Source of the DNA: Methanobacteriota archaeon
GTDB taxonomy: Archaea; Thermoplasmatota; Thermoplasmata; SG8-5; JACRNV01
Reading direction: 5' to 3'
DNA: 64,000 bases
Assembly (NCBI GenBank): GCA_016214785.1
Contig: JACRNV010000001.1
Location: 240 to 64,239, forward strand
Of this stretch, positions 1-64,000 are shown piece after piece (within the stretch, counting starts at the first letter, position 1; every line of letters begins with the position of its first letter). The translations under genes and the position numbers were made by a program. The notes below the pieces were generated by a model. The model ran no database searches, had not been told where the DNA came from, and saw only the letters and a list, made by a program, of their open reading frames with translations.

Positions 1-145
1 TTAATTTGTCTCCATCAATCTTTATTTCAACATCCTGTCTAGCCTTGAATGGGAAAGCAGAATCATTGTGAACCTTTGCAGGTATGTAAATTATCAACTT
101 TCCTTTTGACGGTCTGATTATTTTTCCTTTTCCTGCAAGTGCCAC
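1..145 (-). CDS. Partial small AbrB/SpoVT-like (swapped-hairpin) protein; its 3' end runs off the left edge
   Basis: Absent from the ORF track because it has no stop in the window. Minus-strand reading from GTG at 145 (GGTGA 5 nt upstream; alternative GTG at 154) gives VALAGKGKIIRPSKGKLIIYIPAKVHNDSAFPFKARQDVEIKIDGDKL..., open to position 1. The strand-loop-strand pattern resembles AbrB/MazE-type domains. Confidence 0.3.
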   Translation of the reverse strand, partial: MALAGKGKIIRPSKGKLIIYIPAKVHNDSAFPFKARQDVEIKIDGDKL

Positions 146-261
146 GTTTATCACCTTATTGTAGATACAAAATAGAACCACAAAGCGATATTAAGATCTG
201 ATTGAACCCATTTTTGATCTACAAACGAAAAGATCTAATCCCACACGGCCATCGGGATTCG

Positions 262-1026
262 ATGGAATTATCCCTAAATCAATCGCCAGCCTCACATTAT
301 AAGAGCAAGGCTCAAATCGCCCGCGTCCTGACCGAAAAATGGTTCCTCGACAACGGTTACTGTCCCGCCTGTCCCTCCGACGCGCTCTCGCAGACGCCCG
401 CGAACGAGAAGGTGGTCGATTTCCGTTGCCCTGATTGCGCATCTTCCTATCAGTTGAAGGCGAAGGGCCACAGGCTGGGAGGGAGCGTTGCCAACGGCGC
501 CTACCAGCCTAAAATCGAGATGATCAGGAACGGCACCGCGCCCAACTGGTTCTTCATGGAGTACGACCGGAAGGACTGGACTGTTGAAAACGTGATGCTT
601 GTTCCCGCGCACTTCGTCACGCCTGAAATCGTGCAGAGGCGCAACCCGCTGAGGCCGACGGCCAGGAGGGCGGGATGGGTCGGTTCGAGCGTTCTCATCG
701 CGAGGCTGCCGTTGGACGCAAGGATTCCAATCATCCTCGATGGCCAGGAAATCCCGAGGGCAGACGTAAGGAAGTCCTTTCAGCGCTTCGAGTTCCTGAA
801 AAACAAGTCTCTGGAATCGAAGGGCTGGCTCGCTGATGTCCTCGCGTGCGTCAGAGAACTTCCAAGGGAATTCTCCCTCAACGACATCTACGCCTTCGAG
901 GGCAAGCTGGCTAAACTTCATCCCGGGAACCGGAACGTGAGGCCCAAGATCAGGCAGCAGCTTCAAATTCTGAGAGACAACGGCATTCTGGAATTCGTCT
1001 CTCCGGGAAAATACCGTTTCTTCTGA
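262..1026 (+). CDS. DpnI-like type IIM (methyl-GATC-directed) restriction endonuclease: PD-(D/E)XK domain plus C-terminal winged helix
   Basis: ORF 202-1026. Start placed at Met21 (262, MELSLNQ) by colinearity with the remembered S. pneumoniae DpnI sequence: YKSKAQIARVLTEKW..YCPAC, VVDFRCPDC..YQLKAK, FVTPEIVQRRNPLRPTARRAGWVG, KIRQQLQILRDNGILEF..GKYR. Confidence 0.85.
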   Translation: MELSLNQSPASHYKSKAQIARVLTEKWFLDNGYCPACPSDALSQTPANEKVVDFRCPDCASSYQLKAKGHRLGGSVANGAYQPKIEMIRNGTAPNWFFMEYDRKDWTVENVMLVPAHFVTPEIVQRRNPLRPTARRAGWVGSSVLIARLPLDARIPIILDGQEIPRADVRKSFQRFEFLKNKSLESKGWLADVLACVRELPREFSLNDIYAFEGKLAKLHPGNRNVRPKIRQQLQILRDNGILEFVSPGKYRFF

Positions 1027-1161
1027 CCGCCACTTTCCCCCACCCCCGCGCAACCCTTATTATGCTCGACGCCGTTGAACGTGCCGAGATGGCAATCCAA
1101 GACATAATCAGGAATGGCGAACCCGCCAGACGCAGCGCGACCCCCGGGCATGGGGTGTGAG

Positions 1162-2520
1162 ATGGACGAGAGGCAGCTCGACCTGCTCATCCGCGAGGGC
1201 GAGGGGCTCCGGGTCGAGTTCAAGGAGTGCTACACTTCGAGGATCGCCCAGGACATCGTCGCGTTCTCGAACACGAAGGGCGGGGCCATCCTCCTCGGAG
1301 TCAGCGACGACAGGACCGTGAGGGGAGCCACCCTCGATGGCAGGCTGAAGGCGCAGATCGCGGGCCTGGGACGCAACTGCGAGCCGGACATCGAGATCGG
1401 TATCGCCCAGGTCGGCGAGGTGGTCGTCATCGAGGCCCCGGAAGGGGACCGTAAGCCGTACTCCTGCAGCGACGGGTACTACCGCAGGCTGGACGGGGTC
1501 ACGCAGAAGATGAGCCAGGAAGAGCTCAGGGTCATGTTCGCGGAGAGCGAGACGCTCCCCTATGAGGAGAGGCTCGCCAGGGGGCTCGGCTTCGATGGCA
1601 TCTCGCAATCGAAGATCGCTGCCTTCACCAGGGAGGCCAGGATCGACATCGGCGAGGCGACGCCGGCGGACTTCCTCCGGAGCCTCAACCTCGCCACGGA
1701 CTCGGGCATCAAGAACGTGGGGGCGCTCTTCTTCGCCACGGACGTGGGCAAGGCCATCCGCCACGCGAGGATAACGCTCCTGGCTTTCAAGGGGACCAAG
1801 AAGCTCGTGATCTACGACCGCAAGGACGTCCAGGACGATCTCCTGACGCAGTTCAATGAAGCGATAACGTTCCTGATGAAGCACCTGAACGTCAGAAGCG
1901 AGATAAAAGGGGTAGACCGGGAGGACATCTACGAGATGCCCATTGAAGCCCTGAGAGAGGCCGTTGTCAACGCCCTCATGCACCGCGATTACTCGATGAC
2001 GGGCACCCAGGTGAACGTCGAGGTCTACGACGACCGGGTCGAGATAATCAGCCCCGGAGGGCTCCCGAAAAAACTCCCGAGGGAGAAGCTGGGCACGATG
2101 TCGGTCCGAAGGAACGAGTTGATAGCGGACATGTTCTCGCGCCTGAGGAAGGTCGAGCGCATAGGCCTGGGAATAAACAAGATGATGACCCTCGCGAAGG
2201 CAGCCGGGCTGAAGGAGCCTTCCTTCGAAGCAAATGGATTTTTCAAGGCAACGTTCTACAGGCCGGAGAAACCAGGCGCACGGGACACCATAAAAGGCAC
2301 GGCAAAGGTCACTGAAAAGGTCACCGTAAGGGTCACCGAAAACCAGCGCGCTATATTGACGGCGATGACAAAGGATCGCCATATCACGGCAAAGGCGCTA
2401 TCCAAGATCGTCGGCATCTCCGAGAGAAAGGTGAAGGAGAACCTCCGCAAGCTCAAGGAGAATGGGCTGCTCAGGCGCGTAGGCCCAGCGAAGGGCGGGC
2501 ACTGGGAAATCGTCGGGTGA
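1162..2520 (+). CDS. AlbA_2 (Schlafen-type) + HATPase_c_4 + C-terminal wHTH protein (the class often annotated RecG-like/putative transcriptional regulator)
   Basis: ORF 1114-2520. Motifs: GLRVEFKE....IAQDIVAFSNTKGGAILLGVSDD (AlbA_2), REAVVNALMHRDYSMTGTQVNVEVYDDRVEIISPGGL (HATPase_c_4), and a C-terminal ITAKALSKIVGISERKVKENLRKLKENGLL wHTH. The start is uncertain: Met at 1114, 1150 or 1162. Confidence 0.8.
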   Translation: MDERQLDLLIREGEGLRVEFKECYTSRIAQDIVAFSNTKGGAILLGVSDDRTVRGATLDGRLKAQIAGLGRNCEPDIEIGIAQVGEVVVIEAPEGDRKPYSCSDGYYRRLDGVTQKMSQEELRVMFAESETLPYEERLARGLGFDGISQSKIAAFTREARIDIGEATPADFLRSLNLATDSGIKNVGALFFATDVGKAIRHARITLLAFKGTKKLVIYDRKDVQDDLLTQFNEAITFLMKHLNVRSEIKGVDREDIYEMPIEALREAVVNALMHRDYSMTGTQVNVEVYDDRVEIISPGGLPKKLPREKLGTMSVRRNELIADMFSRLRKVERIGLGINKMMTLAKAAGLKEPSFEANGFFKATFYRPEKPGARDTIKGTAKVTEKVTVRVTENQRAILTAMTKDRHITAKALSKIVGISERKVKENLRKLKENGLLRRVGPAKGGHWEIVG

Positions 2521-2537
2521 CTCGATCCCCCTCTTGA

Positions 2538-3041
2538 GCCTCGACTTGTGCTCCGAACTGGTTCTTCATGGAGTACGACAGGAAGGACTGGCTGGTGGAG
2601 AACGTCGTGCTGGTGCCCGCGCACTTCGTCACCCCCGAGATCGTGCAGAGGCGCAACCCGCTGAAGCCTACCGCCAGGAGAGCGGGATGGGTCGGTTCGA
2701 ACGTTCTCATTGGCAGATTGCCATTGGACGCAAGGATTCCGATTGTCCTCGACGACCAGGAAATCCCAAGGGCAGACGTAAGGAAGTCCTTTCAGCGCTT
2801 CGAGTTCCTGAAAAATAAATCCCTGGAATCGAAAGGTTGGCTTGCAGATGTCCTCGCTTGCGTCAGAGAACTTCCAAGGGAATTCTCCCTCAACGACATC
2901 TACGCCTTCGAGGGCAAGCTGGCTAAACTTCATCCCGGGAACCGGAACGTGAGGCCCAAGATCAGGCAGCAACTACAAATTTTGCGGGATAACGAGATAC
3001 TGGAGTTCGTATCGCCCGGCAGATATCGGATCAGGGCATGA
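2538..3041 (+). pseudogene. 5'-truncated second copy of the DpnI-like gene (last ~160 codons only)
   Basis: 2556-3038 aligns with 544-1026 at a constant offset of 2012 nt and includes a 113-nt perfectly identical block (847-959 = 2859-2971). The frame is open only from 2538, just after the stop of the upstream gene. There is no N-terminal catalytic half. An in-frame ATG at 2568 could still allow expression of a stand-alone C-terminal fragment. Confidence 0.7.
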
Positions 3042-3165
3042 CCGGGGATCCCATGGGCAGCGCTTAAATACGGACAATCACATGCATATCGCGGTGAGTA
3101 AGTCCCCCCGAAAGGATGACGGTTACGTAAGTGGCCTGTGACGAGTAAGGGAGGGATCGCCACTT

Positions 3166-3600
3166 TCATCTCCCTTCCCTTATCATTCCGAGCGCCTTCC
3201 TCGTTGTTACTACTGGCGCCTTGCCGATCTTGACCAAGGAGAGGAAGTCGCCATCCCCCGTCACGAAGTAATCGGGCCGGCTGGCCAGGACGAAAGCGTA
3301 ATGTATCGCATCTTCCGCGTCGCGCACCATGCGCACGGCGCTGCGCACGTCTTTGGGCGCGCACGCTCCCTGGTGGAATTCCGAGGACATGGCGATGTCG
3401 TAGAGGAACGCCAGCGCGGAGTCAAGGTCCCTGTCGCCGCTGAACTTCCTCGCGACTACAGCCTCGACCTCTTCGAGGATGTCCTGCGAGAGCACAAGAT
3501 GGTACTTGCCGGAGAGGCCCGCGACCAGAAGCTGCCGCTCGTTGCCGTCAAAGAACAGTCCAGAGATGATTGTGTTTGCGTCCAGCGCGATCCTAAGCAT
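3166..3600 (-). CDS. PIN-domain toxin (PIN_3-type)
   Basis: MLRIALDANTIISGLFF... (first acidic residue), then ...VRDAEDAIHYAFVLASRPDYFVTGDGDFL near the C-terminus. It overlaps the upstream antitoxin gene by 8 nt. Confidence 0.8.
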   Translation of the reverse strand: MLRIALDANTIISGLFFDGNERQLLVAGLSGKYHLVLSQDILEEVEAVVARKFSGDRDLDSALAFLYDIAMSSEFHQGACAPKDVRSAVRMVRDAEDAIHYAFVLASRPDYFVTGDGDFLSLVKIGKAPVVTTRKALGMIREGR

Positions 3601-3853
3601 TCTTGGACCAGCGTCTCTTCCTTTCTTCCTTCACATCCTTCTCCAGCATCTCCCTGGTCAGCTTCAGATCCCTCCTGCGCCTGTCGAACGGCTCGAGGGC
3701 GTCGCGGATCTTCCGCTCCGACTTGAGGAGAACGCCATCGTCAAGCTCCACGAAAACCACGCTCGTGCCAGTGTCGAGGCCCAGGCTCTTCCTCATGTCC
3801 GCCGGGATGGTGACCTGGCCCTTCTCCGTTACCCTGGACGTTCCAACGCTCAT
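3593..3853 (-). CDS. AbrB/MazE/SpoVT-family antitoxin
   Basis: MSVGTSRVTEKGQVTIPADMRKSLGLDTGTSVVFVELDDGVLL is the canonical SpoVT-AbrB pattern, followed by a charged tail. The ATG at 3853 is preferred over the TTG at 3868. Its stop overlaps the PIN start. Confidence 0.8.
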   Translation of the reverse strand: MSVGTSRVTEKGQVTIPADMRKSLGLDTGTSVVFVELDDGVLLKSERKIRDALEPFDRRRRDLKLTREMLEKDVKEERKRRWSKNA

Positions 3854-3995
3854 AATGTTGCCTCGCAATATGTATTACTTTCCTTACATATAATACTTTG
3901 GGCAGGTATCGCAAGTCGTAAAACTCTAGACTTCTCTTTTCGAAAAATCGATATGGGCATCGAAAAATCGAAACTTCACGACTTCTGCGAAGATT

Positions 3996-4412
3996 TCAAA
4001 TCTTCCCTGCGAACTCGTCCAGTTTCTTTTCCCATCCCTCCGGCAGGCCGTTGCCGTTCCTGTAGTCGCCGGTGACCTGGTAGTCCAGCTCCGCGACCTT
4101 CTGCATCCCCTTCTTGGCCGCGAGCTCCTCCATCTTCGGGATGCGGCTCTTCCTCGAGGCGTGGGTGTTGACCAGCGCGCACTTCCTCCCGTTCGTCCCT
4201 TCGAGGTCCTTCAGGAAGCGCTTCATGCCGCGGTGGAGGCTGAAGGCCTCCGCGGGCGCGGAGAAGACGTACGTGTCCGCCGGAGGCATGGCCTTGGGGC
4301 TCGCCTCGCTCAGCGTCAGAACCTTGACCTCGCCCTTCAGCTGCGCGGCCAGGCGCTCGACGATTTTCTTCCCGTTCCCGAAGTGCGAGTAGTAGACTAT
4401 GGCGTAGCTCAT
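3996..4412 (-). CDS. Flavodoxin-like protein
   Basis: Start taken at the internal Met (MSYAIVYYSHFGNGKKIVERLAAQL...), which is the typical flavodoxin-fold N-terminus. The upstream 80 codons of ORF 3996-4652 are low-complexity and probably not coding. Confidence 0.55.
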   Translation of the reverse strand: MSYAIVYYSHFGNGKKIVERLAAQLKGEVKVLTLSEASPKAMPPADTYVFSAPAEAFSLHRGMKRFLKDLEGTNGRKCALVNTHASRKSRIPKMEELAAKKGMQKVAELDYQVTGDYRNGNGLPEGWEKKLDEFAGKI

Positions 4413-4663
4413 GCGCTCACCGTGGGTGGAATATGGTTTTGGTATAAAAGGTGGTGTTGGAGAACAAAAGGCCGAGCGAGCAGGCGCTAAACCTCCTATG
4501 CAATCGGTGAAGGTTTGCGCCTCGATGGCTTCGCCATCTTCGGTGAGCCCCGAGTTTCTTGAATCCGAGGGCCTTCTTTGCGAGACCTCATCCGGCGTAG
4601 CGAGGCCCAAGGAAGGGGCTCCGTCGCAAAGTTGATATACCTCCGTCGTCAATATCTATCGCG

Positions 4664-4873
4664 ATGACGTCTGCCGAGCTGCGCTACCTGCTCAGGTCGA
4701 AGGGCCATCTGGAGCTCAAGTACCCGGGCAAGTACGTCGCAATATCTTCTTCGAAGGTCGTAGCGGTCGGGGGCTCCCCCTCGGAAGTCCTCTCGGCGCT
4801 CCCGCCAAAGGGCGCATGCCGCCCGCTCGTGGCCTACATCCCAAAGCCTGCCGACAGGGCGCTGGGACTTTGA
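4664..4873 (+). CDS. Small (69 aa) DUF5678-like protein
   Basis: LELKYPGKYVAISSSKVVAVGGSPSEVLSAL resembles, from memory, the short DUF5678-type proteins that precede clan AA protease genes. Its stop overlaps the next gene's TTG (TTGA). Confidence 0.45.
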   Translation: MTSAELRYLLRSKGHLELKYPGKYVAISSSKVVAVGGSPSEVLSALPPKGACRPLVAYIPKPADRALGL

Positions 4874-5256
4874 TACGCCTCCCCTACGTGGTATGGTGCG
4901 GGAAGCCCAGCCCTGTCGTCGAGGTCACCCTGAAGCGCGGCAAAGACCGCGTGCGCACGACCGCCTACGTCGACACGGGCGCGTCATTCTCGTTCTTCCA
5001 CTCGGACTTCTGCAGCGCGCTAGGGCTGGACCTGAAGAAGGGCGCGAAGATGGAGGTGCGCCTGGGTGACGGGGACAAGATGCCCGTCTACGTCCACAGG
5101 GTCGGGCTGCGGATAGAAACCCTGGAGGTCAGGTGCGACATAGTATTCTCGAAGAGGCTCGGCTCGGGCATAAACATCCTCGGGCGGCAGGGTCTTCTCG
5201 ATAAGTACAAGGTGACGTTCGACGGGAAGAGGAAGGAGATCGTCTGGTACGACTGA
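4870..5256 (+). CDS. Retropepsin-like clan AA aspartic protease
   Basis: Active-site motif AYVDTGASFSFF, then a hydrophobic GINILGRQGLLDKYKVTFD tail. The TTG at 4870 gives a 4-nt overlap with the upstream stop. The ORF-track ATG at 4816 would overlap the upstream gene by 58 nt. Confidence 0.7.
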   Translation: MIRLPYVVWCGKPSPVVEVTLKRGKDRVRTTAYVDTGASFSFFHSDFCSALGLDLKKGAKMEVRLGDGDKMPVYVHRVGLRIETLEVRCDIVFSKRLGSGINILGRQGLLDKYKVTFDGKRKEIVWYD

Positions 5257-5294
5257 GCGAAAACGCCTCAAATTTCACAAAAGATTTCAGGGCA

Positions 5295-5627
5295 TCATCT
5301 CAGGAAGTCCTCGCGCGGCGGGTGGAAGGTCTCGATGACGGCGGTGTCCCTGCGGAACCGCACGCCGTGGGGGACGTTGGGCGGTATCTGCCAGCCGTCC
5401 CCGTCCTTCACGAGCCTCTGTTCCGTGCCGACGGTGAACATCGCCTCGCCGCTGACGATTATGCCGACCTGCTCGTGCAGGTGCGAGTGCACCGGCAGCT
5501 CTGTCCCAGAGTCGAACTCGTACCAGGTCATCATTATCTTCCCCTCCCTTCCGCAGAGGACCCTCTGCCTCGCCCCCGGGAGGATTTCCCTGACGTTCGC
5601 GCCCTTGACGCTGAAGAAGCCCATCAT
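5295..5627 (-). CDS. Cupin_2 domain protein
   Basis: 110 aa with GTELPVHSHLHEQVGIIVSGEAMFTVG....WQIPPNVPHGV, the two cupin His-containing motifs. Confidence 0.7.
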   Translation of the reverse strand: MMGFFSVKGANVREILPGARQRVLCGREGKIMMTWYEFDSGTELPVHSHLHEQVGIIVSGEAMFTVGTEQRLVKDGDGWQIPPNVPHGVRFRRDTAVIETFHPPREDFLR

Positions 5628-5700
5628 TGCACCGGAGGGGGATGCGCGGCGGAACCCATTAAGGTTTGCAGGGGCACGAGTTAACAGTGTTAATATTTGA

Positions 5701-5767
5701 CGCGCGCGTTTATATATTACATTGGTAAAGTACAGTAAACATTAAATGCCCTGTATCCTATATATTT
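5701..5767 (+). promoter_or_regulatory. AT-rich island with two TATA-like boxes upstream of the giant ORF
   Basis: CGCGCGCGTT followed directly by TATATATT (5709-5718 TTTATATATT), and a second TATATATTT at 5759-5767. The flanks are GC-rich. These lie 100-150 nt upstream of the ATG at 5866, and the region is shared with the divergent cupin gene. Confidence 0.35.
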
Positions 5768-5865
5768 GGAGGCCTGCCAGTGATTGGGCCAATGGATAAT
5801 GCGCGCCCGGGAAGGCGCGGCCGGCGGGCGGAAGCAGGCACGTTCATCGTAGGGCGGGTGCAGAC

Positions 5866-8800
5866 ATGAGCGACAGGGAGCGAGGCAGTGGGCTGGTGAC
5901 AAGGGACTCCGGCAAGGTGCTGGCGACGTTGATTCTATTGGCCATGGTGCTGCCATGCTTCTCGGCGGGCGCGCAGGGGAATATTGCCGCTGGCGGCGAC
6001 AAATATATATCAACTCCGGCGACCCCCTCGCCGTCGTGGGCGTCCATTCTCTGCCCGAACGGCGGTGAGACTTTCAAGGGCGGGGACGTCTGCAGCATAG
6101 GCTGGGGCGTGTCCGGCGTGGCGGACCTCGCGGAGAATCCGATCAGATTATACTACTCGATCGACGGAGGGGCGGACTGGACGCTCATCGCGGAGGACGA
6201 GAAAAACGACGGCTCTTTCGAATGGGCGCTGCCGTACCTGACGTCGCAGGACTGCCTCGTGAAGGTCGAAGCGCTCGGCGTTTCGGGGAATGCGGCCATT
6301 GACGCAAGCGACACGGCCTTCGCCATCGACTCGACGCCGCCCTCTGTGAAGGTCACCGCCCCGAACGGGGGCGAGGCGTGGGCCGGCGGCTCCGTAAGGG
6401 AGATAAGGTGGTCGGCCAGCGACGCGGCGGGCCCGGTCAGCATCTCCTATTCGTCCGACGGAGGGCTCGAGTGGCTCGCAATCGCGGCGGGCGAGCCGAA
6501 CGACGGCTCATTCGGATGGGCAGTGCCGGGTGTCACGAGCAGGGACTGCCTCGTGAGGGTCGAGGCTTCGGACGCGGCCGGCAACGCCGGGCGCGACGCG
6601 AGCGACAGGGCATTCACCATAGAATCGACCTGCCCGAGCGTCAGGGTCCTGGGCCCGCGTGCCGGGGAGGCGCTCAGGGGTGGCGCACTCTGCGCGATAG
6701 AATGGGACGCCTACGACAACTTCGCCCTAGGGAGCAACCCGGTCTCGATATACTATTCCGTCGACGGAGGCGCTAACTGGATTCTCATAGCCGCGGGCGA
6801 GCCCAACGACGGCGCCTACGAATGGAAGGCGCCGGCGGTGGACGCGCCCCGGTGCGTTGTCAAGGTCGAAGTGACCGATTCCGCCGGAAAGGTGGGGAGC
6901 GGCGAGGGGGGCGCGTTCTCGGTGAGCTCGCGCGTGGCCTTCAATGCCGTGACCCAGCTGGCATTCGTCCCGGCGGCGGCAGAGGCAGTAGCGGGCATAC
7001 AGGCCGCGCTTGTCGTCCAGGCGCAGAATGCGGCCGGAGCCCCCGAGGACGTGGCCGTCGACACGGTCGTCCAGCTCTTCACCGCGTCGCCGACCGGGGA
7101 GTTCCGGGCCGCGGGGACGCCGATCGCCGTGACCCAGGTGACGATACCGGCATCGTCCAGCACCGCGCCGGTCGATTACTACGACGAGACCGTGGGCGCG
7201 ACCCCATACACGCTGACGGCGGCGGGCGCGGGCCTGGCGAACGGCACTTGCGCCATGCGCGTCAACGTCGCAGAGCCGTACCTGATAGTGGTCTCGCCCG
7301 GCACCGCGACAGTCATAGTCGGAACGCAGCAGCAGTTCACCGCCCAGGCTTTCGACGAGTACGGCAACGAGATAACGGACGCAACACTCATGTGGTCGAC
7401 GGACCTGGGCGTGGTCAACTACGCGGGGACATTCACGGCCCAGACCGCTCCAGGAAACGGGTTCGTCAACGCCTCCCTCGGGGCGGCTACGGGCTCCGCG
7501 CTCGTCGCGGTCGTCCCGAGCGACCTCCACCACATCGAGGTGACGCCATCGCCGGCCACGGTGCCGGTCGGGGGGACGCAGCTCTTCAGGGCGAATGCCT
7601 ACGACATCTACAGCAACAGGCTGTACGGCGTCGGATTCTCCTGGGGCACGAACGTAGGGTCCATCGACGCATCAGGGCTCTTCGCGGCGCAGACCACGCC
7701 CGGCAACGGGACCGTGATCGCGTCCAACGGCTCCATCTCGGGCCAGGCGTCTGTCCGGGTCGCCGCGGGGGCGGCGGACCACATCACCGTCACGCCCCAG
7801 AACGAGACCGTGGCCGTCGGGGACGAGAAGCAGTATGCGGCGGTGGCGTACGACTCCTACGGCAATGCCATCCCGGGCGTGAAGTTCATCTGGAGCACCA
7901 CGGCCGGCTTCATCAACTCGACCGGATACTTCACCGCGAAGAGCACGCCCGGAAACGGCACGGTCACGGCCAGGAACGGAACCCTCAGCGGCTCGACCAA
8001 CGTCAGCGTGAAGATCGGGCGCGTCCACCGCATAGTGGTGACGCCGGGCGCGGCCTCCATCGTCGTCGCGGGGACGCAGCAGTTCAGCGCCGTGGCATAT
8101 GACATGTTCAACAACCTGATAACCGACGTGGCATTCGACTGGGCGTCGGATGTCGGTTCCGTCGATTCGGGAGGCCTCTTCACGGCCCAGACAACGCCGG
8201 GCGCGGGGTTCGTGCAGGCCATGAACAGCTCCGTCGTGGGGACGGCCAACGTGACTGTCTTCACGGGTCCGCTCGACCACATAACCGTGACGCCGGCGAA
8301 CGCGACAGTGAAGGTCGCCTACTCGCAGCAGTTCGACGCGACGGCGTGCGACGCGTTCGGCAACCCGATTTCGGGCATAGGGTTCGCATGGACGACAAAC
8401 GTGGGAGACATCAACTCGACGGGCTTCTTCACGGCGCAGACCGCGCCGGCCACGGGATTCGTGGAGGCGAGGAACGGCTCTCTCACGGCCACGGCGGCTG
8501 TCCAGGTGAAGGCCGGCGACGTCACCTACATCGACATCTCGCCGGACTCGGCCACGGTCGTAGTGGGCGAGACGCTGCAGTTCTCGTACGTGGCATACGA
8601 CGCCTACGGGAACGTCATAACGGACGCGCTGCTCTTCTGGATAACCAACCTCGGCGTCGTCAACTCGACGGGGTTCTACACCGCGCAGACCACGCCCGGA
8701 TATGGCCTCGTGAGCATCACGTCGGGCACGGTCACGGCCTCGGCCAACGTCACGGTCGTCAAAGGGCCGGTCCACCACATACTGGTCAGCCCGAACCCGG

Positions 8801-11800
8801 CGACTGTCGTGGTCGGGAACACGCGCGCCTTCAGCGCGGTGGCGTGCGATGCGTACAACAACACCATATCGGGCGTCATCTTCGCATGGGCCACGGGCGT
8901 CGGCTCCATCGATTCCTCGGGATTCTTCACCGCCCAGACCTTCCCCGGGCTCGGGGACGTCTCCGCGACGAACGGCTCGATAACCGGCAGCGCGCAGGTA
9001 ATCGTGATGCCTGACTCCCTCGACCACATATCCGTGACGCCGAACCCGGCCTCGGTGGTCGCGGGCGGGACGAGGCAGTTCGCGGCCACGGGCTGCGACA
9101 GGTTCGGGAACGAGATTGCCGGGCTGACGTACGCCTGGAGCACCGACGTCGGCTCCATTGACGCAGGCGGGCTCCTGTCGGCGCAAACCACGACCGGGAG
9201 CGGACTTGTCTTCGCGGCGAACGGCTCCATCTCAGGGTCGGCGGCGGTGAATGTCGTCCCTGGCCCGGTCTTCCGCATCGACGTCGTGCCAGGCCCGGCG
9301 ACCGTGACCGTGGGCTCGTCGCTGCAGTTCACGGCCACGGGCTACGACCTTTACAACAACCTGATCCCGGGCATGGCCTTCGACTGGAGCACAAATGCCG
9401 GCTCTGTCGACTCGGGCGGGCTCTTCACCGCCCAGACAACGCCCGGCTCCGGTTACGTGAGGGCGCTGAACGGCTCCGTGAACGGCACGGTCCAGGTGGC
9501 AGTCGTGATTGGAGATGCGGACCACATAGTCGTGCTGCCGAACCCGGTATCTGTAAAGGTGGGGGAGACGCAGCAGTTCTCGGCCACGGCCTACGACGCG
9601 TTCGACAACGTCATAGCCGACGCCGTCTTCACATGGGGTACGTGGCTCGGCATAGTGAATTCCACGGGCTTCTTCACGGCGTACACCATCGCCCGCGTCG
9701 GGCTGGTGAACGCGACGTTCGGCTCGGTCGCCGGCTCGGCTACGGTGGAGGTACTCGCCGACGTCCTGGACCACATCGTCGTGATCCCGTCCACCGTTTC
9801 GGTGACCGTAGGGTTCTCGCAGGCCTTCACGGCGTTGGCCTACGACGTCTACAACAACCCCATCTCTGGCCTCACGTTCCTCTGGAGCACGAACGTCGGC
9901 GTCGTGAACTTCGCGGGCCTCTTCACGGCGCGCACGGCGACGGGCGCGGGCTACGTGAGGGCGGCCGTGGGGGCCATCAACGGCTCCGCGACCGTGATAA
10001 TAGTCCCTGGCCCCGCCCATCACATAAACGTCGTGCCGAATCCGGCGACGGTGCCGGCCGGCGAGGAGCAGCAGTTCACGGCGACGGCGTACGATATCTA
10101 CAACAATCAGATTGCGGGCGCGGTCTTCTCCTGGAGCACGAACGTCGGCGCGATAGACTCGTCGGGGCGGTTCACCGCGCAGGGCACGCCGGCCGTCGGC
10201 AACGTCACGGCGACGAACGGCACCCTCGGCAAGTCGGCGAAGGTCACGGTCGTCCCGGGGAGCGTCGACCACATAGCCGTCGCCCCGAACCCGGTCACGG
10301 TCGTCGTCGGGGGAGAGCAGTCCTTCTCGGCCGTCGCCTATGACAGGTTCGACAACGTCGTCGCAGGGGCGACCTTCATCTGGACGACGAACGTCGGCTT
10401 CGTCGACGCCGGCGGGCACCTGACAGCCAAGACCACTCCTGGAGTAGGCGTGGTCACTGCGATCAGCGGCACGATATCGGGATTCGCGAGCGTCACCGTC
10501 ATCGTCGGCCCGCTCGACCACATCTTCATCTCCCCCGACCCGGCGACGGTCCAGGTCGGCGGCGGCCAGCAGTTCACGGCCGTCGCGTACGACTTCTACA
10601 ACAACGTCCTTTCCGGAGTCGGCTTCGCATGGTCGATCGACATCGGGACAGTGACGCAAACGGGCCTCTTCTCGGCGCCGATCGTCCCCGGCGAGGGCAC
10701 GGTGATTGCTAGCAACGGCTCGGTGTCCGGCACGGCGCAGATATACATCGTCGTGGGGAACGTCAATCACATAATCGTCTCGCCGAACCCCGCGACGGTC
10801 GTTGTGGGGGCCTCCCAGGCCTTCTCGGCCGTCGCATATGATGTCTACGACAACATAATCACGGGAGCGACGTTCATCTGGACGACGAACGTCGGCTCCA
10901 TCGGCTCCGGCGGCGTCCTGACGGCGCAGACCGTCCCCGGCGCAGGCTTCACCCGGGCAAGGAATGGCTCCGTGACTGGCTCGTCGGCAGTAACCGTGGT
11001 CGTGGGCCCTGTGAGCCGCATCACGGTACTTCCGAACCCGACCACCGTGGTTGTCGGGAACACGCGGCTATTCTCGGCGACCGCGTACGATTCCTTCAAC
11101 AACATAGTCCCGAATGCTGTGTTTTCCTGGAGCACCAACGTCGGCGCGATAGACTCCGCAGGGCTGTTCACGGCGCAGACATCCCCGGGCATAGGACTCG
11201 TCACGGCGGCGAACGGCACAATCACCGGCTCCGCGAACGTGACAGTGACGATCGGCCCGATAGACCACATCACGGTCGCCCCGAACCCGGCGAGCGTCCC
11301 GGTCGGGGAGTCGCTCCAGTTCACGGCGGCCGCGTACGACCTCTACAGCAACCCGATAGCGGGCGCCACCTTCACATGGTCGACGAACGCAGGTGTAAGC
11401 GTCGTCAATTCGATGGGCTACTTCACGGCCCAGACCACGCCGACCGCCGGGACTGTGAGCGCCACGAGCGACGCGATAACCGGGAGCGCGAACGTCAACG
11501 TCGTCCCCGGGCCCGTAGCGATACTCTCGGTAGTGCCCGACCCGGTCACGCTCGTCGTCGGTTCCACGCAGGCATTCTCCATACTCGCCTACGACGCGTA
11601 CGGCAACTCCATCTTGAACGTGGAGGCGGTCTGGACCACGAACGTGGGCACGGTCGATTCGAGCGGCCTGCTGACGGCGCAGACCACGCCGGGCTCGGGC
11701 ATCGTGACCGCGCAGAACGGGACGGTCTCGGGCTATGCCAGCGTGACAGTCATCAAGGGGCCGCTCGACCACATCGTCGTGTCGCCCAACCCCTGGACGA

Positions 11801-14800
11801 TGAGCGCCGATGCGAGCAAGCAGTTCGGCGCCGCGGGCTACGACCTCTACGACAACCTGATCGACATAACGCCGGTTTGGGCCGTGAACGGCGGGGGGGC
11901 GGTCAACGCCACGGGGTACTTCGCGGCGCACGCCGTCGGAACATGGACGATTTTCGCTAACGACAGCGGCGTCTCGGGGCAGGCGACTATCACCGTCCTG
12001 CACGGCGCCGCCGTATCCATCGACGTCACGCCGGCCACGGCGACGATAACGGCGGACGACACGGTCCTCTATTCGGCCACGGCCTACGACGCCGACGGCA
12101 ATGCATGGGAGGTCACGACCGGCACGGTCTTCACGCACAACGACCCGAAGGGGGGCATGGTCCAGAACCTCTATTCGGCGGGCCAGGTCGGGACATGGAC
12201 GGTCACCGGCGTGTATTCCGGCCTCACGGATTTCGCCAGCGTCACGGTCAACCCGGGCGCCGCGGCGCTGCTGGTCATGGACTCGCCCTCGGCGGTCGAT
12301 GCGGGCGCGGGCTTCAGCGTCTCGGTCACCGTCTTCGACGGCGACGGCAACGTCAAGACCGACTACCTTGGCACTGTGGGCCTCGGCTCGACCGACCCGT
12401 ACCCAGCGACTCTGCCGGCGGACCACACATTCACGCTGCCGAACGCAGGCACATACTCCTTCACGAACCTCATTTTGTACACCAGGACATCGCAGAACGT
12501 AACCGCGCGGGACACGGCGGTACCGGCCCTGGCGGACACCGACGCGATAGCCGTGCGCGGACCGGCCATCCAGCCCGTCAAGCTCGTCCCGGAGAAGGCC
12601 GAGCCGGGCAACGTCCTGCTGTACAGGATATACTTCAACAACACGGGGGAGAACGCCGCGGCGAACGTGTGGCTGAACGACACGCTTCCGTCGGGAGTTA
12701 CGTTCATCGACGCCTCCGACGGTGGAAGCTACGCCGCTGGCGTCGTTCGCTGGGTCTTTTCAGGCATCCTTCCGGGGATATGGTCAGTTACCGCGAACGT
12801 GAGCGCGAACGCGGGCCTGGCCAACGGCGTGCTCCTGACGAACTGGGCCTATTGCAACCACACCCTGGCCTCGGGCGCGAGGATGCCCGAGACGAGGGCC
12901 AACGCGACGACGAGGATATTCTACCTCCCGCTCATTGACGCGTCCAAGACAGTCGAGCGCATATTCAAGGACATCGTGGTGGACCCGGACCAGTGGGGGC
13001 AGTGCACGGTCGCGAACACGATATCGTACAAGGTGAACATCACGAACCTCCAGAGCATAACCGACTCGGTCGACATGGACAAGACCTCCAAGCTGGGCTG
13101 GCCAATCGCGCTGCTCAACACGGACTGGACCCCCCTCGCGGACACCAACGGGAACTCGTACCCCGACACGGGCAACCTGGCGCCGAGCGGGGGGATGAAT
13201 AGCATCATGGTCAACGTGACTGTGCCCTACAACGCCATCGTGGGCCAGGAGGACATCTCCTACATAATCGGCACGTCCTACAACGACGCCAACATCGTGG
13301 ACGTCGCGCAGATAAACACCACCGTCATACCGCGCGCGCCGGCCGACGTCGTCATGACGATAGACAACTCGGGCTCGATGGCCAACATCGAGGACCAGCA
13401 GAGATGGGTGCCGATGACTCTCGACATATCGTACTGGGCCGCGGGGTGGTCCCAACTGCAGGTAAGGCTGTATTTCACGTCCAACGCTGCGGGCGTCAGC
13501 GGTGGCTGGACCATAGACGACTTCGAGGTGCAGGGGAACAACAACGACACGAGGTTCTTCGACAATTTCGACGGCGTGCCGCGCGGCTGGTCGAACCTCG
13601 TGGCCGACCAATGGGAAACCGGCACGCCCATCGGAGGGACGGACCCGCCGTCGGCGCCGTCCGTACCGAACGTCCTGGGCACGGACGTCCTCAGCGGAGT
13701 AGACGGGAACAACCAGTACCCGAACAACGCCCTCTGGGACGCGATATCGCCTGCGATTGACGTCTCCACCGACACGACGGTGAAGGTGAAGTTCCAATCG
13801 TGGATCGCGGTCGCGGACACGGCCGACCTGTGCTACGTCGAGATCAGGAACGGCGCCACGGCATGGACGAGGATATGGGGATGCTCGAAGATAGAGGTGC
13901 TGAAGTACTGCGCCAGGGACTTCGTCGCCGGGCTCGACCCGAGCGACCGCGTGGCGGTGTACAGCTTCGGCGGCACGGGGAACGAGCAGGTCATACAGAG
14001 CCAGGCGTTCCTGACTATGACCCCCGCGAACAAGGCCACGACTCTGGCCTTGCTCGCTACGTTCACGGCGAACCAGAACACCCCTATATGGGACACCATC
14101 GGGACATCCGTCAGCTACGCGATGACTGGCGGCTGGGACTCCTTCACGCCGCCGCACACGCCAGTGGTCGTGGCCATGACGGACGGCGACGACTGGGGCA
14201 CGGGCGGCAGGGAGACAGGCAGCGAAACGTACGCGCCGGGGGCGCCGTCGAGGGCCACGGCCGGCAACGTGATACGCACGTGGGAGACGAACCCCAGGTC
14301 GGACGGCAACGTATGGGGCAGCCCGGTGAGGACGTACGGCAGCATCTACAGGCTAACGACGGCGGCGCCCCAGGCATGGTCGACCTTCGCGCTCACCGGG
14401 GATGAAGCGACGAGGACCGGCCTGCTGAACGCGCCCTGCGCGGTATTCACCATAGGGCTGGGCTGCAACCCGCAGGGGAGCAACTCGAGCGCCGCCGGCT
14501 ACATCAGCCAGACAGCGCTCGTCGTAGGCGCTCCGGCGGCAGTGAGCACTACTTCGTACGCCTACAACTTCACTTCGGAATACGACCTGAGGCAGGTGGC
14601 CAACACCTCCAAGAACGGCAGCTACTATTTCGCGCCGACGAGCAGCCAGCTGGACGCGATTTACATTCAGATAGCAGCCGCCGTGGCGCAGCTCGGGGGG
14701 ACGGCCGCCGCCGGGGCAAAGGGCACGATATCGGCCGGGGACAGCCTGATGTACAAGCTGTACTACAACAACACGGGCATCGGCGTCGCAGCGGACGTGT

Positions 14801-17800
14801 GGGTCAACGACACCCTGCCGAGCTGCCTCCAGCTCGTGGCCTCCAACGCCACCTGGTCGTTCGTAAACGGCCAGTACTGCTGGCACTTCCTGAACGTGGC
14901 GCCGGGGACGCACTGGTTCTGGATAGAGGTGAAGATAGACAACACCGTGGTGGACAGCCAGAACGTCACCAACGCCGTCTACGTGAATTGCACCGACGCC
15001 GAGGGCAACGCCCTGCCAGGCAGCAACGATACGGCCAGCGTCGACATAGACGAGCCGATACTGTCGGTGGAAAAGGTCGCCAACAGGACCTCCGCCCCGC
15101 CCGGAGGGAGGATCAACTACACCATCTGGTACAACAACACGGGCTCGAGCATGGCACTCTATGTATGGATAAACGACACCTTCGATCCGAACACCGTTTA
15201 CATATCAGACTCCGCGCCGGTCCCGCCCGTGATCAACGGCAACAAGTATTCGTGGAAGGTCTTCAGGGTCATGCCCGGGAGCAACTACTTCAACATCACT
15301 GTGCAGGTCATAAACGGGGCCGCGGGCGGCACCATCATCGGCAACCTGGCGGCCGCCGAGTACACGAACAGCAACAACGTCAAGCACAGCGGCGCCTCGA
15401 ACTCGAACGTTGTGAACACGTCGGTCATCAACACGAGGATCGACGTCGCGAAGACAGTCGATAAGCCGATATCGGACCCGGGCAAGTCCCTCACCTACAC
15501 GATATACTTCAACAACACGGGGACGGACGTCGCCAACAACGTCTGGATAAACGAAACGCTGCCGCTCGATGTGACCTATGTAGCGCAGACCACGGCCTCC
15601 AACGCCACGCACACCCTCGTCAGCTGGGGCGTTAGCGGTCGCTACCTCTGGTTCAACTTCAGCAACGTCCAGCCCGGTAACCACTGGTTCACTATTATTG
15701 CCACGGTCAATTCGGGCACGCCCGACGGGACGTGGATGGACAACTACGTCAACCTGAACTACACGGACGACGTCGGCTTCTGCCTGCCGTACTCGAGCGC
15801 CACCGCCCTCTCGGTCTGCGGCGTCCTCAACGTGACGAAGACGAGCGACCTGACGGTCATACCTTCGACCGGGACGACGGTCATCAGGCTCACCATCCAG
15901 GTCAAGAACTGCCACCCGACGTACGTCATCAACAACGCGAAGGCGAACGACACGCTGCCTCCGGGCATCACGTTCGCCGGGAACGTCGCGGCCTCGAAGG
16001 GCTCGTGGTCGTGGAACGGGACCGTCCTGAACTGGAGCGTCGGCAGCCTCCTGCCGCTCGAGGCGGCGACGATATCGTTCGACGTGTCGATAACGCCCAC
16101 GGGCGTGGGGACGTACCCGATAAACTACGGCGCGTTCGCTAACGGGACGACGGACACGGGCTACCTAGAGAACGCGACCTCCCTGGCTCTCAACGTTACC
16201 GCGCGCAACGCGCCCATCCTCGACTTCTCGCTCTGGCCGTCGTCGGTGATATCTAAATCCGTCGGCTCGTTCTCGCTCAACGTCACGAACATCGGGACGA
16301 CCGGCGGCATGTTCTACAACGCGAGCAACGACGCCATAGAGGTCAGGATTCCGAGCGCCTGGGGGGCGCCCTCGGGCATGTCCGGGCCAGCGAGCTGGGA
16401 ATACCAGTGGAACGGCACTACCCGGATGCTGACGTTCTATTACAACGGCACCCTTTACTACAACTGGGCGTCGGGCACGACGCTCGCGTTCAACTTCGGC
16501 CTCCAGGCGCCCGCGACGCAGAACCACGACGGCTTCCTAACGAACGGAAGCATCCATGATTCCATAGGGACGAAGTACGGCTTCAGCAAGACGCTCTACG
16601 TGGACTCGGTCATCGGCCCGCTTGACCACATCGTCGTCTCCCCCAGCCCGGTATCGGTCCCCGTCGGCGGGACGCAGGCCTTCTCGGCAGCCGCCTACGA
16701 CGCGTATAACAACCAGATAACAGCCGCGACGTTCACGTGGGGCACGAACATGGGCTCCGTGAACGCCACAGGCTTCTTCACGGCGGGAACGTCGGCCGGC
16801 ACGGGTTTCGTGAGCGCGACCTCGGGCTCGGTCACGGGCTCGGCGACGGTGCAGGTCACGGCGGGCCCGGTCCATCACATAACCGTTTCCCCCTCGCCGG
16901 TCTCGGTCGTTGTCGGCGGAACCCAGGCCTTCACGGCGACGGCTTTCGACGTATACGACAATCCCGTCTCGGGCGCGGCCTTCACGTGGGCCACCGACGT
17001 CGGCACGATAAACGCCGCCGGCTCATTCACCGCGCGGAATGCGACGGGCTCGGGCATAGTCAACGCGACCTGCGGCTCTGTAGTCGGCAATGCCTCAGTG
17101 ACACTCATCCCGGCCGCGGTCTATCGTATCGTCGTGACGCCGAACCCGGCCACGGTAGTCGTCGGGGCGGGGCAGCAATTCGCTGCAGTCGCGTACGACG
17201 TCTACAACAACTCGATACCGGGCGTGAGCTACGCCTGGACAACCAGCGTGGGCTCTGTCAACGCGACCGGTTTCTTCACGGCACAGAACGCGCCCGGCGC
17301 CGGCACGGTCACGGCGGCGAGCGGGCCCGTTTCCAACTACACGGACGTCAGCGTCGTTGCGGGCCCGCTCGACCACATCATCGTCACTCCCGATCCTGCT
17401 ACGGTAACCGTGGGGCAGACGAGGCCCTTCGCGGCCGTCGCGTACGATGTTTACAACAACGCCCTTTCAGGCGTCGGTTTCGCGTGGAGCACGAACATGG
17501 GATCGATAGACTCTGCGGGGCTTCTCATAGCCCAGACCACGCCCGGCTCCGGCTACGTCAGCGCGAAGAACGGGAGCGTCTATGGCAATGCGACGGTGAA
17601 CGTCGTAGCCGGCGCGCTCGACCACATCGTCGTCACCCCCGACTCGGTCTCGGTAGTCGTTGGCACGACGCAGCAATTCAACGCGGTAGCGTACGACGCC
17701 TACAACAACCAATTAACGGGCGTGGGATTCGCGTGGAGCACCAATGTCGGCTCCATCGATGCGACCGGACTGCTGACCGCGCGCACAACCCCCGGCAGCG

Positions 17801-20800
17801 GGCAGGTCACGGCTGCGAACGGCACGAAGAGCGACTTCGCGACGGTCGATGTTATCGTCGGCGCGATAGACCGCATTTCCGTGTCCCCCAACCCGGCGAC
17901 AGTTGTCGTCGGAAGGACGAAGGCGTTCACGGGGACGGCCCACGACATCTACAACAACACGATACCGGGCGTCGTCTTCACCTGGACGACGAATGTCGGG
18001 ACCATCGACCCTTACGGTGTGCTGACGGCCCAGACCATGCCGGGCAACGGCACGGTCACCGCTACGAACGGATCCGTCACCGGCTCCGCCTCCGTCAGCG
18101 TCGTGATCGGACCAGCCAGCAGGATAGAGGTCACCCCGAGCTCGGCCACCGTCGTGATAGGGGACACGCGCCAGTTCGCCGCCCAGGCCTTCGACGCGTA
18201 CGACAACCCCATACCTAACGCCACGTTCATCTGGACAACCAACGTGGGGATCGTGAATTCTGCGGGATTGTTCACGGCCCAGACCGTGCCGGCGAACGGC
18301 ACGGTGAGCGCCAGGGTCGGCTCCGTGACTGGCTCTGCCAGCGTGGAGGTGACAATCGGCCCGGTCCATCACATTATCGTGTTGCCAAACCCTGCCTCGG
18401 TCGCGGTCGGCGGGACGGTGTTATTCTCGGCTGCGGCGTACGACGCGTACAACAACCCGATTCCGGGTGTGGCATTCGCCTGGTCCACGAACGTCGGTTC
18501 GATAGACTCCTTCGGTCTCCTGACGGCGCAGATGGTTCCGGGGCTCGGCACGGTGAGCGCGTCGAACGGGTCGGTCGTGGGGGCCGCGAGCGTCGAGATA
18601 GTCGTCGGCGGCATCTACTACGTCACGATCAGCCCGTCGTTCGCCGATGTGGAGGTTGGCGAAGCCCTGCTCTTCGTCGCCACGGCGTACGACTATTACG
18701 ACAACGTCGTGCCCGGTGCGGTCTTCACATGGGCGGCGGACGTCGGCTCCGTCGACGCGTCCGGGCTCTTCGTGGCCCAGACCGTTCCAGGCTCGGGCTA
18801 TGTGACGGCAACGAACGGCACCCAGAGCGCGTCCGCGGCGGTCAACGTCACGCACGGCCCGCTCGACCGCATCGCGGTTTCGCCGGACCCGGTAACGGTC
18901 CCAGTGGGGGCCGCGCAGGCGTTCTCAGCGACCGCGTTCGACGAGTACGGCAACGCGATACCGGGCGTTTCCTACGTATGGACGACCAACGTGGGCACTA
19001 TCGACTCGACCGGCGCGTTCACGGCCAGGACAACGCCAGGGACGGGGTACGTCACGGCGGCTAACGGCACCATCTCGGACTCCGCGACCGTCGAGGTCGT
19101 CGTCGGCCCCATCGACCACATTGTGGTCACTCCAGGGTCAATCTCGATAATCGTCGGCGGCAACCAGAGCTTCTCGGCCGTCGCGTACGACTCATACAAC
19201 AACTCGATACAGGGCGTATCCTTCGTGTGGTCGACGGACGTGGGCAGTGTAGACTCTGCAGGGCATTTCACAGCCCAGACGTTCCCCGGGACGGGCCTTG
19301 TGAACGCTTCGAACGGCACGTTCTCGGGCACGGCGAGCGTGGAGGTCGATCTCGGGCCGGTACATCATATATCCGTATCTCCGGACCCGGCGACCGTCAC
19401 TGTTGGAACGACCATGGCATTCAACGCGACCGCGTACGACCAGTACAACAACGTCATCCCGGGCGTGGACTTCCTCTGGACGACGAACGTGGGCGCGATA
19501 GACGCGGCGGGTACCCTTACAGCGCAGACGACGCCCAGGACAGGCATCGTGACCGCGAGGAACAACACGAGGACCTACTCGGCTTCTGTAACCGTCGTCC
19601 CCGGAGCGGTCCATCACATATCGGTCGCGCCGGGCACGGCGGTCGTCGTGGTGGGCGCCACGAGGTCGTTCAACGCCACCGCCTACGATGTATACAACAA
19701 TGCGATACCGGGCGTGGTCTTCAGCTGGTCCACGGACGTCGGTTCGATAGACCCTGCAGGCACTTTCACGGCTCAGACGACCCCCGCGACCGGCAATGTC
19801 GCGGCGTCGAACTCCTCTGTCACAGGGAGCGCGGGCGTCGATGTAATCGTCGGCCCGCCCCACCACATCGCCGTAACGCCGAACTCCACGGCGGTAACCG
19901 CTGGGCAGGGTAGGCAGTTCTCTGCCGTGGCGTACGACATCTACAACAACACCATTTTCGGCGCGACAATCCTCTGGAGCACCAACGTCGGCTCTATAAA
20001 CTCCACCGGCTACCTGACGGCACAGACGACATCGGCTACGGGCTGGGCCCACGCCACCTGCGGCAATGCTACGGGGAGCGCGGACGTCCAGGTCATCCCG
20101 GAAGCGCTCTATCGCATATCGGTCACACCGAGCCCAGCCACCGTCGTAGTCGGCCAGGCGCAGCAGTTCAACGCCACGGGTTACGATTTTTACAACAACG
20201 CGATACCTGGCATGGCCTTCGCATGGAGCACCAACGTCGGCACGATAGACGCGAACGGCTCCTTCACGGCCAGGATTACTCCGGGAATCGGGACGGTGAC
20301 GGCTCAAAACGGGACAGTCAGCAAGAGCGTGAACGTCACCGTGGCCATCGGCGGAATCGACCACATCGTGGTCGTGCCCGACCCGCTAACCATTACGGTG
20401 GGGGCATCGCAGCAGTTCATCGCAGTGGCCTACGACGCATACAACAATGTCCTGCCGGGCGCGACCTTCGGCTGGGCGACCAACGTCGGGACGATAAATG
20501 CCACTGGATACTACACGGCGCAAATCGTGCCGGGCGCGGGATTCGTCACGGCAACGAACGGCACCGTTAGTAAAACGGTCACAGTAACCGTGGTTCACGG
20601 GCCGCTCGACCACATAACCGTCATGCCGACCCCGCTCTCGATAACGGTCGGCGGGGCGCAGGACTTCACGGCGACGGCCTACGACGCATACAGCAATGCC
20701 ATATCAGGCGTCGGGTTCGCGTGGTCCACCGACGTCGGCACCGTCGATGTGGCCGGGCACTTCACTGCAAGCACCATCCCGGGAATAGGCACCGTCACGG

Positions 20801-23800
20801 CGACCAACGGGTCCGTGTCGGGCTCCGCCGCAGTCACCGTCCTGGTAGGCTCGATTGTCAGGATATCGGTCGTTCCCAACTCCGTTGCCGTGACCGTGGG
20901 CTCGACGCTCGCGTTCACGGCGATCGCGTTCGACAGCTTCAACAACGCGATTTCGGGCGTGGAATTCGTCTGGGCTACTGACGTTGGCTCAATAAGTGCC
21001 GGCGGCCAGTTCACCGCCCAGCTCGCGCCTGGCGCGGGCACCGTCACGGCGAGCAACGGGAGCGTGACCGGGACTTCGAACGTCACCGTTGTCGTCGGCA
21101 GCATCTACTACATATCCATCAGCCCGCTCCTGACATCCTTGAAGGTCGGGGAGAGCAGGCAGTTCACGGCCACGGCCTACGACTTCTACAACAACGTCGT
21201 TCCTGGCGTGTCGTTCGCATGGACTACCGACGTGGGGTCGATAAGCCCCACGGGCCTATTCACGGCGCAGACCGCGCCAGGCTCCGGGACTGTCACGGCC
21301 ACGAACGGCTCGGTCCACAACCACGCAATCGTGGACGTCCTGGCGGGGGACCTGCACCACATAGCGGTCTCTCCGAGCCCCGTCTCCATCGTCGTGGGCG
21401 GCAGCCAGCAGTTCACGGCGGTCGCATACGACGCCTACGGCAACGCATTGCCCGCTGTGGCCTTTGCATGGGCCAGCGACATGGGCTCGATAGACTCGGC
21501 GGGCCTGCTGGCGGCGCGCACGACCACTGGGTCCGGGACGGTCACGGCCTCCAACGGGACGGTAAGCGGCAGCGCTAACGTGACTCTCACCCCGGGCCCG
21601 CTCCATCACGTCATCGTAACACCTGACCCGGTCACCGTCATAATCAATGGGCTTGTCCAGTTCGTCGCGACGGCATACGACTCCTACAACAACACGATAC
21701 CCGTCGTCGCGTTCGCTTGGTCGACCACGGCCGGCGCCATCGATTCGGCGGGCAATCTCGTCGCTCAGGCGTTCCCTGGCTCGGGGACGGTAACGGCCTC
21801 GAACGGCTCGTTCTCGGACTCTGCCAGCGTCGAGGTCGTCAACGTGCCGATTGACCATATCGTCGTCGTGCCGGACCCGGCCAATGTAACGGTGGGCACA
21901 GCCCAGGCATTCACGGCGATAGCGTTCGACGCGCTCAACAACCCCATCTCCGGCGTCCTATTCGTGTGGACGACGAACGTCGGGGCCATTGACCAGCAGG
22001 GGAGGCTGGCGGCGCAGACGACGCCAGCGACGGGCTTTGTGATGGCCAGGAACGGCACGCTTACCTATTCAACCACGGTGAACGTCGTGCCCGGGGCGGT
22101 CTGCCGCGTCTCGATCAGCCCGGCCAGCGCGAATGTCACGGTCGGTTCCTCTATAGCGTTTACGGCCACTGCCTACGATGTGTATGACAACGCCGTCCCA
22201 GGCGCGACCTTTGCCTGGGCGACGAACGCGGGCACTGTCACCGGCATTGGGATATTCACCGCACAGACGACGCCGGGCGCGGGCACGGTGACGGCGTCTA
22301 ACGGGACCGCCAGCGCGACGGCGAACGTGCAGGTTGCCATAGGCCCCGTGGACCACATAGTCGTCACGCCGGACCCGGCGACGATAACGGTCGGGGCGTT
22401 CTTGCAGTTCTCAGCGACGGCCTACGATGCTTACAATAACCTCGTGGTCGGCGCGGCCTTCTCGTGGAGCACGAACGTCGGGCTCGTCAATGCGACGGGG
22501 TACCTGACTGCGCAGACCGCGCCGGCCGCGGGATGGGTGCGCGCGACGGCCAGCTCCGTCGTTGGCAGCGCCAGCGTCCAGGTCGCTGTCGGCCCGCTGC
22601 ACCACATCACCGTCACTCCTAGCTCGGTCAATGTCATAGTCGGCGGCTCCCAGCAATTCAACGCCGTGGCGTACGACATCTACGGCAACGTCATCGCAGG
22701 CGCGGGCTTCACGTGGAGCACAAACGTCGGGACCGTGGACCCCACGGGGCTGCTGGCCGCGCAATCGACCCCTGGCAGCGGCTTTGTCGGGGCGGCGAAC
22801 GGTTCCATCGTAGGTTCCGCGGCCGTCACCGTGGTCAGCGTCGCCATAGACCACATCCTCGTCGCGCCAAGCCCGGCCACCGTAGTCGTGGGCGCGTCGC
22901 AGGCATTCACGGCGGTCGCCTACGACGCCTCGAACAACCCGATAGGGGGCGTCATTTTCACGTGGGCCACGAACGTCGGCGCCATAAATGCGGCAGGGCT
23001 ATTCACCGCGCAGGGGGCGCCAGGGAACGGCACGGTAACGGCCACGAATGGCTCGGTGACAGGCTCGGCGCCCGTCAGCGTTGTGAGCGTGGCAATCGAC
23101 CATATCGTCGTATCTCCAAACCCGGCAACGGTAGCCGTTGGAGGCACGCAGTCATTCACCGCCACGGCCTACGACGCGCTCGGGAACGCCATCCCGGGAG
23201 TGCTATATGCGTGGACGACCGGTGTCGGTGCAGTAGATCAGCTAGGCTTCTTCACTGCCCAGACGCACCCGGGAATTGGGACGGTGACGGCGACGAACGG
23301 GTCGGTTAGCGCATCGGCCTACGTCAACGTCGTGCCGGGGACGCTCGATCACATAGTGATAGTTCCCGACCCGGCATCAGTGACGGCAGGTGGAACCAAA
23401 GCCTTCATAGCTGTAGCGTTCGATGCCTTCAACAATGTCATCCCTGGCGTCGGGTTCTCATGGTCGGCAAACATCGGCACGATAGACGCAGCGGGAGTGC
23501 TATCTGCCCAGACTGCCGCCGCCACTGGAACGGTGACGGCGTCTAACGGCACGGTCGGCTGGTCCGCCATCGTCAGCGTGATTCCGGGGCCCGTGAGCTA
23601 TATCATGGTAACGCCGAACCCCGCATCGGTCGTCGTGGGCGGGACGCAGGCCTTCGCCGCGTCGGCCTACGACGCCTACGGCAACGCGATATTCGGCATT
23701 TCATTCTCGTGGACGACCGACGTCGGGGCCATCAACTCCGGCGGGCTCTTCACCGCTCAGGCAGCGCCGGGCAGCGGCACCGTCACGGCGGCCAACGGGA

Positions 23801-26800
23801 CAGTCTCGGGCTCGGCCAACGTGACCGTGACGGGCGCTTCCATCGACCACATCGCAGTTACGCCAAACCCGGTGTCGGTCGTTGCCGGGGGCTCGCAGGC
23901 CTTCGCGGCAGTGGCCTACGACCTATACGGCAACGCGATACCCGGCGTTCAGTTCTCTTGGGCGACGGACGTCGGCTCCATAGATGCCGCGGGCCTGTTC
24001 ATTGCGAGGACGCTGCAGGGCTTGGGCGTCGTGACCGCGTCGAACGGGTCTGTCAGCGCGTCGGCGACTGTGAATGTCGTCCCCGGCCCGCTCGACCACA
24101 TCTTCGTCATACCGGACCCGGCATACGTCATTGTGGGCGGTTCGAGGGCATTCAACGCGATAGCCTTCGATGTGTACGGCAATGCGATTTCCGGCGTATC
24201 CTTTGCCTGGACGACCGACGTGGGCGCCATCACCGCGGCGGGCGCCTTCACCGCGCAGTTGGTGGCGGCCAGCGGAATCGTCACGGCGACGAACGGCTCC
24301 GCAAGCTACTCCGCCACGGTCAATGTCCTGCCCGGCCCGGTAGCCTCCATAATCGTAAGCCCGGACCCGGCTTCGGTCATCGTCGGAGGTACGGCTTCCT
24401 TCACGGTCGTGGCCTACGACGCCTATGGCAACATCGTGACCAACGCCCAGCTAGCCTGGTCCACGAACGTGGGCACGATAACGACCACGGGCCTCCTCAC
24501 GGCGCAGACCGTGCCGGGAGCCGGGACGGTAACGGCCTCCAACGGGACCGTGAGCGATTCCGCAGCCGTGAACGTGCTCGTGGGCGCCTTGCACCACATA
24601 ATAGTCTCCCCAGGCCCAGTGAACGTCACCGTTGGCGCGAGCCAGCCGTTCACGGCCGTCGCATACGACCAGTACGGCAACGTCATCGCAGGCGTGGCGT
24701 TCGCATGGGGCGCGAACGTCGGAGCAATTGACGCATCGGGCGTTCTCACGGCAAGGACCACGCCGGGCGCGGGCATCGTCACTGCATCGAACGGGACGGT
24801 CGGCGGCAATGCAAATGTCAATATCGTTGCCGGGCCGCTCCACCACATCGCAGTAGGCCCGGACACGGCCAATGTAATCGTGAACGGGCTGCTGCAGTTC
24901 GTCGCAACCGCCTACGATGTGTACAACAACACGCTGACGGGCATCGGCTTCGCCTGGGGCACCGATGTTGGTACAATCAGTACGACCGGCCTCTTCACTG
25001 CGTGGCTGACGCCCGCAACTGGCACAGTGACCGCGACAAACGTCTCCATATCGGGCTCAGCCAGCGTCACGGTTACCAATGCCGTAGTCGACCATATAAT
25101 CGTCATGCCCGACCCGGCCACGGTCGTGGTCGGCGGCACTCTGGCATTCACAGCCATCGCGTACGACGCATTCAACAACGCCATCTCAGGCATTACCTTC
25201 GTCTGGACGACCGATGTCGGCACCGTCAGCTCTACGGGTGTCCTCACAGCACAGGTGACGCCGGGCGCGGGCACTGTCACTGCGACCTACGGCGCCGTAT
25301 CGGACTCCGCGTCCGTGGCGGTAATGATCGCGAACATCGACCACATTGTCGTTGCGCCGAACCCCGTCTCAGTCGAGGCGACCGGTACGCAGGCCTTCAC
25401 AGGGACCGCATATGACGTGTACGGCAATGCAATAACAGGGGTCAGCTTCGTTTGGACGACGGACATCGGAACCATCGATTCGTCCGGGCTCTTCACGGCG
25501 CGGGCGCTCCAGGGCATCGGGCACGTCCTCGCCGCCAACGGCACTGTCAGCGGCGAGGCGCACGTCGACGTAGTCCCCGGGCCGCTGGACCACATAGTGA
25601 TCGTGCCAGACCCCGCCTACGTTGTAGTGGGTGGCACGAGGGCGTTCATCGCGGTCGCATTCGACGCCTACGGCAACGCGCTGTCCGGCATGAGCTATGT
25701 GTGGACCACCGACATGGGCTCCATCGGCGCCTCCGGCCTCTTCACGGCGCGGCTGCAGACTGGGACGGGCACAGTGACGGCGACGAACGGCTCTGTCAGC
25801 CATTCCGCAGTCGTGTATGTCGTACCCGGCGCGATCGACCATATAATCGTCACGCCAAACCCGGCATCGGTCGTCGTCGGCGGCTCGGTCGCATTCACGG
25901 CGACGGCATACGATGCGCAGGATAACCAAATATCGGACGCAATATTCACATGGACCACGGACGCGGGCTCGGTCGGCGCGACCGGCCTGCTGACCGCGCG
26001 CACGACTCCTGGGTCCGGCACCGTCACAGCCACTAACGGCACGGTTTCGGGCTCGGCAATCGTGAACGTCCTGGTCGGAAGCGTCGATCACATCGCAGTT
26101 TCCCCCGACCCGGTTACGGTTGTTGTTGGCAGCTCCCAGCAGTTCACGGCAGTGGCATACGATGTCTACAACAACGTCGTGTCTGGTGCAGTCTTTCTGT
26201 GGGCAACGAACGTAGGTTCTGTGGTCGGCACGGGCCTGCTGACGGCGCAGACCGCGCCCGGCTCGGGTACGGTCACAGCATCCAACGGCACGGTGAGCAG
26301 CTCGGCGAACGTCACTGTCGTTCATGGCGTCATCGACCACATCATCGTCTCCCCCAGCCCGGCCAGCGTTGCAGCGGGAGGCACGAAATCTTTCACTGCC
26401 GTTGCCTATGACTTCTACGACAATCAGATAGAGGGCGCGAGCTTCGCGTGGTCCACGAATGTGGGCGTCATGAACACGACGGGCTTCTACGTGGCCCAGA
26501 CTGCGATTGGGACAGGTGTGGTGACAGCGACGAGCGGTGGCGTAAGCGGCTCCGCGATCGTGAATGTGACGCCAAGCAACCTGCACCATATAACGGTCGC
26601 GCCCAACCCGGCCACGGTGGTTGTGGGCGGGACGCAGGCATTCTCCGCAGTCGCGTACGACATTTATAACAATGTAATATCGGGAGCAGGGTTCGTCTGG
26701 GGGACCAATGTCGGTTCCATTGACGGCCTAGGCGCACTGACCGCTAGGACAACCCCCGCCCAGGGGACGGTCATCGCCATCAACGGCTCGGTGAGCGGCA

Positions 26801-28815
26801 GCGCGAACGTTTCCGTGATCGCGGGGCCGGTCGATAACATCGTCGTGACCCCGGACCCTGTGAACGTCATAGTCAACGGCGTGTTGGCCTTCACGGCGAC
26901 GGCCTACGACTCTTACGGCAACACGGTGGCAGGCGCATCGTTCGCCTGGTCGGCCAACATCGGCTCCATCGATTCCTCCGGCGTCTTCACAGCCCCTCCG
27001 ACCGTTACCATAGGCGGGGTCACTGCGACCAACGGCACGGTCTCGGGCTCCGCGAGCGTCTCTGTCATAGCCGCCACGGTCGACCACATTGTGGTCACGC
27101 CAGACCCGGCAACGGTGGCGGTGGGCGGCACGCAATTATTCGCCGCCACAGCCTACGACGCGCTCGACAACGTCATCTCGGGCGTGCTGTTCGCTTGGGG
27201 CACCGACATGGGGACGATCGACGCCGCGGGCAAGCTCACCGCCAGGACGACCCCCGGCTCGGGGACGGTCACGGCCACGAACGGCTCCGTCAGCGACTCT
27301 GCCGTCGTCAATGTCATGGTCGGCCCGATAGACCACATAACAGTGGCTCCCAGCCCCGTGACGGTAACTGTCGTGGAGTGCCAGCAGTTCACGGCGACGG
27401 CATACGACGCATATGACAACCTTGTCTCAGGCGCTGTGTTCTCATGGAGCACGAACGTCGGGTTGATAAACTCCACCGGCTACCTTACAGCGCAGATGAC
27501 GCCGGGGGCCGGATGGGCCCGTGCAGCGAGCGGGGGCGTTACGGGCAGCGCCTCGGTGGATGTGGTCCCTGGCGCGATGAATCACATCGCCGTGACGCCG
27601 GACCCGGTCAACGTTATCATAAACGGCGTCCTGCAGTTCAGCGCCGTCGCCTATGATGTCTATGACAATGCCATCCCTGGAGTTACCTTCCTGTGGTCGA
27701 CAGATGTCGGCTCCGTGACCCCGACTGGCCTCTTCACTGCGCAAGGCTCCGTTGGCACGGGTGTGGTAACTGCCGTGAACGGCTCCTTTTCGGATTCGGC
27801 CCAGGTGAACGTAGTCAACGTTGCGATAAAGAGCATCGTCGTCTCGCCCGACCCCGCTTCGGTTGTGATAGGCGGCTCGACCAACTTCACCGCCACGGCC
27901 TACGACGACTTCGGCAACGCCATATACGGCATAGTTTTCGCATGGTCGACGGACGTCGGCGTCATAGACACGTCCGGCCACTTCACGGCGCAGGCCGTCC
28001 CGGGAGCGGGCTCGGTGACTGCTATGAACGGGTCGGTGACAGGCAGCTCGTACATCTCCGTGGCCGAGCACTCGTTCCAGGTAAGCCTCATCTGGGGCTG
28101 GAACCTCGTATCGCTCCCCCTGATTCAGAACGACACTGACATACGCACCGTCCTCTCCTCCATTGACGGCAAATGGGACAGGGCCATGTGGTACGACCCA
28201 TGGTACCCGGCGAACCTGTGGAAGCAGTACAACGTCAACTGGTCCCCGTCGCTGAACGACCTGACGCAGCTCAACCACACGATTGCCTTCTGGCTGCACA
28301 TGGTCATGAACGCCACGCTCACCGTGTACGGCTCGCTGCCGTCGAACATGAGCATAGCCCTGCACGCGGGCTGGAACATGGTCGGCTACCCCGTCATCGA
28401 CGACAGCTCCTACACGATTGGAATGCTGAGGGCGGAGACTGGCGCGGCAATCGTCGAGGGCTTCGACCGAAACGCCACGTATCTCACGAGGATACTCGCC
28501 GACAACTACGTGATGAAGAAAGGGGAGGGATACTGGGTGTACATCCCGAGCCCGACATTCTGGAACGTGGTCAACTCCATGCCGGGCAACCCGGGCGCTC
28601 CCTCCGGGGGGACCGGCGGTGATAACATCGCCTCATCGACGCCGGTGGGCGCCGACCCCCCCGCGCAGTCATCCTTCGATGGAATCAGGGACGTGGGATT
28701 CGATGGGATGCTCGTGAGCGCGGCCGTCGATGGCACGCTCCTCCTTGCAGCGCTCTCGGTATCGCTTTGGCTCCTGCTCCGGTTGAGGGGATGCCGCCGG
28801 AAAGGGGACGGGTGA
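5866..28815 (+). CDS. Giant (7,649 aa) secreted, C-terminally membrane-anchored multi-Ig surface protein (Big_2 x66, DUF11 x5, VWA)
   Basis: Single uninterrupted ORF. It has an N-terminal signal-like segment (KVLATLILLAMVLPCFSAGAQG) and a C-terminal TM plus basic tail (LLLAALSVSLWLLLRLRGCRRKGDG). Recognisable domain repeats run throughout (see the repeat features). All overlapping off-frame ORFs are Arg/Gly/Asp-rich artefacts. Confidence 0.9.
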   Translation: MSDRERGSGLVTRDSGKVLATLILLAMVLPCFSAGAQGNIAAGGDKYISTPATPSPSWASILCPNGGETFKGGDVCSIGWGVSGVADLAENPIRLYYSIDGGADWTLIAEDEKNDGSFEWALPYLTSQDCLVKVEALGVSGNAAIDASDTAFAIDSTPPSVKVTAPNGGEAWAGGSVREIRWSASDAAGPVSISYSSDGGLEWLAIAAGEPNDGSFGWAVPGVTSRDCLVRVEASDAAGNAGRDASDRAFTIESTCPSVRVLGPRAGEALRGGALCAIEWDAYDNFALGSNPVSIYYSVDGGANWILIAAGEPNDGAYEWKAPAVDAPRCVVKVEVTDSAGKVGSGEGGAFSVSSRVAFNAVTQLAFVPAAAEAVAGIQAALVVQAQNAAGAPEDVAVDTVVQLFTASPTGEFRAAGTPIAVTQVTIPASSSTAPVDYYDETVGATPYTLTAAGAGLANGTCAMRVNVAEPYLIVVSPGTATVIVGTQQQFTAQAFDEYGNEITDATLMWSTDLGVVNYAGTFTAQTAPGNGFVNASLGAATGSALVAVVPSDLHHIEVTPSPATVPVGGTQLFRANAYDIYSNRLYGVGFSWGTNVGSIDASGLFAAQTTPGNGTVIASNGSISGQASVRVAAGAADHITVTPQNETVAVGDEKQYAAVAYDSYGNAIPGVKFIWSTTAGFINSTGYFTAKSTPGNGTVTARNGTLSGSTNVSVKIGRVHRIVVTPGAASIVVAGTQQFSAVAYDMFNNLITDVAFDWASDVGSVDSGGLFTAQTTPGAGFVQAMNSSVVGTANVTVFTGPLDHITVTPANATVKVAYSQQFDATACDAFGNPISGIGFAWTTNVGDINSTGFFTAQTAPATGFVEARNGSLTATAAVQVKAGDVTYIDISPDSATVVVGETLQFSYVAYDAYGNVITDALLFWITNLGVVNSTGFYTAQTTPGYGLVSITSGTVTASANVTVVKGPVHHILVSPNPATVVVGNTRAFSAVACDAYNNTISGVIFAWATGVGSIDSSGFFTAQTFPGLGDVSATNGSITGSAQVIVMPDSLDHISVTPNPASVVAGGTRQFAATGCDRFGNEIAGLTYAWSTDVGSIDAGGLLSAQTTTGSGLVFAANGSISGSAAVNVVPGPVFRIDVVPGPATVTVGSSLQFTATGYDLYNNLIPGMAFDWSTNAGSVDSGGLFTAQTTPGSGYVRALNGSVNGTVQVAVVIGDADHIVVLPNPVSVKVGETQQFSATAYDAFDNVIADAVFTWGTWLGIVNSTGFFTAYTIARVGLVNATFGSVAGSATVEVLADVLDHIVVIPSTVSVTVGFSQAFTALAYDVYNNPISGLTFLWSTNVGVVNFAGLFTARTATGAGYVRAAVGAINGSATVIIVPGPAHHINVVPNPATVPAGEEQQFTATAYDIYNNQIAGAVFSWSTNVGAIDSSGRFTAQGTPAVGNVTATNGTLGKSAKVTVVPGSVDHIAVAPNPVTVVVGGEQSFSAVAYDRFDNVVAGATFIWTTNVGFVDAGGHLTAKTTPGVGVVTAISGTISGFASVTVIVGPLDHIFISPDPATVQVGGGQQFTAVAYDFYNNVLSGVGFAWSIDIGTVTQTGLFSAPIVPGEGTVIASNGSVSGTAQIYIVVGNVNHIIVSPNPATVVVGASQAFSAVAYDVYDNIITGATFIWTTNVGSIGSGGVLTAQTVPGAGFTRARNGSVTGSSAVTVVVGPVSRITVLPNPTTVVVGNTRLFSATAYDSFNNIVPNAVFSWSTNVGAIDSAGLFTAQTSPGIGLVTAANGTITGSANVTVTIGPIDHITVAPNPASVPVGESLQFTAAAYDLYSNPIAGATFTWSTNAGVSVVNSMGYFTAQTTPTAGTVSATSDAITGSANVNVVPGPVAILSVVPDPVTLVVGSTQAFSILAYDAYGNSILNVEAVWTTNVGTVDSSGLLTAQTTPGSGIVTAQNGTVSGYASVTVIKGPLDHIVVSPNPWTMSADASKQFGAAGYDLYDNLIDITPVWAVNGGGAVNATGYFAAHAVGTWTIFANDSGVSGQATITVLHGAAVSIDVTPATATITADDTVLYSATAYDADGNAWEVTTGTVFTHNDPKGGMVQNLYSAGQVGTWTVTGVYSGLTDFASVTVNPGAAALLVMDSPSAVDAGAGFSVSVTVFDGDGNVKTDYLGTVGLGSTDPYPATLPADHTFTLPNAGTYSFTNLILYTRTSQNVTARDTAVPALADTDAIAVRGPAIQPVKLVPEKAEPGNVLLYRIYFNNTGENAAANVWLNDTLPSGVTFIDASDGGSYAAGVVRWVFSGILPGIWSVTANVSANAGLANGVLLTNWAYCNHTLASGARMPETRANATTRIFYLPLIDASKTVERIFKDIVVDPDQWGQCTVANTISYKVNITNLQSITDSVDMDKTSKLGWPIALLNTDWTPLADTNGNSYPDTGNLAPSGGMNSIMVNVTVPYNAIVGQEDISYIIGTSYNDANIVDVAQINTTVIPRAPADVVMTIDNSGSMANIEDQQRWVPMTLDISYWAAGWSQLQVRLYFTSNAAGVSGGWTIDDFEVQGNNNDTRFFDNFDGVPRGWSNLVADQWETGTPIGGTDPPSAPSVPNVLGTDVLSGVDGNNQYPNNALWDAISPAIDVSTDTTVKVKFQSWIAVADTADLCYVEIRNGATAWTRIWGCSKIEVLKYCARDFVAGLDPSDRVAVYSFGGTGNEQVIQSQAFLTMTPANKATTLALLATFTANQNTPIWDTIGTSVSYAMTGGWDSFTPPHTPVVVAMTDGDDWGTGGRETGSETYAPGAPSRATAGNVIRTWETNPRSDGNVWGSPVRTYGSIYRLTTAAPQAWSTFALTGDEATRTGLLNAPCAVFTIGLGCNPQGSNSSAAGYISQTALVVGAPAAVSTTSYAYNFTSEYDLRQVANTSKNGSYYFAPTSSQLDAIYIQIAAAVAQLGGTAAAGAKGTISAGDSLMYKLYYNNTGIGVAADVWVNDTLPSCLQLVASNATWSFVNGQYCWHFLNVAPGTHWFWIEVKIDNTVVDSQNVTNAVYVNCTDAEGNALPGSNDTASVDIDEPILSVEKVANRTSAPPGGRINYTIWYNNTGSSMALYVWINDTFDPNTVYISDSAPVPPVINGNKYSWKVFRVMPGSNYFNITVQVINGAAGGTIIGNLAAAEYTNSNNVKHSGASNSNVVNTSVINTRIDVAKTVDKPISDPGKSLTYTIYFNNTGTDVANNVWINETLPLDVTYVAQTTASNATHTLVSWGVSGRYLWFNFSNVQPGNHWFTIIATVNSGTPDGTWMDNYVNLNYTDDVGFCLPYSSATALSVCGVLNVTKTSDLTVIPSTGTTVIRLTIQVKNCHPTYVINNAKANDTLPPGITFAGNVAASKGSWSWNGTVLNWSVGSLLPLEAATISFDVSITPTGVGTYPINYGAFANGTTDTGYLENATSLALNVTARNAPILDFSLWPSSVISKSVGSFSLNVTNIGTTGGMFYNASNDAIEVRIPSAWGAPSGMSGPASWEYQWNGTTRMLTFYYNGTLYYNWASGTTLAFNFGLQAPATQNHDGFLTNGSIHDSIGTKYGFSKTLYVDSVIGPLDHIVVSPSPVSVPVGGTQAFSAAAYDAYNNQITAATFTWGTNMGSVNATGFFTAGTSAGTGFVSATSGSVTGSATVQVTAGPVHHITVSPSPVSVVVGGTQAFTATAFDVYDNPVSGAAFTWATDVGTINAAGSFTARNATGSGIVNATCGSVVGNASVTLIPAAVYRIVVTPNPATVVVGAGQQFAAVAYDVYNNSIPGVSYAWTTSVGSVNATGFFTAQNAPGAGTVTAASGPVSNYTDVSVVAGPLDHIIVTPDPATVTVGQTRPFAAVAYDVYNNALSGVGFAWSTNMGSIDSAGLLIAQTTPGSGYVSAKNGSVYGNATVNVVAGALDHIVVTPDSVSVVVGTTQQFNAVAYDAYNNQLTGVGFAWSTNVGSIDATGLLTARTTPGSGQVTAANGTKSDFATVDVIVGAIDRISVSPNPATVVVGRTKAFTGTAHDIYNNTIPGVVFTWTTNVGTIDPYGVLTAQTMPGNGTVTATNGSVTGSASVSVVIGPASRIEVTPSSATVVIGDTRQFAAQAFDAYDNPIPNATFIWTTNVGIVNSAGLFTAQTVPANGTVSARVGSVTGSASVEVTIGPVHHIIVLPNPASVAVGGTVLFSAAAYDAYNNPIPGVAFAWSTNVGSIDSFGLLTAQMVPGLGTVSASNGSVVGAASVEIVVGGIYYVTISPSFADVEVGEALLFVATAYDYYDNVVPGAVFTWAADVGSVDASGLFVAQTVPGSGYVTATNGTQSASAAVNVTHGPLDRIAVSPDPVTVPVGAAQAFSATAFDEYGNAIPGVSYVWTTNVGTIDSTGAFTARTTPGTGYVTAANGTISDSATVEVVVGPIDHIVVTPGSISIIVGGNQSFSAVAYDSYNNSIQGVSFVWSTDVGSVDSAGHFTAQTFPGTGLVNASNGTFSGTASVEVDLGPVHHISVSPDPATVTVGTTMAFNATAYDQYNNVIPGVDFLWTTNVGAIDAAGTLTAQTTPRTGIVTARNNTRTYSASVTVVPGAVHHISVAPGTAVVVVGATRSFNATAYDVYNNAIPGVVFSWSTDVGSIDPAGTFTAQTTPATGNVAASNSSVTGSAGVDVIVGPPHHIAVTPNSTAVTAGQGRQFSAVAYDIYNNTIFGATILWSTNVGSINSTGYLTAQTTSATGWAHATCGNATGSADVQVIPEALYRISVTPSPATVVVGQAQQFNATGYDFYNNAIPGMAFAWSTNVGTIDANGSFTARITPGIGTVTAQNGTVSKSVNVTVAIGGIDHIVVVPDPLTITVGASQQFIAVAYDAYNNVLPGATFGWATNVGTINATGYYTAQIVPGAGFVTATNGTVSKTVTVTVVHGPLDHITVMPTPLSITVGGAQDFTATAYDAYSNAISGVGFAWSTDVGTVDVAGHFTASTIPGIGTVTATNGSVSGSAAVTVLVGSIVRISVVPNSVAVTVGSTLAFTAIAFDSFNNAISGVEFVWATDVGSISAGGQFTAQLAPGAGTVTASNGSVTGTSNVTVVVGSIYYISISPLLTSLKVGESRQFTATAYDFYNNVVPGVSFAWTTDVGSISPTGLFTAQTAPGSGTVTATNGSVHNHAIVDVLAGDLHHIAVSPSPVSIVVGGSQQFTAVAYDAYGNALPAVAFAWASDMGSIDSAGLLAARTTTGSGTVTASNGTVSGSANVTLTPGPLHHVIVTPDPVTVIINGLVQFVATAYDSYNNTIPVVAFAWSTTAGAIDSAGNLVAQAFPGSGTVTASNGSFSDSASVEVVNVPIDHIVVVPDPANVTVGTAQAFTAIAFDALNNPISGVLFVWTTNVGAIDQQGRLAAQTTPATGFVMARNGTLTYSTTVNVVPGAVCRVSISPASANVTVGSSIAFTATAYDVYDNAVPGATFAWATNAGTVTGIGIFTAQTTPGAGTVTASNGTASATANVQVAIGPVDHIVVTPDPATITVGAFLQFSATAYDAYNNLVVGAAFSWSTNVGLVNATGYLTAQTAPAAGWVRATASSVVGSASVQVAVGPLHHITVTPSSVNVIVGGSQQFNAVAYDIYGNVIAGAGFTWSTNVGTVDPTGLLAAQSTPGSGFVGAANGSIVGSAAVTVVSVAIDHILVAPSPATVVVGASQAFTAVAYDASNNPIGGVIFTWATNVGAINAAGLFTAQGAPGNGTVTATNGSVTGSAPVSVVSVAIDHIVVSPNPATVAVGGTQSFTATAYDALGNAIPGVLYAWTTGVGAVDQLGFFTAQTHPGIGTVTATNGSVSASAYVNVVPGTLDHIVIVPDPASVTAGGTKAFIAVAFDAFNNVIPGVGFSWSANIGTIDAAGVLSAQTAAATGTVTASNGTVGWSAIVSVIPGPVSYIMVTPNPASVVVGGTQAFAASAYDAYGNAIFGISFSWTTDVGAINSGGLFTAQAAPGSGTVTAANGTVSGSANVTVTGASIDHIAVTPNPVSVVAGGSQAFAAVAYDLYGNAIPGVQFSWATDVGSIDAAGLFIARTLQGLGVVTASNGSVSASATVNVVPGPLDHIFVIPDPAYVIVGGSRAFNAIAFDVYGNAISGVSFAWTTDVGAITAAGAFTAQLVAASGIVTATNGSASYSATVNVLPGPVASIIVSPDPASVIVGGTASFTVVAYDAYGNIVTNAQLAWSTNVGTITTTGLLTAQTVPGAGTVTASNGTVSDSAAVNVLVGALHHIIVSPGPVNVTVGASQPFTAVAYDQYGNVIAGVAFAWGANVGAIDASGVLTARTTPGAGIVTASNGTVGGNANVNIVAGPLHHIAVGPDTANVIVNGLLQFVATAYDVYNNTLTGIGFAWGTDVGTISTTGLFTAWLTPATGTVTATNVSISGSASVTVTNAVVDHIIVMPDPATVVVGGTLAFTAIAYDAFNNAISGITFVWTTDVGTVSSTGVLTAQVTPGAGTVTATYGAVSDSASVAVMIANIDHIVVAPNPVSVEATGTQAFTGTAYDVYGNAITGVSFVWTTDIGTIDSSGLFTARALQGIGHVLAANGTVSGEAHVDVVPGPLDHIVIVPDPAYVVVGGTRAFIAVAFDAYGNALSGMSYVWTTDMGSIGASGLFTARLQTGTGTVTATNGSVSHSAVVYVVPGAIDHIIVTPNPASVVVGGSVAFTATAYDAQDNQISDAIFTWTTDAGSVGATGLLTARTTPGSGTVTATNGTVSGSAIVNVLVGSVDHIAVSPDPVTVVVGSSQQFTAVAYDVYNNVVSGAVFLWATNVGSVVGTGLLTAQTAPGSGTVTASNGTVSSSANVTVVHGVIDHIIVSPSPASVAAGGTKSFTAVAYDFYDNQIEGASFAWSTNVGVMNTTGFYVAQTAIGTGVVTATSGGVSGSAIVNVTPSNLHHITVAPNPATVVVGGTQAFSAVAYDIYNNVISGAGFVWGTNVGSIDGLGALTARTTPAQGTVIAINGSVSGSANVSVIAGPVDNIVVTPDPVNVIVNGVLAFTATAYDSYGNTVAGASFAWSANIGSIDSSGVFTAPPTVTIGGVTATNGTVSGSASVSVIAATVDHIVVTPDPATVAVGGTQLFAATAYDALDNVISGVLFAWGTDMGTIDAAGKLTARTTPGSGTVTATNGSVSDSAVVNVMVGPIDHITVAPSPVTVTVVECQQFTATAYDAYDNLVSGAVFSWSTNVGLINSTGYLTAQMTPGAGWARAASGGVTGSASVDVVPGAMNHIAVTPDPVNVIINGVLQFSAVAYDVYDNAIPGVTFLWSTDVGSVTPTGLFTAQGSVGTGVVTAVNGSFSDSAQVNVVNVAIKSIVVSPDPASVVIGGSTNFTATAYDDFGNAIYGIVFAWSTDVGVIDTSGHFTAQAVPGAGSVTAMNGSVTGSSYISVAEHSFQVSLIWGWNLVSLPLIQNDTDIRTVLSSIDGKWDRAMWYDPWYPANLWKQYNVNWSPSLNDLTQLNHTIAFWLHMVMNATLTVYGSLPSNMSIALHAGWNMVGYPVIDDSSYTIGMLRAETGAAIVEGFDRNATYLTRILADNYVMKKGEGYWVYIPSPTFWNVVNSMPGNPGAPSGGTGGDNIASSTPVGADPPAQSSFDGIRDVGFDGMLVSAAVDGTLLLAALSVSLWLLLRLRGCRRKGDG
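6052..6930 (+). repeat. Three ~98-aa N-terminal beta modules with an Asp-box-like motif
   Basis: The pattern GGE.(W/F).GG....I.W.....-I(S/Y)YS.DGG..W..IA.GE.NDG(S/A)..W..P.V.S..C.V.VEA.D.AGN....SD.AF.I occurs three times. Confidence 0.7.
7270..12255 (+). repeat. Big_2-like Ig array 1: 20 tandem units (17 of 83 aa, one of 85 aa, two divergent of 82/84 aa)
   Basis: Unit consensus is GP.DHI.V.P.PATV.VG..QQF.A.AYD.YNN.I.G..F.W.T.VG.ID..G.FTAQT.PG.G.V.A.NGS..GSA.V.V. Unit starts verified at 7270, 7519 and 11005 (7270+249n); later units start at 11509, 11758 and 12004. Confidence 0.9.
13345..14690 (+). other. von Willebrand factor A (VWA) domain with intact MIDAS, interrupted by a ~168-aa jelly-roll insert (13381-13885)
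   Basis: DVVMTIDNSGSM (DxSxS) ... [insert] ... KIEVLKYCARDFVAGLDPSDRVAVYSFGG ... NTPIWDTIG ... VVVAMTDGDD. Confidence 0.75.
14715..16190 (+). repeat. Four DUF11 (conserved repeat domain) units; a fifth lies at ~12560-12950
   Basis: GDSLMYKLYYNNTGIGVAADVWVNDTLPSCLQLV, GGRINYTIWYNNTGSSMALYVWINDTFDPNTVYI, GKSLTYTIYFNNTGTDVANNVWINETLPLDVTYV, ...NNAKANDTLPPGITFAGNV; the upstream unit reads GNVLLYRIYFNNTGENAAANVWLNDTLPSGVTFI. Confidence 0.75.
16615..28068 (+). repeat. Big_2-like Ig array 2: 46 tandem units, each 83 aa / 249 nt
   Basis: I parsed the translation into 46 consecutive 83-aa units. Unit starts were confirmed on the DNA at 16615, 16864, 21346, 23089, 23836, 24583, 25330, 26575 and 27820, all equal to 16615+249n. 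Confidence 0.9.
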
Positions 28816-28875
28816 AGGGAAGCGCCCTCAAGCTGCGACAAAATGTGAATCGCAAACGGCCAAAGGGGCCGGAGC

Positions 28876-31800
28876 TTAGAGGGTGCGGGCCAGCTCTTCG
28901 GACTTACCAGCCTCGAGAAGCCTTCCGGCCTTCCTGAACAAGGCCGCGCTCTCCGCCGCCGTCGCGCGCCCCTTCCCTGCCTCGCCCTGGGCGGCGAGGG
29001 CCCTGGCGCTGGCCCTAAGGAGGGAAGCGCGCGAAAGCTCGGCCTCGATGCCTTTCTGTCCGGCATTCAGGGCCAGCTCCGAATCGAGAATGCCATGCGC
29101 CCGCGCGTGGTCGCCAGATTTCAGCGCCTCACAGGCCTTGAGCCTGGCCACGGTAGCCTGGAAGTCCGGCCTCCCGATCTTTGCCGAGAGGGCATCGAGT
29201 TCGCGAAACGCCTCGGTGACATCCGGGACGGCAGAGAGATCGACCAGTTCTGCAAGCGAGCTGAACTTCTCCACTATAAGGTCGCACCTGCGCGCTATCT
29301 CGAGCGACATGTTGTAGTGCTCGATCGCGCCGTCGCGCTCCCCATTCGCCGAAAGGATGTTGCCTAGCATGAGGTGGGCGATTGAAACGCCCATGTCGTA
29401 GCCAAGTGGCTCCCACTCCCCCAGGCTCTTGAGGGCGCAGTCCTCGGCCTCGCCGAGGTTGCCGAGGTTGATGTGCACTATCGCCAGGTCGGAGTACGAC
29501 CAGCCGATTCCCAGCTTGCCGTCGTAGCCTTGCCGCAAGGCCAGCGCCTCCGATTGCGTGGCGAGCGCCTCCTCGTTCCTGCCGGTCATCGACAGGGCGT
29601 AGCCCAGGTTCCCCAAGGCCATGGCCATCATAGGATCGTTCCCGAGCCTGCGGCCGATGGCGAGGGCGCTGCGGTGGCACTCTGTGGCCCTCTCGGGCAT
29701 GTTGAAGTCCGCGCTCGCGTTCCCGAGGTTGATGTATATGGAGAACATCCCGAAGACGTCCCCCATCCTTTCCCGGAGGGCGAGGGCCTTCTCCTGCATC
29801 TTGATGGCGGAGGCGAACTCGCCGTGGGAGTGCCGCATCGAGCCCATCTGCTCGTAAGCCGAGGCCAGGATTCGCGCGTCCCCGAGCCCCTCGGCGATTT
29901 CGATGGCCTTAATTACGAGCGGGACGGCGTCGGCATAGCCGCCCAGGCCATCGCGGACTTGCCCCAGGGTAATATGCACCTTCGCCACGGTACGCCTATC
30001 GCTCACGGCGGAGAGCTTCTCCAGCGCCAGAGAGGCGAGCTCGGAAGCCTCCTTCGGGTCGGTGTCGTGGACGTCAAGCGCCTGACGGGAGTAGAATTCC
30101 GCGGCCGCCTCGGGGCCTGCGCGCGGGGCCATGACGGAGCCGAGCCCGAGGAGCCTGGAGACTTCCTTTCTGTCCCTCAGATGGAAGGCGATCTCGTCCA
30201 TCTTCAGGATTATCCTGATGTAGCCGTCCGGGTCGGAGGAGTGCGCGGCCAGCAGCGCTCCGTACTCGGCCATCGCAAGCGGGGGCTCGCCGAGGCTCTT
30301 GTAGCAGTCGCCGATGCGCTCGCGCAGGACGCTCTCTGTCCCGGGCGGGACGGCTCCGGCCTTCGGGAGGAAGCCCAGAGCAGACTTGTAAAGTTCGAGC
30401 GCCTGCTCGGCGGCGAAGCTCCCCTCGGCCTTTTCGCCGGACCGGAAGGAGTATTCGAAGGCCTTGCGGTGCTCGGAGGTGCGCGAGAAGTGCCTGGCCA
30501 GCTCGTAGAGTACGTCGTCAGTGGCGCCCGCGTGCCTGGCCTCATAGTACTCGCCCAGGGATTTGTGGTGCGCGGACTTCCACCTCCCGGATATGCCGCG
30601 GTAGACCACGTCCTGGAAGAGCGCGTGGGAGAACCGCCCCCTCCCCTCGTCGCCGAGGACGATGCCCGCCTCCCTGAGCTTCGCCAGCGCCCGGGAGGCG
30701 CTCTTCAGGGTAGCATTCGACAGCGCGGCGTCGATGTCGAACTCGCGGCCCAGGCAAGACGCATACTCGGCCATGGACATGGCGTCCGGCTCGAGCGCCG
30801 AGAGGCGCGCCTGAACGACGGCCTCGACGGAGTCGGGGATGGCGCAGTCCTCGCGCACGAGGCTGTAGGCCCCGGCCTTAAAGGAGATGCTCCCCTCGTC
30901 GCGCATCCGGCGCAGCGTCTCGACGATGAAGAAGGGGTTGCCGCCTCCCTGCTCCGAGAGGCGGGACAGGAACTCTGCCGGGAAGTCGTTGGGCTCGAAA
31001 AGGGAGCGCGCTATGCCCGCGGCGGCCGGCGTGTCGAGCCTCCCGAGCCTGAGCTCGGCGATGCCCAGCCCGGCGATGGACGCCCGACCCTCCTCCGGGC
31101 GGCGCGTGGCCACGATGAGCGCGCCCAGCCCCGCTGCGTTCCTGGCGACGTAGCCTAGCACGAAAAGCGAGGATTCGTCGGCCCAGTGGACGTCCTCGAG
31201 CACTAACAGGAGCGGCCTCTCCCGGGCGAGGCCGGCGACGAGCTTCTGCGCGCCCTCGGCTATCCGCGCGCGCTCCCCTTCCAGGCTCACCCCCTCGTGT
31301 TCCCTGCGCACGGCGAACCTGCGCTCCAGGAGGGGGATGAGCGCCCCCTTGACCGGCGAGAGGTAGCCGTCCCGCCCGTTCCATTTCTCGATCACCGCGC
31401 CGAATTTCGATTCGAGGTCGTGCGCGGCGAGCCTCAGGGCGTGGCGCATCTCCGGATGCTCTGCCTCTTTCACGACGGCAGCGAGGAAGAGGCGCTCCTC
31501 GTGCTCGATTAGAATCTTCATATCCCCGTACTCGAGCCTGCCGAGCGAGCCCTTGCCCGAGCCGCCCTGGAACGAATCGCGGACGAAGCCCTGGACGGCG
31601 GAGAGCATGCCGGCGAGAGCGCCCGCGCCCTCGTCCCTGGAACCGGGCGAGACCGCGGCAATGAGCTGGCCGGCGGGGTCGATGGCGAAGACCTTCGAGA
31701 AGGACGCGTGCTCCCCGGTATCGAAGAGCGCCTCGCCGCCGTGCCCTGCGAACGCCGACGATATGAGGAGGAAGGGATGCCCAGAGTCGGCGGCCGCGGC

Positions 31801-31995
31801 GCCCATAAGAACGCGCGCGCCTCGTTCAAGCGCATAGGCGCGGAGCTCGCCGACGAGCGTCGACTTGCCTATGCCGGCTTCGCCGGAAACGATGATGGAC
31901 GAGCCCTTGCCGCCGACGGCGTCGTCCAGCATCTTCTTGAGGCTCTGGAGCTCCGATTCCCTGCCGACGAGCCTGGGCGCGGACACGATTTGCAT
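28876..31995 (-). CDS. AAA_16 (STAND-type) P-loop NTPase with C-terminal TPR array and a Roadblock/LC7-like insertion
   Basis: RLVGRESELQSL..GKGSSIIVSGEAGIGKSTL (Walker A), PLLLVLEDVHWADESS (Walker B), and about 600 aa of TPR-like helical repeats. Start placed at Met29 (31995); the alternative start is 32079. Confidence 0.8.
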   Translation of the reverse strand: MQIVSAPRLVGRESELQSLKKMLDDAVGGKGSSIIVSGEAGIGKSTLVGELRAYALERGARVLMGAAAADSGHPFLLISSAFAGHGGEALFDTGEHASFSKVFAIDPAGQLIAAVSPGSRDEGAGALAGMLSAVQGFVRDSFQGGSGKGSLGRLEYGDMKILIEHEERLFLAAVVKEAEHPEMRHALRLAAHDLESKFGAVIEKWNGRDGYLSPVKGALIPLLERRFAVRREHEGVSLEGERARIAEGAQKLVAGLARERPLLLVLEDVHWADESSLFVLGYVARNAAGLGALIVATRRPEEGRASIAGLGIAELRLGRLDTPAAAGIARSLFEPNDFPAEFLSRLSEQGGGNPFFIVETLRRMRDEGSISFKAGAYSLVREDCAIPDSVEAVVQARLSALEPDAMSMAEYASCLGREFDIDAALSNATLKSASRALAKLREAGIVLGDEGRGRFSHALFQDVVYRGISGRWKSAHHKSLGEYYEARHAGATDDVLYELARHFSRTSEHRKAFEYSFRSGEKAEGSFAAEQALELYKSALGFLPKAGAVPPGTESVLRERIGDCYKSLGEPPLAMAEYGALLAAHSSDPDGYIRIILKMDEIAFHLRDRKEVSRLLGLGSVMAPRAGPEAAAEFYSRQALDVHDTDPKEASELASLALEKLSAVSDRRTVAKVHITLGQVRDGLGGYADAVPLVIKAIEIAEGLGDARILASAYEQMGSMRHSHGEFASAIKMQEKALALRERMGDVFGMFSIYINLGNASADFNMPERATECHRSALAIGRRLGNDPMMAMALGNLGYALSMTGRNEEALATQSEALALRQGYDGKLGIGWSYSDLAIVHINLGNLGEAEDCALKSLGEWEPLGYDMGVSIAHLMLGNILSANGERDGAIEHYNMSLEIARRCDLIVEKFSSLAELVDLSAVPDVTEAFRELDALSAKIGRPDFQATVARLKACEALKSGDHARAHGILDSELALNAGQKGIEAELSRASLLRASARALAAQGEAGKGRATAAESAALFRKAGRLLEAGKSEELARTL

Positions 31996-32196
31996 ATAGG
32001 ATAGATAGATAATAAGCGTTTTCGCCAACTGACCACATTGCGGCCACCTCTTCTCAGTTCCCTTATCCCCTCTGACCACCCTGTAAGGTCATCGGAGGTG
32101 TCACAGTTGCTCGAATACGTGTACCTGGCAATGGAGGCGACGAGGGCGGTCAGGAAGAGCAAGAACGTCCCAGTCATCTAAAACCCTTACATGATT

Positions 32197-33027
32197 TTAC
32201 TTTGACAGAACTTCCCTGTAGCGCTTGAGCGGACCCTTGTAATGGCCTGTGCCGCGGAGCTTCCCCGCGTATATGGCCTTCGTCGGGCAGAGGTTGAAGC
32301 ACGCCCAGCAGCCCATGCATTTTTCCTCGTCGAAGGCAGGCGTGGACGAGAGCTCTATGGCCACATAGGGGCAGGCTCTTGCGCACGTCCCGCACTTCGT
32401 GCAGAGCGCTGCGTCGACGGACTTCGGGCCCTGAGCCTTCTTCGAGCGCTCCCTCGAAAGGGAAGGCATGATCCTGAACGCGAAAGGGGTCTTGACGATC
32501 ACGGGAACGGCCTCCTTGCCATCGGCTATTCCGGCCAGCGCTATCCTCAGGCCCGAGATGAAGTCGTCGAGCGCGCGCATCTCGCTCTCGAGCGGCAGGG
32601 AGGCGTCCCTCGGGCGCCCCTGCGCGACGATGGGCGGGTAGCTGTCCGGCGCCTTCAGAACATGGCAGCCGACGACGACGAACCCCTTCTCGGTCGCGGC
32701 CCTCGCGATGCTGGCCGGCGTCTTGCCGGGCATCCCCCCGTGGGTGACGAGGACGAATGCGGCCTTTCCGTTTACGCCGGTGAGCGAGCGCATGAAGCTG
32801 CGCATCAGCATCGGCTCCTCCAGCCAATCAGTCGGGGAGGCAAAGCCCGCGAAATCGTAATTGGAGAAGTCGGGGGCACCGTTTCGCACGTCGTGGAGCG
32901 CGAATTCGAACCCGAGGTGCCTGGCGACGTATTCCGCGGCCAGGCGCGTGTTCCCAGTGGCCGAGTAACAGCAGACGATGCCTTTCACGGGCGTGAGATG
33001 GAGGGGGGTGGATAATAATTTTCCCAT
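32197..33027 (-). CDS. Flavodoxin-like + 2x[4Fe-4S] ferredoxin-domain protein (EFR1-like)
   Basis: N-terminal GIVCCYSATGNTRLAAEYVA (flavodoxin-like). C-terminal CTKCGTCARACP ... CMGCWACFNLCP (two CxxCxxCxxxCP motifs). Start is either ATG 33027 or GTG 32988. Confidence 0.7.
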   Translation of the reverse strand: MGKLLSTPLHLTPVKGIVCCYSATGNTRLAAEYVARHLGFEFALHDVRNGAPDFSNYDFAGFASPTDWLEEPMLMRSFMRSLTGVNGKAAFVLVTHGGMPGKTPASIARAATEKGFVVVGCHVLKAPDSYPPIVAQGRPRDASLPLESEMRALDDFISGLRIALAGIADGKEAVPVIVKTPFAFRIMPSLSRERSKKAQGPKSVDAALCTKCGTCARACPYVAIELSSTPAFDEEKCMGCWACFNLCPTKAIYAGKLRGTGHYKGPLKRYREVLSK

Positions 33028-33085
33028 GATCGGCGCGCTGGATAATTTTATATCGCGCCCCTCATTATTGCCGCAAGGCGGTTTT

Positions 33086-34585
33086 ATGGACAGGGGACTG
33101 CAGGACCTCAGGGCAAGGCTCGCCGAGATAACGGACCTCAACCACGCGGCCAGCGTGCTGAGCTGGGACCAGATGACGTACATGCCCCCGGGCGGGGCGG
33201 AGGCCCGCGCCAGGCAGACGGCCATGCTGCAGAGGCTCGCACACGAGAAGGCGACGGACCCGGCGCTCGGGAGGCTCCTCGATTCCCTGCGCCCGCTCGA
33301 GAATAAGCTCGGTTACGATTCCGACGACGCCTCTCTTATTAGGGTTGCGAGGCGCAACTACGACATAGTCACCAAGGTGCCGATCGAGTTCGCAGCGAGG
33401 ATGTTCCTTCTGCAGGCCGAATCATACGAAGCGTGGGCGCGCGCCCGACCGAAGAACGACTTCAAGGGCGTCTATCCATATCTGGAGAAGGTCATGGCGT
33501 ACTCCCGGGAGTACTCGGAGTTCTTCCCCGGCTACGGCCACGTCATGGACCCGCTGATAAGCAACTTCGACTACGGCGTGAAGGCCAGGACTATAAGAAA
33601 GGTCTTCAGGGAGCTGCGCGCGGAGCTCGTGCCGCTGGTCAGGAAGATAAGGGACGCGGAGCAGGTCGACGACTCCTGCCTGCACGGCAAGTTCCCAACG
33701 GACCTGCAGGCGAAGTTCAACAGGCTCGTCGCCGAGCGCATGGGCTACGACTTCCAGCGCGGGCGCATCGACGAGACGCCGCACCCTTTCACGACCAACT
33801 TCTCCATCGGCGACGTGCGCATCACGACGCGCTACCACGAGGATTACCTCGGCGCCGCGCTCTTCAGCACGATCCATGAAACAGGCCACGCGCTCTACGA
33901 GCAGGGGCCGGACCCGGCGCTGGAGGGGCTGCTGGGCACGGGCGCGGGGATGGGCATCCACGAGAGCCAGTCGCGCCTCTGGGAGAACCAGGTCGGGCGC
34001 AGCATGGAGTTCTGGAAGTACTTCTATCCAGCCCTGAGAAAGGCCTTCCCGGAGAAGTATAAGGGCGTCAGGCTCCCCGACTTCTACAGGGCCATCAACC
34101 GGGTCGAGCCGTCCCTGATAAGGGTGGCGGCCGACGAGGTGACGTACAACCTGCACATCATGATAAGGTTCGACCTGGAGTGCGCGCTCATGGAGGGCAA
34201 ACTCTCGGTCAAGGAGCTGCCGGAGGCGTGGAACGACAGGTATCTGTCCGACTTGGGCGTGAGCTCGAAGACGTACGCCGACGGCGTCATGCAGGACGTC
34301 CACTGGTTCAGCGCATACATCGGCTACTTCCAGAGCTACGCGCTCGGGAACCTGCTGAGCGCGCAGCTCTACGACGCCGCGCTCAAGGCGAAGCCGGCCA
34401 TCAGGTCCGAGATAGCGACCGGGAAGTTCTCGACGTTGCTCGGTTGGCTGCGCAAGAACGTCCACAGGCACGGGCTCAAGTTCACGACCGACGAGCTGCT
34501 GGAGCGCTGCGGCGTCGGCGGCATCGAGGTCGGCCCGTTCATGGACTACCTGAGGAAGAAGTACAAGGGCGTCTACGGCCTATAG
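33086..34585 (+). CDS. M32 carboxypeptidase (Taq-type metallocarboxypeptidase)
   Basis: HETGHALYEQG (HExxH), GMGIHESQSRLWEN, and an N-terminal LNHAASVLSWDQMTYMPPGG. Start at the internal Met at 33086 (MDRGLQDL). Confidence 0.9.
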   Translation: MDRGLQDLRARLAEITDLNHAASVLSWDQMTYMPPGGAEARARQTAMLQRLAHEKATDPALGRLLDSLRPLENKLGYDSDDASLIRVARRNYDIVTKVPIEFAARMFLLQAESYEAWARARPKNDFKGVYPYLEKVMAYSREYSEFFPGYGHVMDPLISNFDYGVKARTIRKVFRELRAELVPLVRKIRDAEQVDDSCLHGKFPTDLQAKFNRLVAERMGYDFQRGRIDETPHPFTTNFSIGDVRITTRYHEDYLGAALFSTIHETGHALYEQGPDPALEGLLGTGAGMGIHESQSRLWENQVGRSMEFWKYFYPALRKAFPEKYKGVRLPDFYRAINRVEPSLIRVAADEVTYNLHIMIRFDLECALMEGKLSVKELPEAWNDRYLSDLGVSSKTYADGVMQDVHWFSAYIGYFQSYALGNLLSAQLYDAALKAKPAIRSEIATGKFSTLLGWLRKNVHRHGLKFTTDELLERCGVGGIEVGPFMDYLRKKYKGVYGL

Positions 34586-34688
34586 ACGGAAGATGCCCCG
34601 TGGAAATGGCCCGGAAAGCTCACACTCGTCGGAGGCTCCCTCCCCTTAAGGTTATATCCGCCCTCGGCATTGTCGCGCGGGGGCCGAC

Positions 34689-35654
34689 ATGACAAAGCAG
34701 AGGGTCACGGGAATAAAGGACGGGGAAAAGGTCGACAGCTACTTCTCGGTGAAGTTCAAGAAGCCGCTGAGGGACTACAAGTACGGGCTGATGTTCGAGA
34801 TCAGGCTCGCCGACCTCTCGGGGGAGATGACAGCCAAGTACTGGGGGGACGCCGACCGCGCAGATATGGAGGCGCTTCACAGAACCATCTCCACCGGCGA
34901 CGTGGTGAAAGTCGCCGGCGAGGCCAGAGAATTCAACGGGCAGCTGGAGATCGGCATCGGTAAGGGTACCGGTGGCGTTCTGAAGGCGCTCAAGCAAGGG
35001 GAGTACGACCGCGCCGAGCTGCTCGCGCGGGCGCCCAGGGACCCTGAGGAGATGTTCTCCGAGCTCAAGGCCGTCTTGGGGACAATCCGTGATAAAGACA
35101 TTTCAGCCATCGTCAAATCCTTTTCGGACGACCGCGACTGGGCCGCCAAACTCAAGGCCGCGCCGGCGTCGATGCTCATGCACTCCAACTACATCGGCGG
35201 CCTGCTGGAGCACACGCTGAACGTCGTCAAGCTCTGCGATTCCGCGGCCGCGCTCTTTCCCAAGCTCGATAGGGACTACGCCATCGCCGGAGCGTTCCTT
35301 CACGACATAGGAAAAATCGTCGAGCTGGAGATGACGAGCAACATCGACGTCACCGAGGCGGGCATGCTGCGCGGCCACACGGTGCTCGGAGAGGAGGAGC
35401 TGAACAGGCGCATCGCGAAGATACATGACTTCCCCGAGAGAACCAAGCTCAAGCTCGACCACATCGTCCTCAGCCACCACGGCAAGAAGGAGTGGGGCGC
35501 GCCCAAGGAGCCGCAGACGCCCGAGGCCGTGCTCGTGCACCTCGCGGACCTCATGGACGCGCAGCTCCACCAGTACATTAGGATAAAGGAAGAGGCGAGC
35601 ACCGAGGACAAGTGGGTGTGGGACAAGAGGCTCGGGCACGTCTACCTGGGGTAG
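34689..35654 (+). CDS. OB-fold + HD-domain nuclease (YhaM-like 3'-5' exoribonuclease family)
   Basis: N-terminal OB-like segment (GDVVKVAGEAREFNGQLEI), then HSNYIGGLLEHTL ... AGAFLHDIGK ... LSHHGKKEWG (HD motifs). Confidence 0.65.
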   Translation: MTKQRVTGIKDGEKVDSYFSVKFKKPLRDYKYGLMFEIRLADLSGEMTAKYWGDADRADMEALHRTISTGDVVKVAGEAREFNGQLEIGIGKGTGGVLKALKQGEYDRAELLARAPRDPEEMFSELKAVLGTIRDKDISAIVKSFSDDRDWAAKLKAAPASMLMHSNYIGGLLEHTLNVVKLCDSAAALFPKLDRDYAIAGAFLHDIGKIVELEMTSNIDVTEAGMLRGHTVLGEEELNRRIAKIHDFPERTKLKLDHIVLSHHGKKEWGAPKEPQTPEAVLVHLADLMDAQLHQYIRIKEEASTEDKWVWDKRLGHVYLG

Positions 35655-35665
35655 ATATTCTTTCT

Positions 35666-36814
35666 TCAACGGCGCTTCCTGTGGAGGCTTTGGACGAGGG
35701 TTGGCAGGAATACGGCCAGCACGATGACGCCGAGTGCCGCGACCAACGTGGTCACGTCCCCGACCGGTGCGGCCTGGACCGTGATATTCCACCCGGCCCT
35801 GGTGGATGGCAGGGGCATATCGTTGATGCTGAGCATGGCGCTGACGTTGTGGTATCCCTTTTCAGCGACCCATGTATGGCTGACGTTGGTATAGGAGTTT
35901 GAATCAAGCGAAATGTCGGTCATGTTCCAGATTTCCTCATAATCCAGATATAGCATCAGGCTGATGTTGCTCACGGCCACAGACCCGTTGTTGAAAATCA
36001 TCACCGTGACCGTTATGTCCTTGTCCTCGACAAATTCGTCGCCCGTGATTGAGACGTTCGTGATTTGCAGGTCCGGGGGTTGCACAGATATGCTTCTGGT
36101 CACGCGGGTGTTCATGAGCGCCGCCCCGCTTATGGCCAGCATGGCGCTGATGCTGCGATATCCTTTTTTGGCGACCCATGTATGGCTGATGTTGGTATAG
36201 GAGTTTGAATCAAGCGAAATGTCGGTCATGTTCCAGATTTCCTCATAATCCAGATATAGCATCAGGCTGATGTTGCTCACAATCATCGACCCGTTGTTGA
36301 AAATGGTCACCGTGGCCGTTACGTCCTTATACTCGACAACTTCATCGCCCGAGATTGAGACGTTCGTAATTTGTAGGTCGGGGGGGTTTGGGGTTTGCAC
36401 GGATATGCTTCTGGTCACGCGGGTGTTCATGAGCGCCGCGCCGCTCACGCTCAGCATGGCGCTGATGTTGTGGTTTCCTCGCTTGGCAAACCATGTATGC
36501 TCGATGCTCACCGAGGAGTTGGCGCCGACCGCGATGCCCATCATGCCCCAGAACTCCTCGAAATCCTGGCTCAGCGACAGGGTTATGTTGCCTGCAGGCG
36601 CAGAACCGTTATTGAGGATGGTCATCGCAGCCGTTATGTTGTCGTGCTCGACGAAAACATTGCTCGAAAGAGTGAAATCGGAGATAGTCACATCCGCAGA
36701 GGGCTGCGGTTGCGGCGGACCCGGCTGCGCGATAGCAAATTGCGGCGCGATCAATGCAATAGCAAACAGCAGAGCGGCGATTGTTATCACTGAGGTACAT
36801 AGGAACTTCGACAT
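35666..36814 (-). CDS. Secreted CARDB-like triple-repeat protein with C-terminal TM anchor
   Basis: Signal peptide MSKFLCTSVITIAALLFAIALIAPQFAIAQ, three ~102-aa CARDB-like units (DLQITNVSI.GDE.VE.KD.T.TV.IFNNGS...), and a C-terminal TTLVAALGVIVLAVFLPTLVQSLHRKRR. Confidence 0.7.
   Translation of the reverse strand: MSKFLCTSVITIAALLFAIALIAPQFAIAQPGPPQPQPSADVTISDFTLSSNVFVEHDNITAAMTILNNGSAPAGNITLSLSQDFEEFWGMMGIAVGANSSVSIEHTWFAKRGNHNISAMLSVSGAALMNTRVTRSISVQTPNPPDLQITNVSISGDEVVEYKDVTATVTIFNNGSMIVSNISLMLYLDYEEIWNMTDISLDSNSYTNISHTWVAKKGYRSISAMLAISGAALMNTRVTRSISVQPPDLQITNVSITGDEFVEDKDITVTVMIFNNGSVAVSNISLMLYLDYEEIWNMTDISLDSNSYTNVSHTWVAEKGYHNVSAMLSINDMPLPSTRAGWNITVQAAPVGDVTTLVAALGVIVLAVFLPTLVQSLHRKRR
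35867..36478 (-). repeat. Two near-identical 306-nt tandem units inside the CARDB gene (a third, diverged unit follows to ~36700)
   Basis: A ~108-nt stretch (GACCCATGTATGGCTGA(C/T)GTTGGTATAGGAGTTTGAATCAAGCGAAATGTCGGTCATGTTCCAGATTTCCTCATAATCCAGATATAGCATCAGGCTGATGTTGCTCAC) recurs at 35867 and 36173 with a single mismatch. Confidence 0.85.
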
Positions 36815-36817
36815 TCT

Positions 36818-37627
36818 TCATCCCTCCATCGCTTTCCTGTTTGCCAGGAATAGGGCCATGTAAAAGAAGACAATCCCGTAGGCGACAACCACAGCCACGC
36901 CGACGTAGAAGTCCGGTGAAAAGCTTGAGACACTTTCCATGGCGGAGCCACTGAGGATGCCGAGCACGTCGGTTATCAGGCTGCCGTTGTATGTCAGTAT
37001 GAACCATGGGTCCACGTCCGCTATATTCAGGACCTGAGACACTATGGGGAGGATCATCATGAGGACGAAGAATCCCGCCAGCATTGCCGTTATGGATTTT
37101 TTCAAAAGGCAGCTGAAGAAATAGCAGAAGCTGACAGCGGCGCTCGCGTAAAGAAGGCTGATGAGGAACGATTTCGCGAAGCCGAGCGAGATTTCGCCGA
37201 ACCCGTAAATCTGCCCAATCTCCAGTGCTGTGACGAGATAATAGCACGCGACGGCCAGCCAGGTCGCTAGGAGCGCGGCGATGTACTTGCCGGCGAAGAT
37301 GGAGGTGCGTCTCTGGGGCGTGGAGAAGAGCGAGAGGCCGGTCCTCTTCTCGAACTCGGTGACCACGGAATCTCCCGCGAACATGGCCGCGGATATCACA
37401 ACGAAGGTGCTGATGAATAGCAGATTGCGAGAGGCGAACTCGTTCGCCGTGTCCGGGTAGTCCTCGTCGAAGAGCGGGGGGATGGCGTAGAACACTATGG
37501 GCAAGAGCGTCGCCAGGACGACCACGAGCGCCAGCCGCCTGCGGCTCACATGCTTTTTTATTTCGAAGCGGGCGTTAATATACACGTGAAATAAATCACT
37601 AACCGTATCTTCATTTGTAGACATCAT
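36818..37627 (-). CDS. ABC-2 type transporter permease
   Basis: 269 aa with about 6 hydrophobic segments. Its start abuts the stop of the ATPase gene, and its stop lies 3 nt from the CARDB gene start. Confidence 0.7.
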   Translation of the reverse strand: MMSTNEDTVSDLFHVYINARFEIKKHVSRRRLALVVVLATLLPIVFYAIPPLFDEDYPDTANEFASRNLLFISTFVVISAAMFAGDSVVTEFEKRTGLSLFSTPQRRTSIFAGKYIAALLATWLAVACYYLVTALEIGQIYGFGEISLGFAKSFLISLLYASAAVSFCYFFSCLLKKSITAMLAGFFVLMMILPIVSQVLNIADVDPWFILTYNGSLITDVLGILSGSAMESVSSFSPDFYVGVAVVVAYGIVFFYMALFLANRKAMEG

Positions 37628-38569
37628 TTAACTCACCCCCCTCTCGTCGCTCATCACGGATATGTAGAAGTCCTCGAGGCTCACAACCTCCGGTGTGTAG
37701 GAGACGATGTGGTGCCCTGCTTTCATAAGGTCTGACAGGATTTGATAGCTTGTATCGGGGGAGCCATCGTACCCTATCTGGACCGAGCCATTCTTAACAC
37801 TGACGCCCTTCACTCCTGCGACGGTCTCTATTTTCTTCGCCTCCGTTTCGGACAGCGGGTTCGTGAACCTGACGATTATGCTTTTCCCACCCGCCTTGCT
37901 CCTGATGTTGTGGACCGTGTCGTGGGCGACCACCCTGGCCTTGTCGAGGAATATGACGCTGTCGCAGGTGTCGCCGACCTCCTGCAGCAGGTGGGAGCTC
38001 AGGAAGATCGTCATGCCGCCCTTCTGGAACTCCCTCAACAGCTCGCGCACCTCCTTTATGCCTTTGGGGTCCAGGCCTATCACGGGCTCGTCGAGTATCA
38101 GAATCTCCGGCTCGTGGAGGATGGCCTTGGCGATGGCCAGCCGCCTCTGCATCCCTGTGCTGAAGGCGCCTATCTTCGTCCGCTCCTTGTCGGCCAGCCT
38201 CACCGATTTCAACGTCTCCCGTATCCGTTCGTCTATCTTGCCGCGCTCCATGCCGTATATCCTGCCGAAATACGTCAGCATCTCGCGCGGCGTCAGGTAG
38301 TCGTATATCCCAGGGATCTCCACCAGGGCGCCGACCGCCTTCAGGGATTCCTTGGGATTCTCGTTGACGTCCAGACCGTTGATGAAGGCATGGCCGGACG
38401 TCGGGTAGAGCAGGTTCGTCAGAATCTTGATAGTCGTGGTCTTCCCCGAGCCGTTCGGCCCGAGATATCCCACGATCTCGCCCTTTTTTATCGACAGGGA
38501 GATGCCGTCCAGGACTCTGACGTTCTTCGAATAGCACTTGACGAGGTTCTCGGTCTTGATGACGTCCAT
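37628..38569 (-). CDS. ABC transporter ATP-binding protein
   Basis: GPNGSGKTTTIKIL (Walker A), FSTGMQRRLAIAKAIL (signature), ILILDEP (Walker B). Confidence 0.9.
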   Translation of the reverse strand: MDVIKTENLVKCYSKNVRVLDGISLSIKKGEIVGYLGPNGSGKTTTIKILTNLLYPTSGHAFINGLDVNENPKESLKAVGALVEIPGIYDYLTPREMLTYFGRIYGMERGKIDERIRETLKSVRLADKERTKIGAFSTGMQRRLAIAKAILHEPEILILDEPVIGLDPKGIKEVRELLREFQKGGMTIFLSSHLLQEVGDTCDSVIFLDKARVVAHDTVHNIRSKAGGKSIIVRFTNPLSETEAKKIETVAGVKGVSVKNGSVQIGYDGSPDTSYQILSDLMKAGHHIVSYTPEVVSLEDFYISVMSDERGVS

Positions 38570-38644
38570 GGGGAATCACTGAAGGAGCCATCGCCCCGGA
38601 GGTAGATACCCTTTTTCCGTAATCGTTCCAAACTCTTTCCCAAT

Positions 38645-38971
38645 TCATTCCCACGTAATCTTGAACAGGATCGCAAGGGCCACGGACTCGATTAGGTTGG
38701 TGATCAGAAAGCCGAACGGATCTCCCTGTGAGCCGTTTTGGATCGCTCCTGAGGAATCGATTGAGAACACAATCATGAACAGCATGGAGAACACGTCCCT
38801 CAGAAGGAACATCGACCCGAAGAAGAGGAGGCCGACCGCGAACTTGGACTTCGTTTTCCTATAACTTTTCCAGTAGACCGAGAGCAACCCGAGAAGGAGG
38901 CCGATGTTTATCAGCCCGACTATCGTCCCTACCGCCCAGACCAGCAACTCGTAATCCATTTCACTCACCAC
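38645..38971 (-). CDS. Small integral membrane protein (3 predicted TM segments), function unknown
   Basis: Hydrophobic segments LLVWAVGTIVGLINIGLLLGLLSVYW, FAVGLLFFGSMFLLRDVFSMLFMIVF and FGFLITNLIESVALAILF. It is positioned between the wHTH and ABC genes. Confidence 0.55.
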   Translation of the reverse strand: MVSEMDYELLVWAVGTIVGLINIGLLLGLLSVYWKSYRKTKSKFAVGLLFFGSMFLLRDVFSMLFMIVFSIDSSGAIQNGSQGDPFGFLITNLIESVALAILFKITWE

Positions 38972-39275
38972 CCTTATTCCTGTCCACGCTTATCTTGTTA
39001 TTCCCAAGTTGTTCCAAAATCTCCTCGAACATCTTGTAGTTCTCCTCCATCACCGGCGTGAGGAAATACATGTTGCCGTACTTGTCGCCCGTCGGGGATA
39101 CGAGTTTGTCCTTCTCCAGGACCTCGATATGGTGCCTCGCCGTCGTGTAGTCCACGCCGAGCATCTCGCAGAGCTGGTGCGCGTTGTAGGGCCTCTTGTG
39201 CAAGGCCTCGATAATCTTGGCGCGGTTGAGACCACCTTTCGTGCCAGCTATAAGCCACCAGAGCAGTTTCTTCAT
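38961..39275 (-). CDS. Winged helix-turn-helix transcriptional regulator (ArsR-like)
   Basis: NRAKIIEALHKRPYNAHQLCEMLGVDYTTARHHIEVLEKDKLV. First gene of the wHTH-membrane-ABC-CARDB string. Confidence 0.7.
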   Translation of the reverse strand: MKKLLWWLIAGTKGGLNRAKIIEALHKRPYNAHQLCEMLGVDYTTARHHIEVLEKDKLVSPTGDKYGNMYFLTPVMEENYKMFEEILEQLGNNKISVDRNKGGE

Positions 39276-39299
39276 TATGACAGACGATTGGAGCGGCTT

Positions 39300-39307
39300 T
39301 ATTTAAA
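39300..39307 (-). promoter_or_regulatory. Canonical archaeal TATA box (TTTAAATA on the minus strand) 24 nt upstream of the wHTH start codon
   Basis: The plus strand reads TATTTAAA at 39300-39307 and the ATG is at 39275. This spacing fits a leaderless or near-leaderless transcript. Confidence 0.55.
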
Positions 39308-39381
39308 CCCATCTCCGGTACGCCAAATAGAGGTACGATGAGCCATGGAAACAATATAATCGTGCAAGTGATTCAGATTCC

Positions 39382-40386
39382 GTGCATTTCGCAATAGAAC
39401 TATCAGGTGAGAACCTCGCTCTCGCCCGCGCAGAGGCCAGGGGGGCAATAGCCGCAATCACTGGAAAAGAGGTTGAACTTACATTTGATGGGACTGGCGC
39501 ATTCTTCGAGTACAGGAAAGACGTCAGCGCATCATTGGCTGAGCGCCTGGCGCTCGCCTGGCACGTCGGCGAGGTTCAGGCGAGCGCAGGAACGATAGAG
39601 GATGCAATCGACGCCGCGCCATGCAAGGTCGATAAGACAATCACGGCGAGGGCGCGGGCCAAGCGATTGACAAACGAATGGGGCGCCGGGGACGGGGCGC
39701 GCGCTGAAGCGGAGTTGGGAGAGGCGGTCGCGAAGCTGCACAAGGTGCGGATGAAAGCGCCCGACATCGAGTACAGGCTGCTCCTCGGCGAGAAAGTCCA
39801 TCTGTGCAAGCTGAAGGAGAGCATCGACCGCGCGTCGTTCGAGGCCAGGTCGCCGACGAAGCGGCCGTTCTTCCATCCGACGACGCTGCACCCGAGAATA
39901 GCGAGGGCGCTGGTGAACCTGAGCCGCGTCAAGGAGGACGGCAAGCTCCTTGACCAGTTCTGCGGCACCGGCGGTATTTTGATTGAAGCCGTGCTCGTCG
40001 GGGCGAGGGCCATGGGCTCGGACATCGACCGGAAAATGATAGACGGGGCAAGGCTCAACGCCGCCCACTACGGATTAAAGTTCGCGCAGCTCAAAGTGGC
40101 CGATTTCTCGGAGGCAGTGCAGTTGTTCGGGAAGGTCGATGCCATAGCGACAGACCTGCCCTACGGGAGGGCGTCCTACACCGCGAGGCGGAAGCCGGAC
40201 AAGGTCATGGAAGAGTTCGTTCAAATGCTTCCAGACCTCCTTACCAGAGGCGGTTTCGCGGCGATATCGTACAACTTTCCGATAGACGAAATGCTCGTTC
40301 CCGAGGGCTTGTCCATAATCGAGGAATTGCCGATAAGGGTACATAAATCGCTGACGAGGCACTTTACCGCCCTCTTTAGGGAATGA
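39382..40386 (+). CDS. trm11: THUMP-domain tRNA (guanine(10)-N2)-methyltransferase (Trm11/TrmG10 family)
   Basis: GTG start. LLDQFCGTGGILIEAVLVGA (SAM motif I), ATDLPYGRAS (D/N-PPY-like motif IV), and an N-terminal THUMP-sized region. Confidence 0.8.
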   Translation: MHFAIELSGENLALARAEARGAIAAITGKEVELTFDGTGAFFEYRKDVSASLAERLALAWHVGEVQASAGTIEDAIDAAPCKVDKTITARARAKRLTNEWGAGDGARAEAELGEAVAKLHKVRMKAPDIEYRLLLGEKVHLCKLKESIDRASFEARSPTKRPFFHPTTLHPRIARALVNLSRVKEDGKLLDQFCGTGGILIEAVLVGARAMGSDIDRKMIDGARLNAAHYGLKFAQLKVADFSEAVQLFGKVDAIATDLPYGRASYTARRKPDKVMEEFVQMLPDLLTRGGFAAISYNFPIDEMLVPEGLSIIEELPIRVHKSLTRHFTALFRE

Positions 40387-41956
40387 CCTGAATTGCGGCT
40401 GTCAGCCTTACTGTCTTCCCGATGCCGCCGCCGTCAGCGTCTGTGCGCCAGGAGTTGAAGACGACGGTCACGTTCCCCGTGCCGACGTACCTCGGCGGGA
40501 CGACGACGACCACGCGCACGAGCGTCGCCCCCGAGGAGTTCTGGTAGACGTTCAGGGAGTTCGTGGAATTGTTGGCGGCCGTGAAATAGACCGACCATCC
40601 CAGGCCGGCCAGGTCGCCGAGCTCGCTGCCGACGCTGACGTTCTCGCGCACGTTCCCGGCGTTCACCACCCAGACGTCGAATGAGACGTTCGACGGGAGC
40701 GTCTGCGATGTGCGGACGCTGAGGTCGAACTGGAAGGATGTGTTGTCGTAGTCGGGGGCGCCATTTCTATCAGGGTAGACGGCGAAGCTGTAGTCGTTCG
40801 GCATCGTGCCCATGGGCACCGCTACGAAGCACGTGACGAGTATGAAGACCATGAACCCCCCGACGACCTTTCGCTTCGTGTCGAGCGGCGTCACGTCGTT
40901 GAGCGGCGGGGGGTGCCTTATCCCGCCGACGAAGAATATGAAGAGCGCGAGTATCAGCCAGCTGAAGAAGAAGAACCCGAGTATGAGCAGGAGCGCGAGC
41001 ATGGCATACCCGAGCCACTTCGCCCTGTCGCCGAAGAGGGCGCGCGCGACGTGCCCGCCGTCGAGCTGGCCGACGGGAAGGAGGTTTATCGCGGTCACGA
41101 AGAGCCCCACCCAGCCCGCGAAGGCCGTGGGATGTATCGGGGCGGTCCCGGGGAGCGGGACTATCGCCATCAGGACGGAGAAGAGGAGCGAAGTGCCCAG
41201 GTATTCGCCGCCGCCGGAGTTCACTATCGGGATGCCAGGGTCGGCCGTGCACAGGTACAGACCAAGGAGGACCAGGGGCACGGAGATGGCGAAGCTCGCC
41301 AGCGGGCCCGCGCAGCCGACGTCGAGCATCGCCTTCTTCGACGGTATGGGTTCCCTGAGGCTTATGAGCGCGCCGAACGTCCCCAGCGGCGGGAAGCTCG
41401 GTATGAAGAACGGCAGCGACGCCGCGATGCCGTGCCTGCGCGCGGCGAAGTAGTGGCTGAGCTCGTGCAGCCCCAGGAGGGCCATGAGCGGGATTGTGAA
41501 CGTGAGCGCGCCCCACATGAAGGCCTGGGACGTCCACGGGCTCTCCCAGCCTTTGTAGGACGAGTAGAGGAACGCACCTGCGACGAGGGTGGTGACGATG
41601 GTGGCGACGAAGAATATGGCGTTTACCCACACGCCAAAGGGCCGCGCCTTCGGCGCTCTGACGACGTGGATTACGTGCTCGCCACGCTCGTAGACCAGCA
41701 CGGGAGTGTAGCCATGCGCCCTCATCTCCTTGCGCAGCTCGTCGTACTTGGGCTCCAGCGTAGCAGTGTCGATGTTGCAGAAGAGGGAGACGGTGCCGTA
41801 GGCCACGCGCACCTCGTATATCGGGAAGTGCTTGCCCACCATGGCCTTTATCATCTCGATCTCGGGCATGGTGTTCCAGTCCGCTGGGGGCGGCGGTGGA
41901 GGGGGAGGCGAAGGGGGCGGCTGCGATTGGTACTGGACGCTCGGCTCTGCCATCAC
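40376..41956 (-). CDS. M50 site-2 protease family intramembrane metalloprotease with C-terminal extracytoplasmic Ig-like domain
   Basis: HELSHYFAARRHG (HExxH), NLLPVGQLDGGHV, and multiple TM segments. The N-terminus carries a polyproline run (PPPSPPPPPPPPADW). Confidence 0.85.
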   Translation of the reverse strand: MMAEPSVQYQSQPPPSPPPPPPPPADWNTMPEIEMIKAMVGKHFPIYEVRVAYGTVSLFCNIDTATLEPKYDELRKEMRAHGYTPVLVYERGEHVIHVVRAPKARPFGVWVNAIFFVATIVTTLVAGAFLYSSYKGWESPWTSQAFMWGALTFTIPLMALLGLHELSHYFAARRHGIAASLPFFIPSFPPLGTFGALISLREPIPSKKAMLDVGCAGPLASFAISVPLVLLGLYLCTADPGIPIVNSGGGEYLGTSLLFSVLMAIVPLPGTAPIHPTAFAGWVGLFVTAINLLPVGQLDGGHVARALFGDRAKWLGYAMLALLLILGFFFFSWLILALFIFFVGGIRHPPPLNDVTPLDTKRKVVGGFMVFILVTCFVAVPMGTMPNDYSFAVYPDRNGAPDYDNTSFQFDLSVRTSQTLPSNVSFDVWVVNAGNVRENVSVGSELGDLAGLGWSVYFTAANNSTNSLNVYQNSSGATLVRVVVVVPPRYVGTGNVTVVFNSWRTDADGGGIGKTVRLTAAIQVIP

Positions 41957-42060
41957 GTTCCATAACCGGGACGAGGTAGATAAGGATTTTCGATGAAAGG
42001 TGCACCAGGTATGAATAATTATTATATACGAGGGAGAAATTGCCCCAACTGGTGAATCAA

Positions 42061-45018
42061 ATGAAGCGAGCGTGCATAATTCTGGCAGTCATCGTGTTGA
42101 TTGCCAGCATTCTCGTCGCAATACCGAGCAACGTGGGGAACGTGGAAGGGAGCGCCGGGAGACGGAACGGAGTTCAATTCACTTTAGTCCCCGCCTTCAG
42201 GATCGAGAGCAGTGGGGACTTCGCGGCCCATGCGAGCAGCGGAGATGGCAGCATGGGGAATCCGTGGATAATCGAGTTCATCGAGGTAAATGGTTCGGGC
42301 CTCGGGTATTGCATTTACGTGGGGAACACGTCGACCACCTCTTTCATAATACGGAACTCCTACCTGCACAATGCAAGTGGGAACGGTGCAAATTACTTTT
42401 GGAATTCTGGGATAGTCCTCTATAATGTGGCGTTCGGCACGCTTTTTAACAATACGCTCTCGGGCAATGACGACGGCATCCATGTCGAATCTTCAGGTAA
42501 CGTTGCAATCACCAATAATACGGCAACCTCGAACTTGGACGATGGCATCTTCATCAAATATTGTTCCAGCTCCGTCCCGTTGACCGGCAACAATGCATCA
42601 GGAAACAGCTATGGCATCTATCTTCAGCAATGCAGCGGAAACAACGTGAACGGTAACACGGCGAACTCGAACTCCATGAGAGGGATAATGCTCTATCAGT
42701 CCCATGGAAACACGGTAAATGGCAACACTGCGTGTTCCAACGGTTATTTTGGTATACAAATAGATAATTCGAATAACACCAATTGCGATAACAACAACGC
42801 CTCTTTTAATGGTGCCGAGGGCATTGATTTATGGGCGGCGAACAATACCGAGCTATCCGGCAACACCATATCCGGCAATGGAATGGGCATCAACAGCGTG
42901 CTATCAACTTACAATAACATTCAGACGAACACGTTTACCAACGATGGGATTTACATCTATGGAAGCCTCTCGCATTGGAACACTCACACGATAACGGGTT
43001 CGAATACAGTGAACGGCAAAGCCGTATATTATTGGAATGGCGTGACAAATAACATAGTGCCTGCCGGTGCCGGGGAAGTGATTTTGGTCGGTTGCAGTAA
43101 CGTAACCGTGGACGGGCAGAACGTGAGCAACGGGGACGTAGGAATCGAGATAGGGTTCTCGAATAACATCACGGTCACCAATAACACCGTTTTATCCAAC
43201 TCCAATGAAGGAATTTATGTCTGCAGCTCGAACAACAATACGTTTATGAACAATACGGCATCGTCGAACGTGAAGTCTGGAATTTTGTTATCTGGCTCAG
43301 GCAACAACTTGTTGAGCAACAATACACTATCATCGAACAGCCAGAGTGGAATAAACATTCTGTCTAGCTCATCCAACCTCAATACGATAAGAAACAATAC
43401 CATTTCAAACAATCAGGTTGGGATAAGCGACTCGGGGGCGGCATCCAACAACAAGATTTATCATAACGACTTCATCAACAACACCGAGCAAGCTGAAGAT
43501 TACGCTACGAACCAGTGGGACAACGGCTATCCCTCAGGCGGGAACTACTGGAGAGACTACAACGGCACCGACTTAAAATACGGCCCGGGGCAGAACATCA
43601 CGGGGGCGGACGGCATAGGCGACACCCCATGGAACATATCGGGCAGCGCAGGCGCCAAAGACAACTTCCCTCTTATGACCCCCGCGGACGCGAACGACAT
43701 CTTGGCTCCTAACTCCACGGCCACCCCCGCAGTAATGTATTGGAACAATGCCTCTCAGGTGAACGTCACGGCCACGGCCCATGACACGCGCAGCAACGTT
43801 TCCAGCGTGGAGCTGTGGTACAGCTTCAACGGCGGGGCGTACTCTCTGTTAAACTCCGACAACGCGACCCCCTGGGTGTGGAACTTCACATGGCCGAGCG
43901 GAGAGGGGAACTATTCTTTCTACACGCGAGCGAACGATTTGGCTGGGAATTACGAAGCCGCTCACTCGACCGCGGACAGCGCGGCCGGCTACGATGGAAC
44001 AGCACCCACTAGCTCTATCGGTCCTATAACGAAATACTGGCAGACTGGGAGCAGCGTGCCGCTGACGGCGAGCGCAAGCGATAGCACCAGCGGCGTGCAG
44101 AACGTGACGCTGTGGTACAGGCAATCGGCTGATAATTCAACATGGAGCTCATGGAAGCAGTTCAACACAACATCCTCTCTCTACTCGTACAATTTCACAT
44201 TCCCGGACGGCGAGGGATACTACGAAGTGTATTCAACGGTCAACGACACCGCCAACAATACCGAGGCTGCACCATCGACGCCTGACACTCGCTTCGCGTA
44301 TGATTCCACAACTCCAACTATAACGGACGGAAGCGGCAGCGCGGGGACTACTGGCGATACCTTCGTCATTCGCTCAACGGTGACAGACAACCTCAACCTA
44401 TCAGCGGTCAACATCGTGTACTGGTTTGGCACGGGCGCTGCGACGAACTCCACTGCGAACCATTCCTCAGCGAATGGCTACGAGTTGAATGTCAGCCTGC
44501 CATCGAACAGTCTTGATGTAGTATACTACCGCATTGAAGCTTCTGACAGAGCGGGCAATTGGCTCTCCACTTCCGTAAAGAATGTGACGATTTCTGATAA
44601 CGACCTGCCAGCAGCTGAAGCCGGCGCGGACCAGACTGCGCAGCTTGGCGTTTCCATAGCCTTCAACGGGGCAGCCTCAACCGACAACATCGGAGTCGCG
44701 AACTACACATGGACGTTCAACGACGGGGCACAAAACGTCGTGCTATACGGCGCGACAGCATCGCACGCTTTCACTGTCGCAGGGAATTTTTCCATCGTGC
44801 TGACCGTGAAGGACGCCGCCGGGAACAGCGCAACCGATTCTCTCACGGTTACAGTCGCGCAGTCATCTGGCAGCCCATCGGGCGACTCCGGGCTCGGTAA
44901 CTACCTGTGGATTATTGTAGTGATAGTAATCATTGCAGTCGTTGCTGTCGTCGCAGTCATCTTCCTCAGGAAGGGCAAGGGGCCCAAGGCCGCTCCGCCG
45001 CAGGAGCCGCCGCAGTAA
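42061..45018 (+). CDS. NosD-like right-handed parallel beta-helix surface protein with Ig-like modules, a PKD domain and a C-terminal TM anchor
   Basis: N-terminal TM/signal (MKRACIILAVIVLIASILVAIP). PbH1-type repeats (NNT.SGN..GI....S.NN). KIYHNDFINN...WDNGYPSGGNYWRDY (NosD-like). PKD (YTWTFNDGAQ...ASHAFTVAGNFSIVLTVKDAAGNS). Anchor LWIIVVIVIIAVVAVVAVIFLRKGKG. Confidence 0.8.
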   Translation: MKRACIILAVIVLIASILVAIPSNVGNVEGSAGRRNGVQFTLVPAFRIESSGDFAAHASSGDGSMGNPWIIEFIEVNGSGLGYCIYVGNTSTTSFIIRNSYLHNASGNGANYFWNSGIVLYNVAFGTLFNNTLSGNDDGIHVESSGNVAITNNTATSNLDDGIFIKYCSSSVPLTGNNASGNSYGIYLQQCSGNNVNGNTANSNSMRGIMLYQSHGNTVNGNTACSNGYFGIQIDNSNNTNCDNNNASFNGAEGIDLWAANNTELSGNTISGNGMGINSVLSTYNNIQTNTFTNDGIYIYGSLSHWNTHTITGSNTVNGKAVYYWNGVTNNIVPAGAGEVILVGCSNVTVDGQNVSNGDVGIEIGFSNNITVTNNTVLSNSNEGIYVCSSNNNTFMNNTASSNVKSGILLSGSGNNLLSNNTLSSNSQSGINILSSSSNLNTIRNNTISNNQVGISDSGAASNNKIYHNDFINNTEQAEDYATNQWDNGYPSGGNYWRDYNGTDLKYGPGQNITGADGIGDTPWNISGSAGAKDNFPLMTPADANDILAPNSTATPAVMYWNNASQVNVTATAHDTRSNVSSVELWYSFNGGAYSLLNSDNATPWVWNFTWPSGEGNYSFYTRANDLAGNYEAAHSTADSAAGYDGTAPTSSIGPITKYWQTGSSVPLTASASDSTSGVQNVTLWYRQSADNSTWSSWKQFNTTSSLYSYNFTFPDGEGYYEVYSTVNDTANNTEAAPSTPDTRFAYDSTTPTITDGSGSAGTTGDTFVIRSTVTDNLNLSAVNIVYWFGTGAATNSTANHSSANGYELNVSLPSNSLDVVYYRIEASDRAGNWLSTSVKNVTISDNDLPAAEAGADQTAQLGVSIAFNGAASTDNIGVANYTWTFNDGAQNVVLYGATASHAFTVAGNFSIVLTVKDAAGNSATDSLTVTVAQSSGSPSGDSGLGNYLWIIVVIVIIAVVAVVAVIFLRKGKGPKAAPPQEPPQ

Positions 45019-45055
45019 CCATATTCATTTATACCGCCCGGGCAATCGCGCCCCC

Positions 45056-46024
45056 ATGCCCAGATGCTCGCAGTGCAGGGAGCCAGCCGTGATTTTCGTC
45101 AGGTACAGCGGCAGGCACCTCTGCGCAAGGCACTTCTGCGGCTTCCTCGAGCAGCGCGTGGCGAAGGAGGTGCGCTCCATGGGCAAGCTGCCTCGCGGCT
45201 CCAAGATGGCGTGCGCGGTCTCCGGCGGCAAGGACAGCACCGTCATGCTGCACCTCATGCGCGGGCTCCTCCACCCAAGGGGCGGCGTCGAGCTGGAGGC
45301 GATAATCGTCGACGAGGGCATAAGGGGCTACCGCGCCGGAGGCATCGCAGTCGCAAAGCGCGAGTGCAGGCGCCTCGGCGTGCCGCTGACAGTCGTGAAG
45401 TTCAAGGAACTGGCTGGCTGTACCCTTGACCAAGCTGCGAGGCGCATGCCTGGTACTATCCCATGCGCCGTTTGCGGCGTCTGGCGCAGGCAGGCACTGA
45501 ACAGAGCGGCGAAGGAGATGGGTGCGAGCAGGCTAGCGCTCGGCCACAACCTCAACGACGTCGCCGGCTCCGTCCTGATGAACGTGTGCAGGGCGGACGT
45601 CGAGCGGCTCGCGCGCATGGCCCCGCACGGAAAGGTGCAGCCGGGGCTCGTCCCGAGGATGTTGCCGTTGCGGTGGATACCCGAGGAGGAGGTCAAGCTC
45701 TACTCGTACATCAAGGGATTGAACGTCCTAGAGGCCGAGTGCCCGTACGCCGAGCGCGCCGAGCGCGGGAAGTTCGTCCGCTTCCTCGCCGGGATGGAGG
45801 ACGCGAGGCCGGGCACGAGGCATTCGGTGCTCGGGTTCTGGGAGGGGGTGAGGGAGTGCGTTCAAGCGTCCCGCCCTCCGGCGAGTTTGAAGGAGTGCCC
45901 CCGATGCGGCGAGCCTACCGTATCGCGGCTGTGCAAGGGTTGCGAGCTGACCGCGCAGTACATCCATGCGAGGGGGGATGGCAGGACGGCCCTGCCCGGG
46001 AAGGGGCGCAGAAAAGCCCGATAA
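45056..46024 (+). CDS. TtuA/Ncs6-family tRNA 2-thiolation PP-loop ATPase
   Basis: N-terminal Zn-finger CSQC...CARHF, PP-loop AVSGGKDS, CAVCGVWRR (cluster ligands), and a C-terminal CPRCGEP...CKGC. Start at the internal Met at 45056. Confidence 0.8.
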   Translation: MPRCSQCREPAVIFVRYSGRHLCARHFCGFLEQRVAKEVRSMGKLPRGSKMACAVSGGKDSTVMLHLMRGLLHPRGGVELEAIIVDEGIRGYRAGGIAVAKRECRRLGVPLTVVKFKELAGCTLDQAARRMPGTIPCAVCGVWRRQALNRAAKEMGASRLALGHNLNDVAGSVLMNVCRADVERLARMAPHGKVQPGLVPRMLPLRWIPEEEVKLYSYIKGLNVLEAECPYAERAERGKFVRFLAGMEDARPGTRHSVLGFWEGVRECVQASRPPASLKECPRCGEPTVSRLCKGCELTAQYIHARGDGRTALPGKGRRKAR

Positions 46025-46076
46025 CAAAGCCAATCGCATGCTGGCTTCGGCCGCGCCACTGGAACGATGTCGGAGA

Positions 46077-46103
46077 TTTTAAATAGGGCTTCCGGAATAT
46101 AAG
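46077..46103 (+). promoter_or_regulatory. TATA-like boxes upstream of the Roadblock gene
   Basis: TTTTAAATA at 46077-46085 and AATATAA at 46096-46102, ending 43 and 26 nt upstream of the ATG at 46129. Confidence 0.35.
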
Positions 46104-46128
46104 AGGATGTACATAGGGGCGAGTTTCA

Positions 46129-46497
46129 ATGTCTAGCGTTGGGGATATCAAGAACGAGCTCAAAAAGCTCAGCACGGAGCACAAGATAGAGATTTCAGCG
46201 ATAGTCTCGCGCAGCGGCGTGCCAATCGCGTGGAACGTCCCCGACGAGTCGATGGTCGAGACATTCGCCACTCTGTCCGCGACCATAGTCGGCGCTGCCG
46301 AGGTCGTCTACACCGGATTGGGCAAGGCCCCCCCGAAAAGAATAATGATAGACTCGGACGGCGGGACGTTCATAGCGACCCCGATAGGGACGAAAGCGCT
46401 GCTCGTCGGCATAAGCAGCAACAGGGACCGGGCATCGCTCTCTTCCGGCCTGGACGCGGTGGCCAACGCCGTGAAGGGGGTGCTGAGCAGTGAATAG
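46129..46497 (+). CDS. Roadblock/LC7 (MglB-like) family protein
   Basis: 122 aa. IEISAIVSRSGVPIAWNVPDESMVETFATLSATIVGAAEVVYTGLG...RIMIDSDGGTFIATPIGTKALLVGISS fits the Robl_LC7 alpha-beta-alpha pattern. Confidence 0.7.
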   Translation: MSSVGDIKNELKKLSTEHKIEISAIVSRSGVPIAWNVPDESMVETFATLSATIVGAAEVVYTGLGKAPPKRIMIDSDGGTFIATPIGTKALLVGISSNRDRASLSSGLDAVANAVKGVLSSE

Positions 46498-48004
46498 CCT
46501 GGAGTACATCCCCGAGGAGGTCCGCGAGTTCTTTTCGAAGGAGGGGGGGCGCTCCCTGCTCGTCGGCGGCATGCCCGGCACTGGCAAGACCACGTTCGCC
46601 CTGCAGCTCCTCGAGGGCCTGACGGCGCCGGAGCGTGGCCTCTATCTCACTACCAGGGTGTCGGACGAGTCGCTCTACAAGCAGTTCCCGTGGCTCAAGG
46701 ACAAGGAGATGAAGGCCCGCATCGTCGATTCGAGCAGGATGCTCCTCGACGCGCTGACCCCGCCGGAGGAGGAGCAGAAGCCGGCCGACCCGAACAAGAC
46801 GCGCATCGTCGCCTCCAGCAAGGACTTCCTCCAGTCAATCGGCGACAAGGGCCTCTCGCCGCCGTCCAGGGTCGACAGGACCAGGCTGCGCATCCTGACC
46901 GAGCGCATGAGGATCCCGGAGGTGGAGCGCATCTACGACAGCATAGAGACAATCCTCCCGGAGAAGCCCACGCTGGTCATAGACAGCGTCGAGGGGATCA
47001 CCGGCAAGTACGGCGTCGACCAGGAGGATTTCATATTCACCCTGCAGAAGGACCTTGCCGAGCACTCGAACACGAACATCGTCTTCGTGACCGAGAAGTC
47101 GGAGCCAGACCCGGTCGAGTTCCTCGTAGACGGCGTCATACGCTTCAGGAACGAGGTGTTCGAGGACAAGCGCGTGCGCCACATGACGATAATGAAGCTC
47201 AGGGCGACGGAGATAAAGCAGCCGGCCTACCTCGTAACACTCAAGGACGGGCGGTTCCGCAGCTTCAGGCCGTTCGGCCCCGTCTACAAACCAGGGCGCT
47301 GGACGCCATTCCCGGACACGGACACGCACTACAGCACGGGAATTCCGGACCTAGACTCGCTCCTAGGCGGCGGGTACGCGAAGGGGAGCTACAACGTCAT
47401 CGAGGTCGACCTCAACGTTCCCGATGACGAATACCAGCTCGTGCTGCGCCCGATACTCCTCAACTTCCTCATGCACGAGCGCGGCATCGTCGCCGTCCTG
47501 AACGGCGGCTCGCACTCCCAGGCCATGAAGGAGGACCTGGCGAGGTTCATGCCCGAGGAGCAGTTCGACAGGCTCGTCAGGGTCGCGGACTACTTCATCA
47601 CCCAGACCAACCTCCCGTACGTCATGGCGCTCGGCCGGCGCGAGGAGGCCCTGCGCATATGGCGCGCGAACCAGGAGTTCCTGCGCGGGAAGGATAACAA
47701 GCCCATCATGGACTACACGGGCTTCGACACGCTCGAGTACCTGCAGGGCGGCGAGGTCGCCATCAAGGGGCTGCTCGAGGCCGTCTCGCACATCAAGATA
47801 TCCAACGATATAGGCGTGGGCGTCCTGAAGCCCGGCCTGAAGTCGGCGCAGGAGATAGTGAACATGGCCGACACGTACCTGAGGGTCACGGACATAGACC
47901 GCAGGCCCTGCATCTACGGGCTCAAGCCGAAGACCATCCTCTACGCGCTGGTGCCCGACGAAGAAAAGGGAATACCGCACGTCAAGCTCGAGCCTGTCGT
48001 TTGA
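46490..48004 (+). CDS. GvpD/KaiC-like two-domain RecA-superfamily ATPase (second domain has a degenerate P-loop)
   Basis: GTG start overlapping the Roadblock stop by 8 nt. Domain 1: LLVGGMPGTGKTTFALQLL (Walker A) and PTLVIDSVEG (Walker B). Domain 2: STGIPDLDSLLGGGYAKGSYNVIEVDLNVPDDEY, a KaiC-like entry motif without GKT. Confidence 0.7.
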   Translation: MNSLEYIPEEVREFFSKEGGRSLLVGGMPGTGKTTFALQLLEGLTAPERGLYLTTRVSDESLYKQFPWLKDKEMKARIVDSSRMLLDALTPPEEEQKPADPNKTRIVASSKDFLQSIGDKGLSPPSRVDRTRLRILTERMRIPEVERIYDSIETILPEKPTLVIDSVEGITGKYGVDQEDFIFTLQKDLAEHSNTNIVFVTEKSEPDPVEFLVDGVIRFRNEVFEDKRVRHMTIMKLRATEIKQPAYLVTLKDGRFRSFRPFGPVYKPGRWTPFPDTDTHYSTGIPDLDSLLGGGYAKGSYNVIEVDLNVPDDEYQLVLRPILLNFLMHERGIVAVLNGGSHSQAMKEDLARFMPEEQFDRLVRVADYFITQTNLPYVMALGRREEALRIWRANQEFLRGKDNKPIMDYTGFDTLEYLQGGEVAIKGLLEAVSHIKISNDIGVGVLKPGLKSAQEIVNMADTYLRVTDIDRRPCIYGLKPKTILYALVPDEEKGIPHVKLEPVV

Positions 48005-50474
48005 GCTCTTCGATATGTTCCTCGGCCAGCTTCGCCTCTCCGAGCGAGCCTATTGCCTTGTAATGGTCCAGGGCCATCATGAAGTTCTGCAGCGCGCACG
48101 CCGCGTCCCCCATGGCCTTGTAGGTGAGGCCGAGCTCGTAGTAGGACAGCGCAAGGTCGTACGGGATGTTCAGCATCTCCATGATGACGATGCCCTTGTT
48201 CAGGTTCTCGATGGACCTGTCCCACTCCTTCTTGAGCCTGTAGATGATGCCGAAGTTCTTGAAGACGCCGTTCATGCCTATCTTGTCGTCCGTCGATTCG
48301 CATATCTTGAGGCTGCGGGCGCAATACTCCTCGGCCCTTTCCAGCTCGCCCTTCATGGCCAGAGCCTCGGCCGCGTTGAAGAGCGACCAGGCTATGAAGT
48401 TCCTGTTCCCCAGCTTCTCGGAGGTTAGGCGGCACTTCTCGAACGCCTCGATTGCCTTGTCCCAGTTCCTCGTGTGCAGGTAAGAGTCGCCGAGGTTGTT
48501 GTAGGCGCGCATTATCTCGACGTGGTCGCCTATCTCATCGAGGTCCTTGATGCTCATGGTGTAGTATCCGACGGCCTTCTCCTGCTCGCTGCGCTGGTTG
48601 TAGACGTTGCCGAGGTCTATGTTCACGCGGGCGATGGCGTGCTTGTCCCCTATCTTGGTGGAGTGGGCGATGCTCTGGTTGTAGTGCTGGATGGCGTCGT
48701 CGACCTGGCCCCTGCGCCAGTGTATGTAGCCGAACCCCCTCTCGATGTCGGCGACGCCGGCGGTATCACCAGTCTGCTGGCATATGACCAGAGCCTCGGA
48801 ATAGAGCCTCTCCGAGTCGGAATACTCCGCGCGCTGCTTGTGCATGTCCGCGAGCTTGCGCAGCGACGCGGACATCATCTGCCTGTCCCCTTTCGACCTC
48901 GCGGCGTCGATGGCTTGGCGGAAGTGCGGCATTGCGGCATAGGGGTTGCCGAGGTCGTAGCACAGGTCGCCGCAGGCGATTGCCAGCCTGATGCTCTCGG
49001 CGGGCTTGTCGATCGCGCTGGACGGTTCGAGCTGCGACAGCAGCTTTAGGGCAGTGGCGTAGTAGTCGAGCGCTTCCTCCAGCGCCAGGAGCTTCTTCGC
49101 CTTGTCGCCGGCGGCGACGCTGTACTTGAAGGTCTTCGCCCCGTCCTTCCCGAGGTAGAAGTGCCTGGCCAGCGAGTAGACGACCTCCTCCAGCCTGCCG
49201 GTGTAGACGAGCTCCATGGCCTCGCCGACCTTCTTGTGCATGAGCCGCGCGCGCGACTTGCTCTGCCCCTCGTACATGCTGCTCGCGGTCTGCTTGTGGT
49301 CGAAGACATAAATCTCGTCCGAGGTCGACCTGTCCTCGCGGATGATTCCGACGGCCATGAGCTTGTCCAGGGAGTCCAGGAGGGTCTCGGAGTCCATCTC
49401 GGTGACCTTGTGGAGCACGTCGAAGTTGAACTGCGTGCCTATCACGGCCGCGTACATGAGGACCTTGCGGGTGTTGTCGTCCATGCGCGCTATCCTGCGG
49501 GCCGTGACGTCCTTGATGGTGCTCGGTATCCTGATCGTCGAGAGATCGACCCCGGCGTCCCAGACGTAGGAATCGGGCTTGATGACGCCCTCCTCTATGA
49601 GCGAGTGGAGCACCTCCTCGACGAAGAAAGGATTTCCCTCGCTCTCGTCGTAGAGCTTGCGCAGGAAGTGCTGGGGGATGTCCTCGATGCCGAGGATGGA
49701 CTTGACCAGCGCGCTCATGTCGTCGTTCCCGAGCCGCGCAAGGGTCATGGTCTCGTAGAGCCTCTCCTTGCTCATCTTCCTCTGCATATCGAGGAGCGGG
49801 TGCGAGCCGCCTGGGACGTCCCTTAGTTCCTCGGGCCTGTAGGCGCAGCATATCATCACGCGCGAGTTCCTAGTGTTCCTCGTGACATAGTGAAGGAGCT
49901 GCAGCGAGCCGGAGTCGGCCCACTGCAGGTCGTCTATGAAGAGCAAGACCGGCGACTCGTCCGCGATGCGGACGAGAATCTGGTTGAAGGTGTCGAACAT
50001 CCTGTCGCGCTCGGCCTGCACGCCCATGCCCGTTCCGGTGCGCTCGGCGAGCATCGATAGCCCGATGGGTATGCCGCCCTCGACGTTGTCCGGCGCCATG
50101 CGGCCGCCGCTGCGCGCCATCCCCGCGAGCCCGAGCGGAACGGAGCCGTAATCGAGCTCGTCGTCAACCTGCGACGCCGGCGGCCTGACGTAGCCCCTGA
50201 GCGCCTCGAAGAACGGCAGGTAAGGGTCGACGTCCTGCTGCGCGATGCACCTGCCAGTCAGGAACTTGAAACCCTTGGCGGAGGCGTGCCTGCCCGCCTC
50301 CGCGACGATGCGCGTCTTTCCGACGCCGGCCTCCCCCTCGACGAAAGTGAGACTGCCCTTGCCAGCGGCAGCGGCATCGACCCTCTCCTTGAGGAGCGCA
50401 AGCTCCTTGGTCCTGTCGATGAATTCCGCGGAGTGCTGAGCGGTCGTCTTTCCAATCCCCATCATGCAGATCAC
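47982..50474 (-). CDS. AAA_16 (STAND-type) P-loop NTPase with C-terminal TPR array
   Basis: FIDRTKELALLKERV..GKGSLTFVEGEAGVGKTRI (Walker A), PVLLFIDDLQWADSGS (Walker B), and a long TPR region. Its 3' end overlaps the convergent GvpD-like gene by 23 nt. Confidence 0.8.
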   Translation of the reverse strand: MICMMGIGKTTAQHSAEFIDRTKELALLKERVDAAAAGKGSLTFVEGEAGVGKTRIVAEAGRHASAKGFKFLTGRCIAQQDVDPYLPFFEALRGYVRPPASQVDDELDYGSVPLGLAGMARSGGRMAPDNVEGGIPIGLSMLAERTGTGMGVQAERDRMFDTFNQILVRIADESPVLLFIDDLQWADSGSLQLLHYVTRNTRNSRVMICCAYRPEELRDVPGGSHPLLDMQRKMSKERLYETMTLARLGNDDMSALVKSILGIEDIPQHFLRKLYDESEGNPFFVEEVLHSLIEEGVIKPDSYVWDAGVDLSTIRIPSTIKDVTARRIARMDDNTRKVLMYAAVIGTQFNFDVLHKVTEMDSETLLDSLDKLMAVGIIREDRSTSDEIYVFDHKQTASSMYEGQSKSRARLMHKKVGEAMELVYTGRLEEVVYSLARHFYLGKDGAKTFKYSVAAGDKAKKLLALEEALDYYATALKLLSQLEPSSAIDKPAESIRLAIACGDLCYDLGNPYAAMPHFRQAIDAARSKGDRQMMSASLRKLADMHKQRAEYSDSERLYSEALVICQQTGDTAGVADIERGFGYIHWRRGQVDDAIQHYNQSIAHSTKIGDKHAIARVNIDLGNVYNQRSEQEKAVGYYTMSIKDLDEIGDHVEIMRAYNNLGDSYLHTRNWDKAIEAFEKCRLTSEKLGNRNFIAWSLFNAAEALAMKGELERAEEYCARSLKICESTDDKIGMNGVFKNFGIIYRLKKEWDRSIENLNKGIVIMEMLNIPYDLALSYYELGLTYKAMGDAACALQNFMMALDHYKAIGSLGEAKLAEEHIEELKRQARA

Positions 50475-50582
50475 TTGCCAGAAGCCCGATGGGCCAAAAA
50501 GGGAGAACGGATTTAAGGGTTGCGGTCGCCGCGCGTCCCGACATAGGAAGTATAATAATGCCGTACCGAGATTCCATCTCCG

Positions 50583-51482
50583 ATGGGTGCACTCGACAGC
50601 GCGGTCAGGGCCATAGCCTCAATGCGCGTGCGTGGCGCGGGGAGGATCGCGCGCTGCGCGGCGGAGGCGCTCGGCAGGCACGCAACCACTTTGCATTCCA
50701 ACAATGTTGCCGCCTTCAGGAGGGAGATGAAGGCGGCTGCGAAGAAGCTCATAGACGCGAGGCCCACGGCAGTTTCACTGTCGAACGCGGTCGGTCTGGT
50801 CATGCGCGCCATGCCCAGGAAAGGGACGGTCGAGGGCGCGAGGAAGGCCATAGTATGCGCGAGCCGCGAGTTCTGCAAGGCCTCGGACAGCGCCGTGGAA
50901 AAGGTCGGTGAGAAGGGCGCGGGGCTCGTCCCAACGAGCGGGAAGGTCATGACCATCTGCAACAGCTCCGCCGTGGTTTCTGTGCTCGTCCATGCCGGGA
51001 AGGCGGGCAAAGGGTTCGAGGCCTATGCCTGCGAGACGCGCCCGAAGTTCCAGGGGCGCATCACGGCCAGGGAGCTCGCGCGGAACGGCGTCCCGACGAC
51101 AATCATTGTCGATTCAGCATCGCGCTATCTCTTCGACGGCGTCAAGGCCGTGTTCGTCGGCGCCGACGCCGTCGAGTGGGACGGCAGCGTCGTGAACAAG
51201 ATAGGCACGCTGCAGCTCGCCGCGTGCGCGAGGGATTTCAAGGTGCCGTTCTACGTCTGCGCGGAGAGCTACAAGTTCTGCCCCCCCAGCCAGGCTGGGG
51301 CGCGCAGGCCAATCGAGGAGCGCGACCCGCGCGAGGTCGCGAGCATCCCGGGCGTGAGGGTGAGGAACCCGGTCTTCGACCGCACGCCGCCCGAAATGAT
51401 CGCGCGCATCATAACCGAGCACGGCGCCATCAGGCCTCGCGATACCGAGATTTACGTCGGGAAGCATCTGGAGGGCCTGTGA
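50583..51482 (+). CDS. e2b2: Ribose-1,5-bisphosphate isomerase (eIF-2B alpha/beta/delta-like, e2b2)
   Basis: IASMRVRGAGRIARCAAEAL, ARPTAVSLSNAV, CETRPKFQGR, VGADAVEWDGSVVNKIGT. It lies immediately upstream of the AMP phosphorylase gene. Confidence 0.8.
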   Translation: MGALDSAVRAIASMRVRGAGRIARCAAEALGRHATTLHSNNVAAFRREMKAAAKKLIDARPTAVSLSNAVGLVMRAMPRKGTVEGARKAIVCASREFCKASDSAVEKVGEKGAGLVPTSGKVMTICNSSAVVSVLVHAGKAGKGFEAYACETRPKFQGRITARELARNGVPTTIIVDSASRYLFDGVKAVFVGADAVEWDGSVVNKIGTLQLAACARDFKVPFYVCAESYKFCPPSQAGARRPIEERDPREVASIPGVRVRNPVFDRTPPEMIARIITEHGAIRPRDTEIYVGKHLEGL

Positions 51483-51499
51483 GCCGGAGGTGAAGAGCG

Positions 51500-53044
51500 A
51501 TGATACTGAAGCCGTCGATAATAAACGTGGACGTGGGCGAGAACAGGGCGATACTGAGCGAGAAGGACGCGCGAGACCTAGGCGTGCGCTCGCTGGACCG
51601 CGTGAAGCTCATCGCGCCCGAGCTGAGCGTCACTGCCATCGTCGGGACGAGCTCGACGATGGTGAAGGAGGGGAGCGTAGGCCTGATGTGCGCGCACGAG
51701 TGCTACGCGCAACTCAGCAGCCTCCAGAATATAGAGATAGTGCCTACCACGAGGCCCGACTCGGTCGAGATCATAAAGAAGAAGATGGACGGCAAGGTCC
51801 TCACCTCGCCGGAGGTGCGCACTATCGTGAAGGACATAGTGAGCCACAACCTGTCCGACGTGGAGCTGGCCGCCTACATCGTGTCCACCCAGATACGCGG
51901 GATGAACCTCGACGAAGTGACGGAGCTCACGAAATCGATGGTCGAGACCGGCACGACGATCGAGCTCGACAAGCACCCCATCTTCGACTTCCACAGCATC
52001 GGCGGCGTCCCGGGCAACAAGATAACGATGCTCGTCGTCCCCATTGTAGCCGCTGCGGGGCTGCAGATACCTAAGACGTGCTCGCGCGCCATCAGCAGCG
52101 CGTGCGGGACCGCGGACATCTTCGAGGTGCTGGCGAACGTCTCGCTCAGCAAGCAGCAGATAAAGGACATCACGCAGAGCATCGGCGGCGTCATAGCCTG
52201 GGGCGGGTACGTCAACCTAGCCCCGGCCGACGACCTCATCATCCGTGTCGAGTACCCGCTCTCGATAGACCCGTACGCGCAGGTCATAGCCTCGGTTCTG
52301 GCGAAGAAGAAGGCCGTGGGCGCGGACTACTTCCTCCTGGACATACCAACCGGGCCGCACACCAAGGTGCCCGACTTCGACCTCGCCAGGCGCTACGCCC
52401 ACGATTTCATCGAGGTGGGGCGCAGGCTGGGCATCAAGGTCGAGTGCGCCATCACCTACGGCGGGCAGCCGATTGGCACGCACATCGGCCCCGCGCTGGA
52501 GTCCAGGGAGGCGCTCATGGCCCTGGAAGGGATTTGCCAGTCGACGAGCGTGGTCGAGAAGGGATGCTCGATGGCCGGGCTCCTCCTCGAGATGGGGGGC
52601 GTGGCCGACGGCAATGGCAAGGACATGGCCAGGGAGATACTGACCAGCGGCAGGGCGCTGGCCAAGCTGCGCGAGATAATCGGCGCGCAGGGCGGCAACC
52701 CGGACGTGAAATCGGGCGATATCATGCCAGGAAAGTTCCAAGCCACCATAGACTCGCAGACCGAGGGTTACGTTACGGCGATAAACAACAAGGACCTCGT
52801 GAAGATAGCGCGCGCGGCCGGAGCCCCGAAGGACAAGGGGGCGGGACTGATACTCCTGAAGAAGCGCGGCCACCAGGTCAAGCGCGGGGAGCCGGTGTTC
52901 GAGGTCTACGCCGACGTGGAAATCAAGCTCGACGCTGCGAGGAAGCAGGCACAGCGCCTCACGCCCATAACCGTCGAGGGAATGGTGCTCGAACGCATAC
53001 CGTCGCGGCGGACGACGATAGTCGACTACACGAAGACAGAGTAG
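51500..53044 (+). CDS. deoA: AMP phosphorylase (thymidine-phosphorylase-family, DeoA type)
   Basis: An N-terminal extra domain (ILSEKDARDLGV...DRVKL), then LSDVELAAYIVSTQIRGMNLDEVTELTKSM and FDFHSIGGVPGNKITMLVVPIVAAAG. Confidence 0.85.
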   Translation: MILKPSIINVDVGENRAILSEKDARDLGVRSLDRVKLIAPELSVTAIVGTSSTMVKEGSVGLMCAHECYAQLSSLQNIEIVPTTRPDSVEIIKKKMDGKVLTSPEVRTIVKDIVSHNLSDVELAAYIVSTQIRGMNLDEVTELTKSMVETGTTIELDKHPIFDFHSIGGVPGNKITMLVVPIVAAAGLQIPKTCSRAISSACGTADIFEVLANVSLSKQQIKDITQSIGGVIAWGGYVNLAPADDLIIRVEYPLSIDPYAQVIASVLAKKKAVGADYFLLDIPTGPHTKVPDFDLARRYAHDFIEVGRRLGIKVECAITYGGQPIGTHIGPALESREALMALEGICQSTSVVEKGCSMAGLLLEMGGVADGNGKDMAREILTSGRALAKLREIIGAQGGNPDVKSGDIMPGKFQATIDSQTEGYVTAINNKDLVKIARAAGAPKDKGAGLILLKKRGHQVKRGEPVFEVYADVEIKLDAARKQAQRLTPITVEGMVLERIPSRRTTIVDYTKTE

Positions 53045-53183
53045 ACCGGTAAGCTGCACGTTTTGCTCCCAGTTCTTGTCCCGTATCACTTTATGTACAA
53101 TTTCGCGCGCGCGTTCGACCACAACTCTTTTATTCATAGTTCGCAGTGAGGTGGACAGCAGCATCTTGAGCGGAGGGGGTCAA

Positions 53184-56100
53184 ATGACCAAAATCACTGG
53201 TAGCGTAGGGGCTAGTGTGGGAACGATAATGGCGGCTGTTCTGGCGCTCGTATTTCTGTGCTCGGCGCTGAGCCCAGCCGTGTCTGCGAAATCTGCGGCA
53301 GCGCCGGCGGCGATTGCTGCTGATGATAAGACCGGCCAAGCGACCACGGGTCCGGTTGGCCCGATGGCGCCTGAAAAGCAGGCGGACAGCGCCCAGCGCG
53401 TCGAATGGGCGCCAAAGGTGACGGAACAAAGGGATGCTATAAAACGGGATTTTGGAGAACCGGCTCCCACTATAGAATCGAAGATCAAGGCAAACGGGAT
53501 TGAGGCAGCTCCTGCTCTCTCGCAGCCAGCGGCCGCGCCCAGCGAACAAGCGAGCAAGCCATCGCTCTCTTCTCCTCCTGCCATCAATCAGGTTCAGCCC
53601 CGGTTGCGAGAACAGAGGGAAACCCCGACTCATGTACCTAACATCGTGGCATCCTCGCAGCCGAGCGATGGCATGACGGCCGCTCGCTCAACCCTTGCCG
53701 CCGGAAATCCCGGAAGGACCCCCGCCCGGGAGATACCACAGCCTACAGTCAATGCGAAGACGAATGTCATAATCGTGTGCGCAGACGATTACCCAGCCAC
53801 TCTGATATCCCAGTTGCAGGGCCATGGCAACATAGGAACTGTCGATTTCTGGAATGCGGCATCCACCACTCCAACCGCGGCGGATTTATTGCCCTACGAC
53901 GTCGCAATCACTTTCTCAAATTCTCCATACTCTAATCCTGTGGCCATTGGCAACGTCTTTGCAGACTATATCGATGGAGGCGGGAGCTTAGTAGCGGCTA
54001 CTTTTTGCTTGTACGATGCAGGTAGTAATTTTGGGATAAGCGGTCGGATAGTTAGCGATGGATACCTGCCTTTCATCTCAAACGATACAGGCAATTACTA
54101 TTCCTGGAGCACGCTAGGAACCTATAACGCAAGCCACCCGTTGATGGGCGGCGTGAGCGCAGTCACAGATTACTACCGCGATTACGTTTCTTTAGATCCA
54201 TCCGCGGAATTTGTCGCTTCATGGGCAGACGGGGCCGGGTTTGTGGCAGTCAAAGGAAATGTGGTAGGGATCAATTCGTATCCCGGCCCATATTACGATG
54301 CTACTGGTGACATTTGGAATTTGTTCTGCAATGCAGTCCTATACTTGAATCCCCAGACATATAGACTCACTTTGATGCCCGGCGTCGTTAACAAGATAGC
54401 TAAAACAGGACAGGTGTTCAACATCTCAATGGCATTGCAGAACACGGGGCTCAACAATGACACATACGACTTATCCTTCGCCAACGACACATGGCCTGTA
54501 TCATTCTTGGACGCAACAGGGACGACCCCGATAGCGTCGATAGGTCCAGTGGGTAGCTTTGGCTGGGAATATTTCACGGTCAGGGTTACGGTGCCAGGGA
54601 CGGCCGTGACTGGCGATTTTGACGAGTTCGAAGTCAATGCGACCTCCCAGAATGATACTGCGATTTCTGAGATATCTCTAGTCAACGTAACTTGCTTCAA
54701 TGGCATTGCCGTAGGCATCTACGACCACCCGGACGTGAGCGACATCTCATATTGGACCGACGGAAACGGGAACTCCTGGGCCGATTACCAGGGTGTCGTC
54801 GATAGCGACCTGCAAGGCAGGTTCATGAGCTTCATCATTACCGAACTTAGCCCGTGGACGCTTGAGCTTCTAGACGTCATCGTCCTTCCAGACAATGCAA
54901 TACCCGATGCGGACCTGGCAGCCGTTAACGCGTGGTTCTTGCCGGGCAAGGGCATCATCGCCGTCGACAGCGCGGCCTGCTTCGCGACCTATTCGGGCTA
55001 CATGTTCCCGGCTGGCGCAGGCACCAATGGCAATGGCGTATACTGGGATTACAACACAAATGAGAACGACCAGTGTATCTTGATGCCCCATAAGATTACA
55101 GAGTCCTATGAGATCAACGACATTTACAGCTCTATGGGAGGAGACGCCCAATATTACAACTCGATGCTTCCTTTGGACGCACTGGCGCTCACCACCCAGA
55201 AATGGAACAGCGAGTATGTTTATGCGGTCGCGAGGGAAGTCCCCGGTGCGGGAAGGATAGTGGGCTTGGGCCCATATGACTCTCACCCAGACGGGACCGA
55301 TGAATTGATAAGGGACGCGATAGAATGGTCGGCGAGCCTGGGCTATTACAGCGTCGTCGCCCAGCCTGGGAACCAGGAAGGGTACGGTTCCGGCGGCGAG
55401 ACCGTGGACTTCACGGTGACGGTCCTGAACACGGGGACAAGCGCCGATACATACGACCTTACGGCGACGGGTTCCGTCTGGACCGCCGAGATATACGACG
55501 CGACCGGAACGACCGTGATATCGTCCATAGGGCCAATATCGGCGGGCGCGTCGGCGGATTTCATCGTCAGGGTGTCGATTCCCGGCGGGTCGTCAATGGG
55601 CGCCTTCGACGAGGCGAGCATCCACATCGAATCGCAGAGCCAGCCATCCGCAAACGACACAGCAACGGTCAGAACACAGGTGCCTTATGTTGGCGAATGG
55701 TTCGACGGCCTCGAGTCGGGGATGGCCGATTGGACGGTGGACGACATCAGCCACGTCGTGCCCTCGACCACGTGGGAGACGGGAGACCCGACGGGATATC
55801 CACCTATCTCTCCGTATGATGGGACAAGCTGCGCTGGGACTAACCTGCTCGATTACTATTACATTGGAGCGGACACCGTCCTCGAATCACCTTATTTAAC
55901 TCTCGAGGCGGGCGGTGTGTTGCTGTCTGAGGAGTTCGGTTCAGGAACTATGCCTCCTGCTGGGTGGTCACACATACCGAACAATGCTTATACATGGTTT
56001 ATCGAAACTAATACGCCACATTCGGCCCCATATTATGCAGATTGCCAGTACGACCCTGCACTCAATACCCAAGACGAGTGGCTGATATCGCCTCCGCTTG

Positions 56101-59100
56101 ACCTCACAGGGTGCACGGGAACGGAACTTAGGTTCTGGTGGTACATGAGCTACTATTGGGGCGTCAACCCGTATGACAATTACGACCTCAATGTGTATGT
56201 GAGCACGAACGATTGGGCGACCTCGACCTTCATGTGGAACGAGGACGGCCTCTCATTCTCGAATTGGGTTTGGTACGACACCGACATGGGACTGCCGCTC
56301 GACCTGTCGGCCTTTGACGGTATGAGCAACGTGGAGATAGGATTCCAGTACTCGGGTGCGGACGGCGCGGAGCTGGCTCTCGATGACATTACAGTAACAA
56401 CGACGGCAGGCAGCTGCAACATGTCCTTCTTCCAGTGGTATGACATCGATACGAACGACGGCGGTTTCGTTGAAATCTCCGTCGACAACGGGCCATGGAC
56501 CCAAATCGATCCGGTCGCGGGATACCCGGTTACTGGCAACGCTGGCGGGTACGTGACCAATTGCTACGCAGGCGCAAGCGGCGCATGGTATTACGAGGTT
56601 TACGATGTGTCGTCGTATGTTGGCTCCACCGTGAGATTCGGCTTCCACTTCGCGAGCGAGACCATGAACAGCAACTGGGGATGGTACATCGACGATGCGT
56701 TCGTCGGAGGCACACCATATTCCATGGACGCCACTCCACCTCTGCAGGCCGGGTTTGGCGACCCGGGCGACTCTGTATTCTACACAGTCGATGTGAGCAA
56801 TACTGGGTATATCTTCGATACGTACGACCTCAGCGTGGTTGTGAACACGACCGAAGTCTGGTTCTACGACCTGGGGATGAGCCCGATCACGTCGATAGGC
56901 TCCATATCCGCAGGCAGTTCGGCCTCGTTCATCGTAGAAATCGTGATACCCGGCGCGAACGCGCCTGGGGCTTGGGACGGCGCAGTTATTCAGGCCACTT
57001 CGCAGAACGACTTGAATGTGTTCGACCAATGTGAGATAATCACGCAAACCCTGGCGCAGTTCCTCCTGGTCGACGACGACGGCGGCCTTATCACTGAAAT
57101 GTGGTACGACCAGGCTTTCGTCGACAATGGCTGGGCATACGACTACTGGAACACGGGCTTCATGGGCGTCCCATCGGCTTCGGTTCTCGCGCTGTTCGAC
57201 GCCGTCGTTTGGGGCACCGGGGACAATAGTGGCGGCTATGTCGGCGGCCAGCCATTTGACACTCTGTCGGTGGATGAGATGAATGAAATCACTACGTTCC
57301 TCGACAATGGTGGCAGGATGTACCTGTCAAGCGCCGGGTGCGGCGCAGACGCCTTCTTCAACGGATGGGATGGATGGCTCGGCGCTTATTTCGGCGCTTT
57401 CCCATACAATCTTGATGTGGGCACAAGTTATGAGCTAATCGGGGAGCCATACGATCTCATCGGCGACGGCCTCGACTACTTCATGCACCAAGGTGACGCG
57501 GATCCCGAAGTCCAGGGAATCCTCGGGATGAACGCGCCCTTCGGCGCCCCCACATCCACAGCATGGATAATGTCGGACATGGGGGATTTCGCAGCAATCA
57601 AGACTCCTACTTTCACATACAGAACTGTCCTAAGTGGCTACGAGTTCGCGGACATCGACGGGCAAGCCAACAGGGCCATGACGCTCAGCAGGATCATCAA
57701 CTGGCTGCTATTGCCCGACTATGTATTGGCCGCACCGAGCTACCAGGAGTACGCGGCGGGGGCGGATACGACGGTCATCTACCCCATGACGATTACCAAT
57801 CTCGGCATGCTCGATGACACATTTGACCTGAGCATCGCCCCCGCTCCTCTGTGGACAACCGAAATAAGGGACGAGACCGGCACCATTGTCATAACCGACA
57901 GCGGGTTCGTGCCTGGGGGAAGTATGTTCAACTTCACCATTGCCGTGCAGATTCCGATTGGCGCTGTGCCTTCGTACAGCAGCCAGGCCACACTGAACGT
58001 CTCCTCTCAAAACCAGCCTGGCGTTTACGCGCTCGCAGACGTTTGGACTTACTGCTACGTGACGCCCCCGACGACCGACGATTTCGAGGGCGGTACCTTC
58101 GACAGCATGAGGGCCATGACATTCGGCAATATAACGACGCAATGGGAGCAGGGCGACCCGTCGAGCTTCCCGTCTGGCCCGGGCAGCGCGTATTCTGGCG
58201 CGAACTGCTGGGGCACGAACCTGCTCGCCAATTACACGCCAGGCACTGATTCCTGTCTCTACACGCATTACTACAACCTGAGCCTGGCGCAGAGCGCTAA
58301 CATGACGTTCTGGCAATGGTACAGCATGGACCCGAACGATGGCGGATGGGTTGAAATCAGCACAGACTTCACGCAGACATGGACACAAATCCGTCCAGTG
58401 GGCGGATATGGCGGCACGAACTGGTACGGCATCGAAAGTTACCTCGGCACAAGCGGAGGCTGGCAGCAGGGCTTGTTCAACCTCTCGGATTACGTGGGCA
58501 AGGTCGTAATACTGAGGTTCAAGTTTGCCTCGACCCCGATGACCCCTATCACGTTTGCGGGATGGTACATTGACGATGTGTCTGTCGATGCAATCTTACC
58601 GACCCGGGGCGTGTTGGTCTCGCCGGCCTCGGCGATGCAGATATGCGTGCCGGGCGCGAATGCCGATTACCAGCTGACGGTCAAGAACATCGGGACAAGC
58701 GGCGACGACACATTCGACCTGACGGCCGCGAGCTCGAATGGATGGCCGGCGGGCACATATGACCTCGGGATGAACCCAATCAGCAGCCTCGGTCCGCTGG
58801 CATATGGCGCGTCGGAGAACATCATCGTCAGGCTGACGGTGCCGCTTGTTTCGTCACCCGGGCAGTCGGACGATACACTTGTAACGGCCACTTCGCAGAA
58901 TGACTCGGCGGCGAACGACACTGCGCTGCTGACGTCACAGGTCCTGGCGCCGATACTGCTGGTGGACGACGACCTCGGGATAATGTCGCAATCCTGGTAC
59001 GAGTCGGCGCTGACGGATTCCGGCTTCGCTTTCAACAAGTGGGACGTCAGCGTGTTCGGAGCCCCGGCGCTCGGCGACCTGGCGCAGTACGATGGCGTGG

Positions 59101-62100
59101 TCTGGCTGACCGGCAACGCCTACGGTTTCAACGGCAACAGCCTAACGTTCGATGACAGGGTGGCACTGGGCCAGTACATGGCGGCTGGCGGTAACGTTTA
59201 CCTTTCCGGCTCCATGGTCCCCATGGAAGCCCACGACTACGGATGGGAAGGGTGGCTTAGCAACTACTTCGGGGCCGCTGCGGTGAACGCGTCCATGGGC
59301 TCGCAGGGGTGGGGGTGGGAGATGTTCGGCACGGTCCCGCAATCCATCGAGGGCGTGGCCGGCGACCCGATAGGGGACGGCATGACGCTTGCGCCGCACA
59401 TGGGAGATTACTGCCCCGCGCTATGGGGAACGTACACTATCATGCAGACAGCGTCCCCGATGGCCAGCTACTCGTTCAACTTCAATCCCGGCCTGCCCGG
59501 AGGGACGGAAGGGGCCATGATCAGAATGGACAGCGGCATTCACAGGGCCGTGTACTCGTCCTTCGACTTTGCCGAGGTCAACAACAACTTGGCAAGGGCG
59601 GGCCTGATGTACGAAATCCTCAGATGGATGCTTTCCAGAAAGCCTGTCGTGGAGAATGCGTTGCTCGATGGCGCCCCCTTCGAATCCGTGTACCCTGGTG
59701 CCATGGTCACGCTCACGGCGGTCGTGAACACGACGATGACCGGCGGTTACAACGTCGCTGGCGCGAACTGCACCTTCGGTCCCTTGGCTTGGCCTGGAGC
59801 GCCGATGGCTGCCCAGGACGGGTCGTTCGACTCGCCGGTCGAGACGGCGACGCTGACAATCGATACGACCGCAGCCGCGGACGGCATCTACTATCTCTAC
59901 GTCTACGGCTGGGACGAAGTGCCCAACTACAACGACACGTCGCAGGCCTACGCGATCCTGCTTGTCGATTCGACGCCGCCCGACAGCAACGTCGTGCAGA
60001 CTGGGTCGTACTGGCGCAGCGCGAACCCCGACGCGGTCACGATATCGGCGACGGACAACCTGTACGTACCCGTACTGGAGGAGAACTTCGACGGCGGCGC
60101 CTTCCCGCCCGCCGGATGGAGCACGGCTGGAATATGCAGTGCGTATACTATTTTGCCGATGCTGACCCACTACTGGGCGCAGTACGACGACGCGGTCATC
60201 GGAGTGCCGATTTCATACTCTCCGCCTGATTGCGCTGGGGTTTGGTGGAGCGACGGGAGTGGCGGCGACCCGCCGGCAGGCGATCAGAACGAATGGCTGA
60301 TATCGCCGAGCATCGATGCGTCTGGTTTGACTAACATGCAACTCACCTTCTGGTCGGTCTACACGATGATGAGGTACGGGGCGGCAGACGGCGCCCACGA
60401 TTACGTGCGGGTCTCGGTGGACAATGGTTCGAGCTGGACCATAGTCGCGGACCTGGCGCATGACGCGGCCTTCGACTTCGACGGGTGCTCGGGAGGATGG
60501 ATCGGCAACTCGAGTTGGAACTATTATGACTTCCCCATCTCCATAGACCTGAGTTCCTATGCCGGCAACCCGAACGTGCTGGTGGCATGGAACTACGTCT
60601 ATGATTCCGCGTCGCCTGGAGGCCGGGGAATCTGGATGGTCGACGACGTATCGATACAGATGTCGGGCGTCGCAAGCGTCGATTTGTGGTACAGGTACAG
60701 CGCGGACAATGCGACGTTCGGGCCTTGGTCTCTCTTCGGCACTTCGACGTTGCCGCCGTTTGACTTCGCGTTCGATTGGCCTGATGGCCAAGGGTATTAC
60801 GAGTTCTACTCCGTCGCCACCGATCTCGCTGGAAACACCGAGGCAGCGCCCGCAGGGGCCGACGCGATATACGCATACGAGACGACGGTCCCCTCGAGCA
60901 ACGTCGTTCAGAACGCCGGCTACTTAAACTACGGCGCCGGTTTGACCATCGACGGCACCGCCAGCGACTCTCCGAGCGGCGTGGATTTCGTCCAGCTATG
61001 GTCTCGCGTCTCGAACGACAATTCCACATGGTCTCCCTGGAGCCTCGCGATGGCCGATTACCTAGCGCCGTACCAGTGGGACTTCGTGGCGCCCCAGGAC
61101 GGGTACTACGAGTTCTACAGCCGCGCCATGGACTTCGCAGGCAACTACGAGGCGGCGCCCGGCGCGGCGGACGCTGCGGGAGCGTTCGATATTTCTCCCC
61201 CGACGAGCAATGCCGTGCAGGGCCCTCAGTATGCATGGAACACTGGACCGATGACTGTTCAGGCTGCCGCCGATGACATGTACGTATTCCTCAACGAAAA
61301 GTTCGAGGGCACGTTCCCGCCCGCGGGCTGGAGCGTCGACACACTGGCCGGCCTGGGATGGGAGCGGAACGACTGGTGGGGTGACGGCAACTACGTGACC
61401 GGAGGTGGCGACTACTGCGCCGACGTAAACAGCGACGCGTACGGTACTTCCCTAGAGTCTGTGCTCTACACGCCAACGCTAACCTTTGGCGGTCTGCCAC
61501 CGAGCACTCCCTTGTACCTGGAATACGATGCAAATTTCCAGTGTTACATCACTGATGATCAGGGATGGACAGAAATAAGCATCGATGGAGGAACGAGCTG
61601 GACGACCCTCCTCTACTGGAACGAGGACCATCCCCCGGGAGGCACGTACGTGGCTCCTGGAGTGCACGTGAGCATCGACATCTCCGCGTACGCGGGCGAG
61701 CCCAGCGTCCAGTTCAGGTTCTATTACTATGCACCGGACTGGGACTGGTACTGGCAGCTCGACAACGTCGTCATCCAAGTGCCGCAGAGCGTCGCACAGG
61801 TGGAGCTGTTGTACAGGTCCTCCCTAGACAACGCCACTTGGGGCGCATGGACGTCCTTCGGCAACGACAGCGCCGCCCCGTATTCGTGGGACTTCAGCTG
61901 GCCCGACGGGGACGGATTCTACGAGTTATACACTATCGCGACCGACAACATGGGCTGGGCGGAATTGCCACCGTTGATGGCAGACGCATCCTATTTGTAC
62001 GATACCACAGCTCCAACGATCGCCTCGACCCTCCCGGCTGACGGGAATCCGAGCTGGAGCATCGCCGCTGGAACATACTCTATCCAGTTCAGCGAGCTAA

Positions 62101-64000
62101 TGAACGTCCTTGCCGGCGCGCCCCCGAACACGAATCTGCCTATCACAGGATGGGCTTGGGACGGGGCCGGGATGTGGCTCAACGGGACGTACACTGCACT
62201 CGCGGTCAGCACGCTTTACTGGGTCGACTTGGCGGGGCTCGGATACACCGATGCAATTGGAAACGCCCTCGGTGGCGACACGAACAAGTCCTTCACGACG
62301 GCCGCAGGTCCGTGGGCCGCAGTCACGAGCCCCTCGGGGCCGAGCGTCGATACAATGCCCACGATACTGTACGATTTCGGGTCCAGCCCGACCAGCGTCG
62401 AGATATACAACACGTCGGACGGAGGCGCCACGTGGACCCTGTGGGGCACTGACGCAACGGTTGACGGCACATGGACTCCCGGATCGAGCTTGTCCATCGA
62501 TGGCCCGTATTACTGGAGCGCGAGGGCGTTGGACGGCGCGAACGACGAACCGGTCCCGTCCAGCCCGGTCGACATCGAGCACGGGCCTTACATCCTGGAC
62601 ACGACATCGCCGTCGAGCTCCGTCGACCCAGTGGCGCCATTCTGGGGTAATACCATACCGACCACATTCTTCGCCACAGCCTCGGATGGCCTAACCAGTG
62701 TCGCCTATGTCGAATTCTGGTACGCCTATTCAGCAGACAACATAACCTGGGGTGGCTTAACGATGTTCGACAACGATACCGCCGCACCGTGGTCAGCGCC
62801 CTTCACTTTCCCAGACGGCGAAGGCTATTACGCCTTCGTATCCCGCGCAGGCGACATATTGGGGAACTATGAGGGATTGCCCGGCACTTTGGACGCGGAA
62901 TGCGGGTACGACATAACAACCCCTAACAGCGATGCAATCTATGCGGCGCCTTACGTGAAGACCTTGCCGACCGAGACAATCGACGCGAACGCGAACGACG
63001 CGCTCAGTGGCGTCGCCTCGGTCGAGTTGTGGTACAGGTTCTCGGCCGACAATGCGACGTGGGGCTCCTGGACGATGTTCGGAACAGATACGGCAGCCCC
63101 CTGGCAATGGGACTTCGACTGGCCGATGGGCGTGGGCTACTACCAGTTTTACACGGTGGCACATGACATTGCCTCCAACGCCGAGGCGCCGCCAGCGCTT
63201 CCCGACGCCGAGTACCAGTGGTTCCCGCCATTCCCGGTAAGCGTCGTGGAGAGGACTGCGGCATATTGGCACAACACCAATCCCGCGATGATCACTGCCA
63301 ACGTGACTGTAACCGCCAACCCGGTTGATTACGTCGAGCTATGGTACAGGTTCAGCTCAAACAACGCGACCTGGGGCTCATGGGCATATGGCTTGAACGA
63401 CACGGACGGCGCCCCCTGGCAATGGAGCTTCGGCTGGCCCGATGGCGAGGGATATTACGAGTTCTACAGCAGGGCGGCAGACACGACGGGAAACTACGAG
63501 CCCGCTCCGACATCCGCAGATGCGCAATATGCATGCGACGCGACGGTTCCAGCGAGCTCGGTCAATGCCGCAGGCGCATACTGGCGTACATCTCAGCCTC
63601 ACACGCTGACCGCGAGCGCGAGCGACGGCCTTTCCAGCGTGTCGTACGTTGAGCTCTGGTACAGGTATTCCGCAAACAACGCGACATGGGGCGCCTGGGC
63701 GCTGTTCGGCAACGACACACTCGTTCCATGGTTATGGGTATTCACATGCCCCGATGGCGACGGGTTCTACGAGTTCGCGTCGGCAGCCGGTGACATCGTA
63801 GGCAACTACGAGGGCGCGCCATCCGCGGCGGATGCCGCATACGGATACGACACGGCTGGGCCAACGAGCTCTTGCGACGTGACCGGGCCGTACTGGTACT
63901 CCTCGATGCCTATATCCATATCGATAACTGCGACCGATGGAACCAGCGGCGTCAACAGGGTGCAGCTATGGGGCAGGTTCAGCGCGGACAACGCGACCTG
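53184..64000 (+). CDS. Second giant secreted multidomain protein, 5' part only (>3,605 aa; ORF open at the window end)
   Basis: Not in the ORF track because there is no stop. I translated 53184-64000 by hand and found no stop codon. GGAGGGGG lies 4 nt upstream of the ATG. Signal peptide MTKITGSVGASVGTIMAAVLALVFLCSALSPAVSA, then an Ala/Pro-rich linker, then repeated recognisable modules (see findings). Confidence 0.85.
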   Translation, partial: MTKITGSVGASVGTIMAAVLALVFLCSALSPAVSAKSAAAPAAIAADDKTGQATTGPVGPMAPEKQADSAQRVEWAPKVTEQRDAIKRDFGEPAPTIESKIKANGIEAAPALSQPAAAPSEQASKPSLSSPPAINQVQPRLREQRETPTHVPNIVASSQPSDGMTAARSTLAAGNPGRTPAREIPQPTVNAKTNVIIVCADDYPATLISQLQGHGNIGTVDFWNAASTTPTAADLLPYDVAITFSNSPYSNPVAIGNVFADYIDGGGSLVAATFCLYDAGSNFGISGRIVSDGYLPFISNDTGNYYSWSTLGTYNASHPLMGGVSAVTDYYRDYVSLDPSAEFVASWADGAGFVAVKGNVVGINSYPGPYYDATGDIWNLFCNAVLYLNPQTYRLTLMPGVVNKIAKTGQVFNISMALQNTGLNNDTYDLSFANDTWPVSFLDATGTTPIASIGPVGSFGWEYFTVRVTVPGTAVTGDFDEFEVNATSQNDTAISEISLVNVTCFNGIAVGIYDHPDVSDISYWTDGNGNSWADYQGVVDSDLQGRFMSFIITELSPWTLELLDVIVLPDNAIPDADLAAVNAWFLPGKGIIAVDSAACFATYSGYMFPAGAGTNGNGVYWDYNTNENDQCILMPHKITESYEINDIYSSMGGDAQYYNSMLPLDALALTTQKWNSEYVYAVAREVPGAGRIVGLGPYDSHPDGTDELIRDAIEWSASLGYYSVVAQPGNQEGYGSGGETVDFTVTVLNTGTSADTYDLTATGSVWTAEIYDATGTTVISSIGPISAGASADFIVRVSIPGGSSMGAFDEASIHIESQSQPSANDTATVRTQVPYVGEWFDGLESGMADWTVDDISHVVPSTTWETGDPTGYPPISPYDGTSCAGTNLLDYYYIGADTVLESPYLTLEAGGVLLSEEFGSGTMPPAGWSHIPNNAYTWFIETNTPHSAPYYADCQYDPALNTQDEWLISPPLDLTGCTGTELRFWWYMSYYWGVNPYDNYDLNVYVSTNDWATSTFMWNEDGLSFSNWVWYDTDMGLPLDLSAFDGMSNVEIGFQYSGADGAELALDDITVTTTAGSCNMSFFQWYDIDTNDGGFVEISVDNGPWTQIDPVAGYPVTGNAGGYVTNCYAGASGAWYYEVYDVSSYVGSTVRFGFHFASETMNSNWGWYIDDAFVGGTPYSMDATPPLQAGFGDPGDSVFYTVDVSNTGYIFDTYDLSVVVNTTEVWFYDLGMSPITSIGSISAGSSASFIVEIVIPGANAPGAWDGAVIQATSQNDLNVFDQCEIITQTLAQFLLVDDDGGLITEMWYDQAFVDNGWAYDYWNTGFMGVPSASVLALFDAVVWGTGDNSGGYVGGQPFDTLSVDEMNEITTFLDNGGRMYLSSAGCGADAFFNGWDGWLGAYFGAFPYNLDVGTSYELIGEPYDLIGDGLDYFMHQGDADPEVQGILGMNAPFGAPTSTAWIMSDMGDFAAIKTPTFTYRTVLSGYEFADIDGQANRAMTLSRIINWLLLPDYVLAAPSYQEYAAGADTTVIYPMTITNLGMLDDTFDLSIAPAPLWTTEIRDETGTIVITDSGFVPGGSMFNFTIAVQIPIGAVPSYSSQATLNVSSQNQPGVYALADVWTYCYVTPPTTDDFEGGTFDSMRAMTFGNITTQWEQGDPSSFPSGPGSAYSGANCWGTNLLANYTPGTDSCLYTHYYNLSLAQSANMTFWQWYSMDPNDGGWVEISTDFTQTWTQIRPVGGYGGTNWYGIESYLGTSGGWQQGLFNLSDYVGKVVILRFKFASTPMTPITFAGWYIDDVSVDAILPTRGVLVSPASAMQICVPGANADYQLTVKNIGTSGDDTFDLTAASSNGWPAGTYDLGMNPISSLGPLAYGASENIIVRLTVPLVSSPGQSDDTLVTATSQNDSAANDTALLTSQVLAPILLVDDDLGIMSQSWYESALTDSGFAFNKWDVSVFGAPALGDLAQYDGVVWLTGNAYGFNGNSLTFDDRVALGQYMAAGGNVYLSGSMVPMEAHDYGWEGWLSNYFGAAAVNASMGSQGWGWEMFGTVPQSIEGVAGDPIGDGMTLAPHMGDYCPALWGTYTIMQTASPMASYSFNFNPGLPGGTEGAMIRMDSGIHRAVYSSFDFAEVNNNLARAGLMYEILRWMLSRKPVVENALLDGAPFESVYPGAMVTLTAVVNTTMTGGYNVAGANCTFGPLAWPGAPMAAQDGSFDSPVETATLTIDTTAAADGIYYLYVYGWDEVPNYNDTSQAYAILLVDSTPPDSNVVQTGSYWRSANPDAVTISATDNLYVPVLEENFDGGAFPPAGWSTAGICSAYTILPMLTHYWAQYDDAVIGVPISYSPPDCAGVWWSDGSGGDPPAGDQNEWLISPSIDASGLTNMQLTFWSVYTMMRYGAADGAHDYVRVSVDNGSSWTIVADLAHDAAFDFDGCSGGWIGNSSWNYYDFPISIDLSSYAGNPNVLVAWNYVYDSASPGGRGIWMVDDVSIQMSGVASVDLWYRYSADNATFGPWSLFGTSTLPPFDFAFDWPDGQGYYEFYSVATDLAGNTEAAPAGADAIYAYETTVPSSNVVQNAGYLNYGAGLTIDGTASDSPSGVDFVQLWSRVSNDNSTWSPWSLAMADYLAPYQWDFVAPQDGYYEFYSRAMDFAGNYEAAPGAADAAGAFDISPPTSNAVQGPQYAWNTGPMTVQAAADDMYVFLNEKFEGTFPPAGWSVDTLAGLGWERNDWWGDGNYVTGGGDYCADVNSDAYGTSLESVLYTPTLTFGGLPPSTPLYLEYDANFQCYITDDQGWTEISIDGGTSWTTLLYWNEDHPPGGTYVAPGVHVSIDISAYAGEPSVQFRFYYYAPDWDWYWQLDNVVIQVPQSVAQVELLYRSSLDNATWGAWTSFGNDSAAPYSWDFSWPDGDGFYELYTIATDNMGWAELPPLMADASYLYDTTAPTIASTLPADGNPSWSIAAGTYSIQFSELMNVLAGAPPNTNLPITGWAWDGAGMWLNGTYTALAVSTLYWVDLAGLGYTDAIGNALGGDTNKSFTTAAGPWAAVTSPSGPSVDTMPTILYDFGSSPTSVEIYNTSDGGATWTLWGTDATVDGTWTPGSSLSIDGPYYWSARALDGANDEPVPSSPVDIEHGPYILDTTSPSSSVDPVAPFWGNTIPTTFFATASDGLTSVAYVEFWYAYSADNITWGGLTMFDNDTAAPWSAPFTFPDGEGYYAFVSRAGDILGNYEGLPGTLDAECGYDITTPNSDAIYAAPYVKTLPTETIDANANDALSGVASVELWYRFSADNATWGSWTMFGTDTAAPWQWDFDWPMGVGYYQFYTVAHDIASNAEAPPALPDAEYQWFPPFPVSVVERTAAYWHNTNPAMITANVTVTANPVDYVELWYRFSSNNATWGSWAYGLNDTDGAPWQWSFGWPDGEGYYEFYSRAADTTGNYEPAPTSADAQYACDATVPASSVNAAGAYWRTSQPHTLTASASDGLSSVSYVELWYRYSANNATWGAWALFGNDTLVPWLWVFTCPDGDGFYEFASAAGDIVGNYEGAPSAADAAYGYDTAGPTSSCDVTGPYWYSSMPISISITATDGTSGVNRVQLWGRFSADNAT
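59970..64000 (+). repeat. Eight copies of a 104/105-aa beta module (V(E/D)LWYR(Y/F)S.(D/N)NATWG.W..FG.D...PW.W.F.WPDG.GYYEFYS.A.D..GNYE..P), the last five tandem
   Basis: VxLW landmarks lie at 60678, 60990, 61800, 62709, 63021, 63333, 63648 and 63960, with spacings of 312/315 nt except where other domains are inserted. The array continues beyond the window. Confidence 0.8.

Follow-up and report, generated by a model that had tools for sequence, protein, structure and literature searches.

The MSCRAMM and giant Ig-repeat adhesins (SiiE, Bap-type) are built from a signal peptide, a distal ligand-binding region, a long array of Ig-like domains and a C-terminal anchor. The gene described here, designated giant2, opens at an ATG at position 53184 on the forward strand of a 64,000-nucleotide stretch of DNA (the window) and is cut by the window end at position 64000. 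Its product has the same layout and, as in those adhesins, neighboring repeats retain a moderate level of identity; the proteins are likened by architecture alone. In contrast to the LPXTG or T1SS retention modules of the known adhesins, giant2 is predicted to rely on an archaeal transmembrane helix, and its head differs from that of the MSCRAMM type in being composed of GATase1-like, CARDB-like and MAM-like domains (Table 1). On balance, giant2 probably encodes an exported, very acidic, probably N-glycosylated, membrane-anchored adhesin with a stalk and a head, about 4,500-4,750 residues long, of an uncultured Thermoplasmata-like archaeon.

Individual modules recall other systems. The best structural matches to a jelly roll nested in the stalk are the cleaved-adhesin domains of Porphyromonas gingivalis Kgp/HagA (4itc, 3km5, 3m1h) together with MAM domains from meprin and InhA2 (E = 3.5e-7 to 5e-6 in Foldseek, TM about 0.62-0.72 on target). 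Unlike these, the giant2 domain has no attached protease, shares only 16-20% identity with them and is inserted into an Ig-like module. The A domains have their fold in common with the non-catalytic GATase1-like proteins STM3548 (2gk3), STM1381 (3soz) and a Planctomyces protein (3rht), but would be extracellular, contribute to a total of four GATase1-like copies in one giant protein, and have no conserved Cys nucleophile. Finally, MAM modules and D modules of the "LLVDDD" type occur, at 25-40% identity, in T9SS cargo proteins of bacteria (WOR-3, Zixibacteria, Calditrichia, Krumholzibacteria), which differ from giant2 in their size (500-900 aa), in their T9SS C-terminal sorting domain and in their frequent fusion to C1A or S8 peptidases.

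Table 1. Features of giant2 and its leader, in window coordinates.
Feature	Position	Strand	Residues (aa)	Basis and remarks
Intergenic leader	53045..53183	+		Read from sequence; AT-rich TATA-like stretches 53090-53103 and 53128-53138; Shine-Dalgarno-like GGAGGGGG 53172-53179
Signal peptide, Sec/SPase I type	53184..53288	+	1-35	Predicted cleavage after VSA; homologous to P0169 N-terminus
Ala/Pro-rich low-complexity linker	53289..53738	+	36-185	Composition
A1, GATase1-like alpha/beta domain	53739..54359	+	186-392	AF2 and Foldseek; no conserved catalytic Cys
B1, CARDB/DUF11-like beta-sandwich	54360..54695	+	393-504	Internal repeats; homology to TIGR01451/DUF11-type repeat proteins
A2, second divergent GATase1-like domain	54696..55346	+	505-721	A alignment; 54% identical to P0001
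B2, CARDB/DUF11-like sandwich	55347..55688	+	722-835	Weak Pfam matches DUF11, FixG_C, fn3_5; internal repeats
InhA-like MAM jelly roll, split	55689..56717	+	841-908 and 1073-1175	Second MAM (aa 913-1072) nested inside; Pfam MAM and InhA-like_MAM
B3, CARDB/DUF11-like sandwich	56718..57044	+	1179-1287	Internal repeats
D1, GATase1-like, "LLVDDD...GDPIGDG" type	57045..57719	+	1288-1512	D alignment; hhalign
B4, CARDB/DUF11-like sandwich	57720..58067	+	1513-1628	Internal repeats
InhA-like MAM, uninterrupted	58068..58601	+	1629-1806	Pfam PF20773, best stretch aa 1698-1802
B5, CARDB/DUF11-like sandwich	58602..58934	+	1807-1917	Internal repeats
D2, GATase1-like	58935..59639	+	1918-2152	Internal repeats, D alignment, hhalign; weak ThuA hint
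X, region of ~110 aa	59640..59966	+	2153-2261	No Pfam match; conserved in orthologues, covered by P0155, P0169 and P0153
R module split by MAM/"cleaved-adhesin"-like insert	59967..60881	+	2262-2293 and 2493-2566	Insert about aa 2297-2490
R module, Ig-like, intact	60882..61196	+	2567-2671	Internal repeats, homologues
Second R module split by nested MAM-like domain	61197..62006	+		Insert about aa 2700-2855; internal repeats, splicing test
Big_5 bacterial Ig-like domain	62007..62300	+	2942-3039	Pfam PF13205, 23.8 bits against cut-off 23.6
Stalk array, one variant and at least 5 R modules of ~104 aa	62301..64000	+		Period 312-315 nt; cut by window edge

The head occupies about 2,200 residues. Besides four GATase1-like domains and five sandwiches of the CARDB/DUF11-like type, it contains jelly rolls that resemble MAM or "cleaved-adhesin" domains. 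The GATase1-like domains fall into two families, A and D, and no Pfam model reaches threshold on any of the four: A1 gave no Pfam match, the sporadic sub-threshold matches being to the ThuA, DUF4159 and DUF4350 families, and searches of PDB sequences with the A and D profiles returned nothing significant. It is the predicted structure of A1 (AF2; pLDDT 91, pTM 0.90) that shows the A domain, as modeled, to have a GATase1-like alpha/beta fold. Its best Foldseek matches are 2gk3, 3soz and 3rht (TMq 0.65-0.73, E about 1e-7), and nearly all of its forty PDB matches at E <= 1e-3 are GATase1 enzymes or GATase1-like proteins. The D family is related to the A profile (hhalign probability 95%, E = 2.5e-8). 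In the alignments of neither family is the Cys-His-Glu triad of class I glutamine amidotransferases conserved. Only G102 and A156 are invariant among the ten aligned A sequences, and where A1 has a Cys, at the elbow position, its homologues have S, N, Y or V, leaving no conserved residue at the nucleophile position; the D alignment contains no invariant Cys or His. The D type does carry an invariant acidic cluster, DDD...GDPxxDG, which might bind a metal or take part in catalysis.

Three of the MAM domains sit nested within other domains. The split InhA-like MAM (aa 841-1175) matches, in the internal BLAST pattern, the uninterrupted copy at aa 1632-1805; PF20773 (InhA-like MAM) scores 53.1 bits over the whole of giant2, in two stretches, against a cut-off of 26.9, and Pfam MAM (PF00629) reaches 19.6-24.5 bits against a gathering cut-off of 26.4. 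The uninterrupted copy belongs to a MAM-B-D super-repeat of ~630 aa, the second copy of which ends with D2. The other two nested domains interrupt R modules of the stalk, and once the insert is removed in silico the split modules align end to end with intact ones (z = 14-23). Since the AF2 model of the nested domain in the first split R module is only moderate (pLDDT 74, with the N-terminal half-module poorly placed), the claim of nesting rests on this splicing test and on conservation in orthologues. The best Foldseek matches of the nested domain are Kgp K1-K3, followed by reelin, Eph ligand-binding, InhA2 and meprin domains; meprin and LAST-MAM domains match the fold of the jelly roll.

The R module is common in "Ig-like domain repeat" proteins of Thermoplasmata/Thermoplasmatales. 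A direct Pfam scan of the repeat yielded only Big_13 (E = 0.008) and an OmpL47-type match (27.7 bits against a cut-off of 40), and its homologues bear precomputed PF17957 and PF19077 matches. Every R module of the stalk array contains a conserved D-N-x-T-W sequon, placed at one fixed position in most R modules. Over the protein as a whole, N-x-S/T sequons number 42, compared with 29.3 +/- 4.9 in shuffled sequences, and giant2 is probably N-glycosylated. It is also very acidic (pI 4.05). The pI of cytoplasmic neighbor proteins is 6-10, which makes the acidity specific to the surface proteins and rules out halophily as its cause.

Several elements of the 5' region had been noticed in the original prediction. 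The Shine-Dalgarno-like sequence was located as described, 4 nt upstream of the ATG; the TATA-like stretches in the leader would presumably serve as promoter, and a sigma-70 scan of the leader gave no match, as expected for an archaeon. The N-terminus, MTKITGSVGASVGTIMAAVLALVFLCSALSPAVSA followed by KS, is hydrophobic, ends in AVSA before the K, and can be aligned with the N-terminus of P0169 (see below), in agreement with the signal peptide ending VSA-K that had been proposed. The Ala/Pro-rich linker is likewise apparent from composition (19% Ala and 14% Pro in aa 36-190). The description of the protein as secreted holds as far as export is concerned, but exported and probably transmembrane-anchored is the better wording, given the C-termini of P0155, P0169 and the complete secreted proteins of the window.

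P0155 and P0169 came to light through database searches. Three giant2 segments compared with a k-mer-indexed set of 5.8 billion proteins matched only proteins no longer than ~1,200 aa (covering no more than 69% of a segment), a result first read as the lack of any orthologue; an exhaustive HMMER protein search overturned this reading by recovering long orthologues. Two of them are complete: P0155 (4,489 aa, from NCBI/Logan) and P0169 (4,940 aa; JGI Ga0598260_0000002, "uncharacterized membrane protein"). Each aligns with giant2 aa 1232-3857 in a single HSP of ~2,650 aa at 46-47% identity, with the same module types, both nested MAMs, Big_5 and the R array; P0169 has, in addition, a homologous signal peptide. 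Their heads differ from that of giant2, A1 being present and B1 and A2 absent. Both proteins end in R modules, Big_5, CarboxypepD_reg, a transmembrane helix and a K/R-rich tail, in that order, and all three complete secreted proteins of the window also end in a transmembrane helix and a basic tail. From the colinearity with complete orthologues we predict for giant2 a full length of about 4,500-4,750 aa and C-terminal anchoring, probably by a transmembrane helix encoded past the contig end. Judged by sequence, giant2 belongs to a family whose other giant members, likewise uncharacterised, are present in public databases, among them P0156 (UCE37914.1, "Ig-like domain-containing protein [Thermoplasmata archaeon]"). 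Among the best 150 representatives, 48 are at least 2,000 aa long, so that surface proteins of several thousand residues are common in this lineage.

Taken together, these features suggest how giant2 might work. The protein would be exported via Sec, with the signal peptide cut after VSA, and would be held at the surface by the C-terminal helix. A membrane-proximal stalk, made of the Ig-like R array followed by Big_5 and CarboxypepD_reg, would project the N-terminal head with its GATase1-like, CARDB-like and MAM/cleaved-adhesin-like modules. By binding an external ligand, for instance a glycan or protein, a particle or a second cell, the head would make giant2 an adhesin, a role that we infer by analogy with jelly-roll and Ig-repeat adhesins.

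One could envision a different use for the same architecture, namely a non-catalytic scaffold or substrate-capture arm that binds polymer and hands it over to peptidases encoded by other genes for extracellular degradation. This would fit the association of the D domains' bacterial homologues with C1A and S8 peptidase domains in T9SS cargo proteins, the typical occurrence of InhA-like MAM domains in M6 peptidases, and the automatic annotation of some relatives as "bacillopeptidase F (M6 family)". Moreover, an S8 peptidase with Big_5 is encoded about 4 kb from the P0169 gene, and the window contains a gene for an M32 carboxypeptidase. The latter enzyme is, however, probably cytoplasmic, and the Pfam scan of giant2 detected no enzyme family, no Peptidase_M6 and no catalytic domain. 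Nor is there an HExxH motif in the 3,857 known residues, so that identity as a metalloprotease of the immune inhibitor A/M6 type is ruled out; the recorded Pfam matches of P0169 likewise include no peptidase family. The neighborhood, too, is not conserved. In the closest relative locus (L002, AMP phosphorylase 70% identical) the upstream genes are kept but no giant gene lies downstream, and giant2-like sequence is absent from all ten related loci searched, which excludes conserved synteny. We regard a role as scaffold as quite improbable.

Very improbable, in our estimation, is a purely structural part in the envelope or glycocalyx, such as an S-layer-associated fiber or a protective, halomucin-like coat, with no ligand-specific adhesion. 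The extreme acidity, the richness in sequons, the great length, the Ig-like repeats and the membrane anchoring (the anchor being deduced from homology) are all compatible with such a part, as is the presence of several proteins of this kind in 64 kb. Yet the head varies among the orthologues, which have A1 in common but not B1 and A2, a pattern more typical of ligand-facing adhesins. The GC3 of giant2 (0.72) lies below that of housekeeping genes (0.85-0.89); this speaks against expression at a very high level and hence against a main role in an envelope lattice. Searches with Pfam and NCBIfam models found no S-layer domain in giant2, there is no mucin-like Ser/Thr-rich bulk, and BLAST detects no similarity to giant ORF 1 (5866-28815). 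That two giant surface genes should lie within 64 kb, initially thought notable, is tempered by the fact that they are unrelated in sequence and of a kind common in the lineage.

That giant2 is an assembly chimera, a pseudogene or a chance fusion of genes is effectively refuted: although long spurious ORFs do arise in GC-rich DNA and no assembly contains the gene in full, an independent contig agrees with it exactly, the GC3 periodicity is that of the correct frame, and homology extends over the head, the stalk and all module types, including ~2,650 aa colinear with complete orthologues of 4.5-4.9 thousand residues. Positions 53184 to 64000 of the window hold the first ~80% of one real gene. 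Re-translation bore out the long frame originally read from 53184, with 3,605 sense codons uninterrupted by a stop up to 63998; the nearest in-frame stop 5' of the ATG is at 53019. Its omission from the ORF list, also pointed out at the time, is due solely to the listing tool dropping frames still open at the end of the window. The overlapping ORFs on the minus strand and in other frames are artefacts, as had been supposed: their GC content peaks at codon position 1 or 2 instead of 3, and none has a Pfam match above the gathering threshold. Logan contig SRR12113407_9587 matches window positions 41500-63044 (21.5 kb) with 0 mismatches, and on it giant2 is called at 3,760 aa with the end still open. 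Homology to database proteins covers everything but the signal peptide and linker, far beyond chance expectation for a sequence of 61% GC.

The gene was correctly expected to exceed 10.8 kb, with an array still repeating at position 64000, where the last module core begins at 63948. P0148, from another assembly, is 100% identical to giant2 aa 398-3605 and adds 252 aa without reaching an end, bringing the gene to at least 3,857 codons; it contains three more module cores past the window edge, of which the last is incomplete because P0148 ends within it. DNA identity between repeat copies within the window is only 60-85%, which makes repeat collapse unlikely. The last two known modules, beyond the window, share 93% protein identity, a pair not seen at the corresponding position in P0155 or P0169, and all assemblies end within ~1 kb of these modules. 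A run of near-identical repeats probably breaks the contigs here, and giant2 would thus be systematically truncated in short-read MAGs. Exact 50-mers from the last bases of the window had no match in the genome and metagenome contigs scanned.

It is tempting to go further and to view giant2, P0155 and P0169 as a conserved, undescribed organelle for cell-cell or cell-particle attachment in Thermoplasmata. The GATase1-like domains would be new ligand-binding, metal-binding or catalytic modules, the MAM insertions would yield a rigid multivalent head, and the near-identical terminal Ig modules would allow stalk length to vary between strains. Taken as a whole, this extended proposal seems unlikely to us, and a plain anchored adhesin is the reading we favor.

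In sediments and waters, uncultured Thermoplasmata form an abundant group that probably feeds on detrital polymers; to our knowledge, little has been described of how they make contact with substrates or partners. giant2 points to a conserved family of anchored proteins of 4-5 thousand residues, for which database labels go no further than "uncharacterized membrane protein" or "Ig-like domain-containing protein". While the gene is otherwise of a type to be expected in the lineage, its module map offers defined targets for study: two extracellular GATase1-like families that lack a Pfam model, an Ig module bearing a sequon, and the jelly rolls of MAM/cleaved-adhesin-like type that are nested in other domains.

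Re-translation of the frame that opens at the ATG at 53184 (giant2) upheld the original prediction: 3,605 codons run through 63998 on the plus strand without a stop, the closest in-frame stop upstream being at 53019. The sequence GGAGGGGG occupies 53172-53179, ending 4 nt upstream of the ATG and lying within the 139-nt AT-richer intergenic region downstream of an AMP phosphorylase gene. The frame is indeed missing from the ORF list, and the sole cause is that the tool omits ORFs running off the window. Its GC content at codon positions 1, 2 and 3 is 0.53, 0.50 and 0.72, with a lower third-position value in the first 3 kb (0.625) than in the last 3 kb (0.755). ORFs that overlap it on the minus strand or off frame, dismissed at the outset as artefacts, have their GC peak at codon position 1 or 2, and a Pfam scan of them gave no match above the gathering threshold. 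They are shadow ORFs cast by GC-rich coding sequence.

An independent assembly (Logan contig SRR12113407_9587, run SRR12113407) matches window positions 41500-63044 with 0 mismatches; giant2 called on it has 3,760 residues and is open at the contig end. An exhaustive HMMER search with the giant2 product returned 4,177 representatives at E ≤ 1e-3, of which 259 reach E ≤ 1e-30; 48 of the 150 best of the 4,177 measure at least 2,000 aa. The search recovered P0148, a database copy that matches aa 398-3605 at 100% identity and adds 252 residues before stopping mid-module, so that giant2 has at least 3,857 codons (11.57 kb). Repeat copies within the window recur every 312-315 nt with only 60-85% DNA identity, and TRF detected no array among them, which makes repeat collapse or misjoin there unlikely. 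The NCBI contig with the window proteins is 64,993 bp long, the Logan contig stops at the window equivalent of 64,463 and P0148 at 64,754. Since the cores of the final two known modules are 93% identical where the assemblies end, against 21-56% for every earlier adjacent pair, we infer that near-identical repeats of ~324 nt follow one another from there on and break every short-read assembly. Beyond the window, in residues 3209-3460 of P0148, the subtype of the ~104-aa Ig-like module (R) shifts to 'SGLYNVTLYYAYSADNxTWPALNxYTMF...'. All three assemblies stop within ~1 kb of the 93%-identical pair.

Modular anatomy of the giant2 product (A and D, GATase1-like domains; B, CARDB/DUF11-like sandwiches)
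Feature	Position (aa)	Remark
Signal peptide	1-35	
Ala/Pro-rich linker	up to about 185	
A1-B1-A2-B2	after linker	
MAM-B-D super-repeat, ~630 aa, 2 copies	1073-1510 and 1700-2150	35-40% identical
B4	1513-1628	separates the two super-repeat copies
X region	after second super-repeat copy	
Stalk		~104-aa R modules with one Big_5 domain interrupting

Pfam recognized only InhA-like_MAM, Big_5 and, below threshold, MAM in this protein, and the A, D, X and R segments scanned one by one gave nothing above threshold. The B modules are akin to DUF11/CARDB/NEW3-type sandwiches. The R module is common among Thermoplasmata proteins, where its precomputed Pfam matches are Big_7 and Big_13. It is also present in two to three copies (aa 530-805, 36-47% identical) in the window's NosD/beta-helix and PKD surface protein (42040-45018), whose gene region has the lowest GC of the window (0.50; GC3 0.66). 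Two metagenomic R-module proteins of 5,447 and 2,358 aa (L012 1622-17962 and L013 2671-9744) have no TM helix at their end; they carry a long Q/G/N-rich low-complexity tail with KGKK or KGKGK as last residues.

The AlphaFold2 model of the A domain, built from a 10-sequence alignment (pLDDT 91, pTM 0.90), has by Foldseek the class I glutamine amidotransferase fold, shared with its top matches 2gk3, 3soz and 3rht, all uncharacterised GATase1-like proteins. Because the nucleophile position is not conserved in that alignment, the domain is probably non-catalytic. The D domain, with its motifs LLVDDD and GDPIGDG, is distantly homologous to A (hhalign 95%, E = 2.5e-8). Several database relatives with an A-type or A2-type domain (P0159, P0178, P0186, P0191, P0212, P0217, P0219, P0258) reach 2,000-2,900 aa; several terminate in a short motif such as '(I/Y)(Y/F)LP(L/V)V(x)R', which may be an unrecognised sorting signal, and others in T9SS-like tails.

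Domains are also nested within domains. Two R modules are interrupted by MAM-like inserts of ~190 and ~155 aa in the loop joining '...TISATDN' to 'SGVASV...'; once the inserts are spliced out in silico, each rejoined module matches intact R modules along its full length, with 42-55 identical residues in about 102 positions and z = 12-23 relative to shuffled sequences. The first InhA-like MAM (aa 841-908 and 1073-1175) is itself split by another MAM domain, as is seen when it is set beside the uninterrupted copy (aa 1632-1805). An AF2 model of aa 2262-2580, of moderate confidence (pLDDT 74), best matches the gingipain Kgp cleaved-adhesin domains K1-K3, followed by reelin, Eph ligand-binding, InhA2 and meprin MAM domains. 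The nesting is retained in giant2 orthologues.

Two of these are complete and colinear: P0155 (4,489 aa) and P0169 (4,940 aa) align with giant2 in one ~2,650-aa HSP (aa 1232-3857, 46-47% identity), and P0169 shares its signal peptide. The head is the variable part, A1 being found in the orthologues and B1 and A2 being absent there. Past the known end of giant2 they extend for 679 and 889 residues, comprising R modules, Big_5, a CarboxypepD_reg-like domain, a TM helix and a tail that is K/R-rich, then acidic. A TM helix and basic tail also end three proteins of the window: the NosD/PKD protein, the CARDB protein and giant ORF 1 (5866-28815; 7,649 aa; DUF11, DUF7619, Big_1 and Big_2; 161 sequons against 89 expected), which has no BLAST similarity to the giant2 product. 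From these ends we expect the complete protein to reach about 4.5-4.75 thousand residues and to be anchored by a C-terminal TM helix.

The genes around giant2 are archaeal: a ribose-1,5-bisphosphate isomerase (IF-2B family) and AMP phosphorylase pair, TtuA, a GvpD/KaiC-like ATPase, Roadblock/LC7, an M32 carboxypeptidase and two AAA_16-TPR genes. The closest relative of the AMP phosphorylase (70% identity) comes from a MAG labelled 'Methanobacteriota archaeon', and the second (49%) from Candidatus Methanofrustulum fimipullorum, presumably a member of Methanomassiliicoccales; relatives of the giant2 modules are labelled Thermoplasmata or Thermoplasmatales. At the 70% relative's locus (L002) synteny upstream of giant2 is preserved and no giant gene follows the conserved genes; giant2-like sequence was found in 0 of 10 related loci. 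The paralogous AAA_16 and TPR (MalT/STAND-like) genes, 28876-32079 (-) and 47982-50474 (-), each adjoin surface-protein genes, and the latter is retained in L002. At 46129-48004 the Roadblock/LC7 gene, predicted on the Logan contig, overlaps the beginning of the GvpD/KaiC-like ATPase gene, an arrangement suggestive of a small regulatory pair. The stretch 202-3162, of reduced GC (0.56-0.57) and with basic proteins, is a possible defence or mobile islet. In it a Schlafen/AlbA_2, HATPase_c_4 and wHTH gene (1114-2520) lies between a full DpnI-like gene (202-1026) and a second, N-truncated DpnI-like ORF (2568-3041); next, at 3092-3162, comes a DUF3800-X RNA (Rfam RF02984, 55 bits).

The giant2 product would be exported via Sec, cleaved after VSA and N-glycosylated. 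Its 42 sequons exceed the 29.3 ± 4.9 of shuffled sequences, and in most R modules of giant2 and close orthologues a D-N-x-T-W sequon keeps a constant position. The P0169 gene is surrounded by genes for ribosomal proteins, RNA polymerase and RFC, and that neighbourhood contains no dedicated secretion system. The window's four exported proteins are acidic (pI 4.0-4.8) and contain less than about 2% Lys; since the cytoplasmic neighbours have pI 6-10, halophily is ruled out as the source of this acidity, which is a surface-protein trait. Held by a C-terminal TM helix, the protein would project an N-terminal head of binding-type modules on a membrane-proximal stalk of Ig-like modules, and it would most likely act as an adhesin that binds a polymer, a particle or another cell. 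A search of the giant2 product, head included, for catalytic families and the HExxH motif found none. We think it unlikely that it is a non-catalytic substrate-capture scaffold serving extracellular hydrolases; in favour of that reading, the D domain stands beside C1A or S8 peptidases in bacterial T9SS cargo proteins. That it is a structural coat component seems very improbable, and an artefactual ORF is effectively excluded.

According to surveys, archaeal proteins of this size are rare but exist, mostly uncharacterised (bioRxiv 10.1101/2023.11.21.568195; PMC11573180). Giant Ig-repeat surface proteins are already known as a type, and complete giant2 orthologues are already deposited, unstudied. 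Mildly unusual are the four extracellular GATase1-like domains, which belong to two unmodelled families, the MAM domain-in-domain insertions and the repeat-induced contig break.

Follow-up and report, generated by a model that had tools for sequence, protein, structure and literature searches.

Split Ig-like domains in giant surface proteins

The closest known case to the protein described here is that of the bacterial RTX adhesins, namely MpIBP of Marinomonas primoryensis and FrhA of Vibrio cholerae with its Aeromonas veronii homologue (PMC10865825). Split Ig-like domains of FrhA and MpIBP project PA14, peptide-binding and sugar-binding domains off the fibre axis (PMC10865825). In these adhesins a whole ligand-binding domain is nested in an Ig-like bead of a giant fibrillar protein and interrupts the sequence of that bead. 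The guest enters and leaves its host at adjacent points, an arrangement interpreted as holding the binding domain off the fibre axis, and the split host tends to escape sequence-profile tools. A literature search for split Ig-like domains found this design, among surface proteins, only in bacterial RTX adhesins, and searches on choice-of-anchor J and on nested domains in archaeal surface proteins yielded nothing on the architecture reported below.

The window analysed here, a stretch of 64,000 nucleotides from a Methanobacteriota archaeon, carries a giant gene, open at the window end, whose product likewise has beads interrupted by whole nested domains and likely to escape profile tools. Its guests are putative ligand-binding domains that would be held off the fibre axis, with ends that would leave the host at adjacent points. 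Unlike the RTX adhesins, it belongs to an archaeon (archaeal SSU rRNA is present in the assembly) and is anchored by a C-terminal transmembrane (TM) helix, without type I export and without RTX repeats; a Pfam scan of the whole protein finds no RTX families. The break in the Big_7/Fn3-like host comes about 30 residues in, at the turn from strand B to strand C, whereas in FrhA it follows one strand of 12 residues. Choice-of-anchor-J/cleaved-adhesin-like jelly rolls take the place of the PA14, peptide-binding (PBD) and sugar-binding (SBD) domains of RTX adhesins, and a single protein has two hosts interrupted at one and the same loop, each by a guest from a different subfamily. The protein is an analogue of the RTX-adhesin split Ig-like type, not a member of it. 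Since host, guest, insertion loop and anchor all differ, the solution looks convergent, and the split Ig-like design, so far bacterial in the literature searched, occurs in archaeal giant surface proteins too.

Both building blocks have described relatives. The host fold is that of the CbhA X1 modules of Clostridium thermocellum (3pdd, 3pe9) and of CelAly B1 (9kvu), which are continuous in sequence. The best structural matches of the guests are the K1-K3 domains of Kgp, the Lys-gingipain of Porphyromonas gingivalis (4itc, 3km5, 3m1h), beside MAM domains (meprin 7uab, RPTPmu 2c9a, neuropilin 5l73), which match at Z 12-14; sequence identity to these cleaved-adhesin and MAM structures is only 12-21%. 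Gingipain domains stand in tandem and are released by proteolysis, whereas the guests here are nested. Compared with the choice-of-anchor J family NF038128, one guest (G1) carries about 35 extra residues, and all three guests (G0, G1 and G2) are nested rather than free-standing.

The giant gene and its module array

The reading frame is open from position 53076, with a probable ATG at 53184, and runs through the window to the contig end over at least 3,893 codons (Table 1). The end of a second contig (C67, minus strand) overlaps the end of this contig by an exact 91 nt and joins the gene pieces. On C67 the gene continues with two further modules, a pair of Big_5-like domains, a CarboxypepD_reg-like domain, a single TM helix and a cytoplasmic tail. 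The orthologue in genome G014 is complete, with 4,511 aa, and has the same two ends. The protein is a type-I-anchored archaeal giant of about 4,400 aa, with an N-terminal signal peptide and a single C-terminal TM helix. After the signal peptide follow an Ala/Pro linker, alpha/beta, CARDB-like and MAM-like modules and an Fn3/Big_7-like array. The chain of 104-aa beads of this array fills the membrane-proximal half, with the split beads M1 and M3 at its outer end.

Table 1. Features of the giant surface-protein gene, in window coordinates
Feature	Position	Strand	Evidence and remarks
Giant surface-protein gene	53184..64000	+	open at window end; no stop from 53076 to contig end
G0, choice-of-anchor-J domain inside a MAM-like (InhA-like_MAM) jelly roll	55914..56417	+	NF038128 49 bits
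M1, N-terminal part (strands A, A', B), ends ...ISATDN	59970..60059	+	profile 2-30, iE 2.4e-5; AF2 strands 5-9, 21-28
G1, 202-aa choice-of-anchor-J-like jelly roll, G1-type subfamily	60060..60665	+	aa 2329-2530; NF038128 41.5 bits
M1, C-terminal part (strands C to G)	60666..60881	+	profile 26-104, 97.1 bits
M2, intact 104-aa module between the split ones	60882..61193	+	profile 1-104, 136.9 bits
M3, N-terminal part, ends ...QAAADD	61194..61277	+	profile 3-29, weak alone (iE 0.094); AF2 strands 4-8, 20-27
G2, 170-aa choice-of-anchor-J-like jelly roll, G2-type subfamily	61278..61787	+	aa 2735-2904; NF038128 24.8 bits
M3, C-terminal part	61788..62003	+	profile 30-104, 81.5 bits
M4 to M8, uninterrupted membrane-side stalk modules	62601..64000	+	full-length profile matches, 140-153 bits; array continues past the window

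V-x-L-W landmarks of the modules lie at 60678, 60990, 61800, 62709, 63021, 63333, 63648 and 63960, with spacings of 312, 810, 909, 312, 312, 315 and 312 nt, as an earlier note on this DNA had reported. That note counted eight modules, a number that rises to at least 11 once the sequence past the window is read, and it took the two split modules to be consecutive, which they are not: the intact M2 stands between M1 and M3. M2 is the positional orthologue of the matching modules in G014 and G005 (98/89* in the module tree). According to sequence profiles, the modules belong at most to the fringe of Big_7 in Pfam (cut-off 24.1), since M5 scores above the cut-off (27.3 bits) and M7 below it (17.8 bits). 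Scores against the NCBIfam OmpL47-type model reach only 15.6-24.1 bits at a cut-off of 40. In models, the hosts superpose 85-90 residues on Fn3-like domains (3pdd, 3pe9, 9kvu) at 1.9-2.2 Å and Z 10.8-11.8.

Two modules split at the same loop

Including their guests, M1 spans 59970-60881 and M3 spans 61194-62003. A module profile built from seven intact modules matches each of them in two complementary pieces: positions 2-30 at aa 2300-2328 and 26-104 at aa 2524-2602 (iE 3.3e-32) for M1, and positions 3-29 at aa 2708-2734 and 30-104 at aa 2902-2976 (iE 2.3e-27) for M3. Alone, the N-terminal pieces score 10.7 bits (M1) and -0.8 bits (M3). With the insert removed, both read as full modules, at 124.6 bits over profile positions 2-104 (M1) and 99.2 bits over positions 4-104 (M3). 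Insertions of 202 and 170 aa into the same host loop, as first described in the earlier note, are thereby recovered, and both fall at profile position 29-31, in the D-x-x-S-G-V turn that joins strands B and C. Since about 4 residues of the loop give way to the 170-aa insert, M3 grows by a net 498 nt. To profile-based annotation, such a module looks like two orphan fragments and a jelly roll, and therefore the architecture is misread.

AF2 models of M1[G1] (pLDDT 92.3, pTM 0.81) and M3[G2] (pLDDT 94.3, pTM 0.81) are in line with this. The joined host halves superpose on 3pdd over 88-89 residues at Z 11.3 (rmsd 2.0 Å for M1, 1.9 Å for M3), and on 9kvu over 89-90 of 94 residues at Z 11.8 (M1, range 1..304) and 11.7 (M3, range 1..270). 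The flanks are halves of one module, as the spliced profile scores and the superposition of the AF2 halves on single Fn3-like domains both indicate. In each model, host strands and terminal guest strands are only 1-4 residues apart (DSSP), and therefore the host beta-sandwich still closes and the chain runs on through the host. Secondary-structure boundaries and the host superposition imply that the guest termini are adjacent in the models, and they suggest that the guest would project laterally from the fibre, at the bead's N-terminal pole.

The M1[guest]-M2-M3[guest] layout recurs in two further genomes of the order, where G014:C22 is 54% identical over residues 3-678 and G005:C61 51% identical, and also in the metagenome proteins P0004 and P0009. 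In the module tree, M1, M2, M3, M5 and M6 are positionally orthologous across the three genomes, and the M3 hosts of these genomes form one clade (99/94*). The distribution is patchy, with 3 of the 22 genomes of the order, which may be compatible with whole-gene horizontal transfer, loss or assembly gaps.

Family and fold of the guests

NCBIfam NF038128 (choice_anch_J) is a 162-position model with a curated cut-off of 30 bits. G1 passes it with 41.5 bits over positions 1-162 (40.8 bits in a genome-wide scan), and G2 fails the cut-off, with 24.8 bits (E 2e-5) over positions 2-162 and 23.6 bits in the genome-wide scan. G2 is best called choice-of-anchor-J-like, which is supported by a tree shared with the G1-type copies and by the same fold. 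That the same guest family entered the same loop twice therefore holds in the sense that both guests are choice-of-anchor-J-like jelly rolls, though G2 lies below the curated cut-off. G1 and G2 are only 37% identical; with its positional counterparts in the orthologues, G1 shares 53-62% identity. A search of genome contigs with M1[G1] returned only distant free-standing bacterial guests (Cloacimonadota, Bacteroidota, Verrucomicrobiota) at 25-34% identity.

The Kgp K1 cleaved adhesin (4itc) aligns in VIA-align to G1 at Z 14.3 (160 aa, rmsd 3.6 Å) and to G2 at Z 15.5 (153 aa, rmsd 3.1 Å). Z scores for G1 and G2 are 13.0 and 12.8 with the MAM domain of meprin (7uab), and 12.2 and 13.3 with that of RPTPmu (2c9a). 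Other fold matches of the guest models comprise MAM domains, reelin repeats and carbohydrate-binding modules (CBMs), and Foldseek E-values for the guest matches range from 5e-7 to 4e-6. At the level of sequence, the Pfam families Cleaved_Adhesin and MAM match neither G1 nor G2 at E up to 1.

Based on fold similarity and on the analogy with bacterial RTX adhesins, we hypothesize that the guests are ligand-binding heads. In M1 and M3 a complete choice-of-anchor-J/cleaved-adhesin/MAM jelly roll takes the place of the short B-C turn (D-x-x-S-G-V), and the predicted heads, for glycan or protein ligands, would be shown sideways as in those adhesins. The guests are the obvious candidate binding heads of the surface fibre of an uncultured archaeon.

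Origin of the guests and alternative explanations

It might be argued that there is no true nesting, each flank being a truncated or degenerate domain of its own, or the locus an assembly chimera; the N-terminal pieces are indeed short (28-30 aa) and weak alone. However, the spliced halves score as complete modules, AF2 pairs them into one Fn3-like sandwich with pLDDT >90, and the layout recurs in independent assemblies and metagenomes. Both variants are rejected on these grounds and hardly deserve any credence, and the outcome that the earlier note had named as fatal to its reading, separate truncated domains on either side of the insert, is contradicted by profile and models. A different objection would accept the nesting and assign the guests another role, as structural braces or spacers at junctions or as protease-resistant envelope bulk. 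The insertion lies at the N-terminal pole of the host, beside the junction with the preceding module, and the very short linkers together with the pTM of 0.81 suggest a rigid unit. Yet the fold is matched best by adhesin, MAM and carbohydrate-binding modules, the guests of analogous split domains in bacteria are proven lectins (PMC10865825), and G2 evolves faster than its host and was probably exchanged, which is more typical of interaction surfaces, so that we regard a purely structural role as unlikely. The reading that we consider probable is that of an archaeal surface giant in which the B-C turns of M1 and M3 are replaced by separately acquired guests that would act as sideways heads.

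The origin of the two guests is addressed by trees resting on 167-202 columns. The G1-type and G2-type clades are divided by a starred branch (99/99, length 1.22); free-standing archaeal copies are numerous in both, and the G2-type clade also holds a bacterial copy. A clade of G1 plus G2 is rejected by AU tests on the 21-row and 19-row trees (p 1.9e-40 and 8.6e-55), at a cost of 97-102 lnL units. The guests belong to two old subfamilies, and therefore they were acquired separately in this protein and not copied with an already-split module. The contrary scenario, a single insertion followed by tandem duplication of the split module, with G1 and G2 as diverged copies of one nested ancestor, draws on the insertion loop being shared by two paralogous modules of a single protein. 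Between positional clades the host-module tree is starlike, and a sister grouping of M1 and M3 survives the AU test (p 0.34); moreover, the two nested guests of P0009 are close relatives (61% identical), and therefore copying within a protein does happen in the family. Against this stand the low identity of G1 and G2, their placement in two subfamilies with many free-standing archaeal copies, and the cost of forcing one clade; a rescue would need repeated excision of nested copies to found all free-standing ones. One insertion plus module duplication is rejected for this lineage by the AU test and the two deep guest subfamilies, and it appears very improbable to us. The guest tree proposed in the earlier note thus disfavours duplication after insertion and displays two deep subfamilies instead. 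A DNA repeat search around the inserts found neither direct repeats at their flanks nor a recent duplication, with similarity at the level of motifs only. No donor copy of G2 is found in this genome, the nearest other sequence being about 30% identical. The locus offers a clean natural case of one loop nested at least twice independently, with other guest families elsewhere, which is useful for learning which loops tolerate whole-domain insertion and for Fn3 scaffold engineering.

Trees of guest and host also conflict at M3. G2 of this protein is joined to a free-standing G011 domain (99/98*), and one clade of the four positional G2 guests is rejected (ΔlnL 20.9, p 0.005) while their hosts form one clade. 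In P0009 the third-module position holds a G1-type guest. Judging from these sequence trees, the M3 guest seems to have been exchanged between lineages, the host staying orthologous. Because G2 of this protein sits on a long branch (0.69-0.87), an artefact of evolutionary rate could account for part of this turnover signal (p 0.005). One conceivable path starts from an ancestor with G1-type guests in both M1 and M3, arisen by duplication, in which the M3 guest was later swapped for a G2-type domain in the present lineage. P0009 shows such a layout, host and guest trees are incongruent at M3, and terminal motifs common to both subfamilies, F-P-P-x-G-W towards the beginning and D-[DN]-V towards the end of the domain, could guide recombination. 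However, a G2-type guest sits in M3 of four of the five known proteins, P0009 is incomplete and the roughly 65 residues of its third module do not fix the orthology of that module, and the opposite direction, with the guest of M1 converting that of M3 in the P0009 lineage, fits equally well. We give this path a low probability.

A possible permissive loop

Modules of this family are also interrupted at the B-C loop in two further proteins, P0010 and P0059, by unrelated guests 160 aa and 216 aa long, and the spliced modules score 102 and 110.8 bits. Pfam, run on the whole proteins, places no family on either guest, and a similarity search with the P0059 guest gave only scores <0.9. The B-C loop thus holds at least four kinds of guest: G1-type, G2-type, 160-aa and 216-aa. 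We infer from this that the loop may be a permissive socket whose guests are swapped by recombination. As a more far-reaching and rather doubtful proposal, the B-C turn could be a conserved socket in this lineage and its neighbours, into which binding domains are plugged and exchanged while the stalk stays orthologous. If true, cells would have a modular mechanism of head swapping by which the binding range of their surface is diversified.

A third nested domain

Upstream of the array, G0 passes the NF038128 cut-off of 30 with 49 bits (49.7 bits in the genome-wide scan). In the whole protein, the best match to Pfam MAM is located on G0, with 19.6 bits against a cut-off of 26.4. The spliced host of G0 aligns gap-free across the junction to an uninterrupted paralogue at aa 1655-1850 (44% identity, E 8e-38). 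By this alignment G0 is a real nested copy, and the count of three nested copies in one protein given in the earlier note stands.

Two modules split by nested jelly-roll domains

The giant surface protein carries successive 104-aa Fn3/Big_7-like modules (M1, M2, M3 and so on), of which M1 and M3 are each interrupted by a choice-of-anchor-J-like jelly roll, the guests G1 and G2 (see table). A module profile was built from seven uninterrupted modules and run against the window protein. Intact modules match the profile across positions 1-104 with 137-153 bits. The flanks of M1 give complementary partial matches (profile 2-30 at aa 2300-2328, iE 2.4e-5; profile 26-104 at aa 2524-2602, iE 3.3e-32), and those of M3 match profile positions 3-29 (aa 2708-2734, iE 0.094) and 30-104 (aa 2902-2976, iE 2.3e-27). 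With the inserts excised and the halves joined, each host scores as a single domain, M1 with 124.6 bits (profile 2-104) and M3 with 99.2 bits (profile 4-104). The V-x-L-W landmarks lie exactly where the earlier note had placed them, and by alignment each insert costs the D-x-x-S-G-V turn 2-4 residues. Membership of the host in Pfam Big_7 (cut-off 24.1) is borderline, M5 scoring 27.3 bits and M7 17.8 bits.

The window's genome holds 23 complete modules in 10 open frames, and M1 and M3 are its only split ones. A neighbouring NosD-like protein has two complete copies of the same module, and eight further open frames contain complete modules, none of them split. A shorter, distant relative of the module lies between a Big_5 domain and M4.

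That one loop had accepted the same guest family twice, as proposed in the earlier note, agrees with these data: both guests are choice-of-anchor-J-like and both sit in the D-x-x-S-G-V turn, G2 scoring under the family cut-off. Each aligns along the full length of the NCBIfam choice-of-anchor J model (162 positions), and the guests belong to, or adjoin, this family. The third nested copy counted there (G0) is genuine, as its spliced host crosses the junction without a gap against an uninterrupted paralogue (44% identity, E 8e-38).

Nine small proteins from a protein-library scan (P0048, P0064, P0079, P0103, P0114, P0121, P0134, P0145, P0149; 372-741 aa) carry a free-standing G1-type domain, 42-54% identical to G1 across all matched stretches. 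The four of the nine displayed in the alignment share recurring motifs such as L-T-H-Y-W and C-A-G-x-W-W-S-D-G. Because of this identity and these motifs, the G1-type looks like a distinct, well-conserved subfamily outside Pfam coverage.

Coordinates of the giant gene, its nested guests and related features (window positions unless a contig is named)
Feature	Position	Strand	Length	Remarks
Open frame of the giant gene	53076 (TTG) to window end	+		contains the nested modules
Guest G0	55914-56417	+		choice-of-anchor J, 49 bits; nested in MAM-like domain
Guest G1	60060-60665	+	202 aa	NCBIfam choice-of-anchor J, 41.5 bits (cut-off 30)
Guest G2	61278-61787	+	170 aa	NCBIfam choice-of-anchor J, 24.8 bits (below cut-off 30), E 2e-5
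Module relative	62301-62600 (ORF aa about 3076-3175)			profile 31-96, iE 0.033
NosD-like protein	42258-45257		999 aa	ORF C48|+|42258
Choice-of-anchor-J copy	G000:C64:184835-185314			may be nested
Choice-of-anchor-J copy	G000:C67:18494-18955			may be nested

Structural models

Each split module was modelled with AlphaFold2 from a mixed alignment of full nested orthologues, guest-only rows and host-only rows, in which intact-module rows span the insert by one clean gap. Mean pLDDT is 92.3 for M1 with its guest (304 aa) and 94.3 for M3 with its guest (270 aa), with a pTM of 0.81 in both cases. Both models show two host strands, the guest, and five host strands (C to G). In M1, strands A and B comprise residues 5-9 and 21-28; the guest begins its first strand at 33 and ends its last at 232, with host strand C following from 234. 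In M3, strand B extends to 27, the guest's first strand begins at 29 and its last ends at 197, and strand C follows from 200. Very few residues separate host from guest strands in either model.

The two models were compared with known structures in a search against representatives. Single Fn3-like domains of 90-94 residues superpose on a model range covering both host ends: 9kvu on M1 and M3 with Z 11.8 and 11.7 (90 and 89 of 94 residues; rmsd 2.2 and 2.1 Å), and CbhA 3pdd with Z 11.3 (rmsd 2.0 and 1.9 Å). Since such an alignment is possible only if they do, the two host halves form one sandwich in the models. The flanks are thus parts of one module, as the earlier note had claimed, both by the profile score of the joined halves and by superposition. 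Fn3 topology puts the B-C turn at the N-terminal pole, and the guest would accordingly be expected to stand out next to where the preceding module joins.

The guests (residues about 30-233 in M1 and 28-198 in M3) match the K1 cleaved-adhesin domain of Lys-gingipain (4itc), G1 with Z 14.3 (160 aa, rmsd 3.6 Å) and G2 with Z 15.5 (153 aa, rmsd 3.1 Å). Further matches are reelin repeats, the MAM domains of meprin, RPTPmu and neuropilin (Z 12-14) and many carbohydrate-binding modules. Foldseek gave the same outcome for the guest.

Origin of the nested guests

The split modules could derive from a single insertion followed by duplication, or from independent insertions, between which the earlier note had proposed to decide by a guest tree. 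A tree of 21 guest rows separates G1-type from G2-type copies by a starred branch of length 1.22. A tree of 45 rows gives one starred clade per type, of 21 and 14 rows, both made up mostly of free-standing copies; the G2-type clade includes a bacterial copy. Constraining the six nested guests to one clade costs 97-102 log-likelihood units and is rejected (AU p 1.9e-40, 8.6e-55). G1 is 37% identical to G2 and 53-62% identical to its positional orthologues. The host tree neither supports nor rejects a clade of M1 and M3 (p 0.34). Most simply, the trees can be read as two separate acquisitions, in which distinct members of the guest family were each inserted at the same loop of a different paralogous module.

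At M3, host and guest trees are discordant. In the host tree, which covers the window's genome, G014 and G005, the M3 hosts form one clade (99/94*). The window's G2 clusters with a free-standing domain of a protein from the related genome G011 and a Chryseolinea copy (99/98*), apart from the G2 guests of G014, G005 and the metagenomic protein P0004. One clade of the four positional G2 guests is rejected (dlnL 20.9, AU p 0.005), on a short alignment and with a long branch for the window's G2. These data suggest that the M3 guest was probably exchanged. P0009, a truncated protein, has a G1-type guest in its third-position module, a tentative counterpart of M3; this guest is 61% identical to that of the first module.

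Conservation and distribution

Relatives were searched in 41 related genomes, including the window's own. The 678-aa block from M1 through M2 to M3, with both guests, is matched end to end in G014:C22 (54% identical) and G005:C61 (51%), both outside the window's family but in its order. By profile mapping, both share this layout exactly and continue with ten or eleven intact modules. A HMMER scan of 1.84 billion representatives added two split-module proteins, both from JGI metagenomes: P0004 (4,940 aa) and P0009 (1,787 aa, truncated).

When the modules of all three genomes are placed in one tree, M1, M2, M3, M5 and M6 form positional clades, each with all three genomes and mostly starred. Because these clades unite the three genomes, the tree argues that the array with both split beads is older than the divergence of these lineages. 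Nested M1 occurs in 3 of the 22 genomes searched within the order, a patchy distribution that could be due to loss, gene transfer or poor assembly of repetitive genes. Splitting is rare: roughly 9 of some 690 modules (about 1.5%) are split in 149 other best-matching proteins, the window's own deposited protein (P0003) being excluded.

Ends of the gene and membrane anchor

The start codon is probably the ATG at 53184, followed by a signal peptide. The frame is stop-free to the end of its contig C48 (at least 3,893 codons), and the terminal 91 nt of C48 match the end of contig C67 exactly in reverse complement (minus strand). There, the frame extends 531 residues past the 30 encoded in the overlap, through the remainder of M10, one complete module, two Big_5-like domains, a CarboxypepD_reg-like domain, one hydrophobic helix (TM) and a charged cytoplasmic tail. 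The contig break falls inside the module repeat, where M9 and M10 are 77% identical, and repeat copies could have collapsed at the join. The complete G014 orthologue (4,511 aa) is organised alike, from an N-terminal signal peptide to a C-terminal TM helix and Lys-rich tail. Because of this shared plan and the C67 continuation, the window protein is a type-I-anchored surface giant of ~4,400 aa.

P0003 (3,460 aa) begins at ORF residue 434 (window 53076-54377 region). ORF residues 230-423 match the G014 orthologue (50% identity, E 2e-53), which, with the signal peptide behind the ATG at 53184, suggests that the public call is probably short of ~400 N-terminal residues, among them the signal peptide.

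Comparison with known systems and possible function

Split Ig-like domains of the RTX adhesins MpIBP and FrhA hold PA14, peptide-binding and sugar-binding domains; in the authors' argument, this arrangement keeps the two termini together at one side and makes the binding face point outward (PMC10865825). The window protein is not a member of this class, being archaeal, TM-anchored and without RTX repeats; the assembly contains a full-length archaeal SSU rRNA (1,479.7 bits). The split falls in the B-C turn of its Big_7/Fn3-like host, about 30 residues in, whereas in the FrhA host only one 12-residue strand precedes it (PMC10865825). Its guests are choice-of-anchor J or adjoining, unlike the PA14, peptide-binding and sugar-binding guests of RTX adhesins. 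A literature search of incomplete coverage found no account of this nested architecture.

From the adhesin, MAM and CBM fold matches and the bacterial RTX precedent, we infer that the intact membrane-side beads may form a stalk, at whose outer end the split beads would hold the jelly-roll heads rigidly, sideways off the fibre, for predicted binding of glycans or proteins. The guests could instead act as a structural brace. The analysis confirms what the earlier note had observed, supports its reading and adds to it two separate acquisitions, a probable guest exchange at M3 and other guests at the same loop.

Other guests and other hosts

Domains of 160 aa in P0010 (aa 1926-2085) and 216 aa in P0059 (aa 1418-1633) split modules of the same family at the same B-C turn, the spliced hosts scoring 102 and 110.8 bits. 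Against the guest profile, the P0010 domain gave no match (iE 0.11) and the P0059 domain none at E up to 100. In P0133 (aa 1786-1926), a different loop holds a domain related to the P0010 guest (39% identical). Family assignment was sought for these three guests and none was obtained. It is conceivable, if rather doubtful, that the loop acts as a socket in which heads are swapped.

Two more choice-of-anchor-J copies of the window's genome, on contigs C64 and C67, are flanked by parts of another beta-sandwich domain, with an apparent first strand (...DNAYENLTE...) before and the rest (LEH[RK]W...F-x-F-A-Y-S-T-D...) after. They may represent more nesting in a third kind of host, of which this genome holds no uninterrupted paralogue for comparison. 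In L018, an open frame of the related genome G004 (contig C11), a G2-type guest (ORF aa 563-727) lies inside a MAM-like domain, between its opening D-D-F-E-S-G...W strand and a W-x-x-G...C-W-G-T-D-L part. This loop differs from that of G0 in the window protein, and the MAM-like host therefore has more than one site at which the same guest family is nested.
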